This document shows, one piece after another, positions 1-59,012 of a stretch of DNA of 59,012 bases; within the stretch, counting starts at the first letter, position 1, and the number at the start of each line of letters is the position of its first letter. Below the pieces are notes generated by a model. The model was not told where the DNA came from. It saw only the letters and a program-made list of their open reading frames with translations, and searched no databases. Both the position numbers and the translations under genes were made by a program. Origin of the DNA: Candidatus Moraniibacteriota bacterium (GTDB lineage Bacteria; Patescibacteriota; Minisyncoccia; Moranbacterales; UBA1568); the NCBI GenBank assembly GCA_903893925.1, contig CAITOC010000012.1, positions 1-59,012 on the forward strand. Reading direction: 5' to 3'.

Positions 1-156
1 TCTGGAAGAACTCCCATTTTTGTTGTACGATGTTCATAGGACAAGACTTTTGTGTTAGTTTTTGCGGGCGTGGTACCCCTATTCTAACAGAAGGTCTTGT
101 TTTTGTTTTGGGAAAGCCTTGGGAAGTGCAGGCACTTCAGTCGAAAAACATAGTCG

Positions 157-184
157 AAAAACAGCCATCTCAGGCTGTTTTTCT
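157..184. terminator. Bidirectional intrinsic terminator-like hairpin
   Basis: Stem acagcc-N6-ggctgt extended by A5/T5 arms. It lies about 195 nt downstream of the lexA stop on the minus strand. Confidence 0.45.
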
Positions 185-378
185 TATCAATAGTATCTCA
201 ACGTATTCTTTCACTTCCTCGTTCCCATACTTTTCACTTTTTAGTTTACACCTCCTCTTTATCCTTCTAAAACTAAGCTTTAGGACAGCACTCCTCCTAA
301 AGCCTAGTTTTAAACTTTCCTATTTTTCACCCCGTAAAATCGCAAGGAGCGATCACGGGGAATGCTTTACGTTTCCAG

Positions 379-1032
379 CTATCCATTCACGCGCAATACA
401 TCGATCACCTTGCCGTTGATCACGAAATTGTCCTCATCCGTAAGGAAGATCGGCCGGTGTTTCTTGTCCGATGATTCCGGCAGAAGAGCGATATTGCGGC
501 CATCGACCGAGCGGAACGTCTTGACCGTCGCCAGCCCATCGATAACCACGAGCACCTTGTCACCGTTATCATAGTGTTTCCATGTCGAATCGACGAGGAT
601 GAAATCCCCGTCCCGGATCGTCTTGCCATTCACCTTGGCACGGTTCATGGATGTCCCCGAAACCTGGATTGCGAACACATTGCGAGAATCACGTACGATA
701 CGCTTGGACACCTTGATATACCCCTCAACGAACTGGTCGGCGAACATCGTCGCGGCTCCCGCGTTCGCCATACCGAAGACCGGCACATCGAGGAATGATT
801 TGCCTGTCACCTCCTTGAGCCGGATACCACGATTCTCCGCGGTCCGTTCAATGAATCCCTTGCGCTCAAGCTCATTGAGATAGAGGAAAAAGCTCCGCAA
901 GCTCTTGAGCTTGAGTCCAAGCGTACCAGTTCGTTCCTGCAGTTCACGGACGGTCGGCATCTCCCCTTTCTCCGAAAAGAAATCCTTGATCGCCTGCAAG
1001 ACGATCTGTTGCTTGGGTGTGAGCAGTTCCAT
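379..1032 (-). CDS. lexA: LexA repressor (S24 autopeptidase)
   Basis: ORF 379..1149 trimmed to Met40 (MELLTPKQQIVL...). It has an N-terminal winged-helix region, an Ala-Gly cleavage context (FGMANAGAA), the Ser nucleophile in GTSM and a Lys in ATVKTF. Confidence 0.9.
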   Translation of the reverse strand: MELLTPKQQIVLQAIKDFFSEKGEMPTVRELQERTGTLGLKLKSLRSFFLYLNELERKGFIERTAENRGIRLKEVTGKSFLDVPVFGMANAGAATMFADQFVEGYIKVSKRIVRDSRNVFAIQVSGTSMNRAKVNGKTIRDGDFILVDSTWKHYDNGDKVLVVIDGLATVKTFRSVDGRNIALLPESSDKKHRPIFLTDEDNFVINGKVIDVLRVNG

Positions 1033-1044
1033 ATATTTTCTGTT

Positions 1045-1091
1045 TACTTCTCTTACATAGAGAAGTATATAGCAATAAGAAAGCTTGTCAA
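1045..1091 (-). promoter_or_regulatory. lexA promoter with overlapping inverted repeat (candidate SOS box)
   Basis: Minus strand reads TTGACA (1086..1091), a 16-nt spacer and TATACT (1064..1069). The 23-nt inverted repeat TACTTCTCT-N5-AGAGAAGTA (1045..1067) overlaps the -10 and the expected transcription start site (TSS). Confidence 0.5.
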
Positions 1092-1151
1092 ATATGGCTT
1101 TTATAAAGCATTTCTTATAAGATATTTTGCATCGATTGTTCGTTTTCACTT

Positions 1152-1312
1152 AGAGCCTATCCCAATAGGGTCTCCGTCACGAGCCGTATGAGCTTCGAGC
1201 GGAAAGGCGGGTAACCAGCGGAGCCCTATCTGTAGATAAGGCGACAAGGGGTACACGCGTTTACGCCGAAGATCATAGGCGCAGTAGGTATGTTCCTATT
1301 GGGATAGGCTCT
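1152..1312. other. 161-nt element closed by a perfect 18-bp inverted repeat (structured RNA or MITE-like element)
   Basis: agagcctatcccaatagg (1152..1169) is the exact reverse complement of 1295..1312. It encloses a GC-rich ~125-nt core in a non-coding gap between two minus-strand genes. Confidence 0.35.
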
Positions 1313-1356
1313 TAACAGGCGACGAGGGTTTCCGCGACTGACATCGGGTTTCGACT

Positions 1357-1394
1357 ATAAAAATACAGCCTCTGGATTATTTTCCAGAGGCTGT
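1357..1394 (-). terminator. Intrinsic terminator of the M16 peptidase gene
   Basis: 11-bp stem acagcctctgg/ccagaggctgt followed on the minus strand by a T-run, 12 nt after the stop at 1406. Confidence 0.8.
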
Positions 1395-1405
1395 CGGGAA
1401 CGGGA

Positions 1406-2680
1406 TTATCCCGTTATCGCTTTGACCGTCACCGGCTCGTGTGAGAGAAGATAATTCCTCCATCGGAACACTCTCTCTACCGTAAGCTCATCAGCAATAC
1501 TTTCCCAGTAATGGTGTGTCTTCAGTTTTTCATCAATCGTGAAGACATCTGGCAAGCGTCTACAGGTCTTGACCGCATCAGAATATTTGCATTGCCTCAC
1601 CATCTGTCGACGACATTGTCTTTCATAGAGTCGTTTCGGATCAAGTTCCTTCAATACCTTGTAAAAGGTCTCCGTCACCTCATCGAAATGTGACCGTGGC
1701 GTATGAACGACCAAAGAAAAGGTCCAGTAATGACTGTTTTGAATCACTTCACAGAGACCCACTTCATAAGTCAGACCCCGACCAACCCTCAATGACTCAA
1801 TCAACGGTGAGAACATATCGCCAGCCAATGAGTCTGCTAGAAACCATTGCGCATCGTCATCATGATCTTCTATTCCCCCATCATCAAACCAAGATACAAT
1901 AACACTATCCCTCGCAAAATTCGGATCAAAAATAGTGATATTCTCTCCGGGTTTCCTGATCGGTCCAGTGATATTTATATTCACCGGTTTGCCACATCGA
2001 ATATCTCTAAAACAATCATCGAGTGTTTCTTGTACCTTTTCGATATCCAGTTCCGAAAATGCGCCACCACAAATGAGGCGGATATTCCCCGTATGACAGA
2101 AACGTAAATAGAAATCACGAAGTCGTTCAGCAGTTATGTCCCTTATGATTTCAGGTTTTCCAATAACTGGATGCCCTATCGGATGGCCTTGTCCGAACAG
2201 CTCACAATCCCATGCTCTACTGAGATGAAAGCCACCAGACGAAAAATATCTTTCATATTCCCGAATAATGACATCAGATGTCAACTTGACGGACTTGGTG
2301 TCGATCTCCGGCTCACGGAGCAATCTGGAGAGAGCTTCTGCGCAGCGATTAAATCCACTTTTGGGAGCCGTGATACCGAGCACCATTTCCGTCTTCGTAA
2401 CGTATGCTGAAAATTGTCCAGCCATGTTCCACAACTCACGTGCCAATGATTTTCCATTCAAGGAATCCATAAACACATGTTCCATAAAGTGCACTATTCC
2501 CTGCTCGTTCTGTCGCTCGACGCAACTGCCGATGAGCGGAAGGAATGCGATAAGAATTCCTTCGTCATCAGTCAATAATTGTGGCCTCTGGCAATAAACG
2601 CTTATCCCGTTCCTCAAGTTATGCTCCTCAAATATCGAGTTGTCATACCGTGAGCGCGTCCCAAAATATGGAGTGTCCAT
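1406..2680 (-). CDS. M16 (pitrilysin/insulinase) family zinc peptidase
   Basis: Inverted zinc motif HxxEH (HFMEH) near the N-terminus and ~420 aa two-lobe length. Start set to Met25 (MDTPYFG) and is uncertain. Confidence 0.7.
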   Translation of the reverse strand: MDTPYFGTRSRYDNSIFEEHNLRNGISVYCQRPQLLTDDEGILIAFLPLIGSCVERQNEQGIVHFMEHVFMDSLNGKSLARELWNMAGQFSAYVTKTEMVLGITAPKSGFNRCAEALSRLLREPEIDTKSVKLTSDVIIREYERYFSSGGFHLSRAWDCELFGQGHPIGHPVIGKPEIIRDITAERLRDFYLRFCHTGNIRLICGGAFSELDIEKVQETLDDCFRDIRCGKPVNINITGPIRKPGENITIFDPNFARDSVIVSWFDDGGIEDHDDDAQWFLADSLAGDMFSPLIESLRVGRGLTYEVGLCEVIQNSHYWTFSLVVHTPRSHFDEVTETFYKVLKELDPKRLYERQCRRQMVRQCKYSDAVKTCRRLPDVFTIDEKLKTHHYWESIADELTVERVFRWRNYLLSHEPVTVKAITG

Positions 2681-2898
2681 GATGACTCTAGTTTTTGATT
2701 GTGAAAAAACTCTTGTCCATACCGAAAATTCTCGGACCAATAAGGCTACCACGTGCCATCGATACCGTCAATGGTCCAGATCGAAGTCATTCATACCGTG
2801 AGCTTTTAAAAAAGATGTCGTCGCAATCCGTCTGGCATTGGTATGCAAAAAAAAACGGCGACGCCATAAGGAATCGCCGTTTCGATATCGGTTCGGGT

Positions 2899-4179
2899 TT
2901 ACCGGCGACCGCGGCCGAAACTGCGGACATTCGGTCGGGCGACGGCACCAAGCCCCTCCTCGATGAAGGTGAGTGCGTTCCCCGTCTTCGTCCCGCGACC
3001 GGTACGTCCGATACGGTGGATATAATCCTCGTAGTTTTCCGGCAGGTCATAGTTGATGACATGGGACACATCCGGGATGTCGAGGCCACGAGCCGCGACA
3101 TCGGTCGCGACAAGTATCTGCAGTTCATCCTGGCTGAACCGGCGAAGTGCCCGTTCGCGCTGGCTCTGTGACTTGTCACCGTGGATCGAGTCCGAACGGA
3201 ACCCGTTTTTGACGAGTGCGGCCGAGAGGCTCTCGACACTGCGCTTGGTCTTGCGGAAGATGAGTACCTTCTTGAAATCCGGCTTCAAGAGGAGGTCGTG
3301 CAAGATATCGAGCTTCTGGTCCGAATTCTTGACCGTGATAACGTTCTGTTCGACGTTCTCCGAGGTCGCCCGGCTCTTCACCTCGACGGTGATCGGGTTC
3401 TTGAGAAATTTCTGTGCGAGGTCGCCGATCTCCTTCGGCATCGTCGCCGAAAAGAACAGCGTCTGCCGTTCTTCCTTCAGCATGCCGAGGAGCTCCTTGA
3501 TATCCTTGACGAAGCCCATGTCGAGCATACGGTCAGCCTCGTCGAGGACGACATTATTGAACGACGAAAGATCAAGCACTCTTCGTGAAATGAGGTCTTT
3601 GAGTCGTCCCGGCGTACCGATGACGAACTCCGGGTTTTTGGAAACAGCCGCGATCTGACGCGGAAATCCGGTTCCACCGATGACGATCGCCGATCGGAGA
3701 CCGAGCCCGCGTGAAAAATCGCGGAACTCCGATTCGATCTGAAGTGCGAGCTCGCGCGTCGGCGTGACGATAAGTGTCCGTTCGCCACGCTTACGGAACG
3801 CCTTGTCGATGAGTGGGAGGAGGAACGCGACGGTCTTGCCGGTTCCGGTATTCGCGATACCGATGATGTCGCGTCCTTCGAGCGCATACGGGATGGCTCC
3901 ATCCTGGATCGGCGTCGGATTCACATACCCCTTGGTATAGACGTTTCGCTTGAGGCTGTCATGCATCTTGAAATCCGCAAAACGATGTTTCGGATCGAAC
4001 GGTTCGGAATCCGTGGTTACGATCGCCTTTTTCACGAACCGCGTGATGTCGAGCAGCCGCGGATCGACTTGTTTCCTTCTGCCGCCGCCCCCGCCACGTC
4101 CAGCCGGACGACCGGCACCATACGGACGACCCGACCCCGCCTTCGAGATCAGACGTCTTTCCATACTCTTTCTCTGCAT
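2899..4179 (-). CDS. DEAD-box ATP-dependent RNA helicase with Arg/Gly-rich N-terminal tail
   Basis: Q-motif region, ANTGTGKT (motif I), PTRELA, DEAD, SAT and HRIGRTGR are all present. The N-terminus is rich in GRP/GGGGRR. Confidence 0.92.
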   Translation of the reverse strand: MQRKSMERRLISKAGSGRPYGAGRPAGRGGGGGRRKQVDPRLLDITRFVKKAIVTTDSEPFDPKHRFADFKMHDSLKRNVYTKGYVNPTPIQDGAIPYALEGRDIIGIANTGTGKTVAFLLPLIDKAFRKRGERTLIVTPTRELALQIESEFRDFSRGLGLRSAIVIGGTGFPRQIAAVSKNPEFVIGTPGRLKDLISRRVLDLSSFNNVVLDEADRMLDMGFVKDIKELLGMLKEERQTLFFSATMPKEIGDLAQKFLKNPITVEVKSRATSENVEQNVITVKNSDQKLDILHDLLLKPDFKKVLIFRKTKRSVESLSAALVKNGFRSDSIHGDKSQSQRERALRRFSQDELQILVATDVAARGLDIPDVSHVINYDLPENYEDYIHRIGRTGRGTKTGNALTFIEEGLGAVARPNVRSFGRGRR

Positions 4180-4296
4180 ACTGTAATTTCTTCAGGGATA
4201 GACCCTATGACTTATATCGGCACAAGATATGCCGGTTTCCCACCTGGAAAGTCACATGGGATATATCCCTGAAACTGTCGAAGTCGGAAGTACATA

Positions 4297-4325
4297 ATGA
4301 TAACACGGATGGTATTCCACGTCAA
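4297..4325 (-). promoter_or_regulatory. Sigma70-like promoter for the helicase gene
   Basis: Minus strand TTGACG (4320..4325), 17-nt spacer, TATCAT (4297..4302). This implies a ~110-nt 5' UTR. Confidence 0.5.
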
Positions 4326-4362
4326 GAAAAACGGAAAAGACAGCCTTTTCAGACTGTCTTTT
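4326..4362 (-). terminator. Intrinsic terminator of the DUF378 gene
   Basis: 9-bp stem aaaagacag/ctgtctttt with a T-rich tail on the minus strand, ~20 nt after the stop at 4381. Confidence 0.6.
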
Positions 4363-4380
4363 CGCCGAAAACCGGCCTCT

Positions 4381-4587
4381 CTACTCCTTTCGGAGCTTCG
4401 GGGACACGACTGCGACATAGACGGCGGAAGCGCCGACGAGGACGTAGACGATCCGTGAAAGTGCCGACAGGTTCCCGAAAATCAAGGCGACGAGGTCTAC
4501 CTTGAAGAGTCCGACCAAGGCCCAGTTCAGTCCTCCTACGATCAGGAGGATCACTGCGACCCAGTCCAGTGTTGAAAGTTTGTTCAT
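4381..4587 (-). CDS. DUF378-type small membrane protein
   Basis: ORF trimmed to MNKLSTLDWVAVILLIVGGLNWALVGLF..., the characteristic GxLNWxLVG two-TM pattern. Shine-Dalgarno (SD) sequence GGAGAGGAGGTG lies upstream. Confidence 0.75.
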   Translation of the reverse strand: MNKLSTLDWVAVILLIVGGLNWALVGLFKVDLVALIFGNLSALSRIVYVLVGASAVYVAVVSPKLRKE

Positions 4588-4694
4588 ACGAACACCTCCT
4601 CTCCCCTTGGAATATACCTCCCTGTTACGGCCTGAGTATAGCACGTTCCAGTATGTTATGAAAGTAAAAAACCGGATAGTGTCAACTATCCGGC

Positions 4695-5519
4695 TCATGG
4701 AACCTTCGGGAACAGTGTGCCGAGGTATGCAAGCGTCTCGCTGACCGCTTTCATATCACCCTGGCGAAGCTTTTTGAGAAAAACAAGCGTTGCCTTGACT
4801 TCATCAGACACTTTTGGAACCGTTTTCCGATTTTTTGATCGACGTTTCCTGGTCTCTTTCTGTATAGTCGCTATCGCTATATCGAGTATCGACCCGACAC
4901 CATCGACAGGCACATGAGAAATCACTGCATTCCGCATCGGTTTGCGGGACTCAGGTGACTTCTTCGGCTTCGAGGCAATGGGATTCCGTTTCCGTTTCTG
5001 TAAACCAGGCGTTTTGGTGAGCGATATCGGAACATGAACCACCTTCTCCAAAAGAATCGGGTTGATCGGTTTTGCCATGAATGACCGATTCTTATCGATA
5101 CCCGATCGGGAGGAACTGGATCCTTCCTGACGCTCAATCAAATCAGACGCCGAGCTATTGGGACTACTGGAATCCTGCCCGGTTCTTTTCCTTAATTCCA
5201 CAATCGATATGGAAATCGACTCGAATTCCGATGGGTCGGCTACGATTTCCGCGAAGATGGAATTTTCGTAATCCGTACCCGCCCCACATTGGGCATCGTT
5301 GATAAACCGCGCCACTTCATCTACCGTGCAGGAAATGAAATGATCCGCCATCTTCGGGTACAAGATAATGGCTCCTGTCTTCAATTGCAATCCGAAAAAA
5401 TCTCCGCTCTCCTCCTGCCAACAGAACACCGAGGCTGGCAACGGAGTCGCTTTCTCTCCTGTTCTTGTTTCCGGCCAAAACCGGAAAAGCGCTATTCTGG
5501 ACTTCTTTTGTCCGTCCAT
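4695..5519 (-). CDS. Hypothetical protein (Ser/Lys/Arg-rich central linker)
   Basis: Long ORF co-oriented with its neighbours. No recognisable motif. Confidence 0.5.
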   Translation of the reverse strand: MDGQKKSRIALFRFWPETRTGEKATPLPASVFCWQEESGDFFGLQLKTGAIILYPKMADHFISCTVDEVARFINDAQCGAGTDYENSIFAEIVADPSEFESISISIVELRKRTGQDSSSPNSSASDLIERQEGSSSSRSGIDKNRSFMAKPINPILLEKVVHVPISLTKTPGLQKRKRNPIASKPKKSPESRKPMRNAVISHVPVDGVGSILDIAIATIQKETRKRRSKNRKTVPKVSDEVKATLVFLKKLRQGDMKAVSETLAYLGTLFPKVP

Positions 5520-5613
5520 ATCCCACCTCCTGGTTTTTTTCGTTAAAGGACCGTTCTCTCTGATTCAAAGAAAGCAGGAAACTGACCGCCTGTCAATGAT
5601 GCCGGGGACCAAT

Positions 5614-7761
5614 TTATCGTCCGTTCAAAAGGGTCAACACGTATGTCTCGCCATCGGTAAAGAACGGGTCGCCGGAGAAGTTCTGACCGAGTACCGGATC
5701 GACGAAGCGAATCTTGTCCGACGAGGCGACGGTTCCCGCCGCGGAAAGATCTCCGAACAGCGTGTCGCGTTCAGTATCGATGTCCGGCGCGATCCGGTGC
5801 GTGACGAGCCATTTGATGCCCACGTCGAGACTCGCCGTCCCCACATAGACGGTGCTTCCATCCTCCGTCCGGATCGATGTCTTCCAAAACCGCGCATGAT
5901 GACGGGTCCGGACATTCCCATCGCCGGTCTGCTTCTGAAATCCGAAATCGTGCACGTGCGTATTCCAAAACGACGGTGTCATAGGGGCGCGCGGATAACT
6001 CGCCTTCGTGATCGATGCCTCCGCGAGCGTCGTCATATTGGCGATCGTCACCGGATCGGACAACTTCCATCCGGCAGACTCCATCGCGGCGACAAACAAA
6101 TCATCGTCATGTGCCACGATGATGAAACTCATCGGCTCCTGATGTGTCCCGGAAAACGTCTCGGAATAGTGCGGGAGGCCAAGTCGTCCGAAGGCTCCAA
6201 TGATATCATTTGAAACTTCCGTCTTCACCGTCCGGTCGACCGCCAGACGCGCCGGCTCATAGCGAAACCCCTGGAAGACATACCATGCCACAGGAATACA
6301 GAACGTCAGGGCGGTCATCGATCGGAGACGACGCATGGACCAAGGATGTGCAGTGGCCGTCACCTTGCGTTTCCGATGTTTCAACTCAACAAGGCTGACT
6401 CCGATGATGAGCCAGAGTGCCCCGAGCAGGTACCCACCCCAGACATCGCTCAAAAAGTGCACACCGAGATACAGTCGAGAAAGACCGACCACGGCGATCA
6501 CAGCAAGCGCCGAAAACAGTACGAGCGTCCGATACCGCTTCCGTCTCACGCTCCGTAAGAGGACATACGCCATAAAGCCGTAGAGTGCGACCGAGAGTGC
6601 CGCGTGTCCGCTTGGGAACGAGAACGATGGTTCGAGATAGTATGCGATTAACGGCCGTGGTCGAAGGATGATCCTCTTGCCGAGCGAAGCGAATAACTGG
6701 CTTCCGGCAAGGGTGACCAGAAATGGCAGTACAAAAGACCGGCGTTTCCACAAGGCGAGGACCGCCACAAACGCAATCGACAGGACGATAACGACATCTT
6801 GCCGCGCGAGGAGCGTGATCCACAAAAACGCACGAATGAATCCCGTATCCCGGAAAGCAAACATGAGATTGGCGACGCGCGCATCGACGAAGACGATAGG
6901 TTCGGCCGTGATGACGCCTTCGACGACGCCGGATAGGAGGAATATCAGCGCGACAGCCGCGACGGACAACAGCGTAAGCGGTAATCCGAAGAAATGTTTC
7001 CGATCGAAACGCCGTTTCGTGAATGCGACCGATTTCGGATATCGCTCGAAAAGCCGTTTCATGTCGGGATTATCCCCGATAGCGACGGCGATTGAACGGA
7101 GAAGAGACCGACACACCCTACCGAATGGACGAAGCCTTTTGACAATGAACCAGAGCACGACGAGCAGGAACACCGATACGAGGAGGAAGACCGACGCCCG
7201 AGTAAACCAGGTCTCGATCATTGTCGTAGCTCCTCCGAAAAAATAGCCCAAGGTCAAATGCGACCATGCCCACAGAAGGGAAGCGACCACATCCCACAAG
7301 AGGAATCGCGACCATCCCATATGAGACAGTCCTGCCACGAACGGGATGACCGGACGCAGAGGACCAACGAACCGTCCGAGGAAGATACTCTTCTCCCCGT
7401 GTGACCGGAAGAACGCCTTACCTTTTTCCTGATAGGACGGACGAAGAAACCGGTTTCCTTCCCGAAACAGGTTCTTGCCACGAAGACCGAGCTTATATCC
7501 GATGACGTCGCCAAGGATCGCGCCGATCGCGACGAACCACACCAGGGTCCTGAAATGAAACAATCCCTGCGACGCAAAGAACCCGAACAGGATGACCAGC
7601 ATCGTCCCCGGAAACATAAGCCCGACAAACGGCAAGGATTCCACAAATGAGAGACCGAATGCGATCCAATACCCGAAAACACCGACATGACCGATTGAAG
7701 GAAGGAATGAAGAGAAGAAATGCATACGATGCGTTCGTGATTGAAAAATCGGACATTTCAC
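5614..7761 (-). CDS. Triple-fusion membrane protein: DedA-like + PAP2 phosphatase + LssY-like C-terminal domain
   Basis: The N-terminal DedA-like TM region is followed by PAP2 motifs (KxxxxxxRP as LGKRIILRPRP, PSGH, SRLYLGVHFLSD). The C-terminal ~230 aa resemble the LssY_C family (RHHARFW...DIDTERD). GTG start, uncertain. Confidence 0.65.
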   Translation of the reverse strand: MKCPIFQSRTHRMHFFSSFLPSIGHVGVFGYWIAFGLSFVESLPFVGLMFPGTMLVILFGFFASQGLFHFRTLVWFVAIGAILGDVIGYKLGLRGKNLFREGNRFLRPSYQEKGKAFFRSHGEKSIFLGRFVGPLRPVIPFVAGLSHMGWSRFLLWDVVASLLWAWSHLTLGYFFGGATTMIETWFTRASVFLLVSVFLLVVLWFIVKRLRPFGRVCRSLLRSIAVAIGDNPDMKRLFERYPKSVAFTKRRFDRKHFFGLPLTLLSVAAVALIFLLSGVVEGVITAEPIVFVDARVANLMFAFRDTGFIRAFLWITLLARQDVVIVLSIAFVAVLALWKRRSFVLPFLVTLAGSQLFASLGKRIILRPRPLIAYYLEPSFSFPSGHAALSVALYGFMAYVLLRSVRRKRYRTLVLFSALAVIAVVGLSRLYLGVHFLSDVWGGYLLGALWLIIGVSLVELKHRKRKVTATAHPWSMRRLRSMTALTFCIPVAWYVFQGFRYEPARLAVDRTVKTEVSNDIIGAFGRLGLPHYSETFSGTHQEPMSFIIVAHDDDLFVAAMESAGWKLSDPVTIANMTTLAEASITKASYPRAPMTPSFWNTHVHDFGFQKQTGDGNVRTRHHARFWKTSIRTEDGSTVYVGTASLDVGIKWLVTHRIAPDIDTERDTLFGDLSAAGTVASSDKIRFVDPVLGQNFSGDPFFTDGETYVLTLLNGR

Positions 7762-7861
7762 CTACCAAGACAGTCTCACGTATTCCGGGGAATCACGCAA
7801 GCAGTCCGGGGACTTTCGACTTGATGCCTTTATGACTTTATAGACTTTCGACTTTATCTCT

Positions 7862-9757
7862 TCATTTCCGAAACCGCTCTCCCAAAAGTCGCATCGAGTT
7901 TGCAAGCGGGAGGAAGTCGGTAAGGAAATTGTATGCCGCAGCACCTTCCGGTCCGATCAGTCGTCCGAAGACAAGCGCGAGTCCGATCACATTCACCGTC
8001 CCCCAGATGATGAAATCCTGACGCGCTATCTTCGCCACGTCGTGACCGATCCCGATCGCCTCGGGAATCTTGGAGAAGTCATCTTGCATGAGCGCCACGT
8101 CCGCCGCCTCGATAGCCGCATCCGATCCGATGACGCCCATCGCGATACCGACATCGGCAAGCGTGAGCGCCGCCGCATCGTTCACGCCGTCACCGACCAT
8201 CGCGACCTTGCCATGATCTCGGGCGATATACGCCTTCAGGTGCTCCAACTTGTCCTCAGGGAGAAGGTTCGCATGATAAACATTGATACCGACGGCGTGC
8301 GCCACGCTTTTTGCCACCTTCTCGTTGTCACCGGTCAGCATCACGATATCCCGGACACCGAGCTCCCGCAGCCTCGCGATCGACGCCTTCGCTTCGGGAC
8401 GAATCTCGTCTTGCAAAATAATCGCTCCGACGAGCCGTCCATCATACGAGACCGGCAAGACGCTTCCTATGCCGTCTTTGGCGACTGCGACGATCCGTTG
8501 CTGTTCGACATCGGAAATACTGACTCCCTCCGCCACGAGAAACGGGAGTTTGCCACAAACGATACGCTTCCCTTGAAAAGTCGCATACGTCCCCTTCCCG
8601 GATTGTTCTCCCACATCGGATATCCCGCCAGGAGCGATGTTCTGTTCCTTCGCATATCGCATGACCGCACGCGCCACCGGATGAGTGGAGACGGCACTCG
8701 AACCGGCGGCAAGCGCGATGATATCGTGCTCCGTCCGTCCGTCGAATACCGCTACCTCGACGACACGGAGCTTGCCACGGGTGAGTGTGCCGGTCTTGTC
8801 GACGATCACCGTCCGGACCTGCGTAAGTCCTTCAAGGAACGATCCGCCCTTCACGATGATTCCCTCCTTGGCGGCATTACCGATCGCCACGAGAAATGCC
8901 ATCGGGAGCGCGACCGCGATATCGTCGGCGCAGGTAACGAGAAGCACGGACAAGACGAGATTGAGGTCGCGCGTGAACGCATAGAGAAGAGCCGTTCCGA
9001 CAAACGAAACGGCGATATACCATCCGGCGAACCGATCCGCCACAGTCTGCACGCCAGCTTTCCGATCCTGCGATTCCTCGACGAGACGGATGACCTTCTC
9101 AAACGAAGTGTCCTTGCCGACCTTCTCGGCACGCACGACGAACGATCCGGACACCGCCAAAGTCGAACTCAACATCATATCGCCGACACGCTTGTCGACC
9201 GGGAGCGATTCCCCTGTCAAAGACGACTGGTCCACCTGTCCCTCACCCTCGATGACCACTCCGTCGATCGGGATCCGTTCCCCATCGCCGATGACGATCA
9301 GATCATCCTTTCGTACCGCCGAGACCGATTCCTCGACGACAAGATCGCCACGCTTGACCCGAACCGTCTCGGGCCGGAGCTTCATCAGACTTCGGATAGC
9401 ATTGCTCGCACGGTTCTCGGTATATGCGTCGAAGATGCGTGCCGAAGCAAGCATAAGCCCGATAAACGCTGCCGACGCCCATTCACGATTAAGAAGTGAC
9501 ACGACGAGCGCCACGCTTGCGAGTAAATCGACCGTGATCCGCTTCTCGCGCAGTGCTACGATCGCACTCCGAAGCACGGGCACCGTCGCGATGCCTGCGA
9601 GGACGCCAAGAACGAGGTCCCCGGTCGAAGAGGAGACGATGTGGAGATAGTGCGAAACGAGTGCGAGTGCGAGCACGGCAAAAAGCGGTTTGTCGAAACC
9701 GACGGACCGAACCCGTTTCAAAAAAGACCCTGTTTCCATGCCCTCAGTATAGTACAA
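7862..9757 (-). CDS. P-type ATPase, P1B-like architecture, atypical transmembrane metal motif
   Basis: TGES, DKTGTLT and GDGVNDAAAL are present. No N-terminal metal-binding domain is seen, and the position of the usual CPC motif reads TCADD. Confidence 0.8.
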   Translation of the reverse strand: MYYTEGMETGSFLKRVRSVGFDKPLFAVLALALVSHYLHIVSSSTGDLVLGVLAGIATVPVLRSAIVALREKRITVDLLASVALVVSLLNREWASAAFIGLMLASARIFDAYTENRASNAIRSLMKLRPETVRVKRGDLVVEESVSAVRKDDLIVIGDGERIPIDGVVIEGEGQVDQSSLTGESLPVDKRVGDMMLSSTLAVSGSFVVRAEKVGKDTSFEKVIRLVEESQDRKAGVQTVADRFAGWYIAVSFVGTALLYAFTRDLNLVLSVLLVTCADDIAVALPMAFLVAIGNAAKEGIIVKGGSFLEGLTQVRTVIVDKTGTLTRGKLRVVEVAVFDGRTEHDIIALAAGSSAVSTHPVARAVMRYAKEQNIAPGGISDVGEQSGKGTYATFQGKRIVCGKLPFLVAEGVSISDVEQQRIVAVAKDGIGSVLPVSYDGRLVGAIILQDEIRPEAKASIARLRELGVRDIVMLTGDNEKVAKSVAHAVGINVYHANLLPEDKLEHLKAYIARDHGKVAMVGDGVNDAAALTLADVGIAMGVIGSDAAIEAADVALMQDDFSKIPEAIGIGHDVAKIARQDFIIWGTVNVIGLALVFGRLIGPEGAAAYNFLTDFLPLANSMRLLGERFRK

Positions 9758-9832
9758 AATCGCCGATTCGTCCCACTTGACAACGCCGACAAAAGACTGT
9801 TCTCCAACCCGACGGAAGCCTATACTGAAAGC

Positions 9833-11065
9833 ATGAACTACGAAACACCGTCAGAGAGCGGGGTGTTGGAAAAGCACAAACCAAAAGAACTCCCGACACA
9901 GATCGTCGAGTACGGTTTCCACAATGTCTCGATGCTTCTTGGACGGTTCAAAAATGCGCCGGAGGATCTCGAACGGATTCTCAACGATCCGAAAATGTTT
10001 TTTGATTTTCTCGCGGAAGCAGACCACGGATACGGGCAAGAACATCCCGACGAACAACGGACCACTCAGGAACGACTACGCCTCACGGATACTGCACTCC
10101 GTGAATCAAGCATCACGGGTCAAGGCACGTCGAACCTGTTCCGCATTCTCGACGAAGAACACGCGATCAATCTTCCGAAACGGCTCATCGGTCGGATCGG
10201 CCTCCGGGAGATGCGACAGGTTCCCATACTCGACACGATTTCCGGGATGCGTTACCTCGGTATACCGGTCAATCACGATCAGCCTGCTCCGGTCGAAGCG
10301 TTCCGAAAAGGAGCGATGATCCAAGCTGTCGGTGGCGCGGTCAAAGGAATCTTCCCGGAAATCTATCACTACACCGAAGAGCGCGGAGCCAAAGATATCG
10401 AGACCAATCGGCCGATCCCTGGTTTGGAGAACGAAATAATCGCCATGCGTGCGATCATGGAGGTGCTCAACGGACCCTCCATAGCGCAAATCGTCGACTG
10501 CGACGGCATATTCTGGAAGCGACGTTACTCCGCCCGAAAGCCCGAAGAAATCATGGATTTCCTGCGAAGCAACGAGTATCGGGAGTACATCCGGTATAGT
10601 GTCGAGCGCTCAGCTGAACGCTGGCCCGGACTCCTCGACATCGACTGGGACCATCTTGGTGATGTCTTCGAATCCAAGATGCGATTCATGAACAGTCTTT
10701 GTGGCGGCGTATCGATGCTTCACCGCGATCTCCATTTCGGCAACAGTGCGCTGCTCTTCAAAGACCGGGAAGGCCATACTCCGGATTCGCGGCTCATTGG
10801 TATGATGGATTTCGACCTTTCCGCCTTCTCGACGGTTCAGGACTTCGGAGATCACCTCGGCGACTATCTCAACGAGGGAAAATCTACCTCACTCGGCGAA
10901 CAGCATTTCATGCCCGATCATCTGTCCGGAGACCGGACACCTCTCAAGAAAATAATCCGGATGGATGCCTCTGCTCATCATCGTCTCATGTTTTCGATCA
11001 TCGGCGATATCGTCCGGGATATTCGGAAAATGAAATCGACGAACCGCATGCGGATGCGGGCCTGA
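9833..11065 (+). CDS. Kinase-fold protein (APH/choline-kinase-like phosphotransferase)
   Basis: Catalytic-loop-like LHRDLHFGN and MMDFD (DFD) are present. Start moved to the ATG at 9833 so it does not overlap the divergent ATPase gene. Confidence 0.5.
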   Translation: MNYETPSESGVLEKHKPKELPTQIVEYGFHNVSMLLGRFKNAPEDLERILNDPKMFFDFLAEADHGYGQEHPDEQRTTQERLRLTDTALRESSITGQGTSNLFRILDEEHAINLPKRLIGRIGLREMRQVPILDTISGMRYLGIPVNHDQPAPVEAFRKGAMIQAVGGAVKGIFPEIYHYTEERGAKDIETNRPIPGLENEIIAMRAIMEVLNGPSIAQIVDCDGIFWKRRYSARKPEEIMDFLRSNEYREYIRYSVERSAERWPGLLDIDWDHLGDVFESKMRFMNSLCGGVSMLHRDLHFGNSALLFKDREGHTPDSRLIGMMDFDLSAFSTVQDFGDHLGDYLNEGKSTSLGEQHFMPDHLSGDRTPLKKIIRMDASAHHRLMFSIIGDIVRDIRKMKSTNRMRMRA

Positions 11066-11103
11066 TTCCGCACCAAACGACGAAAGTGATACCGTACCAT
11101 TCA

Positions 11104-11973
11104 TCAGAATACCGATACCGCAACCGCACCGACGATCGCGAGCGCCATACCCGCATACTGCCGGAGCGAGAGCTTCTCCCCGAAGGCGAAATGCTCGTAC
11201 GCCGCCGAGACGACCGGGTTGGTCATATTGAGGATCGCGACAATCGCGACGGCGGACGTCGTCAGACCGAAATCGTATGCGACCACGCCGATGACGCCAA
11301 ACACACCGACCAAGGCGATCGGAATGTGGAAATCCTTCGTGAGCGCAAACGACTCCCGTTTCGACCGAAGCCGAAGCGCGGCGAACGACAAGATGACGGT
11401 CTCGACGATGAACGAGGTCGGGACCGGACCGATCAACCCGATCGGATATCGGAAAAGAAACATCACCACACCCCACCCGAGACACGCGGCCACTGCGAAC
11501 GGGATCCCGCTCTCATGCCGGAGCAAAGCCGAGTTCTTCCAATCACTGAAATTGACCGAGAGCAGGATTACGCCGGACAGCACCAAGAAGAGTCCATAGA
11601 TGCGATACGCGCCGAACGGCTCGCCGAGGATGAACACCGCGAGCATCGCCGTGATGACCGCCGACGAATTCGAGATCGGTGAGACTACGCCGACCCGTCC
11701 GTGCGATATCGCCCGGAAGAAAAAGTATATCGGCAGATACCCGATCATCCCGACTCCGAGCGCGAGCGCTATCCCCTGCCACGTGATCGCTTTTGAGGAA
11801 AAGAGAAAAAGAAGCGGGATATGCAGCGTCACCATCACGACCCCGCGCCAAAAAAGCGCCCGGTCGCTCCCGAGTGCCCGGACCGGTTCGCGCGCGATCA
11901 CTCCCGACAACCCGCTCCCGACCATCGCGATAAGCCCGAACAGTATGGCGTATTGGATTCCCATAGAAGTCAT
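11104..11973 (-). CDS. EamA/DMT superfamily transporter
   Basis: ~10 predicted TM helices in two similar halves and typical DMT length (289 aa). Confidence 0.7.
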   Translation of the reverse strand: MTSMGIQYAILFGLIAMVGSGLSGVIAREPVRALGSDRALFWRGVVMVTLHIPLLFLFSSKAITWQGIALALGVGMIGYLPIYFFFRAISHGRVGVVSPISNSSAVITAMLAVFILGEPFGAYRIYGLFLVLSGVILLSVNFSDWKNSALLRHESGIPFAVAACLGWGVVMFLFRYPIGLIGPVPTSFIVETVILSFAALRLRSKRESFALTKDFHIPIALVGVFGVIGVVAYDFGLTTSAVAIVAILNMTNPVVSAAYEHFAFGEKLSLRQYAGMALAIVGAVAVSVF

Positions 11974-11989
11974 TTATGAACTCATACCG

Positions 11990-12081
11990 AACTTGATGTG
12001 ATATATTGCTACCGGAGGAGTTCGCCCCGCGAATGCCGGGGCGAACTCTTGAACGTAACGGAGGTTCAGGTAATTTAGTAT
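11990..12081 (+). repeat. Family-1 REP/MITE-like repeat, copy 1
   Basis: ~92 nt, near-identical to 14775..14868 and to the reverse complement of 47573..47666. The core hairpin is GAGTTCGCCCCG-N7-CGGGGCGAACTC (12018..12048). Confidence 0.85.
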
Positions 12082-12164
12082 CAGCTCATCCGACCTTTCT
12101 CCTCCGCCTACTCCCCTTTCCGAGGGGAGCTCCCCGCCTTGCAAGGTGAGGGGTTGGAGTATTC

Positions 12165-12683
12165 TCACTTCTTCTTTTGCCGTTCCTCCAAGATATCATA
12201 AAACGGGTCGGCCTTCATGATCGTATCGCCGACATCCGCCAGCGCATATTGATGGATGAAGAGCGAAAACCCGAATGTCGGCAAATTCCGATTGAGGAAA
12301 TACATCCGTCCGATCGAAACCTGATTCACCGTGAACATCCCCGAATTCACCAGGATCGATTTCAAAACTCTATTTTGGGTGTGACACCAGAGAAAACAAT
12401 CCCTATTCAAATATGGCTCAGTTGAAAAATCCCCTATCAGAAGAAGCGTCGAAAGATTATTCCGGTTCCATATTTTCTTCTCGCTCGCATGATGCTCACG
12501 CAGATATGCGAACACGTTTTCAAGCGTCTCCCGTTTATCCTTGCCACGAAGCTCCATCGCAAGTGCCACAATCGCCGGATACCGTTCGACCTTCCCGGGC
12601 AGCATATAGTTCGGATACAGCACGAACGGCAACACCTTCAGGAGAAGGATGTATAAAATAAGAAGGGAGATAAAAATACTCAT
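12165..12683 (-). CDS. Membrane-anchored protein with possible transglutaminase-like Cys-His-Asp core
   Basis: N-terminal TM helix. The pattern C (FLWCHTQNRVLKSIL), then H (FIHQYA), then D (KADP) resembles the papain/transglutaminase fold. This is a weak call. Confidence 0.35.
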   Translation of the reverse strand: MSIFISLLILYILLLKVLPFVLYPNYMLPGKVERYPAIVALAMELRGKDKRETLENVFAYLREHHASEKKIWNRNNLSTLLLIGDFSTEPYLNRDCFLWCHTQNRVLKSILVNSGMFTVNQVSIGRMYFLNRNLPTFGFSLFIHQYALADVGDTIMKADPFYDILEERQKKK

Positions 12684-12790
12684 GTATTTGATAACAATAT
12701 CTGTCTTTCCCCGTATATCCCATGAACCGGATCATGCCGAACCCCACCGATTTTCTCGCTGACACTCTTCATTTTACCGTATCTCTTTCC

Positions 12791-12820
12791 GTACTACCAT
12801 ATTACGTAATATGGTAGTAC
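12791..12820. promoter_or_regulatory. Perfect 30-bp palindrome (candidate operator)
   Basis: GTACTACCATATTAC immediately followed by GTAATATGGTAGTAC, with no T-run. It lies ~110-135 nt upstream of the CDS starting at 12683. Confidence 0.4.
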
Positions 12821-12863
12821 GCTCGTGGTTCATCAGTTAAATATCACAATAAACTATTTTCAC

Positions 12864-12894
12864 AAAAAAAAGAAGGCTTATTAAGGCCTTCTTT
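12864..12894 (-). terminator. Terminator module (AAAGAAGGC-loop-GCCTTCTTT family)
   Basis: 9-bp stem plus T8 on the minus strand, downstream of the CDS ending at 12975. The same module recurs at 13671, 14932 and 16107. Confidence 0.7.
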
Positions 12895-12974
12895 ATACTG
12901 AATATCCGATTTCGGATCAAACCGGTCGGAAAGGCGGATATTCATCCGCCTCACCGCCAGACAAAGAACACGAG

Positions 12975-13562
12975 TCAGCGATTCACCACGATCAGGCGAG
13001 CATTTTTCGGTAGCGACGATTCATACGGTTCTTCGAACCGCCTGAGAAGCGTCGTGTCGCCTGGACATCCATCCATATATGGAGGTACGGCTCCGCGATT
13101 TTCGCATGTACACACGCCCGTCGCCTCACATTTCGACGCAGTGAAATCCCGCGGCTTCGCATCGAACGGCTCAATGCCCTGTATGCGACACCTGACCTTG
13201 CGACTGCACTTGGCAAGGAATTCGTCCACCATCCCGTCGAGCAGTCTCTTGATTTCCTCCGCCTTCATGATGCAGCAGTGCATAGCGAGGACGAGCCGCA
13301 ATTCACGTTCGCGTGTTCCGATCTTGTCATACAGGTCCCGGTTCGGAAGCGCGTCACGGAGATAGAAGTGGAATCGTGTTTCCACCATCCGAAACGCCTC
13401 GTACCACATCTCGTACCGATTGCAAAAAATCAAGATCCACGACTTGAATTCATCGGGATGCATCGCCTGTCCGAGAAATGCCAAGGCCTCATCCGTGGTC
13501 TGGACACCGCTAAAGGGTAGAGCATCAACTCCTCCTTGAAAAACGCTGATCGGTTTTTTCAT
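12975..13562 (-). CDS. Hypothetical protein, paralogue of 15364..15972
   Basis: Shared blocks with the paralogue: LRLVLAMHCCIM vs LRYAMRCCIV, and the C-terminal GVCTCENRGAVPPYMDGCPGD vs GICFCEKCKAPPFVGGCSKD. Start at Met27 is uncertain (alternative 13640). Confidence 0.55.
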   Translation of the reverse strand: MKKPISVFQGGVDALPFSGVQTTDEALAFLGQAMHPDEFKSWILIFCNRYEMWYEAFRMVETRFHFYLRDALPNRDLYDKIGTRERELRLVLAMHCCIMKAEEIKRLLDGMVDEFLAKCSRKVRCRIQGIEPFDAKPRDFTASKCEATGVCTCENRGAVPPYMDGCPGDTTLLRRFEEPYESSLPKNARLIVVNR

Positions 13563-13670
13563 GTTCTCTGATTGTTTCGTTATGGGAAAGTACTCTGAAA
13601 TCGTCAGAGGTACCCTACTCCATTCTTGGAAGAGAATCAAGTCTCACGGTTGCAAATATCCGATTTCGAT

Positions 13671-13700
13671 AAAAAAAGAAAGCTTATTAAGACCTTCTTT
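13671..13700 (-). terminator. Degenerate copy of the terminator module
   Basis: aaagaaagcttattaagaccttcttt preceded by A7, downstream of the CDS ending at 13786. The stem has mismatches. Confidence 0.45.
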
Positions 13701-13785
13701 AACGTCACTTTTTGTTCAAAAAAATCCGGTCCGAACGCCTGTGCGTCGAACCGGATACTGCAACAATCATACGCAGGTCTCTGAA

Positions 13786-14607
13786 TCAAACGTGTTGATT
13801 CGTTTCGCCGGTCAGTTTCCTTTCCTGTTTGATGAACTCAAATATGAACGGAGCCCAGACCGTACTCGCCATAAGCATAGTCGCCGCGGTGACAAGTGAA
13901 ACATAATTAGGATTCGAAAGAATCGCGCTCCCCTCACCGTTGAGCGATGGAAGCAAAAAGAACGAAAACGGAACAAGCGCAACAAGCAAGACTGGTTTTG
14001 CAAACGCGCACCATGAGGCGCTTTCCATGAACGGTTTTTTCTCTGATCCGACCCGCACGATCGCCGGCGAGCAGAAGATCAACACGGCACCGGCAACCGC
14101 AAACAGGGCCGGCATGCTGAAAACGATGGACGATGTCTGATTCCAGGAAACGACCGTTCCCCATACGCCGAAAAGCGCATAGAGGAATCCGATGACGCAG
14201 AAGTCGACGATTTCCAACACCTTGTCGGAAACGGCACCGCTCGGTTTTTTCAGAAACCATGATACCGGAACCATAACCAGACTGAAAGACATAATGTTCA
14301 GACGTACGTCGGAGAAACCGACCGCACTCGAGAAGTATCCGGTAACGACAGCGAAGAGAACGAAAAATACGGCTGCACCGGCATTTAGCTTGGTCAATGG
14401 CCATCCGAGCTTTATCCTGGTGTACCATATCCGCCAGGCCGTAAACGCGAAAAGCGATGCGAGTGTCAATGGTAAAACCCAAGCCGCTGGATTGCCGGTA
14501 CGAACACTGAAAAGGGCCGCGAAACAATATATGATGATAACGAGCGGCAGCGATATCTTCAGTTCTCCATGATAAGGAAACGTGTTCGTAAGATTCGAAT
14601 GAGTCAT
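13786..14607 (-). CDS. Polytopic membrane protein, unknown function
   Basis: 273 aa with ~8 hydrophobic helices. No motif recognised. Confidence 0.55.
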   Translation of the reverse strand: MTHSNLTNTFPYHGELKISLPLVIIIYCFAALFSVRTGNPAAWVLPLTLASLFAFTAWRIWYTRIKLGWPLTKLNAGAAVFFVLFAVVTGYFSSAVGFSDVRLNIMSFSLVMVPVSWFLKKPSGAVSDKVLEIVDFCVIGFLYALFGVWGTVVSWNQTSSIVFSMPALFAVAGAVLIFCSPAIVRVGSEKKPFMESASWCAFAKPVLLVALVPFSFFLLPSLNGEGSAILSNPNYVSLVTAATMLMASTVWAPFIFEFIKQERKLTGETNQHV

Positions 14608-14774
14608 GATGAGCCACCTCCCGTGGCGTACCTATTGATTGATGGAAATGAACTACGGGGTGAGCATAACAAAAATAGCATCCGCCCACAAGGTCCCTCC
14701 AAAACGGGGGAAACAGACAGTCGACCGTCTGTTTCTTGTATCAGCACGCCTTTACTGCCATATTATACCGAAAT

Positions 14775-14868
14775 AACTTGATGTGTTATTTATTGCTACC
14801 GGAGGAGTTCGCCCCGCGAATGCCGGGGCGAACTCCTGAACGTAACAGTGATTCAGTTAATTTGGTAT
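14775..14868 (+). repeat. Family-1 REP/MITE-like repeat, copy 2
   Basis: Carries a 13-bp stem GGAGTTCGCCCCG-N7-CGGGGCGAACTCC (14804..14836). The flanks aacttgatgtg...gctaccgg and ctgaacgtaacagtgattcag are shared with the other copies. Confidence 0.85.
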
Positions 14869-14931
14869 TACGTACTATGGCAGCAGGGTTATCTCGTACG
14901 ATCGATATATCGTGCAAATCGAATTTTGATA

Positions 14932-14961
14932 AAAAAAGAAAGCTTGGACAAGCCTTCTTTA
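14932..14961 (-). terminator. Terminator module copy
   Basis: aaagaaagctt-ggac-aagccttcttt preceded by A7 on the plus strand (T7 tail on minus). Confidence 0.5.
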
Positions 14962-15052
14962 ACATCGTTTTTTGATTTCAGGAAAAACCGAAAAAAAACC
15001 ACCGAAGTCAGTGACTCCACTGCGGGGACAGAAGGAGCTTTTCAAGATAACA

Positions 15053-15217
15053 TCACTTCGCCAAGGCGCTCACCGCCAGGCCGATGTAATACGGCCACAA
15101 AACGATCGCGAGCACTCCCTGCCAGAAACCAAGATGCAGAAAACCGATCGAGAACAGCCATCCGGCAAACCAGGAGAAGGCCGTGAACCCGTGTTGTTCT
15201 ACCTTTATCTTTTCCAT
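15053..15217 (-). CDS. Small (54 aa) Trp-rich membrane protein, absent from the ORF track
   Basis: My own translation: MEKIKVEQHGFTAFSWFAGWLFSIGFLHLGFWQGVLAIVLWPYYIGLAVSALAK. It has two hydrophobic helices, a promoter-like motif upstream and no clear SD. Confidence 0.35.
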   Translation of the reverse strand: MEKIKVEQHGFTAFSWFAGWLFSIGFLHLGFWQGVLAIVLWPYYIGLAVSALAK

Positions 15218-15259
15218 ACGCGTACGGATAACGGATAACCGGAGCGATGCTCCGACATC

Positions 15260-15288
15260 ATTTTCCCACCGACTAGGACGGCTGTAAA
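15260..15288 (-). promoter_or_regulatory. TTTACA-N17-GAAAAT promoter-like motif
   Basis: Minus strand TTTACA (15283..15288), 17-nt spacer, GAAAAT (15260..15265). It lies ~40 nt upstream of the small ORF. Confidence 0.4.
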
Positions 15289-15314
15289 GAATCCGTCAAG
15301 ACTCTTCTGGAAAC

Positions 15315-15343
15315 AAAAAAGGCGAAGCTATTAATGCTTCGCC
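15315..15343 (-). terminator. Intrinsic terminator
   Basis: ggcgaagc-N7-gcttcgcc with a T6 tail on the minus strand, 20 nt after the stop at 15364. Confidence 0.7.
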
Positions 15344-15363
15344 AACCAATCATGCGTCATAAT

Positions 15364-15972
15364 TCAGTGGCACCTGCGACCGTAACTTGTTCCATAGTCG
15401 CCATCGTCACCACTCCACTGTTCCGGCAACAGGAGTCCGGTTTTATCTTTTGAACAACCGCCTACAAACGGAGGGGCTTTGCATTTTTCGCAGAAACAGA
15501 TACCGGTCTTTTCCCAGTCAGACCATCCGGCAGCCCGCCAGTTCATCATGCTGATTGCTTCCATGGCATCCGGATCCAAACCGAAACGCCTATAGCTCGC
15601 CCGTACCACAACGATACTCGGAATCTTTCTCATCTCATGACCGAGAGACCCGAGCAACCGGTCACTCGCCACGATACAACATCGCATCGCATATCTGAGA
15701 CGCGCCTGCAGCTCATACTCTCCGATCCGATCGCCGTACCGGTCAAGCAGTGCGGTGGCACCGTCATACAGCGCTTCATAAAACGAATACCGTATGCTGA
15801 CTCGAAGGAGTGCTTCATAGACGAGCGAGGCATCCCGTAGAATAGCCCTTCTTTCATAGTCATCCGCATCGTGCGGAATATATTTCCGAATCTCTTCTTT
15901 GAACAGGACAAGTGCCGAAGTAACGCGGGGCACGATCGTGCCCCTTCCGTATATGATCAATGATGAGCTCAT
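15364..15972 (-). CDS. Hypothetical protein, paralogue of 12975..13562
   Basis: Good SD (GGGAGG, 3 nt, ATG). Shares the CCI block and the C-terminal CxC...GGC block with its paralogue. Confidence 0.6.
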   Translation of the reverse strand: MSSSLIIYGRGTIVPRVTSALVLFKEEIRKYIPHDADDYERRAILRDASLVYEALLRVSIRYSFYEALYDGATALLDRYGDRIGEYELQARLRYAMRCCIVASDRLLGSLGHEMRKIPSIVVVRASYRRFGLDPDAMEAISMMNWRAAGWSDWEKTGICFCEKCKAPPFVGGCSKDKTGLLLPEQWSGDDGDYGTSYGRRCH

Positions 15973-16106
15973 ACGCCTCCCTGAAAACTGTTAAACAGCC
16001 ATGCCGACAGTGCCAACACTCTATCGCGTCCAAACCGAAAAATCAACCCTTATACCCGACCATATTCAGGAAAAACCACGTCAAACCGACAAAAATCGTT
16101 TCGATC

Positions 16107-16137
16107 AAAAAAGAAGGCTTATCAAGGCCTTCTTTTT
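16107..16137. terminator. Bidirectional terminator module copy
   Basis: aagaaggc-N8-gccttctt with A/T extensions on both sides, downstream of the kinase gene stop at 16187. Confidence 0.65.
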
Positions 16138-16186
16138 CATTCAAAACTGATTTCATACAAAAATGACGGTTCACCGCTTTTTCCGA

Positions 16187-16807
16187 TCAGTCACCCAAAG
16201 CACGAAGAACCGCTTCCACGTCATCAGGATTCCTGGTGACTTCGATACACGGGAAACCGTATCGCTCCGCCTCAGCCTTGAGCGCGCGACCGAACGCGAG
16301 CGACCATTCGACTTCCTTTTCTTTGACGTCGTCGGGATATGCTTTCGCATCGTCCCACAATCCGCGCGAGAAGACGACCTCCCGGATCCGGTCCGCGTCC
16401 TCATCGACGAGAAAGACGGCCCTGATATCCCGGTCGTCCCCGAAGTCCTGTGCGACCAGATGAGGAAGGATATGCACCCCCTCGACGATGAACCGGCCGT
16501 GCCACGGATATTCGTCCTCAATGAATTTCTTCACGCCCGCCCAAACCACCTCACCCTGTTTCATTTCCATGTCCGCGATCTCCTCGGCGGAAAATTCCGT
16601 GAGAAACCGCTCGGCCGTATATCCCTCCGGATCGAACAGCGTCGGCATATCTTCGCGTCGTGCCACGGAGCGCATGATGTCGCGTAACTGGTCGGTCGAG
16701 ATCCACGGGATGTCGAGCCGCTTCGCGAGCAGTTTGGCCAATGTGGATTTCCCCACCGTCGGCGCCCCACCGATGAGTATGATATTGCGTCCCGTTTCTT
16801 GTCGCAT
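16187..16807 (-). CDS. P-loop kinase (AAA_33 / 2-phosphoglycerate-kinase-like)
   Basis: Walker A GGAPTVGKST followed by LAKRLDIPWISTDQLRDIMR, resembling the 2-PGK/zeta-toxin-like kinase N-terminus. Confidence 0.5.
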   Translation of the reverse strand: MRQETGRNIILIGGAPTVGKSTLAKLLAKRLDIPWISTDQLRDIMRSVARREDMPTLFDPEGYTAERFLTEFSAEEIADMEMKQGEVVWAGVKKFIEDEYPWHGRFIVEGVHILPHLVAQDFGDDRDIRAVFLVDEDADRIREVVFSRGLWDDAKAYPDDVKEKEVEWSLAFGRALKAEAERYGFPCIEVTRNPDDVEAVLRALGD

Positions 16808-16923
16808 ATGATTACTGTCAGTTCTTTACCCGACCCAACATACATATTATACCGCAGATCTCCCATCCATGCGCGGTGGCATCTCACATGGTACCGACAT
16901 ACAAACACGACACACAAATATCA

Positions 16924-16952
16924 TTGACACATGGTCTATGATACGCTACGAT
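16924..16952 (+). promoter_or_regulatory. Sigma70-like promoter
   Basis: TTGACA (16924..16929), 17-nt spacer, TACGAT (16947..16952). Confidence 0.4.
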
Positions 16953-16993
16953 ACGGTTTCTTTTCCAATCATCTAACCGAAAAGGAGGCACAC

Positions 16994-17290
16994 GTGCAAT
17001 TTACCATATCGGTAGTCGGCAACAAAGGTGTCGAACTGAAACATTTTCCCTTCGAGGCAAGCTTCTGGAAGACCGTCGAGGAGATGGTCGAAGAGATGGG
17101 ATTGAAAGGTCACATCGACAGCGGACGGAAGACCTGTCGGATCGTGGAAATCCGCGTGTTCGTCCACGAAGAACCGTTCCTGGTCGCACGTCTCGTGGAC
17201 GACTTTCCGACGGATCGCTTTCAGAAAAACGATCCGGGATGGGCAAAAGGCTGGAACTATGTCTTTTCCTTCCCGAAGCCGGTCACATGA
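16994..17290 (+). CDS. Hypothetical protein (98 aa)
   Basis: AAAGGAGG sits 5 nt before the GTG at 16994, which is in frame within ORF 16931..17290. Confidence 0.5.
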   Translation: MQFTISVVGNKGVELKHFPFEASFWKTVEEMVEEMGLKGHIDSGRKTCRIVEIRVFVHEEPFLVARLVDDFPTDRFQKNDPGWAKGWNYVFSFPKPVT

Positions 17291-17430
17291 CATGACGAGT
17301 CGTAGAAACCGCGGCATGAACGAACACGATGAGGCTAACCGATCAAACGGAAGCCTCTTTTTTTATTTCTGAAAACGTTCCCGACACCGACATCCGGATC
17401 TCCCTGTCCGGATACCCGGTGTATTTCCGT

Positions 17431-18045
17431 TTACACTTCCAATAGTTTCTTCTCGCCATCCTCAATAATGATCGCCTGTGAATCATTGAGCCGGACCAAT
17501 GTTCGACCCTTTCCATAATCCCTTTCCGCCCGCTCCAGATACGGGAGATACTCCGGACGGTCGGCATGCGGCAAGACGACGAAATCGACGAGTCCGAGCC
17601 CTTCGTACGAGGCCAGCGTTTTCCCAGAGTCCCCTTCCTCATATATCTTGTCCACCTCGATATCGGGGCCCGCGAGAAGCGACCCGGCACTCGATCCGAC
17701 ATATATTTTTCCTGCCCGCACAAGCTTCCGGACGATGTCTATGAATCCGCTCAGTTGCGCCTGCTCCAGTAAATATGAAGTATTCCCACCGGCAACGAAG
17801 ATGATATCCGACTCTGAAAGACGCTTTCTCAGGACTTCTCCGTGACAGGTCTTCAAATCGACATCTTCGACACGGAATCCGAGCCGGATAAGCGCAGTTC
17901 GATCATCCTCAACCCACGGATGTGGATCATAGATATCGCTCGCCGTCGGAATGAACGCCACCCGAGTCTCGGCAGCCGGCTTCGGTAAAAACGGCACGAG
18001 CCTGTTGATCGTCTTCGCCGCAGTCGATGTGAGATAGATGAGCAT
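17431..18045 (-). CDS. Peptidase S51 (dipeptidase E-like)
   Basis: FVAGGNTSYLL and VGSSAGS (nucleophile Ser context) match the S51/PepE pattern. Confidence 0.7.
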   Translation of the reverse strand: MLIYLTSTAAKTINRLVPFLPKPAAETRVAFIPTASDIYDPHPWVEDDRTALIRLGFRVEDVDLKTCHGEVLRKRLSESDIIFVAGGNTSYLLEQAQLSGFIDIVRKLVRAGKIYVGSSAGSLLAGPDIEVDKIYEEGDSGKTLASYEGLGLVDFVVLPHADRPEYLPYLERAERDYGKGRTLVRLNDSQAIIIEDGEKKLLEV

Positions 18046-18104
18046 AAAAAGTTAGGGCATATTAATTGATTCCTCAAGCCCTTCCTAGGCGGGACCAGAA
18101 AAAA

Positions 18105-18174
18105 GGTCAAGTACATTTATTCCATCTTTCACCCCATTTTCCTCCCATATTCCCCCGTTGTAAAGCGGTCAAGT
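18105..18174 (-). repeat. Promoter-like repeat module, copy A
   Basis: Minus strand: CCGCTTTACA (-35 at 18159..18164), spacer ACGGGGGAATATGGGAG, GAAAAT (18136..18141), then GGGGTGAAAGATGGAATAAATGTACTTGACC. It lies ~85 nt upstream of the S51 peptidase gene. Confidence 0.6.
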
Positions 18175-18212
18175 AAATCGACCCCTATTCATAAAACAAC
18201 TCGTCGCTCTTC

Positions 18213-18251
18213 AAAAAATACGGCACGAGCTGACGGCCGTCAGCTCGTGCC
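18213..18251 (-). terminator. Strong orphan intrinsic terminator
   Basis: Perfect 30-nt palindrome ggcacgagctgacg-gc-cgtcagctcgtgcc (18222..18251) followed on the minus strand by GTATTTTTT. No CDS lies upstream of it on that strand. Confidence 0.6.
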
Positions 18252-18287
18252 ATCATCGAAGCATCATCATAACAAGAAATTATAAGA

Positions 18288-18355
18288 GGTCAAGTGCGGT
18301 CATTCTTCCTCTTTCATCCCCATTTTCCTCCCATATTCCCCCGTTGTAAAGCGGA
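18288..18355 (-). repeat. Promoter-like repeat module, copy B (orphan)
   Basis: Same CCGCTTTACA-N17-GAAAAT core (18345..18350 and 18322..18327) with a spacer identical to copy A. Confidence 0.6.
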
Positions 18356-18371
18356 TTTCGATACGATTGGG

Positions 18372-18400
18372 TTGACAGAACGAATTCATTGTTATATACT
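18372..18400 (+). promoter_or_regulatory. Sigma70-like promoter
   Basis: TTGACA (18372..18377), 17-nt spacer, TATACT (18395..18400). A second TATAAT lies at 18405..18410. Confidence 0.6.
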
Positions 18401-18455
18401 GCGCTATAATCTTTGCACTTAAACAACTTTCGAAGCCATCTCAACGGAGAGATAA

Positions 18456-19070
18456 ATGAAATTAGAAAAACAGCCGAAAACGGCGGTCGAATACTGGGAA
18501 GCCATTGAATATTTTGGCGGGAAACAGTTTTGGACCGATCATGATCTCGCGGACGGACGGACATCGGACCCAGACGGACGATTGCCTGTAGCGTATATGA
18601 GCGAGTCCGAAATCCAGAACAAACTCGTCTGGGAAGTGTGCAAGAAATTCGGCATCATCCATCCGAAAGATATGCCGAAAACGGAGTTTGGCAAAATGCT
18701 TCCGAAGCCACCAAAAGGGGAAATCTATTACTGGGATTGGTACGGCATAATGCAAAACGTATTGCTGAGAAAAAAATTCAACGAGACGATCTGCTCGGCT
18801 TGTCCCTTCTGCAGGCATGTACCGAATGGATCCATCCCCTGCGAACTCTTCCGCGGGATCGGCACGTTGTACCATCTGTCGAACCCGACCGCCTGTGTCA
18901 TCATGAACGAACGACAGTCATTGATGACACAGTCAGAATTCGAAAAGAAAGTACGCCGGATGCACGGGAAAAAGGCTCTCTGGCAATTCCAGAGGAAATA
19001 TCGGAAGATGATGGAGGAAACTGATTCACAAAAACTCGACATTCAGGAGTCGACGAAGATTCCGGCGTAG
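18456..19070 (+). CDS. Hypothetical protein with CxxCxxC motif
   Basis: Own promoter, SD (GGAGAG) and terminator. Contains ICSACPFCRH. No family recognised. Confidence 0.6.
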   Translation: MKLEKQPKTAVEYWEAIEYFGGKQFWTDHDLADGRTSDPDGRLPVAYMSESEIQNKLVWEVCKKFGIIHPKDMPKTEFGKMLPKPPKGEIYYWDWYGIMQNVLLRKKFNETICSACPFCRHVPNGSIPCELFRGIGTLYHLSNPTACVIMNERQSLMTQSEFEKKVRRMHGKKALWQFQRKYRKMMEETDSQKLDIQESTKIPA

Positions 19071-19096
19071 TTGCAGAAGTGGCCTTGGCCACCATC

Positions 19097-19126
19097 GGAT
19101 AGGTTCCTCGAACCTATCCGTTTTTT
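19097..19126 (+). terminator. Intrinsic terminator
   Basis: ggataggtt-N5-aacctatcc followed by G and T6. Confidence 0.8.
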
Positions 19127-19168
19127 GACCTACCAATTTTTTGCTTCAATAAAGACATTATCAGACCA

Positions 19169-19197
19169 TTGACTTAGTGACTGAAAAGGAGTATAAT
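19169..19197 (+). promoter_or_regulatory. Sigma70-like promoter
   Basis: TTGACT (19169..19174), 17-nt spacer, TATAAT (19192..19197). Confidence 0.6.
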
Positions 19198-19228
19198 ACG
19201 GGGTTATTTTACAAACCCTTATCTGGAG

Positions 19229-19891
19229 ATGTCCATGCGTCTGAACATAGTAAAAGAACCCGGTGATACCAGTATCGCCATCGGAGACCGGATCAGCCTC
19301 ACGGTCGTACGTACATTTCCCGAACTGGAAGATAGTCCGCTCATCTTCCAAACCCCGCTCCACCAAGAAATCATTATGCAGCGCGAGCTCCTTCTCACGT
19401 TAGGCGATACCTATCATGCGGATGTGATTGATGTTGAAGATACCAGATGCCCCCTAATAGTCGATGGCGTCGATTACAGCATTGTGGAAATTACCGTCGC
19501 GAACTTCATGATTGGCGCGTACAGTGAGGATATCGTTCTTCGCGGAGAACACCTGATCAAACAGGTCATCCTCGAAAATGCCGTCTACGAAGAAATGATA
19601 CCCGTGACGGTCAGGGGACAGATGTACCGCTACGATTACGTTCCCGGTGGGATCGTAAATATAAAAGAGGTCTATGTCGGAGAATTCCTATTTTGCCAAA
19701 TATTGGCATCAGATGAAGCAGTCAAAGGGACGATGACTGACAGTCTCAAAAAGTTCCTGCCGGAAATAAGTTTTCATGCCTATCTGGAACTCGGAACACT
19801 CGGATACGACGACTGGGAAACGATAAAACAGTTGTACAAATTTCCAGTCCGCCAAGGAAAAAAATATCAAATCGACTCCGGGGTCTGTTGA
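19229..19891 (+). CDS. Hypothetical protein (220 aa)
   Basis: ORF with a consensus promoter 30 nt upstream. No motif recognised. Confidence 0.55.
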   Translation: MSMRLNIVKEPGDTSIAIGDRISLTVVRTFPELEDSPLIFQTPLHQEIIMQRELLLTLGDTYHADVIDVEDTRCPLIVDGVDYSIVEITVANFMIGAYSEDIVLRGEHLIKQVILENAVYEEMIPVTVRGQMYRYDYVPGGIVNIKEVYVGEFLFCQILASDEAVKGTMTDSLKKFLPEISFHAYLELGTLGYDDWETIKQLYKFPVRQGKKYQIDSGVC

Positions 19892-20016
19892 AGAAGCCAA
19901 AACGACTCCGGACAGCAAACGTTCATACGATTCATAGCGAAGCTCGCTCTGGATCGTATTTTTTTGTTCACACATCGGATTTGTATAAAGCAAAATACCA
20001 AATGATGGCGCCACAC

Positions 20017-20074
20017 AAAAAACAAGCCTCCAGTAAAGCCTGGAGGTTCGAACTCATTTTCCGGTCGTACCTGC
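20017..20074 (-). repeat. Orphan copy of a gene 3' end plus terminator module
   Basis: ~85% identical over ~58 nt to 22554..22612, which is the terminator plus the last codons of the CDS ending at 22591. Confidence 0.6.
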
Positions 20075-20191
20075 TTGGGCCGTTGACAGCTTGGGCCGAT
20101 GCGGTTGACACTACAAAGAATATATGATTTTATAAAAGTCTAGTTGAAGTGAAAATGATATTTTACAAAGAACCAAAATGGGAAGGCTACT

Positions 20192-20635
20192 ATGGATACT
20201 AAAGTATCGGATGGAAACGGGAGTCTCATTCCACGTCTCTCAATGGAGGAATTATCGAGGCGTTTCAAACAAATAAAACCGGTCGTCTATCTCGAGAATT
20301 ATAATGGCAATCCCGGGAATCACATGTATTACCTCGACATCGATTTGTTCAATATTGCCGACACGGCCCACTTGACACCCTTAAAACCGGCACCGGACCT
20401 GGGATTATTCATGATCATCTACGTACGCTGTTCGAAAGAACCTGTCGGATATATCAATCCGTCAGTCGAAGAAATACTATGCCAGATTCCCGAACAATAT
20501 GTAAACGATACGGTTGCGTTTTCAATCGGACCTGGCGGGATGACGATTCATTTCGCTCCGGTGTTCCTGGAAATCCATGACGACTACCGAGTTGCGACCG
20601 TGTTCCTCTATCGCGCAATGCGCATGCCGACCTAA
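20192..20635 (+). CDS. Hypothetical protein (147 aa)
   Basis: ORF followed by a strong terminator. No motif recognised. Confidence 0.55.
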   Translation: MDTKVSDGNGSLIPRLSMEELSRRFKQIKPVVYLENYNGNPGNHMYYLDIDLFNIADTAHLTPLKPAPDLGLFMIIYVRCSKEPVGYINPSVEEILCQIPEQYVNDTVAFSIGPGGMTIHFAPVFLEIHDDYRVATVFLYRAMRMPT

Positions 20636-20654
20636 TAAAAGCGTATCATTACGC

Positions 20655-20690
20655 AAAATCCTCAGACGTTAATGTCTGAGGATTTTTTTT
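20655..20690. terminator. Bidirectional intrinsic terminator
   Basis: aaaatcctcagac-N6-gtctgaggatttt plus a T-run. Confidence 0.8.
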
Positions 20691-20703
20691 GGACCAAAAA
20701 AAG

Positions 20704-20850
20704 GGTCAAGTACATTTATTCCATCTTTCACCCAATTTTCCTCCCATATTCCCCCATTGTAAAGCGGATCCGACCCGCAAAAAACGAAACGAGAGCATTT
20801 CCCTTCCCATAAATGTGTCATGAACGGACGGCCGTCGGCTCATGACACTG
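20704..20850 (-). repeat. Promoter-like repeat module copy C plus ~67-nt extension (left direct repeat)
   Basis: TTTACA (20758..20763), 17-nt spacer, GAAAAT (20735..20740). The extension 20784..20850 differs by about one base from 21594..21660 and overlaps the last 11 codons of the PaaX-like CDS. Confidence 0.6.
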
Positions 20851-21444
20851 AGCCAACGAAGCCTTCTTGCGACTGAAAAATTTTCGTTTCAGGTCCAATT
20901 CATTGTCCAGCCAGGAAACTGTCATGATCCTGACAAACGGTTCCGCATCATACAGCCGTATCAGCTCCGCAAACGGTTTCTCGTACGGGTATGGCGACAC
21001 GAACACGCTTTGCTGAAGCTGATGGAATTCCGCGTCGTGCAGATGCTCGCGCAAAATAGCACGGAACGACCGACTTTTCTCTGGAATGTCGAAGGACACT
21101 ACGCGCCATTTTCCATCCCAGGTTTTCGGTCTCTTAAGCCGTATACTCGGACCAAAAAGACTCAGGGACCGCGCCTTCCGATTCCCTTCAGCCGTAAGCA
21201 TGAAATTGACCGACCCATCCGGCAAGCGTTTTTCCGTAACGAGTTTATGTTCGGAAAGACGCCTCAAGATACGATTCATACCTCTGCGATCGATCTTCTT
21301 CCATTCCTTCCGGAGTTCCGAAAACAACCTAACCTGCTGCACGATCGTACGCGGACCACCGAGTGCGATGAGAGCGAGGAGAATGAGAAGTGTCTTTTGT
21401 TGTATCGGTCCCAATCGATTCATAATACTTTTTTCTGTTAGCAC
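20818..21444 (-). CDS. PaaX-like transcriptional regulator (winged helix + PaaX_C/Cas2-like fold)
   Basis: WDGKWRVVSFDIPEKSRSFRAILREHLHDAEFHQLQQSVFVSP matches the PaaX C-terminal signature. Start could also be Met8. Confidence 0.65.
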   Translation of the reverse strand: MLTEKSIMNRLGPIQQKTLLILLALIALGGPRTIVQQVRLFSELRKEWKKIDRRGMNRILRRLSEHKLVTEKRLPDGSVNFMLTAEGNRKARSLSLFGPSIRLKRPKTWDGKWRVVSFDIPEKSRSFRAILREHLHDAEFHQLQQSVFVSPYPYEKPFAELIRLYDAEPFVRIMTVSWLDNELDLKRKFFSRKKASLAQCHEPTAVRS

Positions 21445-21544
21445 AAAATGACCCGAGCTGACGGCCGTCCGCTCATGCCACCACCGAGGTATCGCAGGCC
21501 TGATACATCAAACATTGATCGGCTCTCTTTCTCCATTCTTTCGA

Positions 21545-21660
21545 TTTTATTTTCCTCCAATATTCACACGCTGTAAAGCGAATTTCAGAATTTCGAAACG
21601 AGAGCATTTCCCTTCCCATAAATGTGTCATGAACGGACGGCCGTCGACTCATGACACTAT
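21545..21660 (-). repeat. Promoter-like repeat module copy D plus extension (right direct repeat)
   Basis: TTTACA (21572..21577), 17-nt spacer, GAAAAT (21549..21554), ~100 nt upstream of the PaaX-like start. The extension 21594..21660 duplicates 20784..20850. Confidence 0.6.
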
Positions 21661-21688
21661 CGAAGACCATGACTCCGGCAATGGAACT

Positions 21689-21813
21689 CCTCGCGGCAAG
21701 CCGCGAGGTATCCCCCGACTTGTCATTCCGGACTTGCCACGTCGTTCGCGAACGACGTGGCTTGATCCGGAATCCAGTCCCGCCTGGCGGGACCTGTCCG
21801 CGGCAAGCCGCGG
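21689..21813. repeat. Cluster of four GC-rich palindromic hairpins (BIME-like)
   Basis: Hairpins: cctcgcggc-aa-gccgcgagg (21689..21708); a 24-nt perfect palindrome (21737..21760) nested in attccgga/tccggaat arms; gtcccgcc/ggcgggac (21777..21793); and ccgcggc-aa-gccgcgg (21798..21813). Confidence 0.7.
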
Positions 21814-21965
21814 GGTATTAGACCCGGAGAAGAGAATCAATGGGTCAACCGTCGCGATTCCCATGCCTTCCTAAATTCCTTTTCTTTCATTTGCCCCGAT
21901 CATAAAGCGAATTTCGAAAGAGCAATACAAAGAAAAAGCGACCCGGATTGGTCGCCTTTCACTTC

Positions 21966-22466
21966 CTACACGATCTCGACGAACTGGTCCTTGGGGACAT
22001 GACAGATCGGACAGGTGTCCGGTGCTACGCCGATGACCGTATGCCCACAGACGGGGCAGACAAATATTTTCAGGTCCGCGATATCGTGTCCTGCTTTGAT
22101 CGCTTCGAGTGCCTGCTGATACAGATCGTGATGTTCCTGTTCAACCGTATTTGCATTGGAGAACGATTGCAATGCAGCCGCGTTTCCTTCGGCTTCCGCG
22201 GCGGTGATGAACTCCGGATACATCTCCGTGAACTCGTAGTGTTCACCCGCTATCGCCGCCTCCAGGTTCGAAGACGTGTCCTTGATACCGCCGGCAGCGC
22301 GCAGGTGCGCATGAGCATGGACCGTCTCGGCCTCGGCCACCGCGCGGAACAGCTTTGCGATCCCGGAATACCCCTCGGTTTCGGCCTGCTTCGCGAACGC
22401 GAGGTACCGTCGATTCGCCTGACTTTCACCCGCGAACGCCGCCATCAGGTTTTCTTGTGTCGCCAT
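21966..22466 (-). CDS. rbr: Rubrerythrin
   Basis: Ferritin-like diiron ExxH pairs (EAETVHAHAH, EQEHHDLY) and a C-terminal rubredoxin-like CPVCGH...CPICH. Confidence 0.9.
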   Translation of the reverse strand: MATQENLMAAFAGESQANRRYLAFAKQAETEGYSGIAKLFRAVAEAETVHAHAHLRAAGGIKDTSSNLEAAIAGEHYEFTEMYPEFITAAEAEGNAAALQSFSNANTVEQEHHDLYQQALEAIKAGHDIADLKIFVCPVCGHTVIGVAPDTCPICHVPKDQFVEIV

Positions 22467-22498
22467 AGGATTTGCTTCAATGATTACACCGCCTTCCC

Positions 22499-22527
22499 AT
22501 TCTCCTCCTATATGCGGTCACTGTAAA
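22499..22527 (-). promoter_or_regulatory. Promoter-like motif copy F upstream of rubrerythrin
   Basis: Minus strand TCGCTTTACA, 17-nt spacer, GAGAAT, ~30 nt upstream of the start at 22466. Confidence 0.45.
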
Positions 22528-22553
22528 GCGAAATACGAATGATTACACCTCAT

Positions 22554-22586
22554 AAAAAACAAGCCTCCAGTATTGTCTGGAGGCTT
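22554..22586 (-). terminator. Intrinsic terminator
   Basis: aagcctccag-N6-ctggaggctt followed on the minus strand by a GT6-rich tail, 5 nt after the stop at 22591. Confidence 0.8.
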
Positions 22587-22590
22587 GAAC

Positions 22591-23160
22591 TCATATTCCG
22601 GTCGTACTTGCCCGCTTCATAGCGACGGCGTTCTCGAAAAGGTGACAGACGATACCACCGATGACTTCCTGCATATTGTCGTGATAACCGGCGTCGATCT
22701 CTTCTATCGTCTTCGGGTCGACCAGGGCGATATACTTCGCCTTCGGGAAGTACCAGTAGTATTCCCGGGAGTCGAAGACGACGAGGACGATATGTTTTCG
22801 GATACCGAATACCTCCGCAAAAAACATCGGCATTCTTTTGTTGATATCCACATCCCGGTCCTCGTCATCGCTTGATCGGCGGTTCAAAGTGATCACCGTC
22901 AATTTGATTCCCGTCTTGTGGCGAAGAGAACGCGCCACCCGGTTCACGCCGGCAAGGTATGTCTTGTCCGGAATCAATCCGGCACCATCGACGACGTACT
23001 TCCCTCGATGTTCCTGGCGAATATATTTCGTATGGATCCATTTCACCGTGGACAGCCGATGCCGTTCCGGGTATTGACACCCTTCTGCCGTCACAACGGT
23101 GAGAAACGAAAGAGGCAGACACACAAGAAACACCGCGATAAAAATCCTGAGTTGCTTCAT
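22591..23160 (-). CDS. Secreted protein, possibly TPM-domain-like
   Basis: Signal peptide MKQLRIFIAVFLVCLPLSFLTVVTA. The pattern VVDGAGLI...TGIKLTVITL...HIVLVVFDS resembles TPM phosphatase-like domains. This is a weak call. Confidence 0.4.
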   Translation of the reverse strand: MKQLRIFIAVFLVCLPLSFLTVVTAEGCQYPERHRLSTVKWIHTKYIRQEHRGKYVVDGAGLIPDKTYLAGVNRVARSLRHKTGIKLTVITLNRRSSDDEDRDVDINKRMPMFFAEVFGIRKHIVLVVFDSREYYWYFPKAKYIALVDPKTIEEIDAGYHDNMQEVIGGIVCHLFENAVAMKRASTTGI

Positions 23161-23258
23161 GGGAACTCCTTTTGGGATAGGTGGTTGTTAAAGTATGGAC
23201 ACTAACAGAAGAACATACTATAAAACGGCGACGATGTCGAGCCAACTCGATCAACGCC

Positions 23259-23287
23259 TTGACTTTTCCCTTTCTATCGCCTAATAT
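23259..23287 (+). promoter_or_regulatory. Sigma70-like promoter
   Basis: TTGACT (23259..23264), 17-nt spacer, TAATAT (23282..23287). Confidence 0.5.
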
Positions 23288-23334
23288 ACGGATGAAATCA
23301 AATCACTCTCGTTCATTCAAACCAGGAGATCGCG

Positions 23335-23748
23335 ATGCCCACATACCTTATCCAAGGGTTCTTTTTTCGAAACGGCGAACGGGGTGCGTTCGCTCATCTT
23401 CCCCAAAACGATGCTATCGCACTTCGGACGGGCATACTCCGATATCTGTATTCCGGAGTAATTTTTCCAGATCTGAATAATCTGTCCACCTTACTCGTCG
23501 GCGAACTGGAAGATAATTATGACATAGCCGACCTATCCGAGATAACCGTCACGGAAGATGCGATACGGTTCGTCAAAACGTATCGGACCATCCAGGATAT
23601 CATCACCTATCAGCTGGAACGCAAAGACGGATACTGGGAAGGAACGTGGACCAACGTCACAAGGCCGGACCGAATCGAAACGGGAATAACGCGATGCGTC
23701 GTCACCCACGTACCCGATGAATTTTTCGTCCTTCCAAAACAGGAGTGA
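23335..23748 (+). CDS. Hypothetical protein (137 aa)
   Basis: SD AGGAG lies 6 nt before the ATG. No motif recognised. Confidence 0.5.
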   Translation: MPTYLIQGFFFRNGERGAFAHLPQNDAIALRTGILRYLYSGVIFPDLNNLSTLLVGELEDNYDIADLSEITVTEDAIRFVKTYRTIQDIITYQLERKDGYWEGTWTNVTRPDRIETGITRCVVTHVPDEFFVLPKQE

Positions 23749-23838
23749 TACGGAATTAACCTCATTTGTTCCAATTTGCTCTTCCAAAGCTTCGCTCCGT
23801 CCCAATGTGGCATTGATCTCGTTATCGCTTGGCATTTC

Positions 23839-23872
23839 GAAATCCCCGCACGAATAACATGCGGGGATTTTT
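23839..23872. terminator. Bidirectional intrinsic terminator
   Basis: 11-bp stem aaatccccgca/tgcggggattt with A/T tails, between convergent genes. Confidence 0.8.
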
Positions 23873-23888
23873 ATGTGTGAATATACCG

Positions 23889-24215
23889 TTACTTCTTCCG
23901 CTTCGGTTCGGGAAGGCCGTCGACGGTGATACGGATCAGCTCGGACAACCGCTCCCGGTCCTCGAGCAGATCATCGTCGATTTCCATCGCTGGTTTGGCA
24001 CCGGGATACGGGAAGCCTTCCCGGTATGAGTCCCCGACGAACGTTTTTCCTTCCTCAGTGATTTTGACGAAAAGCGTGTCGTCACAAATGAGAGCGACCA
24101 CCTTGCCATCGTAGTAGAGTGCGTATTCGCCGAACATCTTGCGCATGGATACATTCTCGTTGAGCGAAACGAGCTGATCCAGGATATACTCTGCGGTCGA
24201 TTGTTTGGTCGACAT
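23889..24215 (-). CDS. TfoX N-terminal domain protein
   Basis: MFGEYALYYDGKVVALICDDTLFVK is the typical TfoX_N core. Confidence 0.7.
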   Translation of the reverse strand: MSTKQSTAEYILDQLVSLNENVSMRKMFGEYALYYDGKVVALICDDTLFVKITEEGKTFVGDSYREGFPYPGAKPAMEIDDDLLEDRERLSELIRITVDGLPEPKRKK

Positions 24216-24358
24216 AGCTTTTATTTGCTTTCCGGAGCTAAGCTCTTATTCGAAGTTTGACTCCGCCTTCTTTTTGGCAACGGAAAAATCGTACGTATAG
24301 GCGCCATACCGCAAACGGAAACAAAAATCGACGGTCTGCCTGAGAGAAATCGGGTCAT

Positions 24359-25717
24359 CTATCGAATCGGTATACTGCAGCCGATATCGGCACGTGTCGC
24401 CTTGTCACACTCCGTATTTTCGAGTTTTTGACGCACGGAATTCATATTCGACACGAAGAGAAGTGCTATGATCGCACCGGCCACCCACGCATACCGTTTC
24501 GGAAATCGTCTCGTCAGCCACTCAAGCACGAAGGAGAGGAAGATGAACGGCATGAACGCGATCGGCAGGTAATACCGCATCCGAGATCCGGGGGCAATCG
24601 GTATCATCACGAGGAAATAGAGTATTCCATAAAGAAGGACCAGACCCCATGCTTGTTTTCCAGATTCATTCGCGGTCAGAAGTCGATATATCAGGAATCC
24701 GTACCCAAGAACCGAAAACGACAGAAGGGCCACAAGTCCGGCTATTGACAAAGGGTCTGTCTGAAATACGATCGGGGTCTTATATGTCGGACTGATCACA
24801 AGCGGATCATAGAGGATATTGCAGATATTCTTGTTGCCCAAAGACGACAGGATATGTACGTTCGCCTGAGCGTTGCACGCGAGGTCGAGTTTCACTCCCT
24901 TCACGAAACTGCCCCCGGTCCGTTCCGACTTGAACAGGAACGCCGAGAAGAAAGTCTTCGTATTGGCAAGCCCGGTTTTCTGTTCGCTTATGAACTGCCC
25001 CGTGTTCAAGGACAATGCGATCAGGACCACTACGGCGCATTTCCGCCAAGTGCGCTTGTCGAGAAAGAGAATGAAAGCGAATACGATCGCCGACATCGCC
25101 GGCAGGAGGAGGAGCAAAATCGCATGCAGTTGCACACCGACACCGAGCGCGATGCCGATTCCCACGATCCATTTCCACGATGCTTTTCCTTTCTCCTCCA
25201 GGAACCCGACGAGAGAATGCAGGTACAAAAGGACAAAGAACGGGATGAGGTTCACGTTCCAGGCAAAACGGGAATACTCGATGGAAAAATAGGAGAAGAC
25301 AAAGACCGACGTGGAGAGGAGCGACACCTTTTCGTCGAAATACCGCCGGAGGAAGCGATAGAGGAGCGGGATGGAGAGAATGGAAAACAATACGTCGGGA
25401 TACGCCTGCTGTGTCGGACCGACTCCGAAGAGCTTTGCCGAGACGATTTGGAAAGAGTAGTAGATGGCGCCGAGCCGGAAGCCACGACCGCCTGTCATGT
25501 CGGGCCCCAGAAGTGGCCAGGAGGCATTGTCATTCACCACGTCTGAGACGATCTTGAGGTCACGTGCCTGATCGCTTGCGAACACCAAAAGTTCCTGAAA
25601 ATGATAGATACGAAAAAATATCCCGACCAGGATCAGGACGACGAGTATCCACGTATGGGATCGCGCCTGTTTCAGTTTTCCGAAAGAATCTGCAGCAAAT
25701 GACCTGATCGATGTCAT
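24359..25717 (-). CDS. GT39/ArnT-like (PMT_2) polytopic glycosyltransferase
   Basis: ~12 TM helices, with an acidic first-loop motif (ASDQARD) after TM1, typical of GT-C enzymes. Start set at MTSIRS, preceded by SD AAAGGAG. Confidence 0.55.
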   Translation of the reverse strand: MTSIRSFAADSFGKLKQARSHTWILVVLILVGIFFRIYHFQELLVFASDQARDLKIVSDVVNDNASWPLLGPDMTGGRGFRLGAIYYSFQIVSAKLFGVGPTQQAYPDVLFSILSIPLLYRFLRRYFDEKVSLLSTSVFVFSYFSIEYSRFAWNVNLIPFFVLLYLHSLVGFLEEKGKASWKWIVGIGIALGVGVQLHAILLLLLPAMSAIVFAFILFLDKRTWRKCAVVVLIALSLNTGQFISEQKTGLANTKTFFSAFLFKSERTGGSFVKGVKLDLACNAQANVHILSSLGNKNICNILYDPLVISPTYKTPIVFQTDPLSIAGLVALLSFSVLGYGFLIYRLLTANESGKQAWGLVLLYGILYFLVMIPIAPGSRMRYYLPIAFMPFIFLSFVLEWLTRRFPKRYAWVAGAIIALLFVSNMNSVRQKLENTECDKATRADIGCSIPIR

Positions 25718-25736
25718 AATACTCCTTTCACCCGGA

Positions 25737-27143
25737 TTACTTCCCACGAAAAAACGAGTAGAACAGTACGAGTGCCGCAAGCGCCATCAGCACGAATGCG
25801 AGCCGGACAAAAAAATTCGATATCTTGCCGTTCTTATACTCGCCCATGACAGCGGTATTGTTGCCGACCTTGGCAATCACGAAGAGCAGCGGTACGGCGG
25901 CGATACCGTTGAACACAGCCGTGAAGACAAGCGCTTTGATCGGATCGAGTCCGATGAAGTTCATCATGAGGCCGACCACGGTCGCAAGGATGATGATACC
26001 ATAAAATCCCTTCGCCTTCCTAAACTTCCGATACAGGCCCTCTTTCCAGCCGAGTGCCTCACTGAGTGCGTACGAGGACGAACCGGCCAAGACCGGCACT
26101 GCCAGAAGGCCGAGTCCGAGTATGCCGACCGAGAAAATAAGTTTCGCCACGAGACCGGAATTCGGAAAGTTCTGGACCAACGGTTCGAGTGCCTGCGCGG
26201 CATCGGCGGCCGAATTGATTTCCGTGATGCCGGCGGCATGCAGGGTCGAAGCGCACGCGATCACGATGAACCAGGCCGTCAGACTGGCGAGCGTCATACC
26301 GACGAAATTGTCGAGTTGCAAATTGCGGAGGAACCTGCCGGTCGCCTTGGGCACCGTGCCGATCTGTGTCCGGTTGCGATGCATGATCTCTTCCTCGACC
26401 ACTTCCGACGTGTCCCAGAAGAACAGGTACGGCGAGATGGTCGTCCCGAGCATACCGACGAAAATGTACATCGTGTCGAAATCGATCTTTGGAGTGAGCG
26501 TGAACGTGTTGTGAAACACCTCCACCCAGTTCTGACCGACCACGAATGCCGTCACCGGATAGGCCAGAAGCGCCACGGCAAGCCATTTCAATATCTTCGC
26601 GTATGTCTTGTAGCTCACGAGCACTACCAAAAGTACGATGATGACGGCATAGAAGATCGCAAGGAGCGAGAACGGGAGATTGACGAACAACTGAGTCGTC
26701 GCTGCCATCGCACCGAGATCGGAACCGATATTGACCGTATTGGCGGCTACGACAAGCGCGACCGACATGAAAAGCAGCTTCTTGCTATAGTGTTCCTTGA
26801 TGACCGCAGCCAGTCCCTTGCCGGTGATCGCACCGATACGCGAACAGCTTTCCTGCACCGCCAGGAGGAATGGGTACATGAGCGGGAACGACCATAAGAG
26901 TCCGAGGCCATATCCGGCTCCGGCCTGCGAATAGGTCGCGATTCCCGACGGATCGTCGTCTGCCGCACCCGTCACCAGACCGGGACCCAGGATATGCAAA
27001 AATCGGCTGTACCGTTTCCGGTTCAGCATGTTCTTCTTGATATTGCGTGCCAGCCTTTCGGTTCTGGTCAGTTTCCGATGCGTTCCCGTCTTCACCGCCT
27101 GTTCGGGAAGATCCGATACTTCACTCATAGCGGTCTTTTTCAC
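25737..27143 (-). CDS. mntH: Nramp-family divalent metal transporter
   Basis: GPGLVTGAADDDPSGIATYSQAGAGYG matches the Nramp TM1 signature, and the protein has ~11 TM helices. Confidence 0.75.
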   Translation of the reverse strand: MKKTAMSEVSDLPEQAVKTGTHRKLTRTERLARNIKKNMLNRKRYSRFLHILGPGLVTGAADDDPSGIATYSQAGAGYGLGLLWSFPLMYPFLLAVQESCSRIGAITGKGLAAVIKEHYSKKLLFMSVALVVAANTVNIGSDLGAMAATTQLFVNLPFSLLAIFYAVIIVLLVVLVSYKTYAKILKWLAVALLAYPVTAFVVGQNWVEVFHNTFTLTPKIDFDTMYIFVGMLGTTISPYLFFWDTSEVVEEEIMHRNRTQIGTVPKATGRFLRNLQLDNFVGMTLASLTAWFIVIACASTLHAAGITEINSAADAAQALEPLVQNFPNSGLVAKLIFSVGILGLGLLAVPVLAGSSSYALSEALGWKEGLYRKFRKAKGFYGIIILATVVGLMMNFIGLDPIKALVFTAVFNGIAAVPLLFVIAKVGNNTAVMGEYKNGKISNFFVRLAFVLMALAALVLFYSFFRGK

Positions 27144-27235
27144 TGTATCCCCAGTTTACTACAACCCCCGCATTCGCAAAAGCAACCGTTCTCTCTGAAG
27201 ACAAATGGCAGTGCGTCCAACGGCATAGCCTGCAA

Positions 27236-27847
27236 TCAAACATTCGTAAACAGGTCTTCCTTGGGGAAGCGGGTCTTGGAGCGGGCTGGGCCTTCGGCGC
27301 GATAGCCGAGCGGCAAAAGCAGGACCGGGGTGAAAATCTCGGGCAGATCGAATATATCCTTGATAGCGGCGAAGTCGCACCCTTCCATGGGACATGAATC
27401 AATCTCGAGCTCGGCCGCGGCGGCCATGGCGAACCCGAGCGCGATATAGGTCTGCTTCGCGGCCCACTCCGCCCCAGTAGCCCCTTCGTACCGTCCGGCC
27501 ATCTGCCGGAACCGCTCGGCGATCTTTACGGCTTTCTCGGACCCCGACTCGTCGCCGAACGACAATTTCATATACGCGTCGATACGATCCAGGATATCCG
27601 TCCGCGAGAAGAAGACGAACACGTGCGAGGCATCCGCCGGTTGCGGCTGCCCGTACGAGGCTTCCTGGAGTTTTTTCTTGATTTCGACATCCGTCACGAC
27701 CACGACATGGAACGGCTGCAAACCGTAGGCCGACGGAGTCAGACGGATCGCCGTAAGAATCTTCCCGACCGACTCGTCGGAGAGCTTCTTTTCTGGATCG
27801 AACTTCTTTGTCGAGAACCGCCACTCGAGCTGTGTAAGGAAGGACAT
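27236..27847 (-). CDS. NAD(P)H nitroreductase family protein
   Basis: RFSTKKFDPEKKLSDE...AIRLTPSAYGLQPFHVVVV is the classical nitroreductase N-terminal pattern. Confidence 0.8.
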   Translation of the reverse strand: MSFLTQLEWRFSTKKFDPEKKLSDESVGKILTAIRLTPSAYGLQPFHVVVVTDVEIKKKLQEASYGQPQPADASHVFVFFSRTDILDRIDAYMKLSFGDESGSEKAVKIAERFRQMAGRYEGATGAEWAAKQTYIALGFAMAAAAELEIDSCPMEGCDFAAIKDIFDLPEIFTPVLLLPLGYRAEGPARSKTRFPKEDLFTNV

Positions 27848-27864
27848 AGGAGAAGAAGTCAGGA

Positions 27865-27941
27865 GTTAGTAGTGAATAGTGAGTAGTAAGTAGTAAGTAG
27901 TAAGTAGTAAGTAGTAAGTAGTAAGTAGTAAGGAATTAGGA
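27865..27941. repeat. Heptanucleotide tandem repeat
   Basis: Six perfect GTAAGTA units (27886..27927) flanked by degenerate units (gttagta, gtgaata, gtgagta, gtaagga, attagga). It lies 18 nt upstream of the nitroreductase start codon. Confidence 0.9.
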
Positions 27942-27991
27942 ATCGGTCAGGGAACAATATAACAATACGACCATGCAACAATGTATCCGTC

Positions 27992-28561
27992 TCAGGACTT
28001 CAGCAGGAGATGCCCGAGGAAGGTGAGGAACAGGAGGAATATGCCGACGAAGAACTGCGAATGGAGAAGATAATTCCCCTTTTTTACGCCCGACGGTACG
28101 TTTTGCAGTTCCATGACCATGCCGGTAATACCCTCCGCGAGGATGAGGACCAGGATGGCGTACAGGAACACGTTATCACGCAGGCTATTCGTGAAGGCGC
28201 AATGAAGGAACACCGAGGAGACGGCAATGATACCGAAATACGGATGTGTCCGGTTCAACAGCAAGAGGAGTTTTCCCGAAAGCGATTTCATCTCGACAAG
28301 GTCGACGCCGAGCGGTTCCAGACGGGTCCACAGATTGCCTTTCATGAGAAGGAGTTTGAACACGGTCCGTCCATAAAGCGTCGCAAGCGAAAGCATAGCG
28401 ATGCCTCCGAGGAATTTCCCGAATTCATTCGTGATCGAACGACGCGGGATAGCCGCAGGCCCGCCGATCGAATAGACGTACCAGAGACCGAAAACCGTCG
28501 CGACCGTGACGACGATCGCGAACAGGAAGAATGGCAGTTTTTTCCGGGTTATTGGGTTCAT
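27992..28561 (-). CDS. Membrane protein, unknown function
   Basis: 189 aa with ~5 TM helices and conserved-looking His residues inside helices (FLHCAF, LGHLLL). Confidence 0.5.
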   Translation of the reverse strand: MNPITRKKLPFFLFAIVVTVATVFGLWYVYSIGGPAAIPRRSITNEFGKFLGGIAMLSLATLYGRTVFKLLLMKGNLWTRLEPLGVDLVEMKSLSGKLLLLLNRTHPYFGIIAVSSVFLHCAFTNSLRDNVFLYAILVLILAEGITGMVMELQNVPSGVKKGNYLLHSQFFVGIFLLFLTFLGHLLLKS

Positions 28562-28594
28562 GCTTCGATTATAACAGAATGCTCAGGAATACGC

Positions 28595-31500
28595 CTACGA
28601 TGCTTTCTGTTTCTGTGCCTCAAGCACCGCCTCTATCCCGATGCGCTCGATCTCCCCTTTCTTTTTCGATCCCATAAGCTGCTTTCTTTTCGGATTGAAC
28701 TGTTTATAGATATCGCTTCGTTGCGTTATCATCTCCTCCAACAGGATACCAAGGTATATTTTTGATTTTTCGGCCGTATCAAGCAGGATATCCTTCGTCA
28801 GTGTCCCCGCATCGAAGAGCGCCAACATCTCCTTGCCCTTCCGATCGACGAACAGTGCGCGCTCCAGTTTCGGCGTATCCCTTTCCAATGTCGCCACTTC
28901 GTTCACGGACACGGCCTTCCCGGAGAGCTTCGAGAGGATCTCTTTCAACAAAATCGTCAGTTTCGACGAATCGTTACCTCCTTTCATCCACATATGCCCG
29001 CGAATATTGAACCCCTGCGAGAATCCGCCGGGCACCGACGTCTCGTCCATCTTCTTCTTGGTATACAGGACGAAGCGGTCATCAAGGGGTGACCAGACCA
29101 GGAATCCGCCATATCCGTGTTCGAAGACTTCCAACTGATTGGAGTTGTTTTCATAGCTGATCCGATTGTAGAATTTCCCTTTCGCGGTATTTTTCATCGG
29201 ATCGATCAGTATCTCCCCGAAACGGTCAGCGCCCGTATCGAACGAAAATCCGGCCTTTTCCACTTTCTTGAAAGCGTCCTGTCCTGTCCGAATCTGTCTT
29301 TCCATGTGTTTCGACAGCTCGATCAACGGCTCATATTTGTCATTCTGCGGATTACGATACTCGTTTTTGTTCAGATATTCTTCCGAAAGGTCCGCTTCCG
29401 GATCGACGCCGTTTTTGAACAGATCGAGTACGTCCTCCGTCCTCATCCGGTAAGAGAGTCCGTACAGGTTCTTATGATAGTTCCGAAATACCCGCTTCCG
29501 CTCATCGTCCGACAGGTCCATATTGTCACATTTGGTCACGAACGCGACGAAACGATCCAGATACGGCCGCCGTTCTAGGAGTCCCGCTTTTACAAGGGCC
29601 TCGTACACGAACTTCGTTGCGGACGTATCGTGCCCGGACGTCGACCCATGATGGTCGAATACGAGTCGCTTCCCTCCCTCTTCGGCGGTCACGCCGTTGC
29701 GTAAGGCGGTATCCATCGTGACACCGCTCATCGCATATTCCCCTTGTGGCACAAGACCGACCTTGTCCATATCCACTTTCATTCCGGCCAGTTTCATGAG
29801 GTTCAGACACGCAAACGCGTCCATGTCGGTCTTCTCATGCACGGTGAACTCATTCCATAACTCCCGTGTCAGCGCGGCGAATCTCAGGTTCCCTTCTTCC
29901 TTGGTCGGTGCGTTCAGATCCTCATACGTATATGATGGCGACTGCTCAAGATTGTAAAGCGTGTGCGCCGCGATAGCGCCTACCGGATCGATTTCAGAAT
30001 AACGTTTCCGTTCTTTCGGCATGGGATAACGGACCGACTCCGGCTGAGGAACAGGAGCGACGTTTGCCGGTTCAGGCGTCTGAGGTGGTACGACCGGAGC
30101 CGGTTCCGGAAATATGGCAGGTTTGACGGCGTGAACCACGGGAGGAGCCGGGATAGTATTCCCTCCACGAAACATTGATGAAGATGTCGGGGCTGGATTT
30201 CTCGCATTCGTATTCGCTGAAGATATACCGCCTCTTCTCCCGTTTTTCATCCGCTCAAGCGGCGTCCGTCCCAAGAACGGAAGTATGGCCGGAGCCTCGA
30301 CATCGTATCCCGAAATGGTCACCTTGTCGGGAATCAGCGAGGCATCAGTCGTCGGAACCGACACGGCAGCCGAAGCAGGTATGGAAACGGGAGCTGCCGG
30401 CGATACGACGGACCGGACCTGCTCGATACCGGAACCGACTTTCGTCGCCAATACCGTTGCATGATCGACTCCATCCACCTGATCGCCCATGATCGCCACC
30501 TCGGCGAACTTCCCCGTGAACGTCGCGTGTCCGTCCACGGTGGAAAACGCGAGCTTCCCAATCTCGCTTTTCGGATCGATGATCGCGTTCCCGTCGGCGT
30601 CTATCGGAATCTCGACGACCTGACCCTGTGTATCCCCCGAGAGGGAAACGAGCACTCTCATCTTTCCCTCCTTCAGAAGCGCCTGCGGATCGAAGTGCCT
30701 GCCATCATGAAAAGAACCGCCTTTGGTCATGTGTCGGATATTGAACACGAAGTTTCCCTTCGCATCGACGCCGGTGCCATGCTCGCCACCCCACGACATC
30801 CGAAGCTCGTTCCCGTCCGGTTTCGGCGTATCATTGTCCGCCCATGCAACCCGGTCGATCTTCGAAAAAAGTCCCTCGTGCGTCTTGACATACTCCCTCG
30901 TGTCGACGACGGCCTCGTGCGAAAGCGCTTCCGGCTGATGAGACGGGGCAGGCGCATCCAAAGACAAGGCGGTTGCGACCTCACGAACAGGCACGGCCGT
31001 ATGAATCTCATCTTGAGGCAATGTTCCTGAAAAATACCGGCGCAGGTATCCGAGCGCCGTATACTGATGGTTCCCGGTAGCAGGTCCCGATCCTCCGAAC
31101 AAACCTTCTTTCCCGTCGAAGACCGTACCGATTTCCTGAGACGCCAGGCCGACACCGAGACCGACACCGAGGCCGCCGGCAACCGCCCAGGCAACTTTGC
31201 TCCGTTTCATCTTTTCGAACGCTTCGTCCTTGACGGTCTTCTCGCCCACGAAATCCTTTCGGATCTTCGCTTCCCTGGCATGTCGCAAATATTCGTCCAG
31301 CTGGCGATCGTCGTTATAGAACGTAGCCCAATCCGCATGACTGTTCCGCCTCAGATATACGCGGGCCTCCGCGGCCGCGACATACAAGTCAGTTCGTTCC
31401 CGTTCGATATCTTTCGGGCTCGAATAATCGATGAGATCGATCCGCTCCCGCTCGGAAAACGCCGTTCGCGCCTTGATTTCGACAAGATGTTCAAGGAGTA

Positions 31501-32593
31501 CGGAGAGATTCCGTTCATTGGGTTGAGCCTGCAGACCCGCCAATGATTCCCTCAATTTTCCGGCGAGCTCGCCGGCGTTTTTCGTCTCGGAGCGGAACAG
31601 TTCCATTTCTTTCCGCCGTTTCGAATCGGGTTCGATCCGTTTTCCTTTGGCTCTTTCGCGCGCATGCTGAGCGCGTTCATCCTTGATTTTCTTGTTCTCC
31701 CGGACACCGGCGATCGCACCACCGATCCCGGCACTCAGGCCCATACCGAGCGGCCCGACCAGCTTCGCCCCACGATGCGCGACGCTCACCGTGCCCTTCG
31801 CGATGACACCGTATGCGATAGACACGGCTGTCGCTACGGTCGCCTCATTGACGAAACTCCCTACGGACGACCTTTGGATCTTTTCCGTAATCCGATCGAC
31901 CGCATTGTACCGAGCCTCCGTTTCGACTCCCGTACGGGCATTTCCGATCACGATGTCGAAATCATCGTCGATCGCGTCCAGCCCCTTCCCGTGCGTGACG
32001 CTTTCCTTTACGTTCCTGGCTATCTCCAGCAGATTATCGGCATACACGGCCTGCGACGGGACCCCGGTATCGATCGAATTGACCAGCTTTTTTTTCTCCG
32101 ACAGGAACTGCTCCTCCGATAGCTCATCCGACGCGAACCGGGTGATAAGCCCGACAATCTTGGCCCGCAACACGGTATCGTCCGGAGTACCCTCTTTCAG
32201 AGACCGTCTCTCTTCCCCTTTGCGAAGCAGTGTCTCGTCCTCATACTCCGTCCCGAAACGTTCGACGATGGCTCTCATCGCATTCTCATGATCCGATCGA
32301 TCACCCGATTCCCCCGCATACAGGTTCCCGGAATCCGTTATTTCCCGTTTCGCCTTGGAGATTTCTTTCTGCCGGTAATATTCGTGGGCAAGATTCTGTT
32401 TCCAAATCCTGTCGAAGATTCCGCGTACGCTTTTCACCTCCCCCTTCGACGCCAGGAGTTTTTCTTCCGCGACATCACGCGCCTGCCGTTCGATATCGAC
32501 GCGGGCGATGACGATCTTCCGTTTTTCCTTGTCCGGTGGCATCGCGGACGGGATGTTTTGATAGTGATCGATGGTCATCCGGTTATGAGGCAT
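28595..32593 (-). CDS. Giant (1332 aa) hypothetical protein with Gly-rich TM segments, a Pro-rich linker and a C-terminal DHH-like phosphoesterase domain
   Basis: DHH-family motifs in order: VHEKTDMDAF (HxxxDxD), VTMDTA, VFDHHGS (DHH codons at 29648..29656). Gly-rich hydrophobic stretches are LGMGLSAGIGGAIAG and AVAGGLGVGLGVGLA. Confidence 0.6.
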   Translation of the reverse strand: MPHNRMTIDHYQNIPSAMPPDKEKRKIVIARVDIERQARDVAEEKLLASKGEVKSVRGIFDRIWKQNLAHEYYRQKEISKAKREITDSGNLYAGESGDRSDHENAMRAIVERFGTEYEDETLLRKGEERRSLKEGTPDDTVLRAKIVGLITRFASDELSEEQFLSEKKKLVNSIDTGVPSQAVYADNLLEIARNVKESVTHGKGLDAIDDDFDIVIGNARTGVETEARYNAVDRITEKIQRSSVGSFVNEATVATAVSIAYGVIAKGTVSVAHRGAKLVGPLGMGLSAGIGGAIAGVRENKKIKDERAQHARERAKGKRIEPDSKRRKEMELFRSETKNAGELAGKLRESLAGLQAQPNERNLSVLLEHLVEIKARTAFSERERIDLIDYSSPKDIERERTDLYVAAAEARVYLRRNSHADWATFYNDDRQLDEYLRHAREAKIRKDFVGEKTVKDEAFEKMKRSKVAWAVAGGLGVGLGVGLASQEIGTVFDGKEGLFGGSGPATGNHQYTALGYLRRYFSGTLPQDEIHTAVPVREVATALSLDAPAPSHQPEALSHEAVVDTREYVKTHEGLFSKIDRVAWADNDTPKPDGNELRMSWGGEHGTGVDAKGNFVFNIRHMTKGGSFHDGRHFDPQALLKEGKMRVLVSLSGDTQGQVVEIPIDADGNAIIDPKSEIGKLAFSTVDGHATFTGKFAEVAIMGDQVDGVDHATVLATKVGSGIEQVRSVVSPAAPVSIPASAAVSVPTTDASLIPDKVTISGYDVEAPAILPFLGRTPLERMKNGRRGGISSANTNARNPAPTSSSMFRGGNTIPAPPVVHAVKPAIFPEPAPVVPPQTPEPANVAPVPQPESVRYPMPKERKRYSEIDPVGAIAAHTLYNLEQSPSYTYEDLNAPTKEEGNLRFAALTRELWNEFTVHEKTDMDAFACLNLMKLAGMKVDMDKVGLVPQGEYAMSGVTMDTALRNGVTAEEGGKRLVFDHHGSTSGHDTSATKFVYEALVKAGLLERRPYLDRFVAFVTKCDNMDLSDDERKRVFRNYHKNLYGLSYRMRTEDVLDLFKNGVDPEADLSEEYLNKNEYRNPQNDKYEPLIELSKHMERQIRTGQDAFKKVEKAGFSFDTGADRFGEILIDPMKNTAKGKFYNRISYENNSNQLEVFEHGYGGFLVWSPLDDRFVLYTKKKMDETSVPGGFSQGFNIRGHMWMKGGNDSSKLTILLKEILSKLSGKAVSVNEVATLERDTPKLERALFVDRKGKEMLALFDAGTLTKDILLDTAEKSKIYLGILLEEMITQRSDIYKQFNPKRKQLMGSKKKGEIERIGIEAVLEAQKQKAS

Positions 32594-32891
32594 TCAGATA
32601 CGTATCCCGAAAACGCACGAGCGCATCGGCGATCAGCTCGTCGAGATTCACGATGTTCTCCCGGCAATATGCCTGTATATGTTCGGCATCCGCACTGTCG
32701 AGCAAGAAACTGAATTCCTCCAGCTTTTCCGGCGGGAGATTTTCCAGGATGATCGCATTGATCCGCTCTTCCACCCGTTCTGTCAGGTCAAATCCGATCT
32801 GGCGCAACACGTCCGTGTCGACATCGCCAAAACCTTTCTCCTCGATGAGACGATTGACGAATTCCGATATCGGATGAAGTCTTTTTTCCAT
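32583..32891 (-). CDS. Small acidic helical protein (DUF5663-like?)
   Basis: 102 aa, highly acidic. Its stop overlaps the start of the giant ORF by 11 nt, suggesting translational coupling. Confidence 0.5.
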   Translation of the reverse strand: MEKRLHPISEFVNRLIEEKGFGDVDTDVLRQIGFDLTERVEERINAIILENLPPEKLEEFSFLLDSADAEHIQAYCRENIVNLDELIADALVRFRDTYLNAS

Positions 32892-32961
32892 ATGATTCTG
32901 TTATTGAAAGTATATCACGAAAAAATAAGACAGGCTGTTTGTGCCGAGATAAAACGAAAAA

Positions 32962-32990
32962 TAATTCCTTCGCCAAAGACCCTTCGTAAA
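32962..32990 (-). promoter_or_regulatory. TTTACG-N17-GAATTA promoter-like motif
   Basis: Minus strand CCGCTTTACG (32985..32990), 17-nt spacer, GAATTA (32962..32967), ~70 nt upstream of the 32891 start. Confidence 0.4.
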
Positions 32991-33123
32991 GCGGTATCAA
33001 GAGGAAAACAGTCTTCTCTCTTGAGAACAGGCACTCAAAATTGTCGGCGGACCGGTATAATAGGTTCGAAAGCTTCCCAATCGAGCACGTACCGCAACAC
33101 TGCCGGAAGAGTTGTACACATCG

Positions 33124-34125
33124 TCACTTTTGCGGATGTCTCAGATAGGTCTCGATATTCGCCAAATGATCCTCATAAGTCACGGCACAGTGTATCTGCC
33201 GGTTGGCGTCGTGCAGATAGTAGAGGCAGTCGGTTTCCGCGGGATGGAGTGTGGCATCTATCGCGGCAAGGCCGGGACTGTCGATCGGGGTCGGTGGCAG
33301 ACCCTTGTACTCATAGGTATTATACGGCGAGTCGATGATTTTTATATCGTCGGACGTGATCGGCGCCCACCAGCCCGCATCGGCCTTGCCACGGGCATAC
33401 TGGACGGTCGCGTCGATCTCAAGCTTCATCCCCCGGTTCAACCGGTTCCACAAAATACCGGCGATGAGTGGCATATCGCCATTGCCAGCGGCCTCGCGCT
33501 GTATGAGCGAAGCCAGCTTGAGTCCGGTCGTCCACTGGATATTTTGTGCGGCAAAACCACCGACGTATGGTGCGAACTGCTCGTCGAATCGCCGTGTCAT
33601 CCGATTCGCCATGTCCAATCCGCTCTCATCGATCGGGATAAGATAGGTATCCGGGAAATACGTCCCCTCGAGATACTCCGACCGCATCTTGGTATAGACC
33701 GTATCCCATTTTTTCAGGTCATCGCCGCTCCAGTTAAATGTCTTCGCCAAAAGCTCCCCGATCTGCTCCTTGCGCCACCCTTCCGGGATCGTCACCCATT
33801 TCAGATCCGGATTGCCGGTGATAAGTTTTTCGGCGACCTGCCACACGTCCATGTCTTTCGAAAGGTGGTATCCGCCCGGAGCGATTGCAGACAGTTTTCC
33901 CTTGGCGGAAAGGATGGATGCGAATGCGAACCCGCTTCGAACAAATCCCTGCGACTGCAACTTGTCTGCGATTACCGACCCGTCCTGATTCCGGTTTATG
34001 ATGAACACGTCGCTCGTCGGCTCTGCCTGCGGCGCGGCAAACAATGACCCGTATGCCAACCACGCCCCGGCGAGCAGCATTCCGACCACCACGATACCGA
34101 GAACAAATTTCATGATGCTTTTCAT
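33124..34125 (-). CDS. mltG: Endolytic murein transglycosylase MltG (YceG-like)
   Basis: N-terminal TM anchor, LASLIQREA and IDATVQYA motifs. Start is uncertain (34125, 34152 or 34248). Confidence 0.8.
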   Translation of the reverse strand: MKSIMKFVLGIVVVGMLLAGAWLAYGSLFAAPQAEPTSDVFIINRNQDGSVIADKLQSQGFVRSGFAFASILSAKGKLSAIAPGGYHLSKDMDVWQVAEKLITGNPDLKWVTIPEGWRKEQIGELLAKTFNWSGDDLKKWDTVYTKMRSEYLEGTYFPDTYLIPIDESGLDMANRMTRRFDEQFAPYVGGFAAQNIQWTTGLKLASLIQREAAGNGDMPLIAGILWNRLNRGMKLEIDATVQYARGKADAGWWAPITSDDIKIIDSPYNTYEYKGLPPTPIDSPGLAAIDATLHPAETDCLYYLHDANRQIHCAVTYEDHLANIETYLRHPQK

Positions 34126-34257
34126 ATCCCAAGTATCGCACAAACCCGTCATAAACACGAGAAAACGCCTTTGGATTCTCTGAACGTTTACGATATCCCT
34201 CAACCATACAAAAATGCGACCTTTGCGGGGTCGCTTATACTCTTTCAAAATCTCATC

Positions 34258-34551
34258 TCAGTCATCATTCGGGTCCGCTATGGCCAATATCGCCGTGAGA
34301 GAATCGCATTCATACCTGAAAGGGACAAATTGGAACCTCCTTCCGGGATACATCTCCCGAAGCTCACGAATACAATCCGAAAATGCCTCGGCAGCAGCCC
34401 ATTTCCCTTGGGTTATCCCGTCTGGAAGTCTCAGTATTACCGTTAACGGAACTTTTGAGACGGGACGGACATTATGCTCCATATCGTGAATATCAAGCGT
34501 CCTGCCCGTCTCAAATTTCTTTCCGCAAATCTCACATGTAAATTTTGGCAC
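34258..34551 (-). CDS. Small protein with a classical C2H2 zinc-finger motif
   Basis: AAGGAGG lies 5 nt before the GTG at 34551 (alternative ATG at 34572). FTCEICGKKFETGRTLDIHDMEH fits F-x-C-x2-C-x3-F-x5-L-x2-H-x3-H exactly. Confidence 0.55.
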   Translation of the reverse strand: MPKFTCEICGKKFETGRTLDIHDMEHNVRPVSKVPLTVILRLPDGITQGKWAAAEAFSDCIRELREMYPGRRFQFVPFRYECDSLTAILAIADPNDD

Positions 34552-34633
34552 GATTTCCTCCTTGTTTTTCATTGCATAAAAGAACCACATACCGACCTGA
34601 TACGGTAGCGCATCAGCACTATTTCGTCAATCC

Positions 34634-34666
34634 AAAAACGAGAAAAACGCCCCTCGGCGTTTTCTC
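34634..34666 (-). terminator. Intrinsic terminator of pyk
   Basis: gagaaaacgcc/ggcgttttctc stem with a one-base bulge and a T5 tail on the minus strand, ~85 nt after the pyk stop. Confidence 0.7.
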
Positions 34667-34748
34667 ATTCCTCATCCCTTACTTTTCACTTTACACTCCG
34701 TTATGCTTGTGATTTTCAACTTTATGACTTTCGACTTGTGACTCTTGT

Positions 34749-36167
34749 CTACGCTTCGCGGACCATGAGGAAGTTGGTCTCGCCACCCTTGCCGAGCGGG
34801 GCGCCACCACAGACCACGAATCGGTCGCCCTTCTTGGCAAATTTCTCTTTCTTGAGGATGGTCGTCGCTTCGGACACCGCCTCGGCGATTTCCTTGAAGG
34901 AGTCGACGTGATAGCCGTAGCAACCATACGAGAGGCAGGCCCGACGGACCGTCCGCTCATTCGGAGTCAGGACGACGATCCGCTGGTCCGGACGATAGCG
35001 GGAGATGGCCCGCATCGTGAATCCGGACGCCGACAAGGCCACTATCGCGGCGGCATCGACGGAATAGGCGACCGTTTCGACCGATTCGGACACCGATTCC
35101 GCGACCGAGTCGAGACCGAGATCATCACCATCGATGATCGGACGCGTATCCGGTTCGGCTTCAATCTCCATGGCGATCTTTGACATCATCGAGACCGCCT
35201 CGACCGGGAACTTACCGAGAGTGGTCTCTTCGGAAAGCATGACCGCGTCGGTCCCATCGAGAATCGCATTGGCCACGTCGTTCACCTCGGCACGCGTCGG
35301 CACCGGGGCGCTGATCATGGATTCGAGCATCTGTGTCGCCACGATGACCGGCTTGCCGAGCTCGCGCGACATGTGCACGATCTGCTTTTGCAAAAGCGGT
35401 ACCCGCTCCATCGGCACTTCTACCGCGAGGTCGCCGCGCGCCACCATGACCGCATCAGTCGCACGGAGGATCTCTTCGAGATTGTCGATCGCCTGTGTCG
35501 TCTCGATTTTCACGATGATCTGTGCCGGGAGACCCTTCTTCTCAAGAATACGGCGAAGCTCATGCACGTCGGCTGCGCGACGCACAAACGAGAGCGCCAC
35601 GAAGTCGACCTGGTTCGATACCCCGAATTCGATATCTTTCTTATCTTTCGCGGTCAGCGAACTGATGGAAAGGTCGGTCCCCGGCAGGTTCACGCCACGA
35701 CGCCCCTTCGTCTCACCGCCGACGATGATCTTCGTCTTGATCTCATTGCCCTTGATCGAGACCACCTGAAGCTTCTTCTTGCCGTCATCGACCATGATGA
35801 ACGCTCCGGGCTTGATCTCCTGCGGAAGCTTCGGATAATTCACGGACGCACGATGCTCGTCGCCCACACACTTCTCGGTCGTCAGGACGAACTCGTCCCC
35901 TTCCTTGAGGGTCACGCGTTCCTGATAGAAATCACCGATGCGGATTTTGGGGCCCGACAGGTCCTGCAAGAGCGCTATCGGGGTCCCGAGTTTCTCGGAC
36001 ACGATGCGGATATTGTCCACTTTCTCCTGATGCTCGGCGAAGTCGCCGTGCGAGAAATTGAGACGCGCGACATTGAGTCCCGCCTTCACGAGCTTCGTGA
36101 GAACCGCTTCACTCGTCGTGACCGGGCCGATGGTCGCCACGATCTTCGTCTTCTTCAACTTATGCAT
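34749..36167 (-). CDS. pyk: Pyruvate kinase
   Basis: KIVATIGP, NFSHG, MVARGDL(A)VE and other canonical PK blocks. 472 aa. Confidence 0.95.
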   Translation of the reverse strand: MHKLKKTKIVATIGPVTTSEAVLTKLVKAGLNVARLNFSHGDFAEHQEKVDNIRIVSEKLGTPIALLQDLSGPKIRIGDFYQERVTLKEGDEFVLTTEKCVGDEHRASVNYPKLPQEIKPGAFIMVDDGKKKLQVVSIKGNEIKTKIIVGGETKGRRGVNLPGTDLSISSLTAKDKKDIEFGVSNQVDFVALSFVRRAADVHELRRILEKKGLPAQIIVKIETTQAIDNLEEILRATDAVMVARGDLAVEVPMERVPLLQKQIVHMSRELGKPVIVATQMLESMISAPVPTRAEVNDVANAILDGTDAVMLSEETTLGKFPVEAVSMMSKIAMEIEAEPDTRPIIDGDDLGLDSVAESVSESVETVAYSVDAAAIVALSASGFTMRAISRYRPDQRIVVLTPNERTVRRACLSYGCYGYHVDSFKEIAEAVSEATTILKKEKFAKKGDRFVVCGGAPLGKGGETNFLMVREA

Positions 36168-36345
36168 ACCGTTTCGTTACTCAATTAATGACTGGGAACA
36201 CATTCGAACATCGTACGCTACTTCCGGGAAAAAATCAAGCCACATCGTGCACGAACGACATGGCAATAGCACAAAAAACCTCCAAACTTGCCCAAAACCC
36301 GCTTTCAGCATTAAATGAAGAGGCAGGGACACCAAACACTCCACT

Positions 36346-37851
36346 ATGAAACACCCCGAACTCATGACACTCGACGAAGTCCTCAAGGCTTCCCGACGTC
36401 CATTCACCGCCGAAGAACGCCGGTTCATTCAGGAAGCCTATACGTTTGCCCTGGAAGCGCACGAGGGGCAGGACCGCAAATCCGGCGAGCCCTATGTCAC
36501 ACATTCCATCGCCGTCACCAAGATCCTCGCCGAAATCGGTATGGACAAGGAAACCCTTGCAGCCGGGCTCTTGCACGATGTCCCGGAGGATACCGACCAC
36601 ACGCTTGCGGAAGTGGAAAAGCGGTTCGGAGCGGAAGTCGCCGCACTTGTCGACGGTATCACCAAGCTCGGTCGGATCAAACTGCGCGGTTCCCGCGAGG
36701 AATACTTCCTCGAGAACCTGCGCAAGATGTTCCTCGCGATGGCGACCGATATACGGGTCGTCATCATCAAGCTCGCCGACCGCTTGCACAATATGCGAAC
36801 GCTCGACGCTCTTCCGCCGGAGAAACGGGAACGCATCGCGCGCGAGACGATGGATATCTACGCGCAGATCGCGAACCGGCTCGGCATAAGCGAGATCAAG
36901 GGCGAGCTCGAGGACCTTTCCTTCAAATATCTCGACCCGGAACATTATGAGGAAATGCGAAAGATCGAGGAGACGTATGTCCGCGAAGGCAAGACATACC
37001 TCGAACGGGTCATCGGGATTCTTCGCAAGGAGCTCGGGAACGACGGCATCAAGATCGTCGACATCGACGGCCGGACCAAGCACCTCTACCGTCTCTTCCG
37101 CAAACTGCAGAAGCACGACATGGAGATCGCCCGCGTGTACGACCTCGTCGCCGTGCGTATCATCGTCCCCGAGATCGTCGATTGCTACGAGACACTCGGT
37201 TCGATCCACAAGCGGTACCGCCCGCTCGTCGGTCGCATCAAGGACTACATCTCGCTCCCGAAACCCAACGGCTACCAGTCGCTCCATACGACCGTCTTCG
37301 GCCCCGAAGGACGCATCTTCGAACTGCAGATCCGCACGCCCAAGATGCACGACGAGGCGGAATACGGCATCGCCGCACACTGGATCTATACCGAGAAGGA
37401 ACGCGGCGGTTGGCGCTCGTTCGTCTTCGGCAAGAAACCGTCCCCCACCGCCAAACCCAAAGAGGTCGCCTGGGTCGCCCAGCTCAAGGAATGGCAGAAG
37501 GAGGTCGGCCGCGACGACGCGGAATTCCTCTCCGGTCTCAAGATCGAGTTCTTCAAGAACCACATCTTCGCCTTCACCCCGCTTGGCGACATCATCGAGC
37601 TCCCCGAAGAGGCGACGCCGATCGATTTCGCCTATGCGATCCACTCCGAGATCGGTGAGCACGCCGTCGGCGCGAAGATCGACGGCAAGATGTCCTCGCT
37701 CGACTCCGTCATCAGAAACGGTCAGGTCGTCGAGATCCTCGTCGCCAAGGACCGCAAGAAGCCCAACGCCGACTGGCTCCGCTTCGTAAAGACCTCGACC
37801 GCCAAATCCAAGATCCGCCGAGCGTTCAGGGAAGACGAGGAGAACAAATAA
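36346..37851 (+). CDS. rel: Rel/SpoT-family (p)ppGpp synthetase/hydrolase, short form (HD + synthetase + TGS, no ACT/RRM tail)
   Basis: HD domain (HSIAV...HDVPEDT), synthetase block (RIKDYISLPKPNGYQSLHTTV) and TGS (IFAFTPLGDIIELP...GAKIDGK). Only 501 aa. Confidence 0.9.
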   Translation: MKHPELMTLDEVLKASRRPFTAEERRFIQEAYTFALEAHEGQDRKSGEPYVTHSIAVTKILAEIGMDKETLAAGLLHDVPEDTDHTLAEVEKRFGAEVAALVDGITKLGRIKLRGSREEYFLENLRKMFLAMATDIRVVIIKLADRLHNMRTLDALPPEKRERIARETMDIYAQIANRLGISEIKGELEDLSFKYLDPEHYEEMRKIEETYVREGKTYLERVIGILRKELGNDGIKIVDIDGRTKHLYRLFRKLQKHDMEIARVYDLVAVRIIVPEIVDCYETLGSIHKRYRPLVGRIKDYISLPKPNGYQSLHTTVFGPEGRIFELQIRTPKMHDEAEYGIAAHWIYTEKERGGWRSFVFGKKPSPTAKPKEVAWVAQLKEWQKEVGRDDAEFLSGLKIEFFKNHIFAFTPLGDIIELPEEATPIDFAYAIHSEIGEHAVGAKIDGKMSSLDSVIRNGQVVEILVAKDRKKPNADWLRFVKTSTAKSKIRRAFREDEENK

Positions 37852-37945
37852 TCGAAAGCATGCCCCGTGGCCGTGTCCACACGGCTCTACGGGATCGAAA
37901 GTCCTACCCGCACAATACGTAAAGCATTTCGATTAGTGAAATAAG

Positions 37946-37978
37946 AAAAAGGATTCCATTTTGATGGAATCCTTTTTT
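37946..37978. terminator. Bidirectional intrinsic terminator
   Basis: aaaaaggattccat-tttg-atggaatccttttt. Confidence 0.8.
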
Positions 37979-38073
37979 ACTTTCAAGTTTGGTCAGGGTT
38001 TTGCTTCGGTTTGTGAAACAAGAAAGACAAACCCCCTCTCTTTTAAATCCCCGATTTAGAAGTTTTATGTAAG

Positions 38074-38427
38074 CTACCGACGGTCAAAACGCCTCTGCAC
38101 CAAGCGATACGAACCTATCGCTATTTTTGGTAGGAACGTTATCGGGTTCCACCTGAGAATACTCTTTCTCTGTGAAAACTCTTCCGCTCCTGCTGCCGGC
38201 AATAGAGCTATCATGGCACTCACGAACAACGAAAACAATGACCAGCCTAACAAGTAATAGTAATCCCTCTCGCCATTCAGATACGGCATGACGACAACGA
38301 AGGACCCGACCCAAACAAAGGCATAGACGGTCTCCTCGATCCACAGTAAACCGAATTTCAGAAGACCGATCAGATTTTCGGTGATAATCCGAAAAACACG
38401 CGGCGTAGATACTGAAGTGACAAGCAT
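38074..38427 (-). CDS. Small membrane protein, AT-rich gene
   Basis: SD AAGGAGGAAG upstream of the ATG. ~3 TM helices. Confidence 0.55.
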   Translation of the reverse strand: MLVTSVSTPRVFRIITENLIGLLKFGLLWIEETVYAFVWVGSFVVVMPYLNGERDYYYLLGWSLFSLFVSAMIALLPAAGAEEFSQRKSILRWNPITFLPKIAIGSYRLVQRRFDRR

Positions 38428-38475
38428 CTTATCTTCCTCCTTATATTATAAACGTTAATGAGCATTGTGCTCTGT

Positions 38476-38503
38476 ATTGTACATATTTCTATCATTTTGT
38501 CAA
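38476..38503 (-). promoter_or_regulatory. Sigma70-like promoter
   Basis: Minus strand TTGACA (38498..38503), 16-nt spacer, TACAAT (38476..38481). Confidence 0.55.
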
Positions 38504-38574
38504 TATCAAGCATAAGAAAACACCTTTTTAAAGGCATTTTATGAAAGAAAATATATCTGCTCTCTTTCACTTCA

Positions 38575-39051
38575 TCATTTAGAAGTTGCTCCGGTTTCAA
38601 TACCGTCTCCGATCTTCACCCCCGACAATGCGCCGGCATTCGTTTCGAGCACCTCGGTCGCGGTGGTATCGGGAGTCATGATCACGGTCGAATCGGCGGG
38701 GATATTTTTCTCGATGAAGACGATTTTGCCATCGCGGATCCAGGCGAGGTCGAGCGGGAATCGCATCCCCTTCATCCAAAACGGATAAATGCCCGGGACA
38801 TCGAAACGGAACAGCATCGCACAGTCCGTACAAAGAGAATCGCGATACCCGAGTCCAAGTTCACGCGACTTTTCCGTATCGGCGATCTCCGTCGAGAAAG
38901 TACGTCCGCCGACTATGGCGGCGATACTTCCCGGCGCGATCGGAATTGTCGCCGGCGACTTTTCGTATCGAAAAACGAACCACGCGGCCGCGATCACGAC
39001 CGGTAACATGACGAGGGCGTACAAGCGAAGTGCTTTGGGGTCAAGAACCAT
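38575..39051 (-). CDS. DUF192 (COG1430) domain protein
   Basis: TM anchor followed by LGYRDSL...AMLFRFD...YPFWMKGMRFPLDLAWI, the typical DUF192 pattern. Confidence 0.7.
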   Translation of the reverse strand: MVLDPKALRLYALVMLPVVIAAAWFVFRYEKSPATIPIAPGSIAAIVGGRTFSTEIADTEKSRELGLGYRDSLCTDCAMLFRFDVPGIYPFWMKGMRFPLDLAWIRDGKIVFIEKNIPADSTVIMTPDTTATEVLETNAGALSGVKIGDGIETGATSK

Positions 39052-39141
39052 GACTATTCTCAGTAAATAATTTATCTTTCATCGATACATTCATATACAG
39101 GAATCAAAGCACAAACACCAAACAAAACATGAAAGTTCAAA

Positions 39142-40179
39142 CTACAAACGTGGAACAGAATCTCGTTCACTGTCTTTTTGATGTTTCCCGAGACCGAATG
39201 CGAGGAAAATAAATCCGGCGGCGAGAGCGATGAGAAAGAATGCTTTGCCGATCGCCGGAAGCGACAGCGCCACTAGTCCGGAAAGGATGGAAATCGCCGT
39301 GTAGGAAGTCATGATAACACGATCAGAAAGACCTGCCTGTCGCAGGCGGTCATGCAGATGACGTTCATCCCCTCCGTGAAACGGCGACTTGCCGGCGCGG
39401 ATTCGTGCCATGATCACGAAGCACGCATCGAGCACCGGCACGGACAGCACGAGTAAGGTTGTCGCGATCTTGGCGCCGGAAAAAAGCGCGAGCGCCGCCA
39501 CGCCGAAACCGAGAAAATACGCACCGGATGTCCCCGCCAGGAGCCGCGCCGGTGGTACATTGAACACGAGAAATCCAAGCGAAAGACCGGCGAAGACACA
39601 CGCGAGAATGGCAACCGTCGGCTGATTCACTTCCGGTCGAAGACTGACAAAAAACAACGTGACGAACGCCGAAAGTGATACGCCTCCCAAGAGACCATCC
39701 ACCCCGTCGGCCCAGTTCATCGCATTCATGATGAGAAGCGTGAATACGATACCGACAAAAAGACTGACCCATACGGATGTTTCGGGATACAGAAACCATG
39801 GATCACCGAACGGGTTCGTCAGCACCCATGCCCGCATACCGGAGAAAAAAATAAGTCCTGCCAGACCGATTTGGAACAATATCTGCGGCTTCCATCCGAT
39901 CGGTGTCCGGTCATCGAGTGTCCCAAAAAGGAGAACGAGACACCCTCCCGCGATCAAACCGAGAAGCGGTCCGGAAAATACGAGCTCACGATTGAAAACG
40001 ATCGCGACCAAAAACGCCCCGACCAACGCCGCTCCACCGAGCCGTGGAAGCACTTTGTGCGTACGGCCAGCCTCAATCCTCGACACAGTGAACCGCTTCC
40101 CCACGATTGGGACGATCTGAAACAACGCGACTGCGGTAAAAAACGATATCAGAAATGGGAAAAGGAATTGCTCAAGCAT
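39142..40179 (-). CDS. WecA/MraY-family (GT4) polyprenyl-phosphate N-acetylhexosamine-1-phosphate transferase
   Basis: NAMNWADGVDGL and DERHLHDRL motifs. ORF trimmed to MLEQFLFPF because the upstream extension only translates the palindromic repeat. Confidence 0.8.
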   Translation of the reverse strand: MLEQFLFPFLISFFTAVALFQIVPIVGKRFTVSRIEAGRTHKVLPRLGGAALVGAFLVAIVFNRELVFSGPLLGLIAGGCLVLLFGTLDDRTPIGWKPQILFQIGLAGLIFFSGMRAWVLTNPFGDPWFLYPETSVWVSLFVGIVFTLLIMNAMNWADGVDGLLGGVSLSAFVTLFFVSLRPEVNQPTVAILACVFAGLSLGFLVFNVPPARLLAGTSGAYFLGFGVAALALFSGAKIATTLLVLSVPVLDACFVIMARIRAGKSPFHGGDERHLHDRLRQAGLSDRVIMTSYTAISILSGLVALSLPAIGKAFFLIALAAGFIFLAFGLGKHQKDSERDSVPRL

Positions 40180-40199
40180 AGACTGTTTTGTGATTTTGT

Positions 40200-40231
40200 G
40201 GGAGTTCGACTCCCATGGGAGTCGAACTCCC
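40200..40231. repeat. Family-2 REP-like perfect palindrome
   Basis: GGGAGTTCGACTCCC-AT-GGGAGTCGAACTCCC. Each 15-nt half is itself a 5-bp hairpin. Confidence 0.9.
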
Positions 40232-40237
40232 TTATAT

Positions 40238-40930
40238 TCAATTTTCCAATAAATATTTTTGAAAGTCCTTCTTCTCCTTAAAATAAAGCGTATTAGAATC
40301 AAGAAATTCCTTATAAGCAGATACGTCTTTAAACTGTCCAAGAATAACATCTTTGTTACAAAGAGATCCTTCCTGTCTTTCTCCTAGATAATCCGTTGCA
40401 CTACAATATGTCCACTCGCTTTCTTGATTCAATAAAGTCTTTTCTTCATCCAAATCCCCATACCCGTGAATTCGGTAATTTCTATTTACATAGACAGAAA
40501 GATGCAGAAGATACTCATTCGAATCTATGTGTATCGACTTAAACTTTCCCTGAAAGAGTGCGCCCGAACGCTCATACCGTTTATTGAAATAATTCGTGTA
40601 GCCCGTTCCGATTTTCTGCATGAACCGTTCGATACCTTTTTCCGATATCTGCTTTACGATAAGATGATAGTGGTTCGGATTTAAACAATACGCAACAATT
40701 TCAACAAGTGCTGAAAAAGGGAGTTCGACTCCCATGGGAGTCGAACTCCCTTTTTTCATCTCACGCAAACTAAGTTCATACAAACTTCCGATTGGCTCGG
40801 ACCTCTTGAACGCTTGAAGGCAAGTTAAGAATCTCCGATAATCCACCTCATCAATAAAAACTTCGCGTTTGTCGACGCCACGATTATAAACGTGATAATA
40901 TTCGCCATTAGAGAGGCTTGTCTTTCTCAT
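40238..40930 (-). CDS. IS200/IS605-like Y1 HUH transposase (REP-associated tyrosine transposase type)
   Basis: EYYHVYNRGV, HUH motif in NPNHYHLIV, and downstream Tyr-containing YVNRN region. The gene is visibly more AT-rich than its neighbours. Confidence 0.75.
   Translation of the reverse strand: MRKTSLSNGEYYHVYNRGVDKREVFIDEVDYRRFLTCLQAFKRSEPIGSLYELSLREMKKGSSTPMGVELPFSALVEIVAYCLNPNHYHLIVKQISEKGIERFMQKIGTGYTNYFNKRYERSGALFQGKFKSIHIDSNEYLLHLSVYVNRNYRIHGYGDLDEEKTLLNQESEWTYCSATDYLGERQEGSLCNKDVILGQFKDVSAYKEFLDSNTLYFKEKKDFQKYLLEN
40714..40755. repeat. Family-2 palindrome copy embedded in frame in the transposase CDS
   Basis: AAAAA-GGGAGTTCGACTCCCATGGGAGTCGAACTCCC-TTTTT encodes KKGSSTPMGVELPF. Confidence 0.9.
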
Positions 40931-40967
40931 ACAGATGCGTTCATAGGAGTCGAACTCCTGAACCAGA

Positions 40968-42683
40968 TCACTTCCTCCGCACCTTTTCCGTCACCCAAAA
41001 TTCGCCGAAGTACTTGCCACGGAGGATGCGGGTCTGCGCGTCGAGCGCCGGGATGGCCATCAGGAGCGACACGAACGGCGCGAGGAACCACTGTGCGAAC
41101 ATGAACACCGTCTTCCACCGGCTATACCGTTTCGGCCGCTTCGGCAACATCAGAAAAGAGAGGAACACGAGCGTGACAAGTCCTCCCATGGAGAGCGTCA
41201 TGAGGACCCGGGTAACGACCGGCAGATTATGTGCGAGCACGCTCTCATTGAATACCGTCCCACCGAGAAAGAGCGGGAGCCAACCGAGAAACGACAGGAT
41301 GAGCGGGGCCGTCGCCCACGACATGTGTCCTTCGAGCGTCTCCTCGGTGACCCGAAGTTTCTTGCTGAGTGGCACCTGCTTGTCGGGCCACAGGGCACGC
41401 ATCATGACCGGGAAGTTCTCGATGCCATACGCCCACCGACGATTCTGCTTATAAGCATTGCCGAGGGTTTTCATATAGGTGTCGGCCAGTACCGCGTCGA
41501 GCGAGACCGGGAGCGGAATGAGCCGGACTTTGTAGTCGCCATGGAAATACGAGAAGGCCTTCCAGTAGATGACGGAGTCCTCGGAAATCATGTTCACCGG
41601 CCAATATCCGACGCGCACCAGTGTGTCGAACGGCTCGGAATGCGACGAGAACGTAACCATCTCGCGACGGGTCCCCTGATACATGTGCCAAAACGATGAG
41701 CCAGTCACGGTGACACGGACCAAAGCATTGGTATCCCACAGGTTATTATGATACATCGGGAGTGGCTGGTATGCACGCCTCAATCGATCCGGATCGGTGA
41801 CATAGGCGTATGCGAGGGCAGAAAAGTATTCCGGATGCGCAACCGTGTCACAATCGAAGTTCGAGAAAATAACCCGGTCATACGGGATATTTCGTTCATC
41901 GAGATAGATGCGGAGTTTCTTGGCCGCATACCCGGCATTCGACGCCTTGCACTTGAGTTCGCCCGGAGCCACTTCGTGTGTGGTCACGAGGAAATCCCGG
42001 AATATGCCATCGAACTTTTTCCGAAGGATTTCGATTTTCGGCAGTCGGGTCTCTTCCGGTTCGCGTTCCTCCGTCGCGAGAATGATAATCATCTGCGATT
42101 TCGGAAAAGTCGATTCAGCGATCGATCGTATGGCCTGTTCTATGATATCCGCGCCTTCCCCGACTGTCGGCAGAAGAACGGCATGGATGATTTCCTGATG
42201 ATCCATGATCTCTTCTTCGTGCTCCAGAAGTTCCGTGATCTCTTGGGAATGGCGGATGAGTTCTTGCCGTTCTCGACGGACGATCATCTTCTGCCGAAAA
42301 GGCATCTTCTCCTCACGGAGGACACGACGAAGGAATGCCGCCCGATCGAACAATTCCTGACGGTACCGCGTCAAATCACGGGAGCGTACCAGTCGCTCCC
42401 ACCAGTTGATTCGCATACCACGTTTGAGTCCTCGGTACGACAATACCGAAAAGAACGTCACGTATGCGGTCAGAAACAGCCAATAGATGTCGTAAATGAT
42501 GACGAAGGTAGCGGCAGCAAGCGGTGCGAGCCACGAGGCGAGCAGTATGCCGGACACCACGGACCACGAAAGTGTCCCGGGAATAATCTCGAGTGCCCGC
42601 TGGATACGCCGTTCCCGTTTATCGGTCGTCTTCGGATTAGGGAACTGGAATAACTCCTCTTTGTCGTATTTCTTATCAGGCAT
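40968..42683 (-). CDS. Membrane-embedded GT2 glycosyltransferase (processive synthase-like)
   Basis: QxxRW motif (KQNRRWAYG), a cytosolic GT-A region between N- and C-terminal TM bundles, and FDCD in the DxD position. Confidence 0.7.
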   Translation of the reverse strand: MPDKKYDKEELFQFPNPKTTDKRERRIQRALEIIPGTLSWSVVSGILLASWLAPLAAATFVIIYDIYWLFLTAYVTFFSVLSYRGLKRGMRINWWERLVRSRDLTRYRQELFDRAAFLRRVLREEKMPFRQKMIVRRERQELIRHSQEITELLEHEEEIMDHQEIIHAVLLPTVGEGADIIEQAIRSIAESTFPKSQMIIILATEEREPEETRLPKIEILRKKFDGIFRDFLVTTHEVAPGELKCKASNAGYAAKKLRIYLDERNIPYDRVIFSNFDCDTVAHPEYFSALAYAYVTDPDRLRRAYQPLPMYHNNLWDTNALVRVTVTGSSFWHMYQGTRREMVTFSSHSEPFDTLVRVGYWPVNMISEDSVIYWKAFSYFHGDYKVRLIPLPVSLDAVLADTYMKTLGNAYKQNRRWAYGIENFPVMMRALWPDKQVPLSKKLRVTEETLEGHMSWATAPLILSFLGWLPLFLGGTVFNESVLAHNLPVVTRVLMTLSMGGLVTLVFLSFLMLPKRPKRYSRWKTVFMFAQWFLAPFVSLLMAIPALDAQTRILRGKYFGEFWVTEKVRRK

Positions 42684-42692
42684 GATTTCGGG

Positions 42693-43145
42693 TCAGGAAT
42701 TGATAAATGAGAGCGCCGCCGTCACCACACCCGCGGAGAGCGTTGCGAGAAACGCCGCAAACAGCAGGATATGCGCTGCGACACGCTCCCGTACGGCATA
42801 GAACCGGGAGGCGAGCATGACGTTTAGCAACAAAAATGAGAGTGCCGTCGCGGGAATAAGGAGTGCCTGCCAAGGACTTCCCACGATATCGACACCGAAA
42901 TAGACATTGAAATGAAGGACGATGGTAGCCCCCGCTCCACGAATGATGAAGACAATGACTGCGAGAAATGAGAGGACAATGATGGACAACGATGCGATGA
43001 GAAGGGTTCTGACGAGCGGGTTCTCAAAAAACGTCATCCCATCGTCAGCGTCGTCGACAACTACCACACCCGCATCGTCCACCGACACTGAACGATCGCG
43101 AGGTGCGCCGGCATCACGTTTTTTCCAAAAAGGAAGGTACTTCAT
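42693..43145 (-). CDS. Small membrane protein
   Basis: 150 aa with 3-4 TM helices. Its start overlaps the rmuC stop by 4 nt. Confidence 0.5.
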
Positions 43146-44296
43146 ACGGATGATGGTTCCACGGATTCCGGAAGTTCCACTTCGGACGGGAGTAATTCGC
43201 TCCCTTCCACTTCGACGATATCGGACGAGGACCGGACCCGATCGAGCTGATCAGCCACCTTGCCGAGTCTTTTCTCGGCATCGTCGTATTTTTTGTGTGC
43301 GCTTCCGATATGTCCGCCAAGCACTTCGAACTCGCGCAGGAATTTGCCGTGCTCGACGGACAGTTTCCCGAGCTGACCCATGATCTCCTTGGCGCGCTTC
43401 TCGATCTGCATCCCCTGGAGTCCGATGGCGATCGTCTGCAGATACGAATAAAACGAGTTGGGCGACACCGGGATGACCCGCTTGCCGAAAAAGTATTCGG
43501 AAAGTCCGGTCCCGTCCTCGTCCTTGATGATGATCTCGTAGTAGATGTTCTCTGCCGGAATATACATGAGCGCGAAACCGAGCGTCCCCTCCTCGGGCAG
43601 GATATACTTCGATGCGATGGAGTCGGCGTGCTTTTTCACGTCGGAGACGAATTGTCGACGAGCGGCACGACGCTCATCGTCGCCTTTGGCCTCGATCATG
43701 CGCTTGAAGTTCTCGAGCGGGAACTTGGAATCGACACTGATGAGTCCGCCCTTGAGCCGGATAACGGCATCCACCGCCTCGCCACTCTTGAAACCGTACT
43801 GGAGCTCGAAGTGTTCCTTGGGTAGCATCTGCGACAGCAGATTCCCGAGCATAAGCTCGCCGAACCCGCCACGCATCTTGGGCGCTCGCAGGATTTCTTG
43901 AAGCGACGACACTTCCTTACCGACCTCGAAAATCTGTTTGTTGGACTCGCGGACTTCGGCAAGCGCCGCGCGGACTTCGGCAAACGACCGTGATGCGCCG
44001 TCGAGTCGGGAATCGAGACGTTTGGTATTTTCCCCAAGTCGTCGGTCAAGCGCCGTATTGAGCGTTCCGATCTGTCCCGCTACCGAAGAAGAGAACTGGT
44101 GCATTTCTTGGCTCAGACGTCGATCGAGATTTTCCATCCGGTCAAGCATGAGTTTGCGATCCTCTTCCGTACGTTGAGAAGATGTCTTTGCCGCGTTCAT
44201 GACAAAAACCGCCGCGGTCGCGACGATGACGAGTACGATGGCGATGATGATGATTGACGACATACGTACCTGTTCAATATCCCCACTCGTCGGCAA
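43142..44296 (-). CDS. rmuC: DNA recombination protein RmuC
   Basis: N-terminal TM helix plus coiled coil, then [22 protein letters not shown]...[21 protein letters not shown], the typical RmuC core. Confidence 0.85.
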
Positions 44297-44319
44297 AAAA
44301 CGACGGACGTCCCGAGAGA

Positions 44320-44925
44320 CTACTTCTTGAGTCCGGCGATGAAGCGCTTGATCTCGGGCACGCGGTTCTGGACTTCCTGGTACGGCCCTTCGAGAAACTC
44401 GATCAGGAACCGGTCAAGCATATTGAGACGATAGTGAAGCTCATCGGTATTCATGAGGACGAACCGGATTTCCCGGCCGATTTCCGCCTCCAATTTTTCC
44501 ATGGCCGACTTGAGCCGGAGTCGGTGTGCGCTGTTGATGACCAGGATCATATCGGCCTTGCTCTTGGCGTGATTCAAAAAGAGCCCGCTGATCAGGATAA
44601 GCTTCACATCACCTGCGCTCTGCAACTTCTGGAACATCCGGTGCGACACGCCTACATTCGATTTGAGCACGAGACTGCTGAGTTCCGGGAAAAATGGGAA
44701 GTCGGGACGCATCTGGTACATCTTCACCTTCTTGCGAGAACGCTCGCGCAGGAATCCCATCTTTTCCAGACGGAGAATCTCGCGAGACACTTCCACCCTC
44801 GGCAGAAGCGTCTTTGTAGCGACATCGGCGGTCGAATATTCACCCTCCGGATTCAGTACGAACAGCCGGATAAGACGGGCCCGGACTTGGGAGCCGAACA
44901 GGGATTCAAACAGGGAAAAAGACAT
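44320..44925 (-). CDS. Winged-helix (ArsR-like) domain protein
   Basis: [45 protein letters not shown]. Start set at Met12. Confidence 0.45.
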
Positions 44926-45054
44926 AGACTCGAAAAGTAACGGCGAACCCCCTCTCACCCTACTGTACCCGAGTGCCGACCGGAAGTCAAAAGCGCCCTA
45001 TGAAGAGCACCCTACGCGGTTAAGCCATATCCGTGCTATACTGAAAGGGTCAAT

Positions 45055-47541
45055 ATGACAGAGAAAAAACACGGCGCTCCCGAGCCGATTCCGGGTGTCA
45101 AGGTGATCGCGACCGAGATTTCGGTCGCCAGGAACCGGTCCGTCGAACCGTACATCAAAACGTTCGCCTTCTCCCCCGAAAACGTGACCCAAGAAATTCT
45201 GGGAGCACTCGTCGGGGCGTTTTCCGTTTCCGACCGATCCGAGGCATCGGCCTATACCGTGAACGTGATCGCTTCCGTCGCCCGCAAAGAATACTATGCC
45301 AATCCCCGCCGGGGAGCGATCGAGAGTTTCGAATCGACACTGCACCGGATCAATCTCGCGCTCTCCGAACTCGTAAAGAACGGCCAGACGTCGTGGATGG
45401 GGAGCCTGCACGGCACCATCGCGGTCGTCGACAAAGAAAACCTCCACTTTTCAGCGACCGGAGAAGGAAAGATTCTCCTCTTCCGAGAAGGTTCCTTGTC
45501 GGATATCGGAGACGGCCTCGCCTCGAAAGAAGCCGCCAGTCATCCTCTCAAGACCTTCCTCGAAATATCGAGTGGCCAACTTGTCCCGAACGACTGCGTG
45601 TTGCTTGCGACACCGGAACCGCTCGAACTGTTCTCCCCGCGAGACCTGGAGCGCGATGCGAACCGGTTGCTTCCGGAGCGGAAATTCATACGATTCCTCG
45701 AGACCGCGATGATAAACGACCTCCGTACCGGAGCGATCGTCGTGCTCGACGCACGCGAAGCCGAACCGACACCGGAGATCGATACGCCGGAGAAACCGAA
45801 ACGGAAACGTACCGTCAAACCGGAACCGGTCAATGCCTGGAGCGAGGAGACCTTCCGCAAGGCCGCCGAGGAACGGACCAAAGCCGTCCTCGACTCCTAC
45901 GATTCCGAAGAGGTGACCATCGTTTCCGACCACATGGAAAACAGGCCGCCGTCCTCAAGCGAGATCCGTATCCAAGGCGAGGTACTCGAGAATGTCGATG
46001 AACATCCGATGATCACCAAGGCCCGCTGGATATACGAGGATGCGGTGCATTCGTTCCGAAGCGGTATCGCCCGATCGATTCGAGATACGCGACGAAGGCG
46101 CGCTGAGGCACTCGACACACTCTCGACCGCCTCTCCTAATACGGATAATACCGAGACATCAGCCGAGCCGTCCGTCCAGATCGAGCTGACCGAAACGACG
46201 GAAGTACTGATAAAAGAAAGTTCCGCACCACAAGAAACGTCTTCAGACGGGCATCCGTCGGCATTTTCAGAAACCACGTCGCAACCGACATTCGAAGAAA
46301 CGACGAAAGAAACCGTGTTCCTGGAAATCACCGACATTCCCGCCCGACGTGAAGAACGCTCACAAGACGAACCGAGACGTAAGGTCGCCTCATCATTTGC
46401 ATCGCAGAGCTTTTCCGAACGAAGTGCGCATGTCGCGAAACTGCTTAATAAGTGTCTTTCAATCGCCACGGACAAGACCGGGGAATTCCTTTCAGCATAC
46501 GCGATACCGGCGACCAAAACGACGTTCCGGTTCCTCGGCCATGTCACTGGCATCGTCGCCAAAAAAATCGGCGCAGGCATCGTCTTCCTGTGGAGACGAT
46601 TCCTCTCCTTCCCTCCGAAGCGCCAGCTCCTGATCGCCACATTCATTGCATTTCTCCTCACCGTCTTTGGTACGGTCGTATGGAAAAGCATGCCCGAAAA
46701 AAAACCGGTCGCCCTCCCTCCGGTCATCGTCGAGACACCCGTCGTCGCCCCCTTCCCACCGATAAACGAGAAGAATGCCTCGCATGCCACTGTTTCACCA
46801 CTTTCCGCGACGAACCAAGATATCGTCACGCCGATCTTTCTCAAAAATTCGCTCTATCTCGTGACCAAGACCGGTGTCGTCGATACCGCGACCGGTACCT
46901 CATATCCCCTTCCGAAAAATTCGGGTACCGTCCACCTCGCATCCGGCATGAAAGACCTCGGATTCATCTTCCTCCTCACGGAACAGGGAGATCTCTATTC
47001 GTTCGCGGTTTCGAATCATGCTTTCGTCAAAAACACGATCCCTTTCCCTACCGGGTTCAAAGCCGTATCGATAGGAAGCTACCTCACCTATCTCTACTTC
47101 CTCGAAGCCGGCACCGGCAAGGTCTACCGGTATCCGCGGGCTGATAACGGCTTCGGCACGGGCGTACTGTGGACCAAAACCGCGATGTCCCCGAGTACCC
47201 ATGCCATCTCGGTCAGCGAAAATATCTACGGCACCGACGGATCGACCCTCACCTCGTTCCTCAAAGGGAAACCGTCCGGCGGATTCTCCCCCGAAAATCC
47301 GACTTCGCTACTCACGATTACCGCCATCTGCGCGAATCCCGACCTCGCCGATCGGATCGCGATACTCGACGCACCCGCGAAACGACTTATCATCGATAGC
47401 GGCAATGGCATGATCGTTTCCCAACTCTTCGACGAATCCCTCGCCTCGGCGACGTCTTGTGCGATCAACCAGGACGGTTCTTCCGTCGCCGTCTCCGGCG
47501 GTACCACGGCTGAAACGCTTCGCATCGAAACGAACAGATGA
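45055..47541 (+). CDS. Large hypothetical protein with a single central TM helix
   Basis: 828 aa. The TM helix is LLIATFIAFLLTVFGTVVW, and the C-terminal ~270 aa are beta-rich. No motif recognised. Confidence 0.55.
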   Translation: MTEKKHGAPEPIPGVKVIATEISVARNRSVEPYIKTFAFSPENVTQEILGALVGAFSVSDRSEASAYTVNVIASVARKEYYANPRRGAIESFESTLHRINLALSELVKNGQTSWMGSLHGTIAVVDKENLHFSATGEGKILLFREGSLSDIGDGLASKEAASHPLKTFLEISSGQLVPNDCVLLATPEPLELFSPRDLERDANRLLPERKFIRFLETAMINDLRTGAIVVLDAREAEPTPEIDTPEKPKRKRTVKPEPVNAWSEETFRKAAEERTKAVLDSYDSEEVTIVSDHMENRPPSSSEIRIQGEVLENVDEHPMITKARWIYEDAVHSFRSGIARSIRDTRRRRAEALDTLSTASPNTDNTETSAEPSVQIELTETTEVLIKESSAPQETSSDGHPSAFSETTSQPTFEETTKETVFLEITDIPARREERSQDEPRRKVASSFASQSFSERSAHVAKLLNKCLSIATDKTGEFLSAYAIPATKTTFRFLGHVTGIVAKKIGAGIVFLWRRFLSFPPKRQLLIATFIAFLLTVFGTVVWKSMPEKKPVALPPVIVETPVVAPFPPINEKNASHATVSPLSATNQDIVTPIFLKNSLYLVTKTGVVDTATGTSYPLPKNSGTVHLASGMKDLGFIFLLTEQGDLYSFAVSNHAFVKNTIPFPTGFKAVSIGSYLTYLYFLEAGTGKVYRYPRADNGFGTGVLWTKTAMSPSTHAISVSENIYGTDGSTLTSFLKGKPSGGFSPENPTSLLTITAICANPDLADRIAILDAPAKRLIIDSGNGMIVSQLFDESLASATSCAINQDGSSVAVSGGTTAETLRIETNR

Positions 47542-47572
47542 TCTCGATAGGATGGATCGTTCTCAATAAATC

Positions 47573-47666
47573 ATACCAAACGAACTGAATCACTGTTACG
47601 TTCAGGAGTTCGCCCCGGCATTCGCGGGGCGAACTCTTCTGGTAGCGATAGACAACACATCAAGTT
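47573..47666 (-). repeat. Family-1 REP/MITE-like repeat, copy 3 (inverted)
   Basis: Reverse complement aligns with copies 1 and 2 over ~94 nt. Hairpin at 47606..47636. Confidence 0.85.
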
Positions 47667-47829
47667 GTCTCGGTATGAGAAATGGAAAACGAGTACTGGA
47701 ATGAGTGATGAATCGAGTATGAATGAATTATTTATTTCAGATTTACGTATAACTGAGTATATCGTGGTGAGATTTGAGATAGATACTTAGCATACGCTCT
47801 CCCGAGCGCTAAAGAAGTTCGGCCATATC

Positions 47830-47866
47830 AAAAGAACGCCTGGCGGGTGCCGAGGCGTTCTTGTTT
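47830..47866. terminator. Terminator-like hairpin
   Basis: aagaacgcc...ggcgttctt with an A4 tract before and TTGTTT after. It could end the rplY transcript on the minus strand. Confidence 0.5.
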
Positions 47867-47880
47867 CCGCAAAAGAAAAT

Positions 47881-48001
47881 CGGGAGCCTGATTTCCGGAT
47901 GGAGCTCGGAATCCGCGGGCAAGCCCGTTTCATCCGTTTTACCTCGGCCGGCGTAGGAGGGGTGACCGGCTTTCAGCCTCCAGCCGGAAATCAGGATCCC
48001 G
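47881..48001. other. 121-nt long-stem structured element (candidate ncRNA)
   Basis: 24-position closing helix with 2 mismatches (47881..47904 vs 47978..48001) enclosing two local hairpins (cgggc-aa-gcccg; gccgg...ccggc). It lies between the rplY stop and the terminator-like hairpin. Confidence 0.3.
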
Positions 48002-48058
48002 ACTTCAAACTCTTTCCATGGTAGCGGTCCCAGACGGATCAGTCAAGGGAGAGGATTG

Positions 48059-48721
48059 CTATTTTTTCACTTCCTCGACCGGCTCTTCAGCCGGCTTGCC
48101 AGCCTTCTCGACCTTGGTCACGTCGGCCTCGACCTTCTCGTCGAGTTCGGCCATCTGCGCCTCGGTACGCGGTGCCTCGACAAGCGCGATAACCGTATCC
48201 GCATCACCCTCAATCGTCACACCCTTCGGCAACACGATGTCCCCGACCTTGATCACATCATCGAATGTCTTCAGCAATCCGAGGTCGATTTCGAGCGTAT
48301 GAGGAAGGTCGGCCGGAAGTGCCGTGACATCCACTTCGTCGCTCGCCTTGATGAGCACGCCACCAAGCTCGGCGACCGCTGGAGACACGCCGACAAACGC
48401 AAACGGAACGGTCGCTTCGATTGCCTCGTCCATGCGGACCTGGAAAAAATCAGCATGCGTATACCGGTTCGTCAGAGGATGCATCTGTGTCTCCTTGACC
48501 AAGACGTTCACCGGTTTGCCACCATCGACGGACAGTGCGATGATCGTGTTCTCGCCTGCAATCTTGAAAGCCCGTGCAAAATCGCGACTCTCGAGCGCGA
48601 TGTTCTTCGGATCGATGCCGCGACCGAAGAGGGTCGCCGGGATGGAGCCACCGTTTCGCAGGGTCTGCAGTTTGTGTCCCGCCTCGCGGACGGTCGCCTT
48701 CAGTGTGATGATGTCGGACAT
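48059..48721 (-). CDS. rplY: 50S ribosomal protein L25/Ctc form
   Basis: LRNGGSIPATLFGRG...THADFFQV core plus an acidic C-terminal extension. Confidence 0.9.
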   Translation of the reverse strand: MSDIITLKATVREAGHKLQTLRNGGSIPATLFGRGIDPKNIALESRDFARAFKIAGENTIIALSVDGGKPVNVLVKETQMHPLTNRYTHADFFQVRMDEAIEATVPFAFVGVSPAVAELGGVLIKASDEVDVTALPADLPHTLEIDLGLLKTFDDVIKVGDIVLPKGVTIEGDADTVIALVEAPRTEAQMAELDEKVEADVTKVEKAGKPAEEPVEEVKK

Positions 48722-48761
48722 AGTCTTGAATATGAATCGATATTATACTTCCGATGGAAAA

Positions 48762-49094
48762 TCAGTGTTTTTCCGGGAAACAATCCCTTGCCCCACCGTG
48801 GAACCCTTTGAGGAACCGGTGTGCGGAAAGCGTATCGTCGGTCGAAACCGGCTCGCTCCCGTAGAATTTCCGGACCTCCTCGCGGGAAAGATCGGTCAGC
48901 AACCCGAAGCTCGCCGCGCCCATCTTCCCGAGTGAAACGAAGACAAGCGAAGAAATGCCGCACGATTCGCAGGCGATATGCAACACCGTCTTGCGGTCAT
49001 CCTCCGACAAGAGTACGACCTTGCCCGGATCGTATTTCTTCTGGCAGACCGGGCAACGAAGGAGTGGCTTCAGGTTTTCCAGAGAATGTCCCAT
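48762..49094 (-). CDS. Zinc-ribbon-containing hypothetical protein
   Basis: CPVCQKKY...CESCG (CxxC...CxxC). Start set at Met20. Confidence 0.45.
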   Translation of the reverse strand: MGHSLENLKPLLRCPVCQKKYDPGKVVLLSEDDRKTVLHIACESCGISSLVFVSLGKMGAASFGLLTDLSREEVRKFYGSEPVSTDDTLSAHRFLKGFHGGARDCFPEKH

Positions 49095-49200
49095 AGCCTT
49101 CGGAAAAATTGCAAAAAAAGAACCTCGGAAAACGTTCCATGATGATAACACGGCGCCATCCGCTCGTCAATCCCGATCAGAAACGTCAAAAAACGGAACC

Positions 49201-51252
49201 CTAGACGTCGAGGTTCGTGACCGTCTTGGCGTAGGTCTGGATGAACTTGCGTCGCGGTTCGACGTCGTTGCCCATCAGGATGTCGAAGAGCTCATCGGCG
49301 GCCTCCGCATCCTCGATCTTCACCTGAAGCATGAGCCGGCTCGCCGGGTTCATAGTCGTCTCCCAGAGCTGTTCCGGGTTCATTTCTCCGAGACCTTTGT
49401 AGCGCTGAATGGACACACCGCCGATTTTCTCCTCCCCTTCCGACGGGGCATCATCGACAGTCTCCTCATCACTCTCCTCGACTTTCTTCACGACAACCGG
49501 TTTTCCCTTCTTCTCCGCACGTGCCTCGGCATCCTTCCGTATCTCCTCAAGTATCTTCATCTTCTCGTCGTCGTTGTAGGCGTAACGGACCGTCTTGCCT
49601 TTCTGCAGGCGATAGAGCGGTGGCTGGGCGATATAGATATTGCCGTTACGCACCAACTCCTCGTAGTAGCGGTAGAAGAACGTGAGGAGGAGTGTCCGGA
49701 TATGCGAACCGTCGACGTCGGCATCCGCCATGATGATAATCTTGCCGTAGCGGAGCCGGGTAATGTCGAATGTCTCGCCGATACCGACTCCGAGTGCGAT
49801 GATGATCGGCTTGAGCGTATCGGATTTCACGACCTTGTCGAGCGTGGTCTTCTCCACGTTCACGAGCTTGCCACGAAGCGGAAGTATAGCCTGAAACTCG
49901 CGGTTCCGACCCTGTTTGGCCGAGCCACCTGCGGAGTCGCCCTCCACGATGTAGAGCTCGGAACGCATCGTGTCCTTGGTCGAACAGTCTGCCAGCTTGC
50001 CCGGGAGTGTCATGCCTTCGAGTGCACCTTTGCGGATGACCGCGTCTTTGGCGGCACGCGCCGCGATGCGGGCCCGGACCGTGAGAAGGCACTTGTCGAG
50101 AATCGCACGTGCGTCGGCCGGCCGGGTCTCGAGGTATTCCGCAAGTCCTTCCGAGAGCGCTGATGAAACGATACCGCGAACCTCGCTGTTGCCGAGTTTT
50201 GCCTTGGTCTGGCCCTCGAACTGCGGATTCGGCAATTTGACGGAAATGACCGCGGTCAGTCCCTCGCGCAAATCATCCGCCGTCATCGCACCGTCTTTTT
50301 CCTTGAGAAGGCCGTTCTTCTTGGCATAATCGTTGAGGACCCTGGTAAGCGCCATCTTGAACCCGGTCACGTGCATACCCCCCTCGGGATTGAAGATATT
50401 GTTCGCGAACGCGAAAAGGTGTTCCTTGTAGCTGTCGGTATATTGAAGCGAAATCTCGACGTAGACGCCGTCGATCGTCTTCTCGATATAGACCGGCACT
50501 TCGTTCTTGACATCGCGACGACGGTTCAGGAATTTGACGAACGAGATGATGCCCGAATCGAAGTAGAACCCGTAGCGCTTCGCAAGGTGTGCGCTCCCGG
50601 GAGCATCCGCCTCGCGCAGGTCCTCGACCTGGATACGGACACCCTTGGTGAGATATGCCTGATACCGGAGGTATTCGAGGATTTTCTCCCAACCGTATTC
50701 GATTTCCGGGAAAATTTCCGAGTCCGCCTTGAACGTGATAGTCGTACCGGTATCCGTCGCCTTACCGATCGGTTTCACCGACCCTTGGGGGATACCGCGC
50801 TTGAATTCCTGCATCCAGAGTTTCCCTTCACGACGCACGGTCACACGGGTCCATTCGGACAAGGCGTTCACGACCGAGACACCGACACCGTGGAGTCCGC
50901 CGGAAATCTTGTACCCGTCACCACCGAACTTGCCACCGGCATGCAAGACGGTGAGTACTGTTTCGAGGGTGGATTTTTTCGTCTGCGGATGGATCTCGAC
51001 CGGGATGCCACGACCATTATCCTCGACTTCGACGACATTGTCCGGCAAGAGACGAATCTGGACTTCGGTACAATACCCGGCCATCGCCTCATCGATCGAG
51101 TTGTTCACGATCTCCCAGACAAGGTGATGCAAGCCCTCGGTCGAGGTGCCTCCGATATACATGCCCGGACGCTTGCGGACCGGGTCGAGCCCTTCGAGCA
51201 CCTGGATGGATTTCGCCCCGTAGTTTGATTTTTCCGCGTCTTTCTTTGCCAT
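49201..51252 (-). CDS. gyrB: DNA gyrase subunit B
   Basis: GHKL ATPase (LEGLDPVRKRPGMYIG, DNGRGIP), Toprim (EGDSAGG, PLRGK) and the C-terminal QRYKGLGEM. Confidence 0.97.
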   Translation of the reverse strand: MAKKDAEKSNYGAKSIQVLEGLDPVRKRPGMYIGGTSTEGLHHLVWEIVNNSIDEAMAGYCTEVQIRLLPDNVVEVEDNGRGIPVEIHPQTKKSTLETVLTVLHAGGKFGGDGYKISGGLHGVGVSVVNALSEWTRVTVRREGKLWMQEFKRGIPQGSVKPIGKATDTGTTITFKADSEIFPEIEYGWEKILEYLRYQAYLTKGVRIQVEDLREADAPGSAHLAKRYGFYFDSGIISFVKFLNRRRDVKNEVPVYIEKTIDGVYVEISLQYTDSYKEHLFAFANNIFNPEGGMHVTGFKMALTRVLNDYAKKNGLLKEKDGAMTADDLREGLTAVISVKLPNPQFEGQTKAKLGNSEVRGIVSSALSEGLAEYLETRPADARAILDKCLLTVRARIAARAAKDAVIRKGALEGMTLPGKLADCSTKDTMRSELYIVEGDSAGGSAKQGRNREFQAILPLRGKLVNVEKTTLDKVVKSDTLKPIIIALGVGIGETFDITRLRYGKIIIMADADVDGSHIRTLLLTFFYRYYEELVRNGNIYIAQPPLYRLQKGKTVRYAYNDDEKMKILEEIRKDAEARAEKKGKPVVVKKVEESDEETVDDAPSEGEEKIGGVSIQRYKGLGEMNPEQLWETTMNPASRLMLQVKIEDAEAADELFDILMGNDVEPRRKFIQTYAKTVTNLDV

Positions 51253-51320
51253 AACGGTAGTATGTCGTCGGAATTATAGTTGATTGATGTTTTTGAAAAC
51301 CGTCTTGGCTCCCTTTCCGG

Positions 51321-51695
51321 TCACGATACTATCTTCCGTGCCGTGAACTCGATAAGGAGCGCCGCCGCAAACCCGAGGAGCGCGTTCCACCAGGCAAGCA
51401 TGCCGAACCGCGACAGCCCGAGGAGAGAGACAACGTACGCGGACAGGATGAATCCCTGTCGGAACAGCGTATGAAACGATGCTGACGCGCTCATCTCACC
51501 GAGAAACCGGGAAGCGAGTCCGACAAGCACGACGGTGAACAGTCCCGTCAGAAACGAGAACATCGTCCCGAGAAACAATGCGATCCCAACGATGCCGGCA
51601 ACACCCGGGTCAACCAGAAACAGCACCGCGGTCCATGAGACGAACGAGAGGGCGGTAAAAAAACGGACCCCGAAAAGGAGTTTTTGGAATGTCAT
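51321..51695 (-). CDS. Small membrane protein
   Basis: 124 aa with 4 hydrophobic helices. Confidence 0.5.
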   Translation of the reverse strand: MTFQKLLFGVRFFTALSFVSWTAVLFLVDPGVAGIVGIALFLGTMFSFLTGLFTVVLVGLASRFLGEMSASASFHTLFRQGFILSAYVVSLLGLSRFGMLAWWNALLGFAAALLIEFTARKIVS

Positions 51696-52057
51696 AGGTT
51701 CCCTCTATTTTCTCCCATGTATTCCGCCATGAAAATCGAGATGAGGCATGGAACAATCCGACATCCCGAGCCATCATCTTCCTTTCTATGATAGCGTGTT
51801 TCTTCAATATTGGCAAACGGGAAATCACCACTTTTAATGGCTTATATAAGGCATTAAAATGGTATGAAATCGGAAAGATACGACGAACGGCACTCCACAC
51901 ATAACCAAAAAATCAAACTTTCGACGAAGGCGGGGTTTCGAGGACCCGGCCGTCTTTCACATTCCTTTCTGTTTTCTGTTTTTCCACTCCTTCCACGCTT
52001 TCGACTTTCGACTTGTGACTCTTTTTCGCATTTTGTAATCCTTCGCGCGACGAAGGA

Positions 52058-53569
52058 CTAGAACCACGGCTGTATCTCGGTCCAATTCAGATTGCAGGAA
52101 CGGGTTCCTAAAGCATCAAGAGTGACTCCGACCGTACAATCATGAACTTTTCCACATTGGTTTGTAACCTTCCACGCAGTCTCGCCGGAACAATGATTTG
52201 CATTACTGCAATCATATACGCACCATACATGACAAGAAGCATCACTTCCGCCATTCTGACCACGACATGTCCAGGTCCAATCGGGTGTTTGATAGGTAGT
52301 ATCGATAATATCGGCAGAAGCAGGCGTTCCCACGAGAATACCGTCGGTACAGAGTCCGTTTGGAACAGCAGGAGCGACCGGAGCTATCGTCGAGGGTTTA
52401 TATGTATTTGGTTTATTAGTAGCAGGGTTGTCGCTCGGAGTGGAGGCGGAGCCGCAAATACCGTTTGCCAGTCTCGGCGAGTTACAGGAACTATCCGACC
52501 CTCCGTTCAACCCGTAGCAGGTCCAATTCCATTTGAAGTTCCCCAAAGGCAAACTGGATGGAACTGAATTAGACGGAGTCCAGCCCGTCGCAGAAGTACA
52601 CAGGTTGCCACTCGGAGTGAATAAGGTCGCCGTCGACTGTGCGGATCCGCACTGTGCATCTATCTTCCTTGGAGCAGAACACGACGTTGCATACATTCCG
52701 TAATTCGTCGAGCATGACCAAGAAAATGGTCCGGTGGACGGAGCTGAGACGGATCCGGAATATGTCCCAACCGAGCAGAATCCCGAGGCTGGTGCTGTAT
52801 AGGTACTGACGCCATTCGCCGGACCGCAGACCGGAGGCGTCACTGATGCCGAACAAGAAACTGCGCTCCCGCCATTAACGCCGGAGCAGGTCCATGCGTA
52901 AGGACCGTACGCAGGGTCCGACACGCCGGACTTACTACCGACCGAACAAAGGCCGGCCGTAGGTGGCGTCAGGAAACTTCCTCCATTCGAAGGACCGCAG
53001 ACACCATTGCGCGCCCATTGGGCGCTGCAACCGGCATTGGATCCTCCAGGACTGCCATAGCAGGACCATGTCCACGGACCCGAAGCCCCGGGACCCGAAA
53101 CGGCAGAAGCGCTCCCACTGCTACACAGACCCGAAGAAGGAGCGTTATATGAGCTCCCTCCGTTCGCGGAGCCACAGGAACCACTCACTATTACCACGGT
53201 GATATTGATGCATGCTTGAGCAGTATATTCTCCACCAAAACCATCTCCCTGATGACAAGTAGCATAATATGTCGTAGAGCTCATGGGATAGAAGGTTCCA
53301 ACTGATCCGCTTACGGAAGAGGAATTTTCGCAACTGGCAGAAAGAGTCACTGGATCACCGGAGATGATCGTATCTGCACTCGAAGAATAGTTGAGACCAA
53401 CGGAAGGGATTTGACCCCATGAGACCGTAAGGCCATATCCCCAGGTTGGCGGGATAGTCGCCGATCCGGTATAACTGCTACAAGCGTCCGCCCAAACTAT
53501 CATCGGGAAAACAAACACGGACAGGCATGACAACCCAAACGCCACTGAAAAAAGCGCTCTTGTTTTCAT
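52058..53569 (-). CDS. Secreted Cys-rich protein with five tandem 4-Cys repeats
   Basis: Signal peptide MKTRALFSVAFGLSCLSVFVFPMIVWADA (alternative start 53644). The repeat pattern CG-x-(A/S)NG...P...LC..G...W.W.C.G.NGG....C occurs 5 times, followed by a terminal 6-Cys knot. Confidence 0.7.
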   Translation of the reverse strand: MKTRALFSVAFGLSCLSVFVFPMIVWADACSSYTGSATIPPTWGYGLTVSWGQIPSVGLNYSSSADTIISGDPVTLSASCENSSSVSGSVGTFYPMSSTTYYATCHQGDGFGGEYTAQACINITVVIVSGSCGSANGGSSYNAPSSGLCSSGSASAVSGPGASGPWTWSCYGSPGGSNAGCSAQWARNGVCGPSNGGSFLTPPTAGLCSVGSKSGVSDPAYGPYAWTCSGVNGGSAVSCSASVTPPVCGPANGVSTYTAPASGFCSVGTYSGSVSAPSTGPFSWSCSTNYGMYATSCSAPRKIDAQCGSAQSTATLFTPSGNLCTSATGWTPSNSVPSSLPLGNFKWNWTCYGLNGGSDSSCNSPRLANGICGSASTPSDNPATNKPNTYKPSTIAPVAPAVPNGLCTDGILVGTPASADIIDTTYQTPDWTWTCRGQNGGSDASCHVWCVYDCSNANHCSGETAWKVTNQCGKVHDCTVGVTLDALGTRSCNLNWTEIQPWF

Positions 53570-53734
53570 GCTGTTTTGCGAGACGACGTTCTTCTCGAAG
53601 GAGGCCAACCCTGACAAACGGACAGGCACCGATGTGTATTTCATGCCTCTTCACTTAAAGGGAGTGCGGGGAAAACGCACCCAACGCACCGTATTCAGTA
53701 TACTACGATACCATCCCGAAACAAAATGATTCCA

Positions 53735-54724
53735 TCACAAAAAGACATTTCGTATCACCTGAATGATGCTGTCGTTAAAGAGCATCGTCATCAGGAGACC
53801 GGCGACGATCCAGGGCGAGAACGGCATGTTCCTTTGCATGACGATCGAAGTAATCCCCTTTGACGTCAGGAATGCCTGAAGCAGGTCGACTTGTTCCTCA
53901 TCCAGACCATCCGCTTTTATGGAACCAAGCTCCTTCATGAACTCTTTCGGAAACGTTTCCGCCTCACGAAGTGTTATGAGCGGAAACTCCCCCGTCTGTA
54001 TTTCATCGGTATTTTTCGTATATGCTTCGTTATCGGCTATGTATTTCCGTATCACGAGCGAAAACGATACCCATACCAACATGCCGGAAAGGGCCGATCT
54101 CACGACATCGATCATCCCTTTCCCGTCAGACCCGACGATAAACAAGGGAACACATACGAACCCTGTGAGCAGGAGTATCCGCATACTGGCCTTCCCAAAA
54201 TTGGCCGATTTGAATGTCCGAATGATGCTCGCAACAGAAAAACGACCGGGGACAGACGGAAACATCAGGCCGAAATATCCCTTCACGGTGACCCCTCTTC
54301 GCAATTGACCTACCAGATAGGCAAGGGAAAACGCCGCCAGCATCACATAGGCACAAACAAAAACATTAACCAAAAACGTTATCGCCGGAAAGAACGGAAG
54401 ATAGTTTTTCCAGTAGTAATGCAGTGGCAGGAGAAATACGAACAAGGTAAATAATTTTGCATCGCCTGCCGGCCAGAAATTGATCGTCCAGAACAGGTAG
54501 CTTACACACAAAGCGATACCGGCATTCACCACGATCTGGCCGACATACGACATCGTCACGACGCCGATCGACAAACCGATCGCGTACAAGACGAGACCGA
54601 CGACAAGACCGCTCATGATGATGCTGTTCGGTATCCGCTTTCGAGAGATATCCTCGACGACGACTGCTACTCCGATACCGGCAATCAGGGCGAGGAGAAA
54701 GACATTGAATATAATCAGATTCAT
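53735..54724 (-). CDS. A24-family (prepilin/preflagellin peptidase-like) intramembrane aspartyl peptidase with extra soluble region
   Basis: First Asp motif VVEDISRKRIPN and second Asp motif WPAGDAKLF. A ~90-aa hydrophilic insert precedes the last TM helix. Confidence 0.6.
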   Translation of the reverse strand: MNLIIFNVFLLALIAGIGVAVVVEDISRKRIPNSIIMSGLVVGLVLYAIGLSIGVVTMSYVGQIVVNAGIALCVSYLFWTINFWPAGDAKLFTLFVFLLPLHYYWKNYLPFFPAITFLVNVFVCAYVMLAAFSLAYLVGQLRRGVTVKGYFGLMFPSVPGRFSVASIIRTFKSANFGKASMRILLLTGFVCVPLFIVGSDGKGMIDVVRSALSGMLVWVSFSLVIRKYIADNEAYTKNTDEIQTGEFPLITLREAETFPKEFMKELGSIKADGLDEEQVDLLQAFLTSKGITSIVMQRNMPFSPWIVAGLLMTMLFNDSIIQVIRNVFL

Positions 54725-55656
54725 TTCCGTATTTTTTTCACGATTTTATCCTTGTCTACGAATACCGGACTGAGTTCTGTAACGGAATAATACCGACCCC
54801 ACCCATAGATTCCTGCGCAGATATCCCGAAGTGAACATTCCTTACAACATGCCGCTTTCTCACTCATCCAGGTGTCCTGGATACTCTTTCCCTTCTCGTC
54901 CAAGAAATAGATGGTCCTTGCCTCTTCTTTGACAATCTTCCTGGTTTCCGTCGAGACATGTTCGAATCCGGAGAGATAACACAGTGGCACCCGCTCGACC
55001 CGGAATGTTTTTTCTTCCGACGTCAGATGTGTCAACGCCCGATGCAGTTCCAATTCGAAGTCATGCAGTCTCGGAATAACCTCCGGATTTTCGGAAGCGC
55101 GGTTCATAAAGGGGTCGAGGTTATTGAACACAAAATGTCGGATGAACGGATGCCGCGTCGTGAGCCACTTCACTGTCTCTGAGAGGTGATCGGCATTAAG
55201 CTTACTGATGGCGATATTCGCGTCGACCGTCATCGTTCCAAGTTTCTTCAAATTGTCGAGTGCTCCGATTATATTCCGAAGAGAATCAGGATTGTTCGAA
55301 AGCTTCGCCTGCACGTCATCCCGACATGAATAGATCGAGACATGAACATGCCTGAGTCCGGCATCTTTCAGGGATTCCGCATACCCAAAATCGGCCATCC
55401 TCTGACCGTTCGTGATAATCCGTGGCATCACGCCCTTCGCACACGCATACGTGATGAGACCGGTAAGGTCCTTATAGAGTGTCGGCTCTCCCCCGGTGAT
55501 GATCACGCCTTCCCCGCCCTCCTTCTTGATCTCGTCGATTTTGTGCTTCGCCATTGTCAAGGAGAGCCTCCGCTCTGTCGGAGGATTGGAACAGATGATG
55601 CACCGCTGATTGCATCGTCTCGTCACCTGTATATATCCCAGTCGCGCCATACGCAT
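54721..55656 (-). CDS. Radical SAM protein D (short form)
   Basis: CNQRCIIC (CX3CX2C), GGEPT and C-terminal CCKECSLRDIC-AG. Its stop overlaps the peptidase start by 4 nt. Confidence 0.8.
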   Translation of the reverse strand: MRMARLGYIQVTRRCNQRCIICSNPPTERRLSLTMAKHKIDEIKKEGGEGVIITGGEPTLYKDLTGLITYACAKGVMPRIITNGQRMADFGYAESLKDAGLRHVHVSIYSCRDDVQAKLSNNPDSLRNIIGALDNLKKLGTMTVDANIAISKLNADHLSETVKWLTTRHPFIRHFVFNNLDPFMNRASENPEVIPRLHDFELELHRALTHLTSEEKTFRVERVPLCYLSGFEHVSTETRKIVKEEARTIYFLDEKGKSIQDTWMSEKAACCKECSLRDICAGIYGWGRYYSVTELSPVFVDKDKIVKKIRK

Positions 55657-55661
55657 CTGTA

Positions 55662-56855
55662 TTAAACCTTTCGTCCAGCAAAATTATGCGGTTCGATCCG
55701 TTTCTTGGGCTTTATCTTGGGTTTCAATATTGAAAATCCATTTTTCCTCACATCCCCAATCCATGCCCCGTCACAGGTTTCGAAATACCGACATTCTCGA
55801 CACCGGAGACTCTTCACGAAATACCGGTTTCCGATGAAGAAATGCGTGAATGATTCGAGCGTAAAATCCTTATCCATCCTGAAAACGGGAGTGGGTTTCC
55901 GTCCCTTCATCACTGATCCGCAACAAGGCGGATCCGCTCTTCCCGGTAAGGACTTCTTTGCCAACAGGAGATCGAGGTCGGCACAAAAGCCACTCATAAA
56001 ACAGTATCGGCACCGCTCCCCTTTGCACGACATCGGGATTCCGCGCTCCACAAGTCGCGCCAATCCGAAGTGCATTCCCTTCACCTCGTCATTTATCTTC
56101 ACGGGATTCTGAATGAGATCTTCAAACCCTTCTAGGTACTGAGCCGGCAACCGGTTCGTCCAGATAAACAAGTTCTTGTTTTTCGACAACCCGAATGCGT
56201 CACGTAAATAGTTGTGGGTCTTCTCTGGATCAAAGAACAGCTCACTCCGGTTCTTCCATGCATCCCCAAACGGGATTGGATACAGGAGATCAAATTCGCT
56301 CACCCCGAGTCGAATATAGAATTGGATTGTCTCCTTGAGCGTCTGATAGTTTATCTTGTTGATGACGATGTCTACGTTCACGATGAAACCCTGTTTTTTG
56401 GCGTTCAGCAATCCGGCAAGCGCCTGATGGTAACTCCCCTTGATACCGGACATGCTCTCGAAGTCTTCCTCGATATGGCTGTGGAGCGAGAGCGTCACCT
56501 CGTCGAGTCCGGCCTTCTTCAGATCCTTCGCGAACTTCTCATAGGCGAGCATCCGTCCGTTGGTGATGATCTGCACATGTTCATATCCGAGAGATTTCGC
56601 CTTGGCGATGATCTCACAAAGCTGTGGATGAACGGTCGGGTCTCCCCCCGAAAGAACCGCACGTTTTGCTTCGCCTGAGAGTCCTTTCTTCAGATCGGCC
56701 ACGATCATTTCCACCGGGAATATCGAGCCGTTCTGGTTCTCGCGGTCGAGACAAAACAGACACCGGTTATTGCACGCGCGGGTGATCCGCACCCAGTGTT
56801 TTTTCTGTTCGGCGACGGCATCTTTCACTTCGTTCCTGCCGGTTCCTTTTGCCAT
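55662..56855 (-). CDS. Radical SAM protein C (long form, two extra Cys clusters)
   Basis: CNNRCLFC, SGGDPT, CKGERCRYCFMSGFC and CRECRYFETCDGAW. Start set at MAKGTG (56855) to avoid overlap with the upstream paralogue. Confidence 0.8.
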   Translation of the reverse strand: MAKGTGRNEVKDAVAEQKKHWVRITRACNNRCLFCLDRENQNGSIFPVEMIVADLKKGLSGEAKRAVLSGGDPTVHPQLCEIIAKAKSLGYEHVQIITNGRMLAYEKFAKDLKKAGLDEVTLSLHSHIEEDFESMSGIKGSYHQALAGLLNAKKQGFIVNVDIVINKINYQTLKETIQFYIRLGVSEFDLLYPIPFGDAWKNRSELFFDPEKTHNYLRDAFGLSKNKNLFIWTNRLPAQYLEGFEDLIQNPVKINDEVKGMHFGLARLVERGIPMSCKGERCRYCFMSGFCADLDLLLAKKSLPGRADPPCCGSVMKGRKPTPVFRMDKDFTLESFTHFFIGNRYFVKSLRCRECRYFETCDGAWIGDVRKNGFSILKPKIKPKKRIEPHNFAGRKV

Positions 56856-56874
56856 AGTTCTGACGGTAACACGC

Positions 56875-58014
56875 TTATTCCTTCTCAACAACCGGCCGCA
56901 GTATCTTAAATCCACCGGCCCGGATATCCTCGACCCAGGCACCGTCGCACCGGTCAAAATGAACACATCTTTTGCATCGCAGACTCTTCACGAAATGCCG
57001 GTGCTGAATATAGAAGTCGGTGAATGATTCAAGCGTAAACTGTTTATCCTTCCGGAATGTTTTTCCTTTTTTTACGCCCATCACCTTGATACACTTTGGA
57101 CTCTCCCTGCTTTTCAGATCCCCCTCCTTCATGACCCTTTCGAGGTCACGACAATACCCCTGAAAATAACAGAGCGCGCAACGCGGTCCCCTACACGCAA
57201 TCCGTTCGGCTCCATCGACATACGACGACAATTCCGGATACCTTCCCAGGACATTGTCTTCGAATTTTCCAGGTTCACCGATATACTGTTCAAAGTGCTC
57301 CAGATAGTATTCCGGGATCTTATTGGTTTCGATACGCACATCTTTCGGTATCGGCAACGAAAACACTTTCTGAAAATATGTATATGCCGTTTCCGGAGGA
57401 TCCATCGGATATCCGTCCGTCTTCCACGACGAACCGAAGGGCTGGACCTGAAAAAGATGGACATCCTTCATCCCGAGCGAGATGAAAAATCGAACGGTTT
57501 CACTCAGCTTTTTGTAATTCACCCTGTTGACCACGATATTTATGAAGCACCGTATCCCATGCTTCCGGACATTCAACAAACCCCTGAGTGCCTGTACATA
57601 GCTCCCCTTCGCTCCCGAAATCACTTCGAAGTCCGCCTTGATATGGCTATGCAAAGAAAGGACGATGTCGTCGAGACCTGCCTCCTTGAGATCGAGTACG
57701 AGCTTCTCGTTTGCAAGCATCCGACCGTTACTGATGACCCTGACATGCTTGTATCCGTACCGTTTGGCTTTCCTGATGATTTCGGGAAGGTCGGGATGGA
57801 GAGTCGGCTCCCCACCCGTAATAATAAGCATCTCGGCTCCGGATGCTGAATCTCGTTTGAGTCGTCTGACGTATTCGAGGATTTCTTCAGTCGGAATCAT
57901 CTCGTCTTTCTTTCGGTCACGACCGCTGTAACAAAAGAAGCATTTGTTGTTACACAGACGCGTGACACAGACGATATATCGGGATGTCCCGTCTTTTCCG
58001 GTCGATGCCCGCAT
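56875..58014 (-). CDS. Radical SAM protein B (long form, two extra Cys clusters)
   Basis: CNNKCFFC, GGEPT, CRGPRCALCYFQGYC and CKRCVHFDRCDGAW. Clear paralogue of protein C. Confidence 0.8.
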   Translation of the reverse strand: MRASTGKDGTSRYIVCVTRLCNNKCFFCYSGRDRKKDEMIPTEEILEYVRRLKRDSASGAEMLIITGGEPTLHPDLPEIIRKAKRYGYKHVRVISNGRMLANEKLVLDLKEAGLDDIVLSLHSHIKADFEVISGAKGSYVQALRGLLNVRKHGIRCFINIVVNRVNYKKLSETVRFFISLGMKDVHLFQVQPFGSSWKTDGYPMDPPETAYTYFQKVFSLPIPKDVRIETNKIPEYYLEHFEQYIGEPGKFEDNVLGRYPELSSYVDGAERIACRGPRCALCYFQGYCRDLERVMKEGDLKSRESPKCIKVMGVKKGKTFRKDKQFTLESFTDFYIQHRHFVKSLRCKRCVHFDRCDGAWVEDIRAGGFKILRPVVEKE

Positions 58015-58015
58015 A

Positions 58016-58933
58016 TTATTTTGGTGTATTCACGGGTTTGAATTCGTCCCAACCAAACGCATCCGGATATTCCTTCCACGGACCCTCACAAACGGCATCG
58101 TACCGGCACTTCACGCACGCTAGCCCCTTCGTCTTATCCTTCGTGACGCGCATTTTCTTGTAGTCCTCGATGATGCTTTTCTGATCGAAAATCCGTATAT
58201 CAGGCATCACCGTTTCGGAAATGCTCTCCTCATATCCCGAAAGCAGACAAAACGGCACCCCTTCGGTCATAATCCTCGTATCGAGTACCCGTCCGATATC
58301 GATAGCCCTTTTCAGGTATGGTGCGACCATCTCCATTCTCGGCACCACCGAATCAAAGTTGTTCTTGGCCGCGCCCAAGGGATGCACGAACGCAAACTGC
58401 ATCTGATCGACCCGCAGTCCGATCAACACCTTCGCGATGTCCGGCAGATGCCGATAGTTCGATTTTGTGATCACGGTATTCATGATGACCCGCTGGCCCA
58501 TTTTCTTGAGCGTCCTGATCCCGACGATAAGCTGACGGAAGCTCTTCGCCCCGGTAAGATAGTTATGCAGTTCCGCCGTATGCCCATGAAGCGCCAAGGC
58601 GAATTCGTTGGCTCCGGCCGCGATCATATCCTTGCAGAACTGCTCATACACGAACATCCGGCCGTTGGACTGTATCTGGATCGTCTTGAATCCGGCCTTC
58701 TTGGCCTCGGAAACTAGCTCGATTAAGTCCTTCCGGATGGTCGGCTCCCCGCCGGTGAACACGATCGTATCACATCCTTTCTTCGCCTTTTGGATGATCT
58801 CTTTGAGTTCCGCCGTGCTCTTATTCCCAAATTTCTTCTTTTCCGGTCCCTGCACACAGAACAAGCAGCTGTTGTTACAGAGGAAACCCGTCTTGATATC
58901 GGCTTTTTTCATATACATGCGAGACACGCTCAT
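58016..58933 (-). CDS. Radical SAM protein A (short form)
   Basis: CNNSCLFC, GGEPT and C-terminal CVKCRYDAVCEGPW. Start is uncertain (58933 or 58912). Confidence 0.8.
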   Translation of the reverse strand: MSVSRMYMKKADIKTGFLCNNSCLFCVQGPEKKKFGNKSTAELKEIIQKAKKGCDTIVFTGGEPTIRKDLIELVSEAKKAGFKTIQIQSNGRMFVYEQFCKDMIAAGANEFALALHGHTAELHNYLTGAKSFRQLIVGIRTLKKMGQRVIMNTVITKSNYRHLPDIAKVLIGLRVDQMQFAFVHPLGAAKNNFDSVVPRMEMVAPYLKRAIDIGRVLDTRIMTEGVPFCLLSGYEESISETVMPDIRIFDQKSIIEDYKKMRVTKDKTKGLACVKCRYDAVCEGPWKEYPDAFGWDEFKPVNTPK

Positions 58934-59012
58934 TAATCATTTTCCCCTTCTCTGCCATATTGACATCTTTTCCGCCCCTTTGTCACAGGAATCTCGGAAG
59001 GATATCATACAA

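Follow-up and report, generated by a model that had tools for sequence, protein, structure and literature searches.

A RAYT-like Y1 transposase gene with conserved hairpins in and around it in a Candidatus Moraniibacteriota genome

The long-lived partnership that can form between a domesticated transposase and miniature repeats is best exemplified by RAYT-REP systems. To our knowledge, the spread of REP repeats has never been directly demonstrated. Palindromic repeats can also be found inside genes: Rickettsia palindromic elements (RPEs), reportedly described by Ogata et al. in 2000, are said to lie in frame in protein-coding genes. RPEs are 100–150 nt long, and we know of no cognate transposase for them. 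The reference descriptions of REP-RAYT and REPIN-RAYT systems are those of Nunvar 2010 (PMC2817692), Bertels & Rainey 2011 (PMC3116915) and Ton-Hoang 2012 (PMC3333891), with E. coli TnpA-REP/YafM (4ER8) as the solved structure. Class-2 TnpA-Y1 proteins are recognized by the signature Y---NP (Quentin, Siguier, Chandler, Fichant 2018, PMC6006769). Among them, TnpA-REP subclass 2.4 (Bertels RAYT group 4) has REPs in frame within tnpAREP; its motifs are NH[IFV]H, WQ and YIxNNP, and its REP insert is located between the HuH motif and the tyrosine (PMC6006769).

The window analyzed here is a stretch of 59,012 nt, contig C12 of an ultra-small Candidatus Moraniibacteriota bacterium with a 1.18-Mb genome (88 contigs, 98% complete, 51.5% GC). 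On its minus strand, positions 40238..40930 form an intact open reading frame of 230 aa that matches Pfam PF01797 and that we describe as a RAYT-like Y1 HUH transposase gene. It is flanked upstream by a GT2-family glycosyltransferase gene (40968..42683, minus strand; Pfam Glyco_trans_2_3, identical contig) and downstream by a WecA-like Glycos_transf_4 gene (39142..40179, minus strand), which are the left and right borders, respectively, of an insertion site. As the initial annotation had noticed, the gene is more AT-rich than its neighbours: it has 38.2% GC, at the 1.9th percentile of the genome (mean 51.7%, sd 5.0 in 693-nt windows), and a GC3 of 38% compared to 69% in the adjacent GT2 gene. 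Homologues of the protein carry the names Moranbacteria, Parcubacteria and Patescibacteria. Contigs assembled from other samples match the locus at every base, and the context is the same in all 23 contigs read (23/23).

The Pfam profile Y1_Tnp (PF01797) matches the protein with 32.5 bits (cut-off 23), though only over residues 76-150 and profile positions 41-120; a segment encoded by a palindrome separates the N-terminal strand from the rest of the match. The NCBIfam equivalog model NF047646 (REP_Tyr_transpos) matches residues 76-156 only and yields 22.9 bits, below its cut-off of 80. The HMM search proposed in the initial annotation thus places the protein in the Pfam family and outside the RAYT equivalog. 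H87 and H89 (NHYH), Q127, Y147, N149 and N151 are invariant in an alignment of 21 homologues. The HUH motif H87-Y88-H89 in NPNHYH is encoded at 40664..40672 (minus strand) and the catalytic-tyrosine motif Y147-V-N-R-N151 at 40478..40492 (minus strand), the latter on helix 138-150 of the predicted model. Judged by this conservation, the catalytic tyrosine is Y147 in SVYVNRN. Hence the HYH part of the Y1 signature initially proposed for this gene holds, and YHVYNRG, which had been cited as part of that signature, is a conserved N-terminal strand rather than the catalytic motif. The class-2 signature Y---NP is replaced by Y147-V-N-R-N-Y, or YVN[RK]N[NYH] in the relatives, which retain the Asn but have no Pro.

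An AlphaFold2 model of the protein (pLDDT 69.8, i.e., moderate confidence; pTM 0.74) has the expected order of strands and helices, with disordered segments at residues 51-71 (palindrome-coded, pLDDT <50) and 156-172. The best Foldseek match of this model is E. coli TnpA-REP with its REP hairpin (4ER8_A; E 5.2e-5, TM(target) 0.58), followed by the IS608, ISDra2 and IS200 transposases (E 5e-3 to 1e-2). A PDB search by sequence only returned nothing useful, apart from one spurious L2 match. The protein does not behave as a canonical IS200 TnpA: it is closer to 4ER8 than to IS608 and ISDra2, and the genome comprises two divergent copies only. Profile match and predicted fold support a RAYT-like Y1 HUH enzyme, which fails strict membership of the curated RAYT family.

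A perfect 32-nt palindrome, GGGAGTTCGACTCCCATGGGAGTCGAACTCCC, is located 6 nt past the stop codon and ~20 nt before the wecA-like start (40200-40231). It consists of two hairpin units, GGGAG-TTCGA-CTCCC and GGGAG-TCGAA-CTCCC. The initial annotation had reported it correctly, and zero matches to it are expected by chance according to 100 shuffles. An exact second copy (40719-40750) lies inside the coding sequence as the core of a perfect 42-nt palindrome (40714..40755) with A5/T5 arms. This longer palindrome spans exactly 14 codons in frame (KKGSSTPMGVELPF, residues 59-72), of which the core encodes GSSTPMGVELP. The gene had been described as bracketed by its palindromes; this is right for the flanking copies but understates the layout by leaving out the in-frame copy, which the initial annotation had listed as a finding of its own. 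On the other side of the gene, an imperfect single-unit hairpin (40939..40963; GTTCAGGAGTTCGACTCCTATGAAC on the coding strand) includes the half-site GGAGTCGAACTCC at 40946-40958, 15 nt from the ATG. When folded as ssDNA, the downstream palindrome reaches -16.8 kcal/mol (z -8.6) and the palindrome in the coding sequence -22.3 kcal/mol (z about -8), while the upstream unit is a weak, bulged hairpin of -6.2 kcal/mol. The exact gene-side variant, with its G-C closing pair and CATG centre, occurs at three sites only in the genome. No GTAG-like foot tetranucleotide is conserved next to these three exact copies, of which the flanks read TTTGT/TTATA, AAAAA/TTTTT and TCTCA/AAAAG.

Several further properties of these hairpins were recorded. 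For the unit GGGAG-TTCGA-CTCCC, which looks like a tRNA T-arm, derivation from a tRNA was considered; its loop counts 5 nt instead of 7 nt. With its A5/T5 arms, the palindrome at 40714-40755 scores as an intrinsic terminator on both strands; if active as RNA, it would cut the transposase transcript after codon ~72. The downstream palindrome was rejected as an intrinsic terminator because the coding strand has no T-run. The in-frame palindrome also affects public annotation. A 165-aa form of the protein (P0003) is found on 179 contigs with DNA identical to the window and results from the start codon chosen by gene callers, namely the ATG at the palindrome centre behind an SD-like GGGAG. In hundreds of public assemblies, this annotation artefact leaves out the N-terminal strand (window 40736-40930). 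An inversion or deletion between the two identical palindromes was ruled out as the origin of P0003, given that the DNA is the same as in the window.

A metagenome contig of a related species (L105) carries a 79%-identical ortholog at the same site, in the context RmuC-x-GT2-[gene]-WecA-DUF192. The neighbouring proteins of the two contigs are 80% (WecA) and 84% (GT2) identical. The dN between the orthologs is 0.139 for the Y1 gene; the neighbours have 0.171 and 0.122, and dS is saturated. As the ortholog co-diverged with its flanks, the gene appears to have been inherited vertically under purifying selection since the lineages split. On these substitution rates it has evidently evolved under purifying selection and no faster or slower than its neighbours.

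The palindromes have followed a different course. Outside the in-frame palindrome, the coding sequence is 73% identical to that of L105, and third codon positions only 50%; the in-frame core is identical at 32/32 positions and part of a 55-nt identical run. The downstream palindrome is likewise identical at 32/32 positions. The chance of such identity is about 4e-5 (P) per palindrome, and the alignment demonstrates that the palindromes at the Y1 gene have in all evidence been held invariant as DNA. Upstream of its gene, L105 has a full double-unit palindrome, AGGAGTTCGACTCCCGTGGGAGTCGAACTCCT, at the place of the half-site, so that complete palindromes are present on both sides of the gene; the window lacks 17 nt of it. 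Because the ortholog carries the complete double-unit palindrome there, the half-site before the start, correctly located earlier, is best understood as a 17-nt deletion derivative, i.e., a truncated palindrome. These data also bear on chance or misassembly at repeats as the source of the palindromes. Many contigs of this metagenome-assembled genome do end in a repeat, but no match is expected in shuffles, independent assemblies from other samples contain identical DNA and the palindromes are kept in the orthologous contig, by which this explanation is effectively refuted.

A Y1 homologue (E <= 1e-10) is missing in seven of the eight same-genus genomes (94-100% complete), while all eight possess the wecA-like gene. 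In five of these congeners only ~10-45 nt separate the GT2 stop from the wecA start. Since GT2 and wecA are thus directly adjacent in five sister species, the Y1 gene is an insertion, which corroborates the acquisition that had been proposed from its composition. Two other congeners carry unrelated cargo in the same spacer, namely an ORF (G006) and an MNT/HepT toxin-antitoxin pair (G003; L098 581-1504). The contig of the eighth congener stops 78 nt upstream of wecA, which leaves it outside the GT2-wecA spacer comparison. The GT2-wecA spacer is an insertion hotspot. The G006 cargo (L099 814-1501) is an ORF of ~155-189 aa with a TACTACCATATTACGTAATATGGTAGTA palindrome before it. The native spacer of G007, ACGAAATCGCGAAACACGT-ATG, picks up right after the downstream palindrome of the window (ACAAAATCACAAAACAGTCT-ATG). 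At this junction, the empty site of G007 and G001 reads GGGGTTCGGCCTCC, an 11/14 look-alike of one hairpin unit, which suggests that the insertion may have taken place beside a pre-existing hairpin unit. The observations on inheritance are mixed: a same-site ortholog with co-diverged flanks exists, yet most congeners are without a homologue, five sites are empty and the composition is deviant. Sequence comparison with the congeners and L105 shows a gene that must have entered the GT2-wecA spacer as a cassette before the two species diverged.

Such a history raises the alternative of an autonomous IS200-like insertion sequence, in which the upstream and downstream hairpins are the two termini of the element and the gene mobilizes itself instead of serving dispersed repeats. 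The Pfam match is indeed to the IS200-like family, but the protein is 230 aa long with a C-terminal extension and its predicted fold is nearer to TnpA-REP than to IS608 or ISDra2. As in IS200, both ends of the gene have a hairpin no more than ~20 nt away, but the hairpin unit is also dispersed without the gene. Likewise, comparison with five congeners marks the cassette as inserted, and the gene is AT-rich and patchy in genus and order; against this, the same-site ortholog has co-diverged with the flanking genes, contigs from other samples show no variation at the locus and the genome contains one copy plus one 40%-identical paralogue, with no near-identical copies. An autonomous element is thus an unlikely explanation of the present locus, although the cassette may have an IS200-like past.

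The arrangement is not confined to the window. We scored perfect hairpins of >=9 bp at 80 related loci from Moran-, Giovannoni-, Azam-, Yonath-, Campbell- and Paceibacteria genomes, 76 of which were scorable. A hairpin is present <=40 nt upstream of the gene in 71% (54/76) of these loci, <=40 nt downstream in as many (71%; 54/76) and in the loop before the HUH motif again in 54/76 (71%), at a median of 16 residues before the first His. A fourth site, just past the catalytic Tyr (median 9 residues after it), is occupied in 38% (29/76), and hairpins elsewhere in the coding sequence are limited to 2/76 (3%). Hairpin density amounts to 2.75 per kb at the gene compared to 0.54 per kb in the flanks, a 5-fold difference. 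Inner stems are identical in 65% of the pairs within a locus but in 0.4% of the pairs between loci. By this survey, the layout in the window is one instance of what appears as a Patescibacteria-wide four-site pattern; its Y1 gene is without the second, post-Tyr hairpin site in the coding sequence. In Moranbacteria relatives (L004, L005, L010; P0005, P0010), the post-Tyr site holds another palindrome, e.g., GAGGCTAAGCCTCC...GGAGGCTTAGCCTC, translated as LEAKPP..GGLASK. The GAGGCTAAGCCTCC...GGAGGCTTAGCCTC palindrome also occurs in the present genome (C47:35328, C61:4105), distant from any Y1 gene.

The 15-nt hairpin unit of the Y1 gene recurs as the core (A1 type, AGGAGTTCGACTCCC-NNNN-GGGAGTCGAACTCCT) of a dispersed element of ~110 nt with conserved arms, ...ATACCGAAATAACTTGATGTGTTGTATATCGCTACYAGAGGAGTTCG[core]CGAACTCCTGAACGTAACAGTGATTCAGTTCATTTGGTATAAG. 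A whole-genome nhmmer census counted 92 distinct element loci (8.2 kb in total), comprising 30 A1-like and 47 A2 (GCCCCG-CGAATGC-CGGGGC) cores; 17 of the 92 are at contig ends. Three copies with an A2-type core, identified in this census and by repeat search, lie in the window at 11981..12084, 14762..14871 and, inverted, 47570..47679. Compared to the gene-side variant, dispersed A1 cores have another outer pair and another loop, and the A2 cores, which are more common, share the stem base only. Instead of a GTAG/CGTC-type foot, dispersed copies carry CYAGAGGAGT...ACTCCTGAACGTAAC. The sequence CGAACTCCTGAAC, the flank of the upstream half-site, is the right arm of the element, in line with the earlier remark that this flank is shared with dispersed repeats.

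The element is far more frequent in this genome than in its relatives. Exact A1 double-unit cores number 17 here (G000) but 0-1 in each of 30 relatives, and the full element has at least 30 matches (87 first-look candidates) compared to 0-3 in each of eight congeners; this copy-number contrast sets one RAYT-bearing genome against congeners, among fragmented metagenome-assembled genomes in which repeats assemble poorly. Congeners without the Y1 gene still hold low-copy elements. The searches thus show, at sequence level, that the hairpin unit of the Y1 gene forms the core in part of an element family; of the genomes searched, only this one carries the family in abundance. The dispersed double-unit cores and element loci are what connects the enzyme to the repeats, a link that the initial annotation had drawn from the shared flank, and the hairpin unit is represented in the rest of the genome.

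Both ends of the elements (window 11981-12084, 14762-14871, 47570-47679 and 89 further genome loci) have outward-facing TTTGGTATAAG/TAT or TTTCGGTATTAT motifs that are TGGTATAAT-like and resemble extended -10 promoters; therefore, the elements may supply promoters to flanking genes. In 25 of the 92 copies the element lies in a long stop-free frame, but these were rejected as in-frame insertions, being positioned before real starts or in antisense frames. Credible in-frame copies are limited to the RAYT gene and a PIF1-like helicase. The latter (C86:1327-1360) has an inverted-order palindrome variant, GGGAGTCGAACTCCC-TGAA-GGGAGTTCGACTCCC, in frame (KKGVELPSGSSTPKG) in its C-terminal linker (Pfam PIF1 2.4e-30). 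Other palindrome families were observed in the genome as well: GTAGAGACGNNGCATGCNNCGTCTCTAC (~6 copies) has a GTAG...CTAC 'double foot' like subclass-2.4 REPs, and TACTACCATATTATATAATATGGTAGTA, GTCACGTCGTTCGCGAACGACGTGAC and AAGGCTAAACCTTCGNCGAAGGTTTAGCCTT count ~12, ~6 and ~5 copies, respectively. Example sites of these families are C22:26931, C54:1311, C55:5640, C76:27901 and window 12790-12821.

The genome encodes a second Y1 protein on C62 (C62:29508-30347; locus L002 1131-1972), a 209-aa paralogue with 40% identity to the first; a near-identical second copy of the Y1 gene was not present in this 98%-complete genome. The paralogue has a different hairpin, CTCCGAGGAC-N-GTCCTCGGAG, with 17 sites genome-wide and 0 in the control. 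Three copies of its hairpin, CTCTCCGAGGACNGTCCTCGGAGAG, flank the paralogue, and each is followed by TTTTGTGGYATAATA right before an ATG. The combination of hairpin and TTTTGTGGYATAATA is possibly a hairpin-plus-promoter module with leaderless starts. A comparable pattern, two paralogues each with their own repeat family, is shared with the REPIN-RAYT systems of Pseudomonas (PMC3116915).

This pairing of paralogues and hairpin families is also relevant for a second alternative. Here the palindromes would serve the host in regulation or structure (as terminators, mRNA stabilizers or promoter-bearing modules) and would have spread by other means; the Y1 protein would be a nuclease domesticated for some unrelated function in the host, with the copy in its gene merely tolerated. 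The terminator score of the in-frame palindrome agrees with such a role, but the downstream palindrome lacks a T-run on the coding strand. The TGGTATAAT-like -10 boxes at the element ends, the variant in the helicase linker and the elements in congeners without the gene also suit host elements. It is harder to reconcile with them that each of two paralogues has a separate hairpin family at its flanks, that the hairpins of 76 relatives keep their positions while differing from locus to locus, and that they are five times denser at these genes than in the flanks. We consider this alternative quite improbable.

We propose that the locus is probably a RAYT-like unit ('REPtron'), consisting of a single-copy, selectively maintained gene for a Y1 HUH ssDNA endonuclease/transposase and its cognate hairpin. 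The arrangement of a REP-associated tyrosine transposase, as initially assigned, is retained with respect to the nearest fold (4ER8), the hairpins flanking the gene and the dispersed unit, and lost with respect to the NCBIfam cut-off and the class-2 proline. The enzyme would bind the hairpin in single-stranded DNA, and would nick and rejoin the strand beside it through Y147, with a metal bound by H87 and H89. By doing so, it would copy hairpin-bearing elements around the chromosome. The hairpins at its own gene would persist through continued re-templating by the enzyme, or owing to a cis-acting role in the expression of the gene. The in-frame palindrome may be tolerated because it encodes what the model predicts to be a disordered surface loop. 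As to causal direction, we infer that arrival of the gene led to the repeat expansion.

A more far-reaching reading is possible, though we hold it with considerable doubt in its entirety. Rather than being passengers, the fixed hairpins in and around the gene might make up a cis-acting module that is conserved in an enzyme family found throughout Patescibacteria. The enzyme might recognize the hairpins of its own gene, which could provide self-limitation (premature termination or occupancy at the A5-palindrome-T5 site) or serve as protected master copies, and enzyme and hairpin might co-evolve as a unit. Arrival of this unit might then have driven a ~30-fold growth of promoter-bearing ~110-nt elements, rewiring intergenic regions of a 1.2-Mb genome.

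The locus comes with three natural comparisons: sister species in which the site is cleanly empty and repeats are nearly absent, an ortholog of which the protein has drifted with unchanged hairpins, and, within this genome, a second paralogue that has a repeat family to itself. Together, they make the assignment of enzyme to repeat testable with few oligonucleotides. In addition, the locus illustrates that constraint at the DNA level can dictate ~14 codons of a protein.

Compared to the known systems, the locus shares with REP-RAYT a Y1 HUH enzyme in one or few divergent copies, flanking palindromes that are also dispersed in the genome, a separate repeat family for each paralogue, an apparently vertical inheritance after arrival and 4ER8 as the closest solved fold. 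Unlike REP-RAYT, the present protein scores below the cut-off of the NCBIfam equivalog, carries YVNRNY in place of Y---NP, counts 230 aa with a different C-terminal extension and is accompanied by hairpins that lack a GTAG-type foot and also lie in frame inside the gene. Moreover, it is patchy within the genus with clear empty sites, and its host is a Patescibacteria (CPR) genome of 1.18 Mb. With the TnpA of IS200/IS605 elements (IS608, ISDra2, IS200; PDB 2A6M, 2XM3, 2F4F), it has in common the HUH/Y1 fold and Pfam family, subterminal hairpins near both gene ends and a cassette that was once inserted without obvious target duplication. It differs from these in not being multicopy, in its length (230 aa versus about 130-155 aa), in a Y motif other than YxxxQ, in having no tnpB partner and in hairpins that are perfect palindromes dispersed alone. 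As with RPEs, a palindromic repeat is read in frame and contributes a surface stretch that the protein tolerates, here in the RAYT itself and in the PIF1-like helicase linker; the unit, however, is 15-32 nt long and tied to a Y1 gene.

In a literature search, no paper was found on such a layout in CPR/Patescibacteria, the nearest being Quentin 2018. The taxa of subclass 2.4 are Cyanobacteria and Bacteroidetes, and Parcubacteria are not mentioned in PMC6006769. The motifs of the present protein are NHYH, FQ and YVNRN, its insert precedes the first HUH-motif His by 16 residues rather than lying between HuH and Y, and relatives of its clade also carry post-Tyr sites. Nonetheless, the REPs inside the gene, the unbroken frame, the peripheral variable region and the additional flanking REPs are all as in subclass 2.4 (PMC6006769), the published analogue of this locus (Quentin 2018).

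Follow-up and report, generated by a model that had tools for sequence, protein, structure and literature searches.

The region analysed here is probably the 3' part of an expanded and divergent His-Xaa-Ser (HXS)-type peptide maturation cluster of about 22 kb, carried by a Moranbacteria-like (Patescibacteria) organism. It lies at the end of the window, by which we mean the whole 59,012-nucleotide stretch of DNA that was analysed. A previous sequence-only reading had found no match to any characterised pathway for this combination of genes, a view that has to be given up: the cluster falls within the HXS family, its upstream genes encoding genuine HxsB and HxsD proteins together with a HxsA3/A4-like precursor. 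It is an expanded variant of HXS and not a categorically new system.

An open reading frame check placed six genes in tandem order on the minus strand, exactly where that reading had located them and with the same spacings and overlap:

52058-53644, minus strand: secreted Cys-repeat protein, 528 aa, with five 4-Cys repeats
53735-54724, minus strand: polytopic A24-type (GxGD) peptidase, 329 aa, PF01478
54721-55656, minus strand: rSAM paralogue D, 311 aa, putative HxsC-family enzyme
55662-56855, minus strand: rSAM paralogue C, 397 aa counted from ATG, putative C-type HxsC-family enzyme
56875-58014, minus strand: rSAM paralogue B, 379 aa, putative C-type HxsC-family enzyme
58016-58933, minus strand: rSAM paralogue A, 305 aa, putative twitch-like HxsC-family enzyme

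The genes of A, B, C and D are separated by 1, 19 and 5 nt, D overlaps the peptidase gene by 4 nt and a further 90 nt lie between the peptidase and the Cys-repeat protein. The start of A is 79 nt from the window end; its true start is likely M8 (MKKADIK), at about position 58912, and C has an alternative GTG start at 56966. Nothing above background came out of scans for promoters/terminators, Rfam families and tRNAs in the region or window.

All four rSAM proteins matched PF04055 (E values of 6e-23 for A, 3e-28 for B, 1.5e-24 for C and 8e-24 for D) and contain the three motifs originally read from the sequence: a CX3CX2C cluster motif (CNNSCLFC in A, CNNKCFFC in B, CNNRCLFC in C and CNQRCIIC in D), a GGEPT-type motif (reading GGDPT in C and GGEPT in the other three) and a C-terminal CX2CX5C-x-G, of which B and C carry a second copy. 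Pairwise identity was 46% between B and C, 31-33% between A and either of them, and 27-30% between D and the others. Judged by their sequences A-D are true paralogues, and B is a lineage-specific duplicate of C, a separate B copy being present only in loci L010 and L011. The A family comprises 1403 homologues, with at least 590 species at 50-88% identity, and in 65 aligned sequences C19/23/26 and C229/273/276/282 were fully conserved. Cysteines 277/282/285/291/311/352/355/361 of the C orthogroup were likewise 100% conserved, these eight C-terminal residues equalling a SPASM-like count, and C226/271/274/280 were conserved in the D orthogroup; the three CX3CX2C cysteines were 97-100% conserved across the A, C and D orthogroups. 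One auxiliary Fe-S site could be present in each of A and D, and two in each of B and C. Neither a match to Pfam SPASM (PF13186, E<=0.01) nor an RRE-type N-terminal domain was found in A-D. The AF2 model of A (pLDDT 86.6) had BlsE and SkfB as its top PDB folds. Together with the PF04055 matches and the conserved cysteines, these folds support the reading of A-D as rSAM enzymes with putative auxiliary Fe-S (SPASM/twitch-type) Cys motifs, as suggested before.

Based on NCBIfam comparisons, all four enzymes scored far under the cut-offs of the HxsC equivalog (TIGR03977, 267.9) and HxsC4 (NF038332, 500), yet HxsC4 and HxsC were their best-scoring families. HxsC4 and HxsC scores were 177 and 114 bits for A, 102 and 86.5 for B, and 101.5 and 96.4 for C; D matched HxsC best (93.4 bits, with model positions 29-290 of 292 aligned) and HxsC4 at 63.8 bits. 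Identity of A-D to one canonical HxsC was 20-23%, and the N-terminal extension of about 100 aa in the canonical protein fell outside the aligned region. On these similarities the four enzymes are probably HxsC-family members of an HXS-type cluster.

We searched the window in six frames and found no His-Xaa-Ser repeat ORF inside it; the suspicion already voiced that a small precursor would lie beyond the edge was right. Contigs 99.7-99.9% identical to the window end extend beyond position 59012 and contain the remainder of the cluster, encoded on the same strand, and there the HxS peptide was found. This upstream sequence was recovered via cluster member P0143, and a metagenome scan for the upstream contig gave only one distant locus, L091. 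The upstream half begins with hxsD, a hxsD-like gene, hxsB, a PapB-like rSAM/SPASM gene and the precursor; a Cys-rich membrane protein and HemN-like, MiaB-like and PapB-like rSAM genes follow, and then two genes without assigned function and an asparagine synthase (AsnS). The whole cluster contains about 19 genes on a single strand, nine of them rSAM genes, with the precursor in mid-cluster and the four HxsC-like genes at the 3' end; no HxsC-like protein besides A-D was found elsewhere in it. Features of its upstream half, with coordinates in the near-identical contigs L001 and L094, are the following:

L094, 7747-8340: HxsD, match to TIGR03976 (the family of the LLNDYxLRE-type motif) at 54.5 bits (cut-off 50), precomputed assignment PF27806:HxsD
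L094, 8536-9996: HxsB rSAM/SPASM maturase, full-length match to TIGR03978 at 481.6 bits (cut-off 370)
L001, 919-1179, and L094, 11257-11508, same strand as A-D: precursor, 80-86 aa, about 9 kb upstream of A

The HxsB of this cluster shows 34% identity to an annotated Aeromonas HxsB, and the 71-aa hxsD-like neighbour scored 52.2 with HxsD_rel against a cut-off of 41. The precursor has a conserved leader of basic and acidic residues (KKNLKTFLLSEEGKMTKK), then a hydrophobic segment and finally HVS-(HGS)n-HSS-GGWC with (HGS)3-5, giving five to seven HxS units per precursor. It matched HxsA3 (E 3e-9) and HxsA4 (E 2e-6); the scores in this organism were under the cut-offs (36.4 of 65 and 28.5 of 55, respectively), and precursors of relatives in L038 (93.5) and L027 (57.9) were above the HxsA4 cut-off of 55. 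A SEEG motif is conserved without a G|F..E context, and the leader does not show the classical prepilin context of a Gly directly before the hydrophobic stretch and a Glu at +5. A PilB-like ATPase is encoded upstream of hxsD. As to AsnS, a role as lasso-type cyclase was rejected, given its score above the cut-off of the ordinary asn_synth_AEB equivalog (307.8 vs 267.1) and its presence at this position in this lineage only, adjoining a dispersed repeat.

Of 81 species-level loci, 61 contain the A orthogroup, 46 the C-type, 33 D and 33 the peptidase; HxsB occurs in 23, HxsD in 17 and an HxsA-like gene in 27. All these lie mostly on one strand and in a fixed order. The C-type gene directly follows A in 46 loci. 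Patescibacteria, Omnitrophota and Myxococcota all show the gene order A, C-type, D, A24 peptidase, which other lineages share in part. In 30 of 79 loci, HxsA/B/D genes are located no more than 10 kb away.

Members of the peptidase family almost always close the HxsC-like array at its 3' end, in the same orientation, and the association of this family with the rSAM enzymes, first noticed in this one stretch, is real and kept across phyla. The window protein scored 27.3 bits with PF01478, only just over the gathering threshold of 26.5, and the same model matched 16 of its 17 homologues. Residues D25, N33, W84 and A86-G87-D88-A89-K90 are invariant in the 17 homologues, which bears out the description of an A24-type peptidase with both Asp motifs. 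No match was obtained by Foldseek against the PDB at E<=0.001, nor with the peptidase profile against PDB sequences. We propose that this protein is the leader or anchor peptidase of the HxS-repeat peptide.

The same comparisons bear on other readings of these genes. It is unlikely, in our judgement, that A-D and the peptidase make up an independent module for another membrane-targeted substrate (pilin-like, or a small protein encoded elsewhere), with the HXS adjacency incidental in some lineages. At least 13 Myxococcota loci do contain a core of HxsC4-like, A, C, D and peptidase genes while an HxS peptide, HxsB and HxsD are all missing up to a distance of 10 kb, and therefore the core could serve another substrate; A also occurs alone in some loci (L051, L057 and L063, among others), a 236-nt gap and the AsnS insert part it from the upstream half in this organism, and the PilB-like ATPase upstream of hxsD also speaks for this reading. 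However, the best families of A-D are HxsC4 and HxsC, HxsA/B/D accompany the peptidase in 16 of its 33 loci in several phyla, and in close relatives A sits immediately beside the upstream half, following p316 in L013 and p260 in L016 with 3-nt gaps. The search for a conserved small ORF in the Myxococcota core loci gave only alternate-frame artefacts. The HxsC4-like paralogue of those loci scored 302 bits against the HxsC4 cut-off of 500, and PDB sequence searches for p260 and p316 returned nothing credible. Membership of A-D in a cofactor or lipid pathway (MoaA, AhbC/D, NirJ, PqqE or Tes-like) is hardly probable at all. The rSAM core gave weak partial matches to the MoaA, AhbD, NirJ, PqqE and Tes models, and GDGT-MAS, MoaA and viperin were also among the fold matches of A, but the model scores were 40-100 bits against cut-offs of 231-650, partner genes are absent and the neighbourhood consists of RiPP-type genes; these pathways were rejected, and the peptide-maturase-like character first attributed to the enzymes stands. 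PADLOC v2 gave only generic matches to the viperin (pVip) rSAM core.

Another candidate substrate was the Cys-repeat protein, modified for instance by thioether cross-links, with the peptidase handling its export signal. Its gene follows that of the peptidase in the same orientation after 90 nt, and several close relatives also encode a Cys-rich secreted protein behind the peptidase. The repeats claimed for it were verified (five, of four Cys each, starting at C157, C216, C273, C332 and C397), as was a signal-peptide-like N-terminus, with the true start likely at M26 (MKTRALF...VWADA); no Pfam, NCBIfam or PDB match was found. Nevertheless, this protein is not a conserved cluster member: proteins related to it in sequence neighbour the cluster only in the two most closely related loci (L010 and L011) and are absent from Omnitrophota and Myxococcota loci, and the Cys-rich secreted proteins at the same position in L012, L013, L014, L020 and L070 are non-homologous. 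The 4-Cys repeat occurs in 1969 representative clusters, in large surface proteins of up to 3155 aa, and by this distribution is a widespread generic extracellular module, because of which the protein is probably a clade-specific neighbour and not a core component. In addition, an even Cys number per repeat and a Sec-type signal fit ordinary disulfides. We rejected it as the main substrate and consider that role very improbable.

Under the preferred HXS reading, A-D would modify the His/Ser repeat core in the cytoplasm, working together with HxsB/HxsD and the remaining rSAM enzymes. The peptide so modified would then enter the membrane by its hydrophobic segment, and the A24-type GxGD protease would cut off the leader or anchor, so that the modified repeat is released or displayed at the surface. 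By analogy with canonical HXS the product may act against phage at the envelope; another role, such as metal binding, is equally possible because the HGS repeats are neutral and there is no peptidoglycan-binding domain. Only tentatively would we extend this to a phylum-spanning machine in which A, C-type, D and the GxGD protease mature and release membrane-anchored His-rich repeat peptides, the A24 protease being a dedicated RiPP leader/anchor peptidase and the Patescibacteria product not an electrostatic DNA binder. If so, the protease would have a role not described for the A24 family, and the HGS/GGWC product might be a metal-binding or cell-surface/host-contact peptide or represent another mode of phage exclusion.

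These observations matter as HXS was demonstrated only recently to act in phage defence and was reported as almost exclusive to Pseudomonadota. A large divergent branch in Patescibacteria, Omnitrophota, Myxococcota and others, with several HxsC-like enzymes and extra tailoring rSAM enzymes, offers natural experiments on what HxsC-type enzymes do to His/Ser repeats, and the A24-type peptidase is an explicit candidate for the HXS precursor cleavage step. That a reduced-genome organism maintains about 22 kb and nine rSAM enzymes for one peptide of 80-86 aa suggests that the product matters.

Compared with known systems, A-D resemble the twitch/SPASM maturases (SkfB, SuiB, PapB, anSME) and BlsE in the fold predicted for A, whose nearest counterparts are BlsE and SkfB, and in their four (A, D) or eight (B, C) C-terminal cysteines, which could hold one or two auxiliary clusters; they differ in sequence, with identities of only 15-22%. 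The peptidase shares with PilD/FlaK-type enzymes of MEROPS A24 the PF01478 domain, polytopic topology and invariant catalytic motifs ((D)DIxxKKIxN and AGDAKL), but it carries about 200 additional aa at its C-terminus, is tied genetically to rSAM maturases and not to pilus genes, and its putative HxS precursor has no canonical G|(F/M)xxxE class III signal. Among the NCBIfam variant families, the leader and repeats of the precursor align with HxsA3 (NF038309) and HxsA4 (NF038313) and the 71-aa protein passes HxsD_rel (NF038315), whereas A-D reach only 64-177 bits of the 500 required for HxsC4 (NF038332). No curated model covers the A, C-type and D orthogroups and their associated peptidase. In the literature we found no publication on the variant models (HxsA3, HxsA4, HxsC4, HxsD_rel), nor a description of this variant in searches on rSAM with prepilin peptidase and precursor peptide or on Patescibacteria rSAM RiPPs.

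The HXS family was first defined bioinformatically, and its canonical form (hxsD-hxsB-hxsC-hxsA, NCBIfam TIGR03976-03979) was characterised in 2026: it involves a +8 Da modification and protease cleavage of HxsA, 99.7% of systems were reported in Pseudomonadota, and antiphage activity by a block of DNA entry is known only for the E. coli system (Li et al., Nat Commun 2026, PMC13128918). The present cluster shares with it an HxsD and an HxsB scoring above the curated cut-offs, a precursor that combines a hydrophobic N-terminal export/anchor segment with His-Xaa-Ser repeats in tandem, HxsC-type enzymes with the rSAM cluster motif and C-terminal Cys motifs and, presumably, maturation with N-terminal precursor processing. 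The four-gene layout, seen in L097, is replaced by about 19 genes, nine rather than two rSAM genes, and four divergent HxsC-like paralogues about 100 aa shorter than canonical HxsC. Canonical HxsA has about 190-214 aa and basic HRS repeats, whereas the precursor here has 80-86 aa with the neutral HGS repeats at its C-terminus. Finally, the present cluster has a putative dedicated A24-type protease, and its branch is found in Patescibacteria, Omnitrophota and Myxococcota.

Six minus-strand ORFs lie at the 3' end of the window, at exactly the coordinates assigned to them by the sequence-only reading:

58016-58933, minus strand, radical SAM (rSAM) paralogue A, 305 aa
56875-58014, minus strand, rSAM paralogue B, 379 aa
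55662-56855, minus strand, rSAM paralogue C, 397 aa
54721-55656, minus strand, rSAM paralogue D, 311 aa
53735-54724, minus strand, A24-type (GxGD) peptidase, 329 aa
52058-53644, minus strand, Cys-repeat protein, 528 aa

The spacing is 1, 19 and 5 nt for A/B, B/C and C/D, D overlaps the peptidase gene by 4 nt, and 90 nt separate the latter from the Cys-repeat gene. Each of the motifs claimed for A to D was found (CX3CX2C, GGEPT/GGDPT and a C-terminal CX2CX5C-x-G), with a second CX2CX5C in B and C. Based on Pfam searches, the four proteins match PF04055 with E values of 1e-23 to 1e-28. B and C share 46% identity, A is 31-33% identical to them and D shows 27-30%; B arose recently by duplication of the C type. 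The three rSAM cysteines and four C-terminal ones (229, 273, 276 and 282) are 100% conserved across the 65 sequences of the A orthogroup; the same 3+4 pattern recurs in the D orthogroup, and the C-type orthogroup shows 3+8. Protein A was modelled with AF2 (pLDDT 86.6), and its nearest folds are the twitch enzymes BlsE and SkfB, followed by GDGT-MAS, SuiB, viperin and MoaA. The fold of this model and the conserved Cys pattern make the earlier label "SPASM/twitch-like" reasonable, but no match of Pfam SPASM to A-D was obtained at E<=0.01.

The top NCBIfam families came from the His-Xaa-Ser (HXS) system, whose canonical order is hxsD-hxsB-hxsC-hxsA, HxsA being the precursor. HxsC4 ranked first for A, B and C and HxsC for D, all far under the cut-offs: A, B, C and D scored 177, 102, 101.5 and 63.8 bits with HxsC4 (cut-off 500) and 114, 86.5, 96.4 and 93.4 bits with HxsC (cut-off 268). 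Compared with HxsC of an annotated Aeromonas plasmid (hxsD-B-C-A), taken as the canonical reference locus, A-D are only 20-23% identical; the canonical protein has about 100 additional residues, and its N-terminal stretch of ~100 aa falls outside the alignment. The alternative set out by the sequence-only reading, that all four enzymes belong to known cofactor pathways, found no model near its cut-off: MoaA, AhbC/D, NirJ, PqqE and Tes matched in the rSAM core only, with 40-100 bits against cut-offs of 231-650. Since no cluster protein besides A-D resembles HxsC, these four are the HxsC-family members of the cluster's system, outside the curated HxsC/HxsC4 equivalogs.

Contigs running past position 59012 were found by an exact-sequence look-up of protein A, and further look-ups gave the full neighbourhood from the same population. 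Locus L094 matches the window end at 99.89% identity, the last 88 nt included, and L010 shows 99.85% identity over 10.9 kb. The L094 genes form a one-strand array:

gene 1, hxsD, 197 aa
gene 2, hxsD-like, 71 aa
gene 3, hxsB, 486 aa
gene 4, PapB-like rSAM, 385 aa
gene 5, 11257-11508, small ORF, 83 aa
gene 6, Cys-rich membrane protein, 304 aa
gene 7, HemN-like rSAM, 456 aa
gene 8, MiaB-like rSAM, 367 aa
gene 9, second PapB-like rSAM, 371 aa
gene 10, 16279-17061, p260 (260 aa)
gene 11, 17058-18008, p316 (316 aa)
gene 12, asparagine synthase, then A, B, C, D, the peptidase and the Cys-repeat protein

Nine rSAM genes are thus contained within ~22 kb. HxsB, HxsD and the 71-aa protein from the window's own population exceed their cut-offs, with 481.6 bits (cut-off 370), 54.5 bits (cut-off 50) and, for HxsD_rel, 52.2 bits (cut-off 41); HxsB is 34% identical to the canonical Aeromonas HxsB over its full length. 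Neither p260 nor p316 matched Pfam, NCBIfam or PDB sequences, and the p260 family lies beside PapB-like genes in six loci, Omnitrophota among them. Judging by strand patterns alone, we would guess an ABBA-prenyltransferase-like fold for p260 and p316. At the 5' border, the interval between a PilB-like ATPase and hxsD holds a 1659-aa surface protein with GDSL lipase, Fn3_assoc and CHB_HEX_C domains (L094 2199-7178, L095 421-5400); it is absent in some strains (L093 and L096 were compared), which represents strain-level variation.

No His-Xaa-Ser repeat ORF occurs anywhere inside the window, as the earlier reading had noted for small precursor ORFs, and the search past 59012 that it proposed recovered one in the 83-aa ORF of L094, MRMGKTSKKLPLIRKNLKTFLLSEEGKMTKKDIVKMTAAVVAVASILGVAAKPNDSLAVGYHVSHGSHGSHGSHGSHSSGGWC. 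The gene was located in three loci, upstream of the window end:

L095, 9441-9683, precursor gene
L094, 11257-11508, precursor gene
L001, 919-1179, precursor gene

Among near-identical strains the precursor has 80, 83 or 86 aa, corresponding to 5, 6 or 7 His-Xaa-Ser units, the remainder being identical. It matches HxsA3 and HxsA4 (E values of 3e-9 and 2e-6) below both cut-offs, and precursors of relatives pass the HxsA4 cut-off of 55 (L038, 93.5; L027, 57.9). Using a leader HMM and a repeat regular expression, HxsA-like peptides were detected in 27 of 81 loci. Their common leader, (P)KIKKxLKxFLxSEEGKIxKK, is strikingly conserved and is followed by a hydrophobic segment and an HGSHGS... core with a terminal W or WC. 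A classical prepilin cleavage context is missing from the precursor leader.

The A family is large, and its conservation is unusually high (1403 matches at E<=1e-10; at least 590 species; 50-88% identity). It occurs in the Patescibacteria groups Moranbacteria, Parcubacteria, Saccharibacteria and Azambacteria, and also in Omnitrophota, Myxococcota, Schekmanbacteria, Margulisiibacteriota, Verrucomicrobia and Nanoarchaeota. De novo clustering of every ORF in the 81 loci placed the A orthogroup in 61, the C type in 46 (immediately following A), D in 33, HxsB in 23, PapB-like in 22 and HxsD in 17, with three to seven or more HxsC-like paralogues per locus. The upstream half adjoins A directly in the close relatives L013 and L016. 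In L016, a Moraniibacteriota relative, A and the C-type gene are separated by an inserted YcaO-domain protein (10817-12097; TIGR00702, 119.9 bits vs 75.65), which suggests additional backbone chemistry for some variants. Not all loci fit this picture: in at least 13 from Myxococcota, an HxsC4-like paralogue accompanies A, C, D and the peptidase, and no HxS peptide, HxsB or HxsD lies within 10 kb. Other Myxococcota loci have HxsD, HxsB, HxsA4, A and D with the peptidase absent. In the Myxococcota core loci L077 (8892-10007), L046 and L029, a ~370-aa protein with CX3CX2C (CAVNCRHC) follows the peptidase; we would guess from its sequence that it is KamA/lysine-aminomutase-like.

The peptidase matches PF01478 with 27.3 bits, just over the gathering score of 26.5. 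The gene-neighbourhood check bore out its association with the cluster: a peptidase HMM detected the A24-type protein in 33 loci. In nearly all of them it shares the strand of the HxsC-like array and lies at its 3' end; 16 of the 33 have HxsA, HxsB or HxsD within 10 kb. PF01478 matches 16 of 17 homologues, and the two Asp motifs are invariant. Neither the peptidase model (pLDDT 75) nor its profile found a neighbour in the PDB.

The five 4-Cys repeats and the signal-peptide-like N-terminus attributed to the Cys-repeat protein are present. Its co-occurrence with the cluster is not broadly conserved: sequence homologues adjoin the cluster in L010 and L011 only. Different Cys-rich secreted proteins occupy the position in a few further relatives, and none does in the Omnitrophota or Myxococcota loci. 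The repeat, CGxxxGGxxxxxPxxGLCxxGxxSxVSxxxxGPxxWxCxGxxGGSxxxCSA, has no Pfam model and was found in 1969 representative clusters; the proteins reach 3155 aa, contain up to 13 matched stretches and seldom have other known domains. It is a widespread module of extracellular proteins, and we regard the window's protein as a generic, probably disulfide-bonded extracellular repeat protein and a clade-specific neighbour.

The asparagine synthase occupies its position in the window's lineage only, passes an ordinary AsnB-type equivalog, adjoins a dispersed hairpin repeat and looks like an insertion splitting one operon. This intergenic repeat is built around the GC-rich hairpin GAGTTCGCCCCGGCATTCGCGGGGCGAACTC:

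window, 47568-47760, dispersed repeat
window, 14765-14868, dispersed repeat
window, 11990-12069, dispersed repeat
L093, 5073-5265, dispersed repeat
L093, 7588-7634, dispersed repeat
L093, 18201-18288, dispersed repeat

Copies lie just upstream of hxsD and beside the inserted gene; the repeat matches nothing in Rfam and may be a REP/MITE-like element or a terminator. The 54-aa gene call at L093 18048-18212 overlaps one copy and may be spurious. The remaining window holds apparently ordinary housekeeping and transport genes (25737-27143, 7862-9757 and 5614-7761 among the regions), including an Nramp metal transporter, a P-type ATPase, a fused VTT/PAP2/LssY_C membrane protein, pyruvate kinase, a DEAD-box helicase, GyrB and L25. 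Scans of the 59-kb window for tRNAs and Rfam RNAs found none.

These comparisons establish which genes the cluster contains, the families they belong to and their conserved order. HxsB/HxsD would probably recognise the leader-bearing peptide, and the HxsC-like enzymes probably modify its His/Ser repeat core in the cytoplasm. HemN-like, MiaB-like and PapB-like enzymes may add further tailoring, the C-terminal Cys of the precursor being an obvious candidate site for a PapB-type thioether. Through its hydrophobic segment the modified peptide would next reach the membrane, where the GxGD protease would remove the leader or anchor. Such a route fits canonical HXS, in which HxsA is modified (+8 Da on SHRSS) and its maturation includes N-terminal processing (PMC13128918).

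The HXS family is already known from NCBIfam models and a 2026 functional study, and NCBI curated models exist for variant precursors (HxsA3/A4), HxsC4 and HxsD_rel. The orthogroups of A, the C type and D are covered by no curated model, nor is the peptidase associated with them, and literature searches returned no publication describing the expanded form. Its main points of interest are the dedicated GxGD protease, the many HxsC-like enzymes and its broad occurrence beyond Pseudomonadota; in the 2026 study, 99.7% of HXS systems belonged to Pseudomonadota and the four-gene layout was almost invariant (PMC13128918). Basic HRS repeats and a peptidoglycan-binding domain underlie the canonical model (PMC13128918); the precursor described here, with its neutral HGS repeats, has neither.
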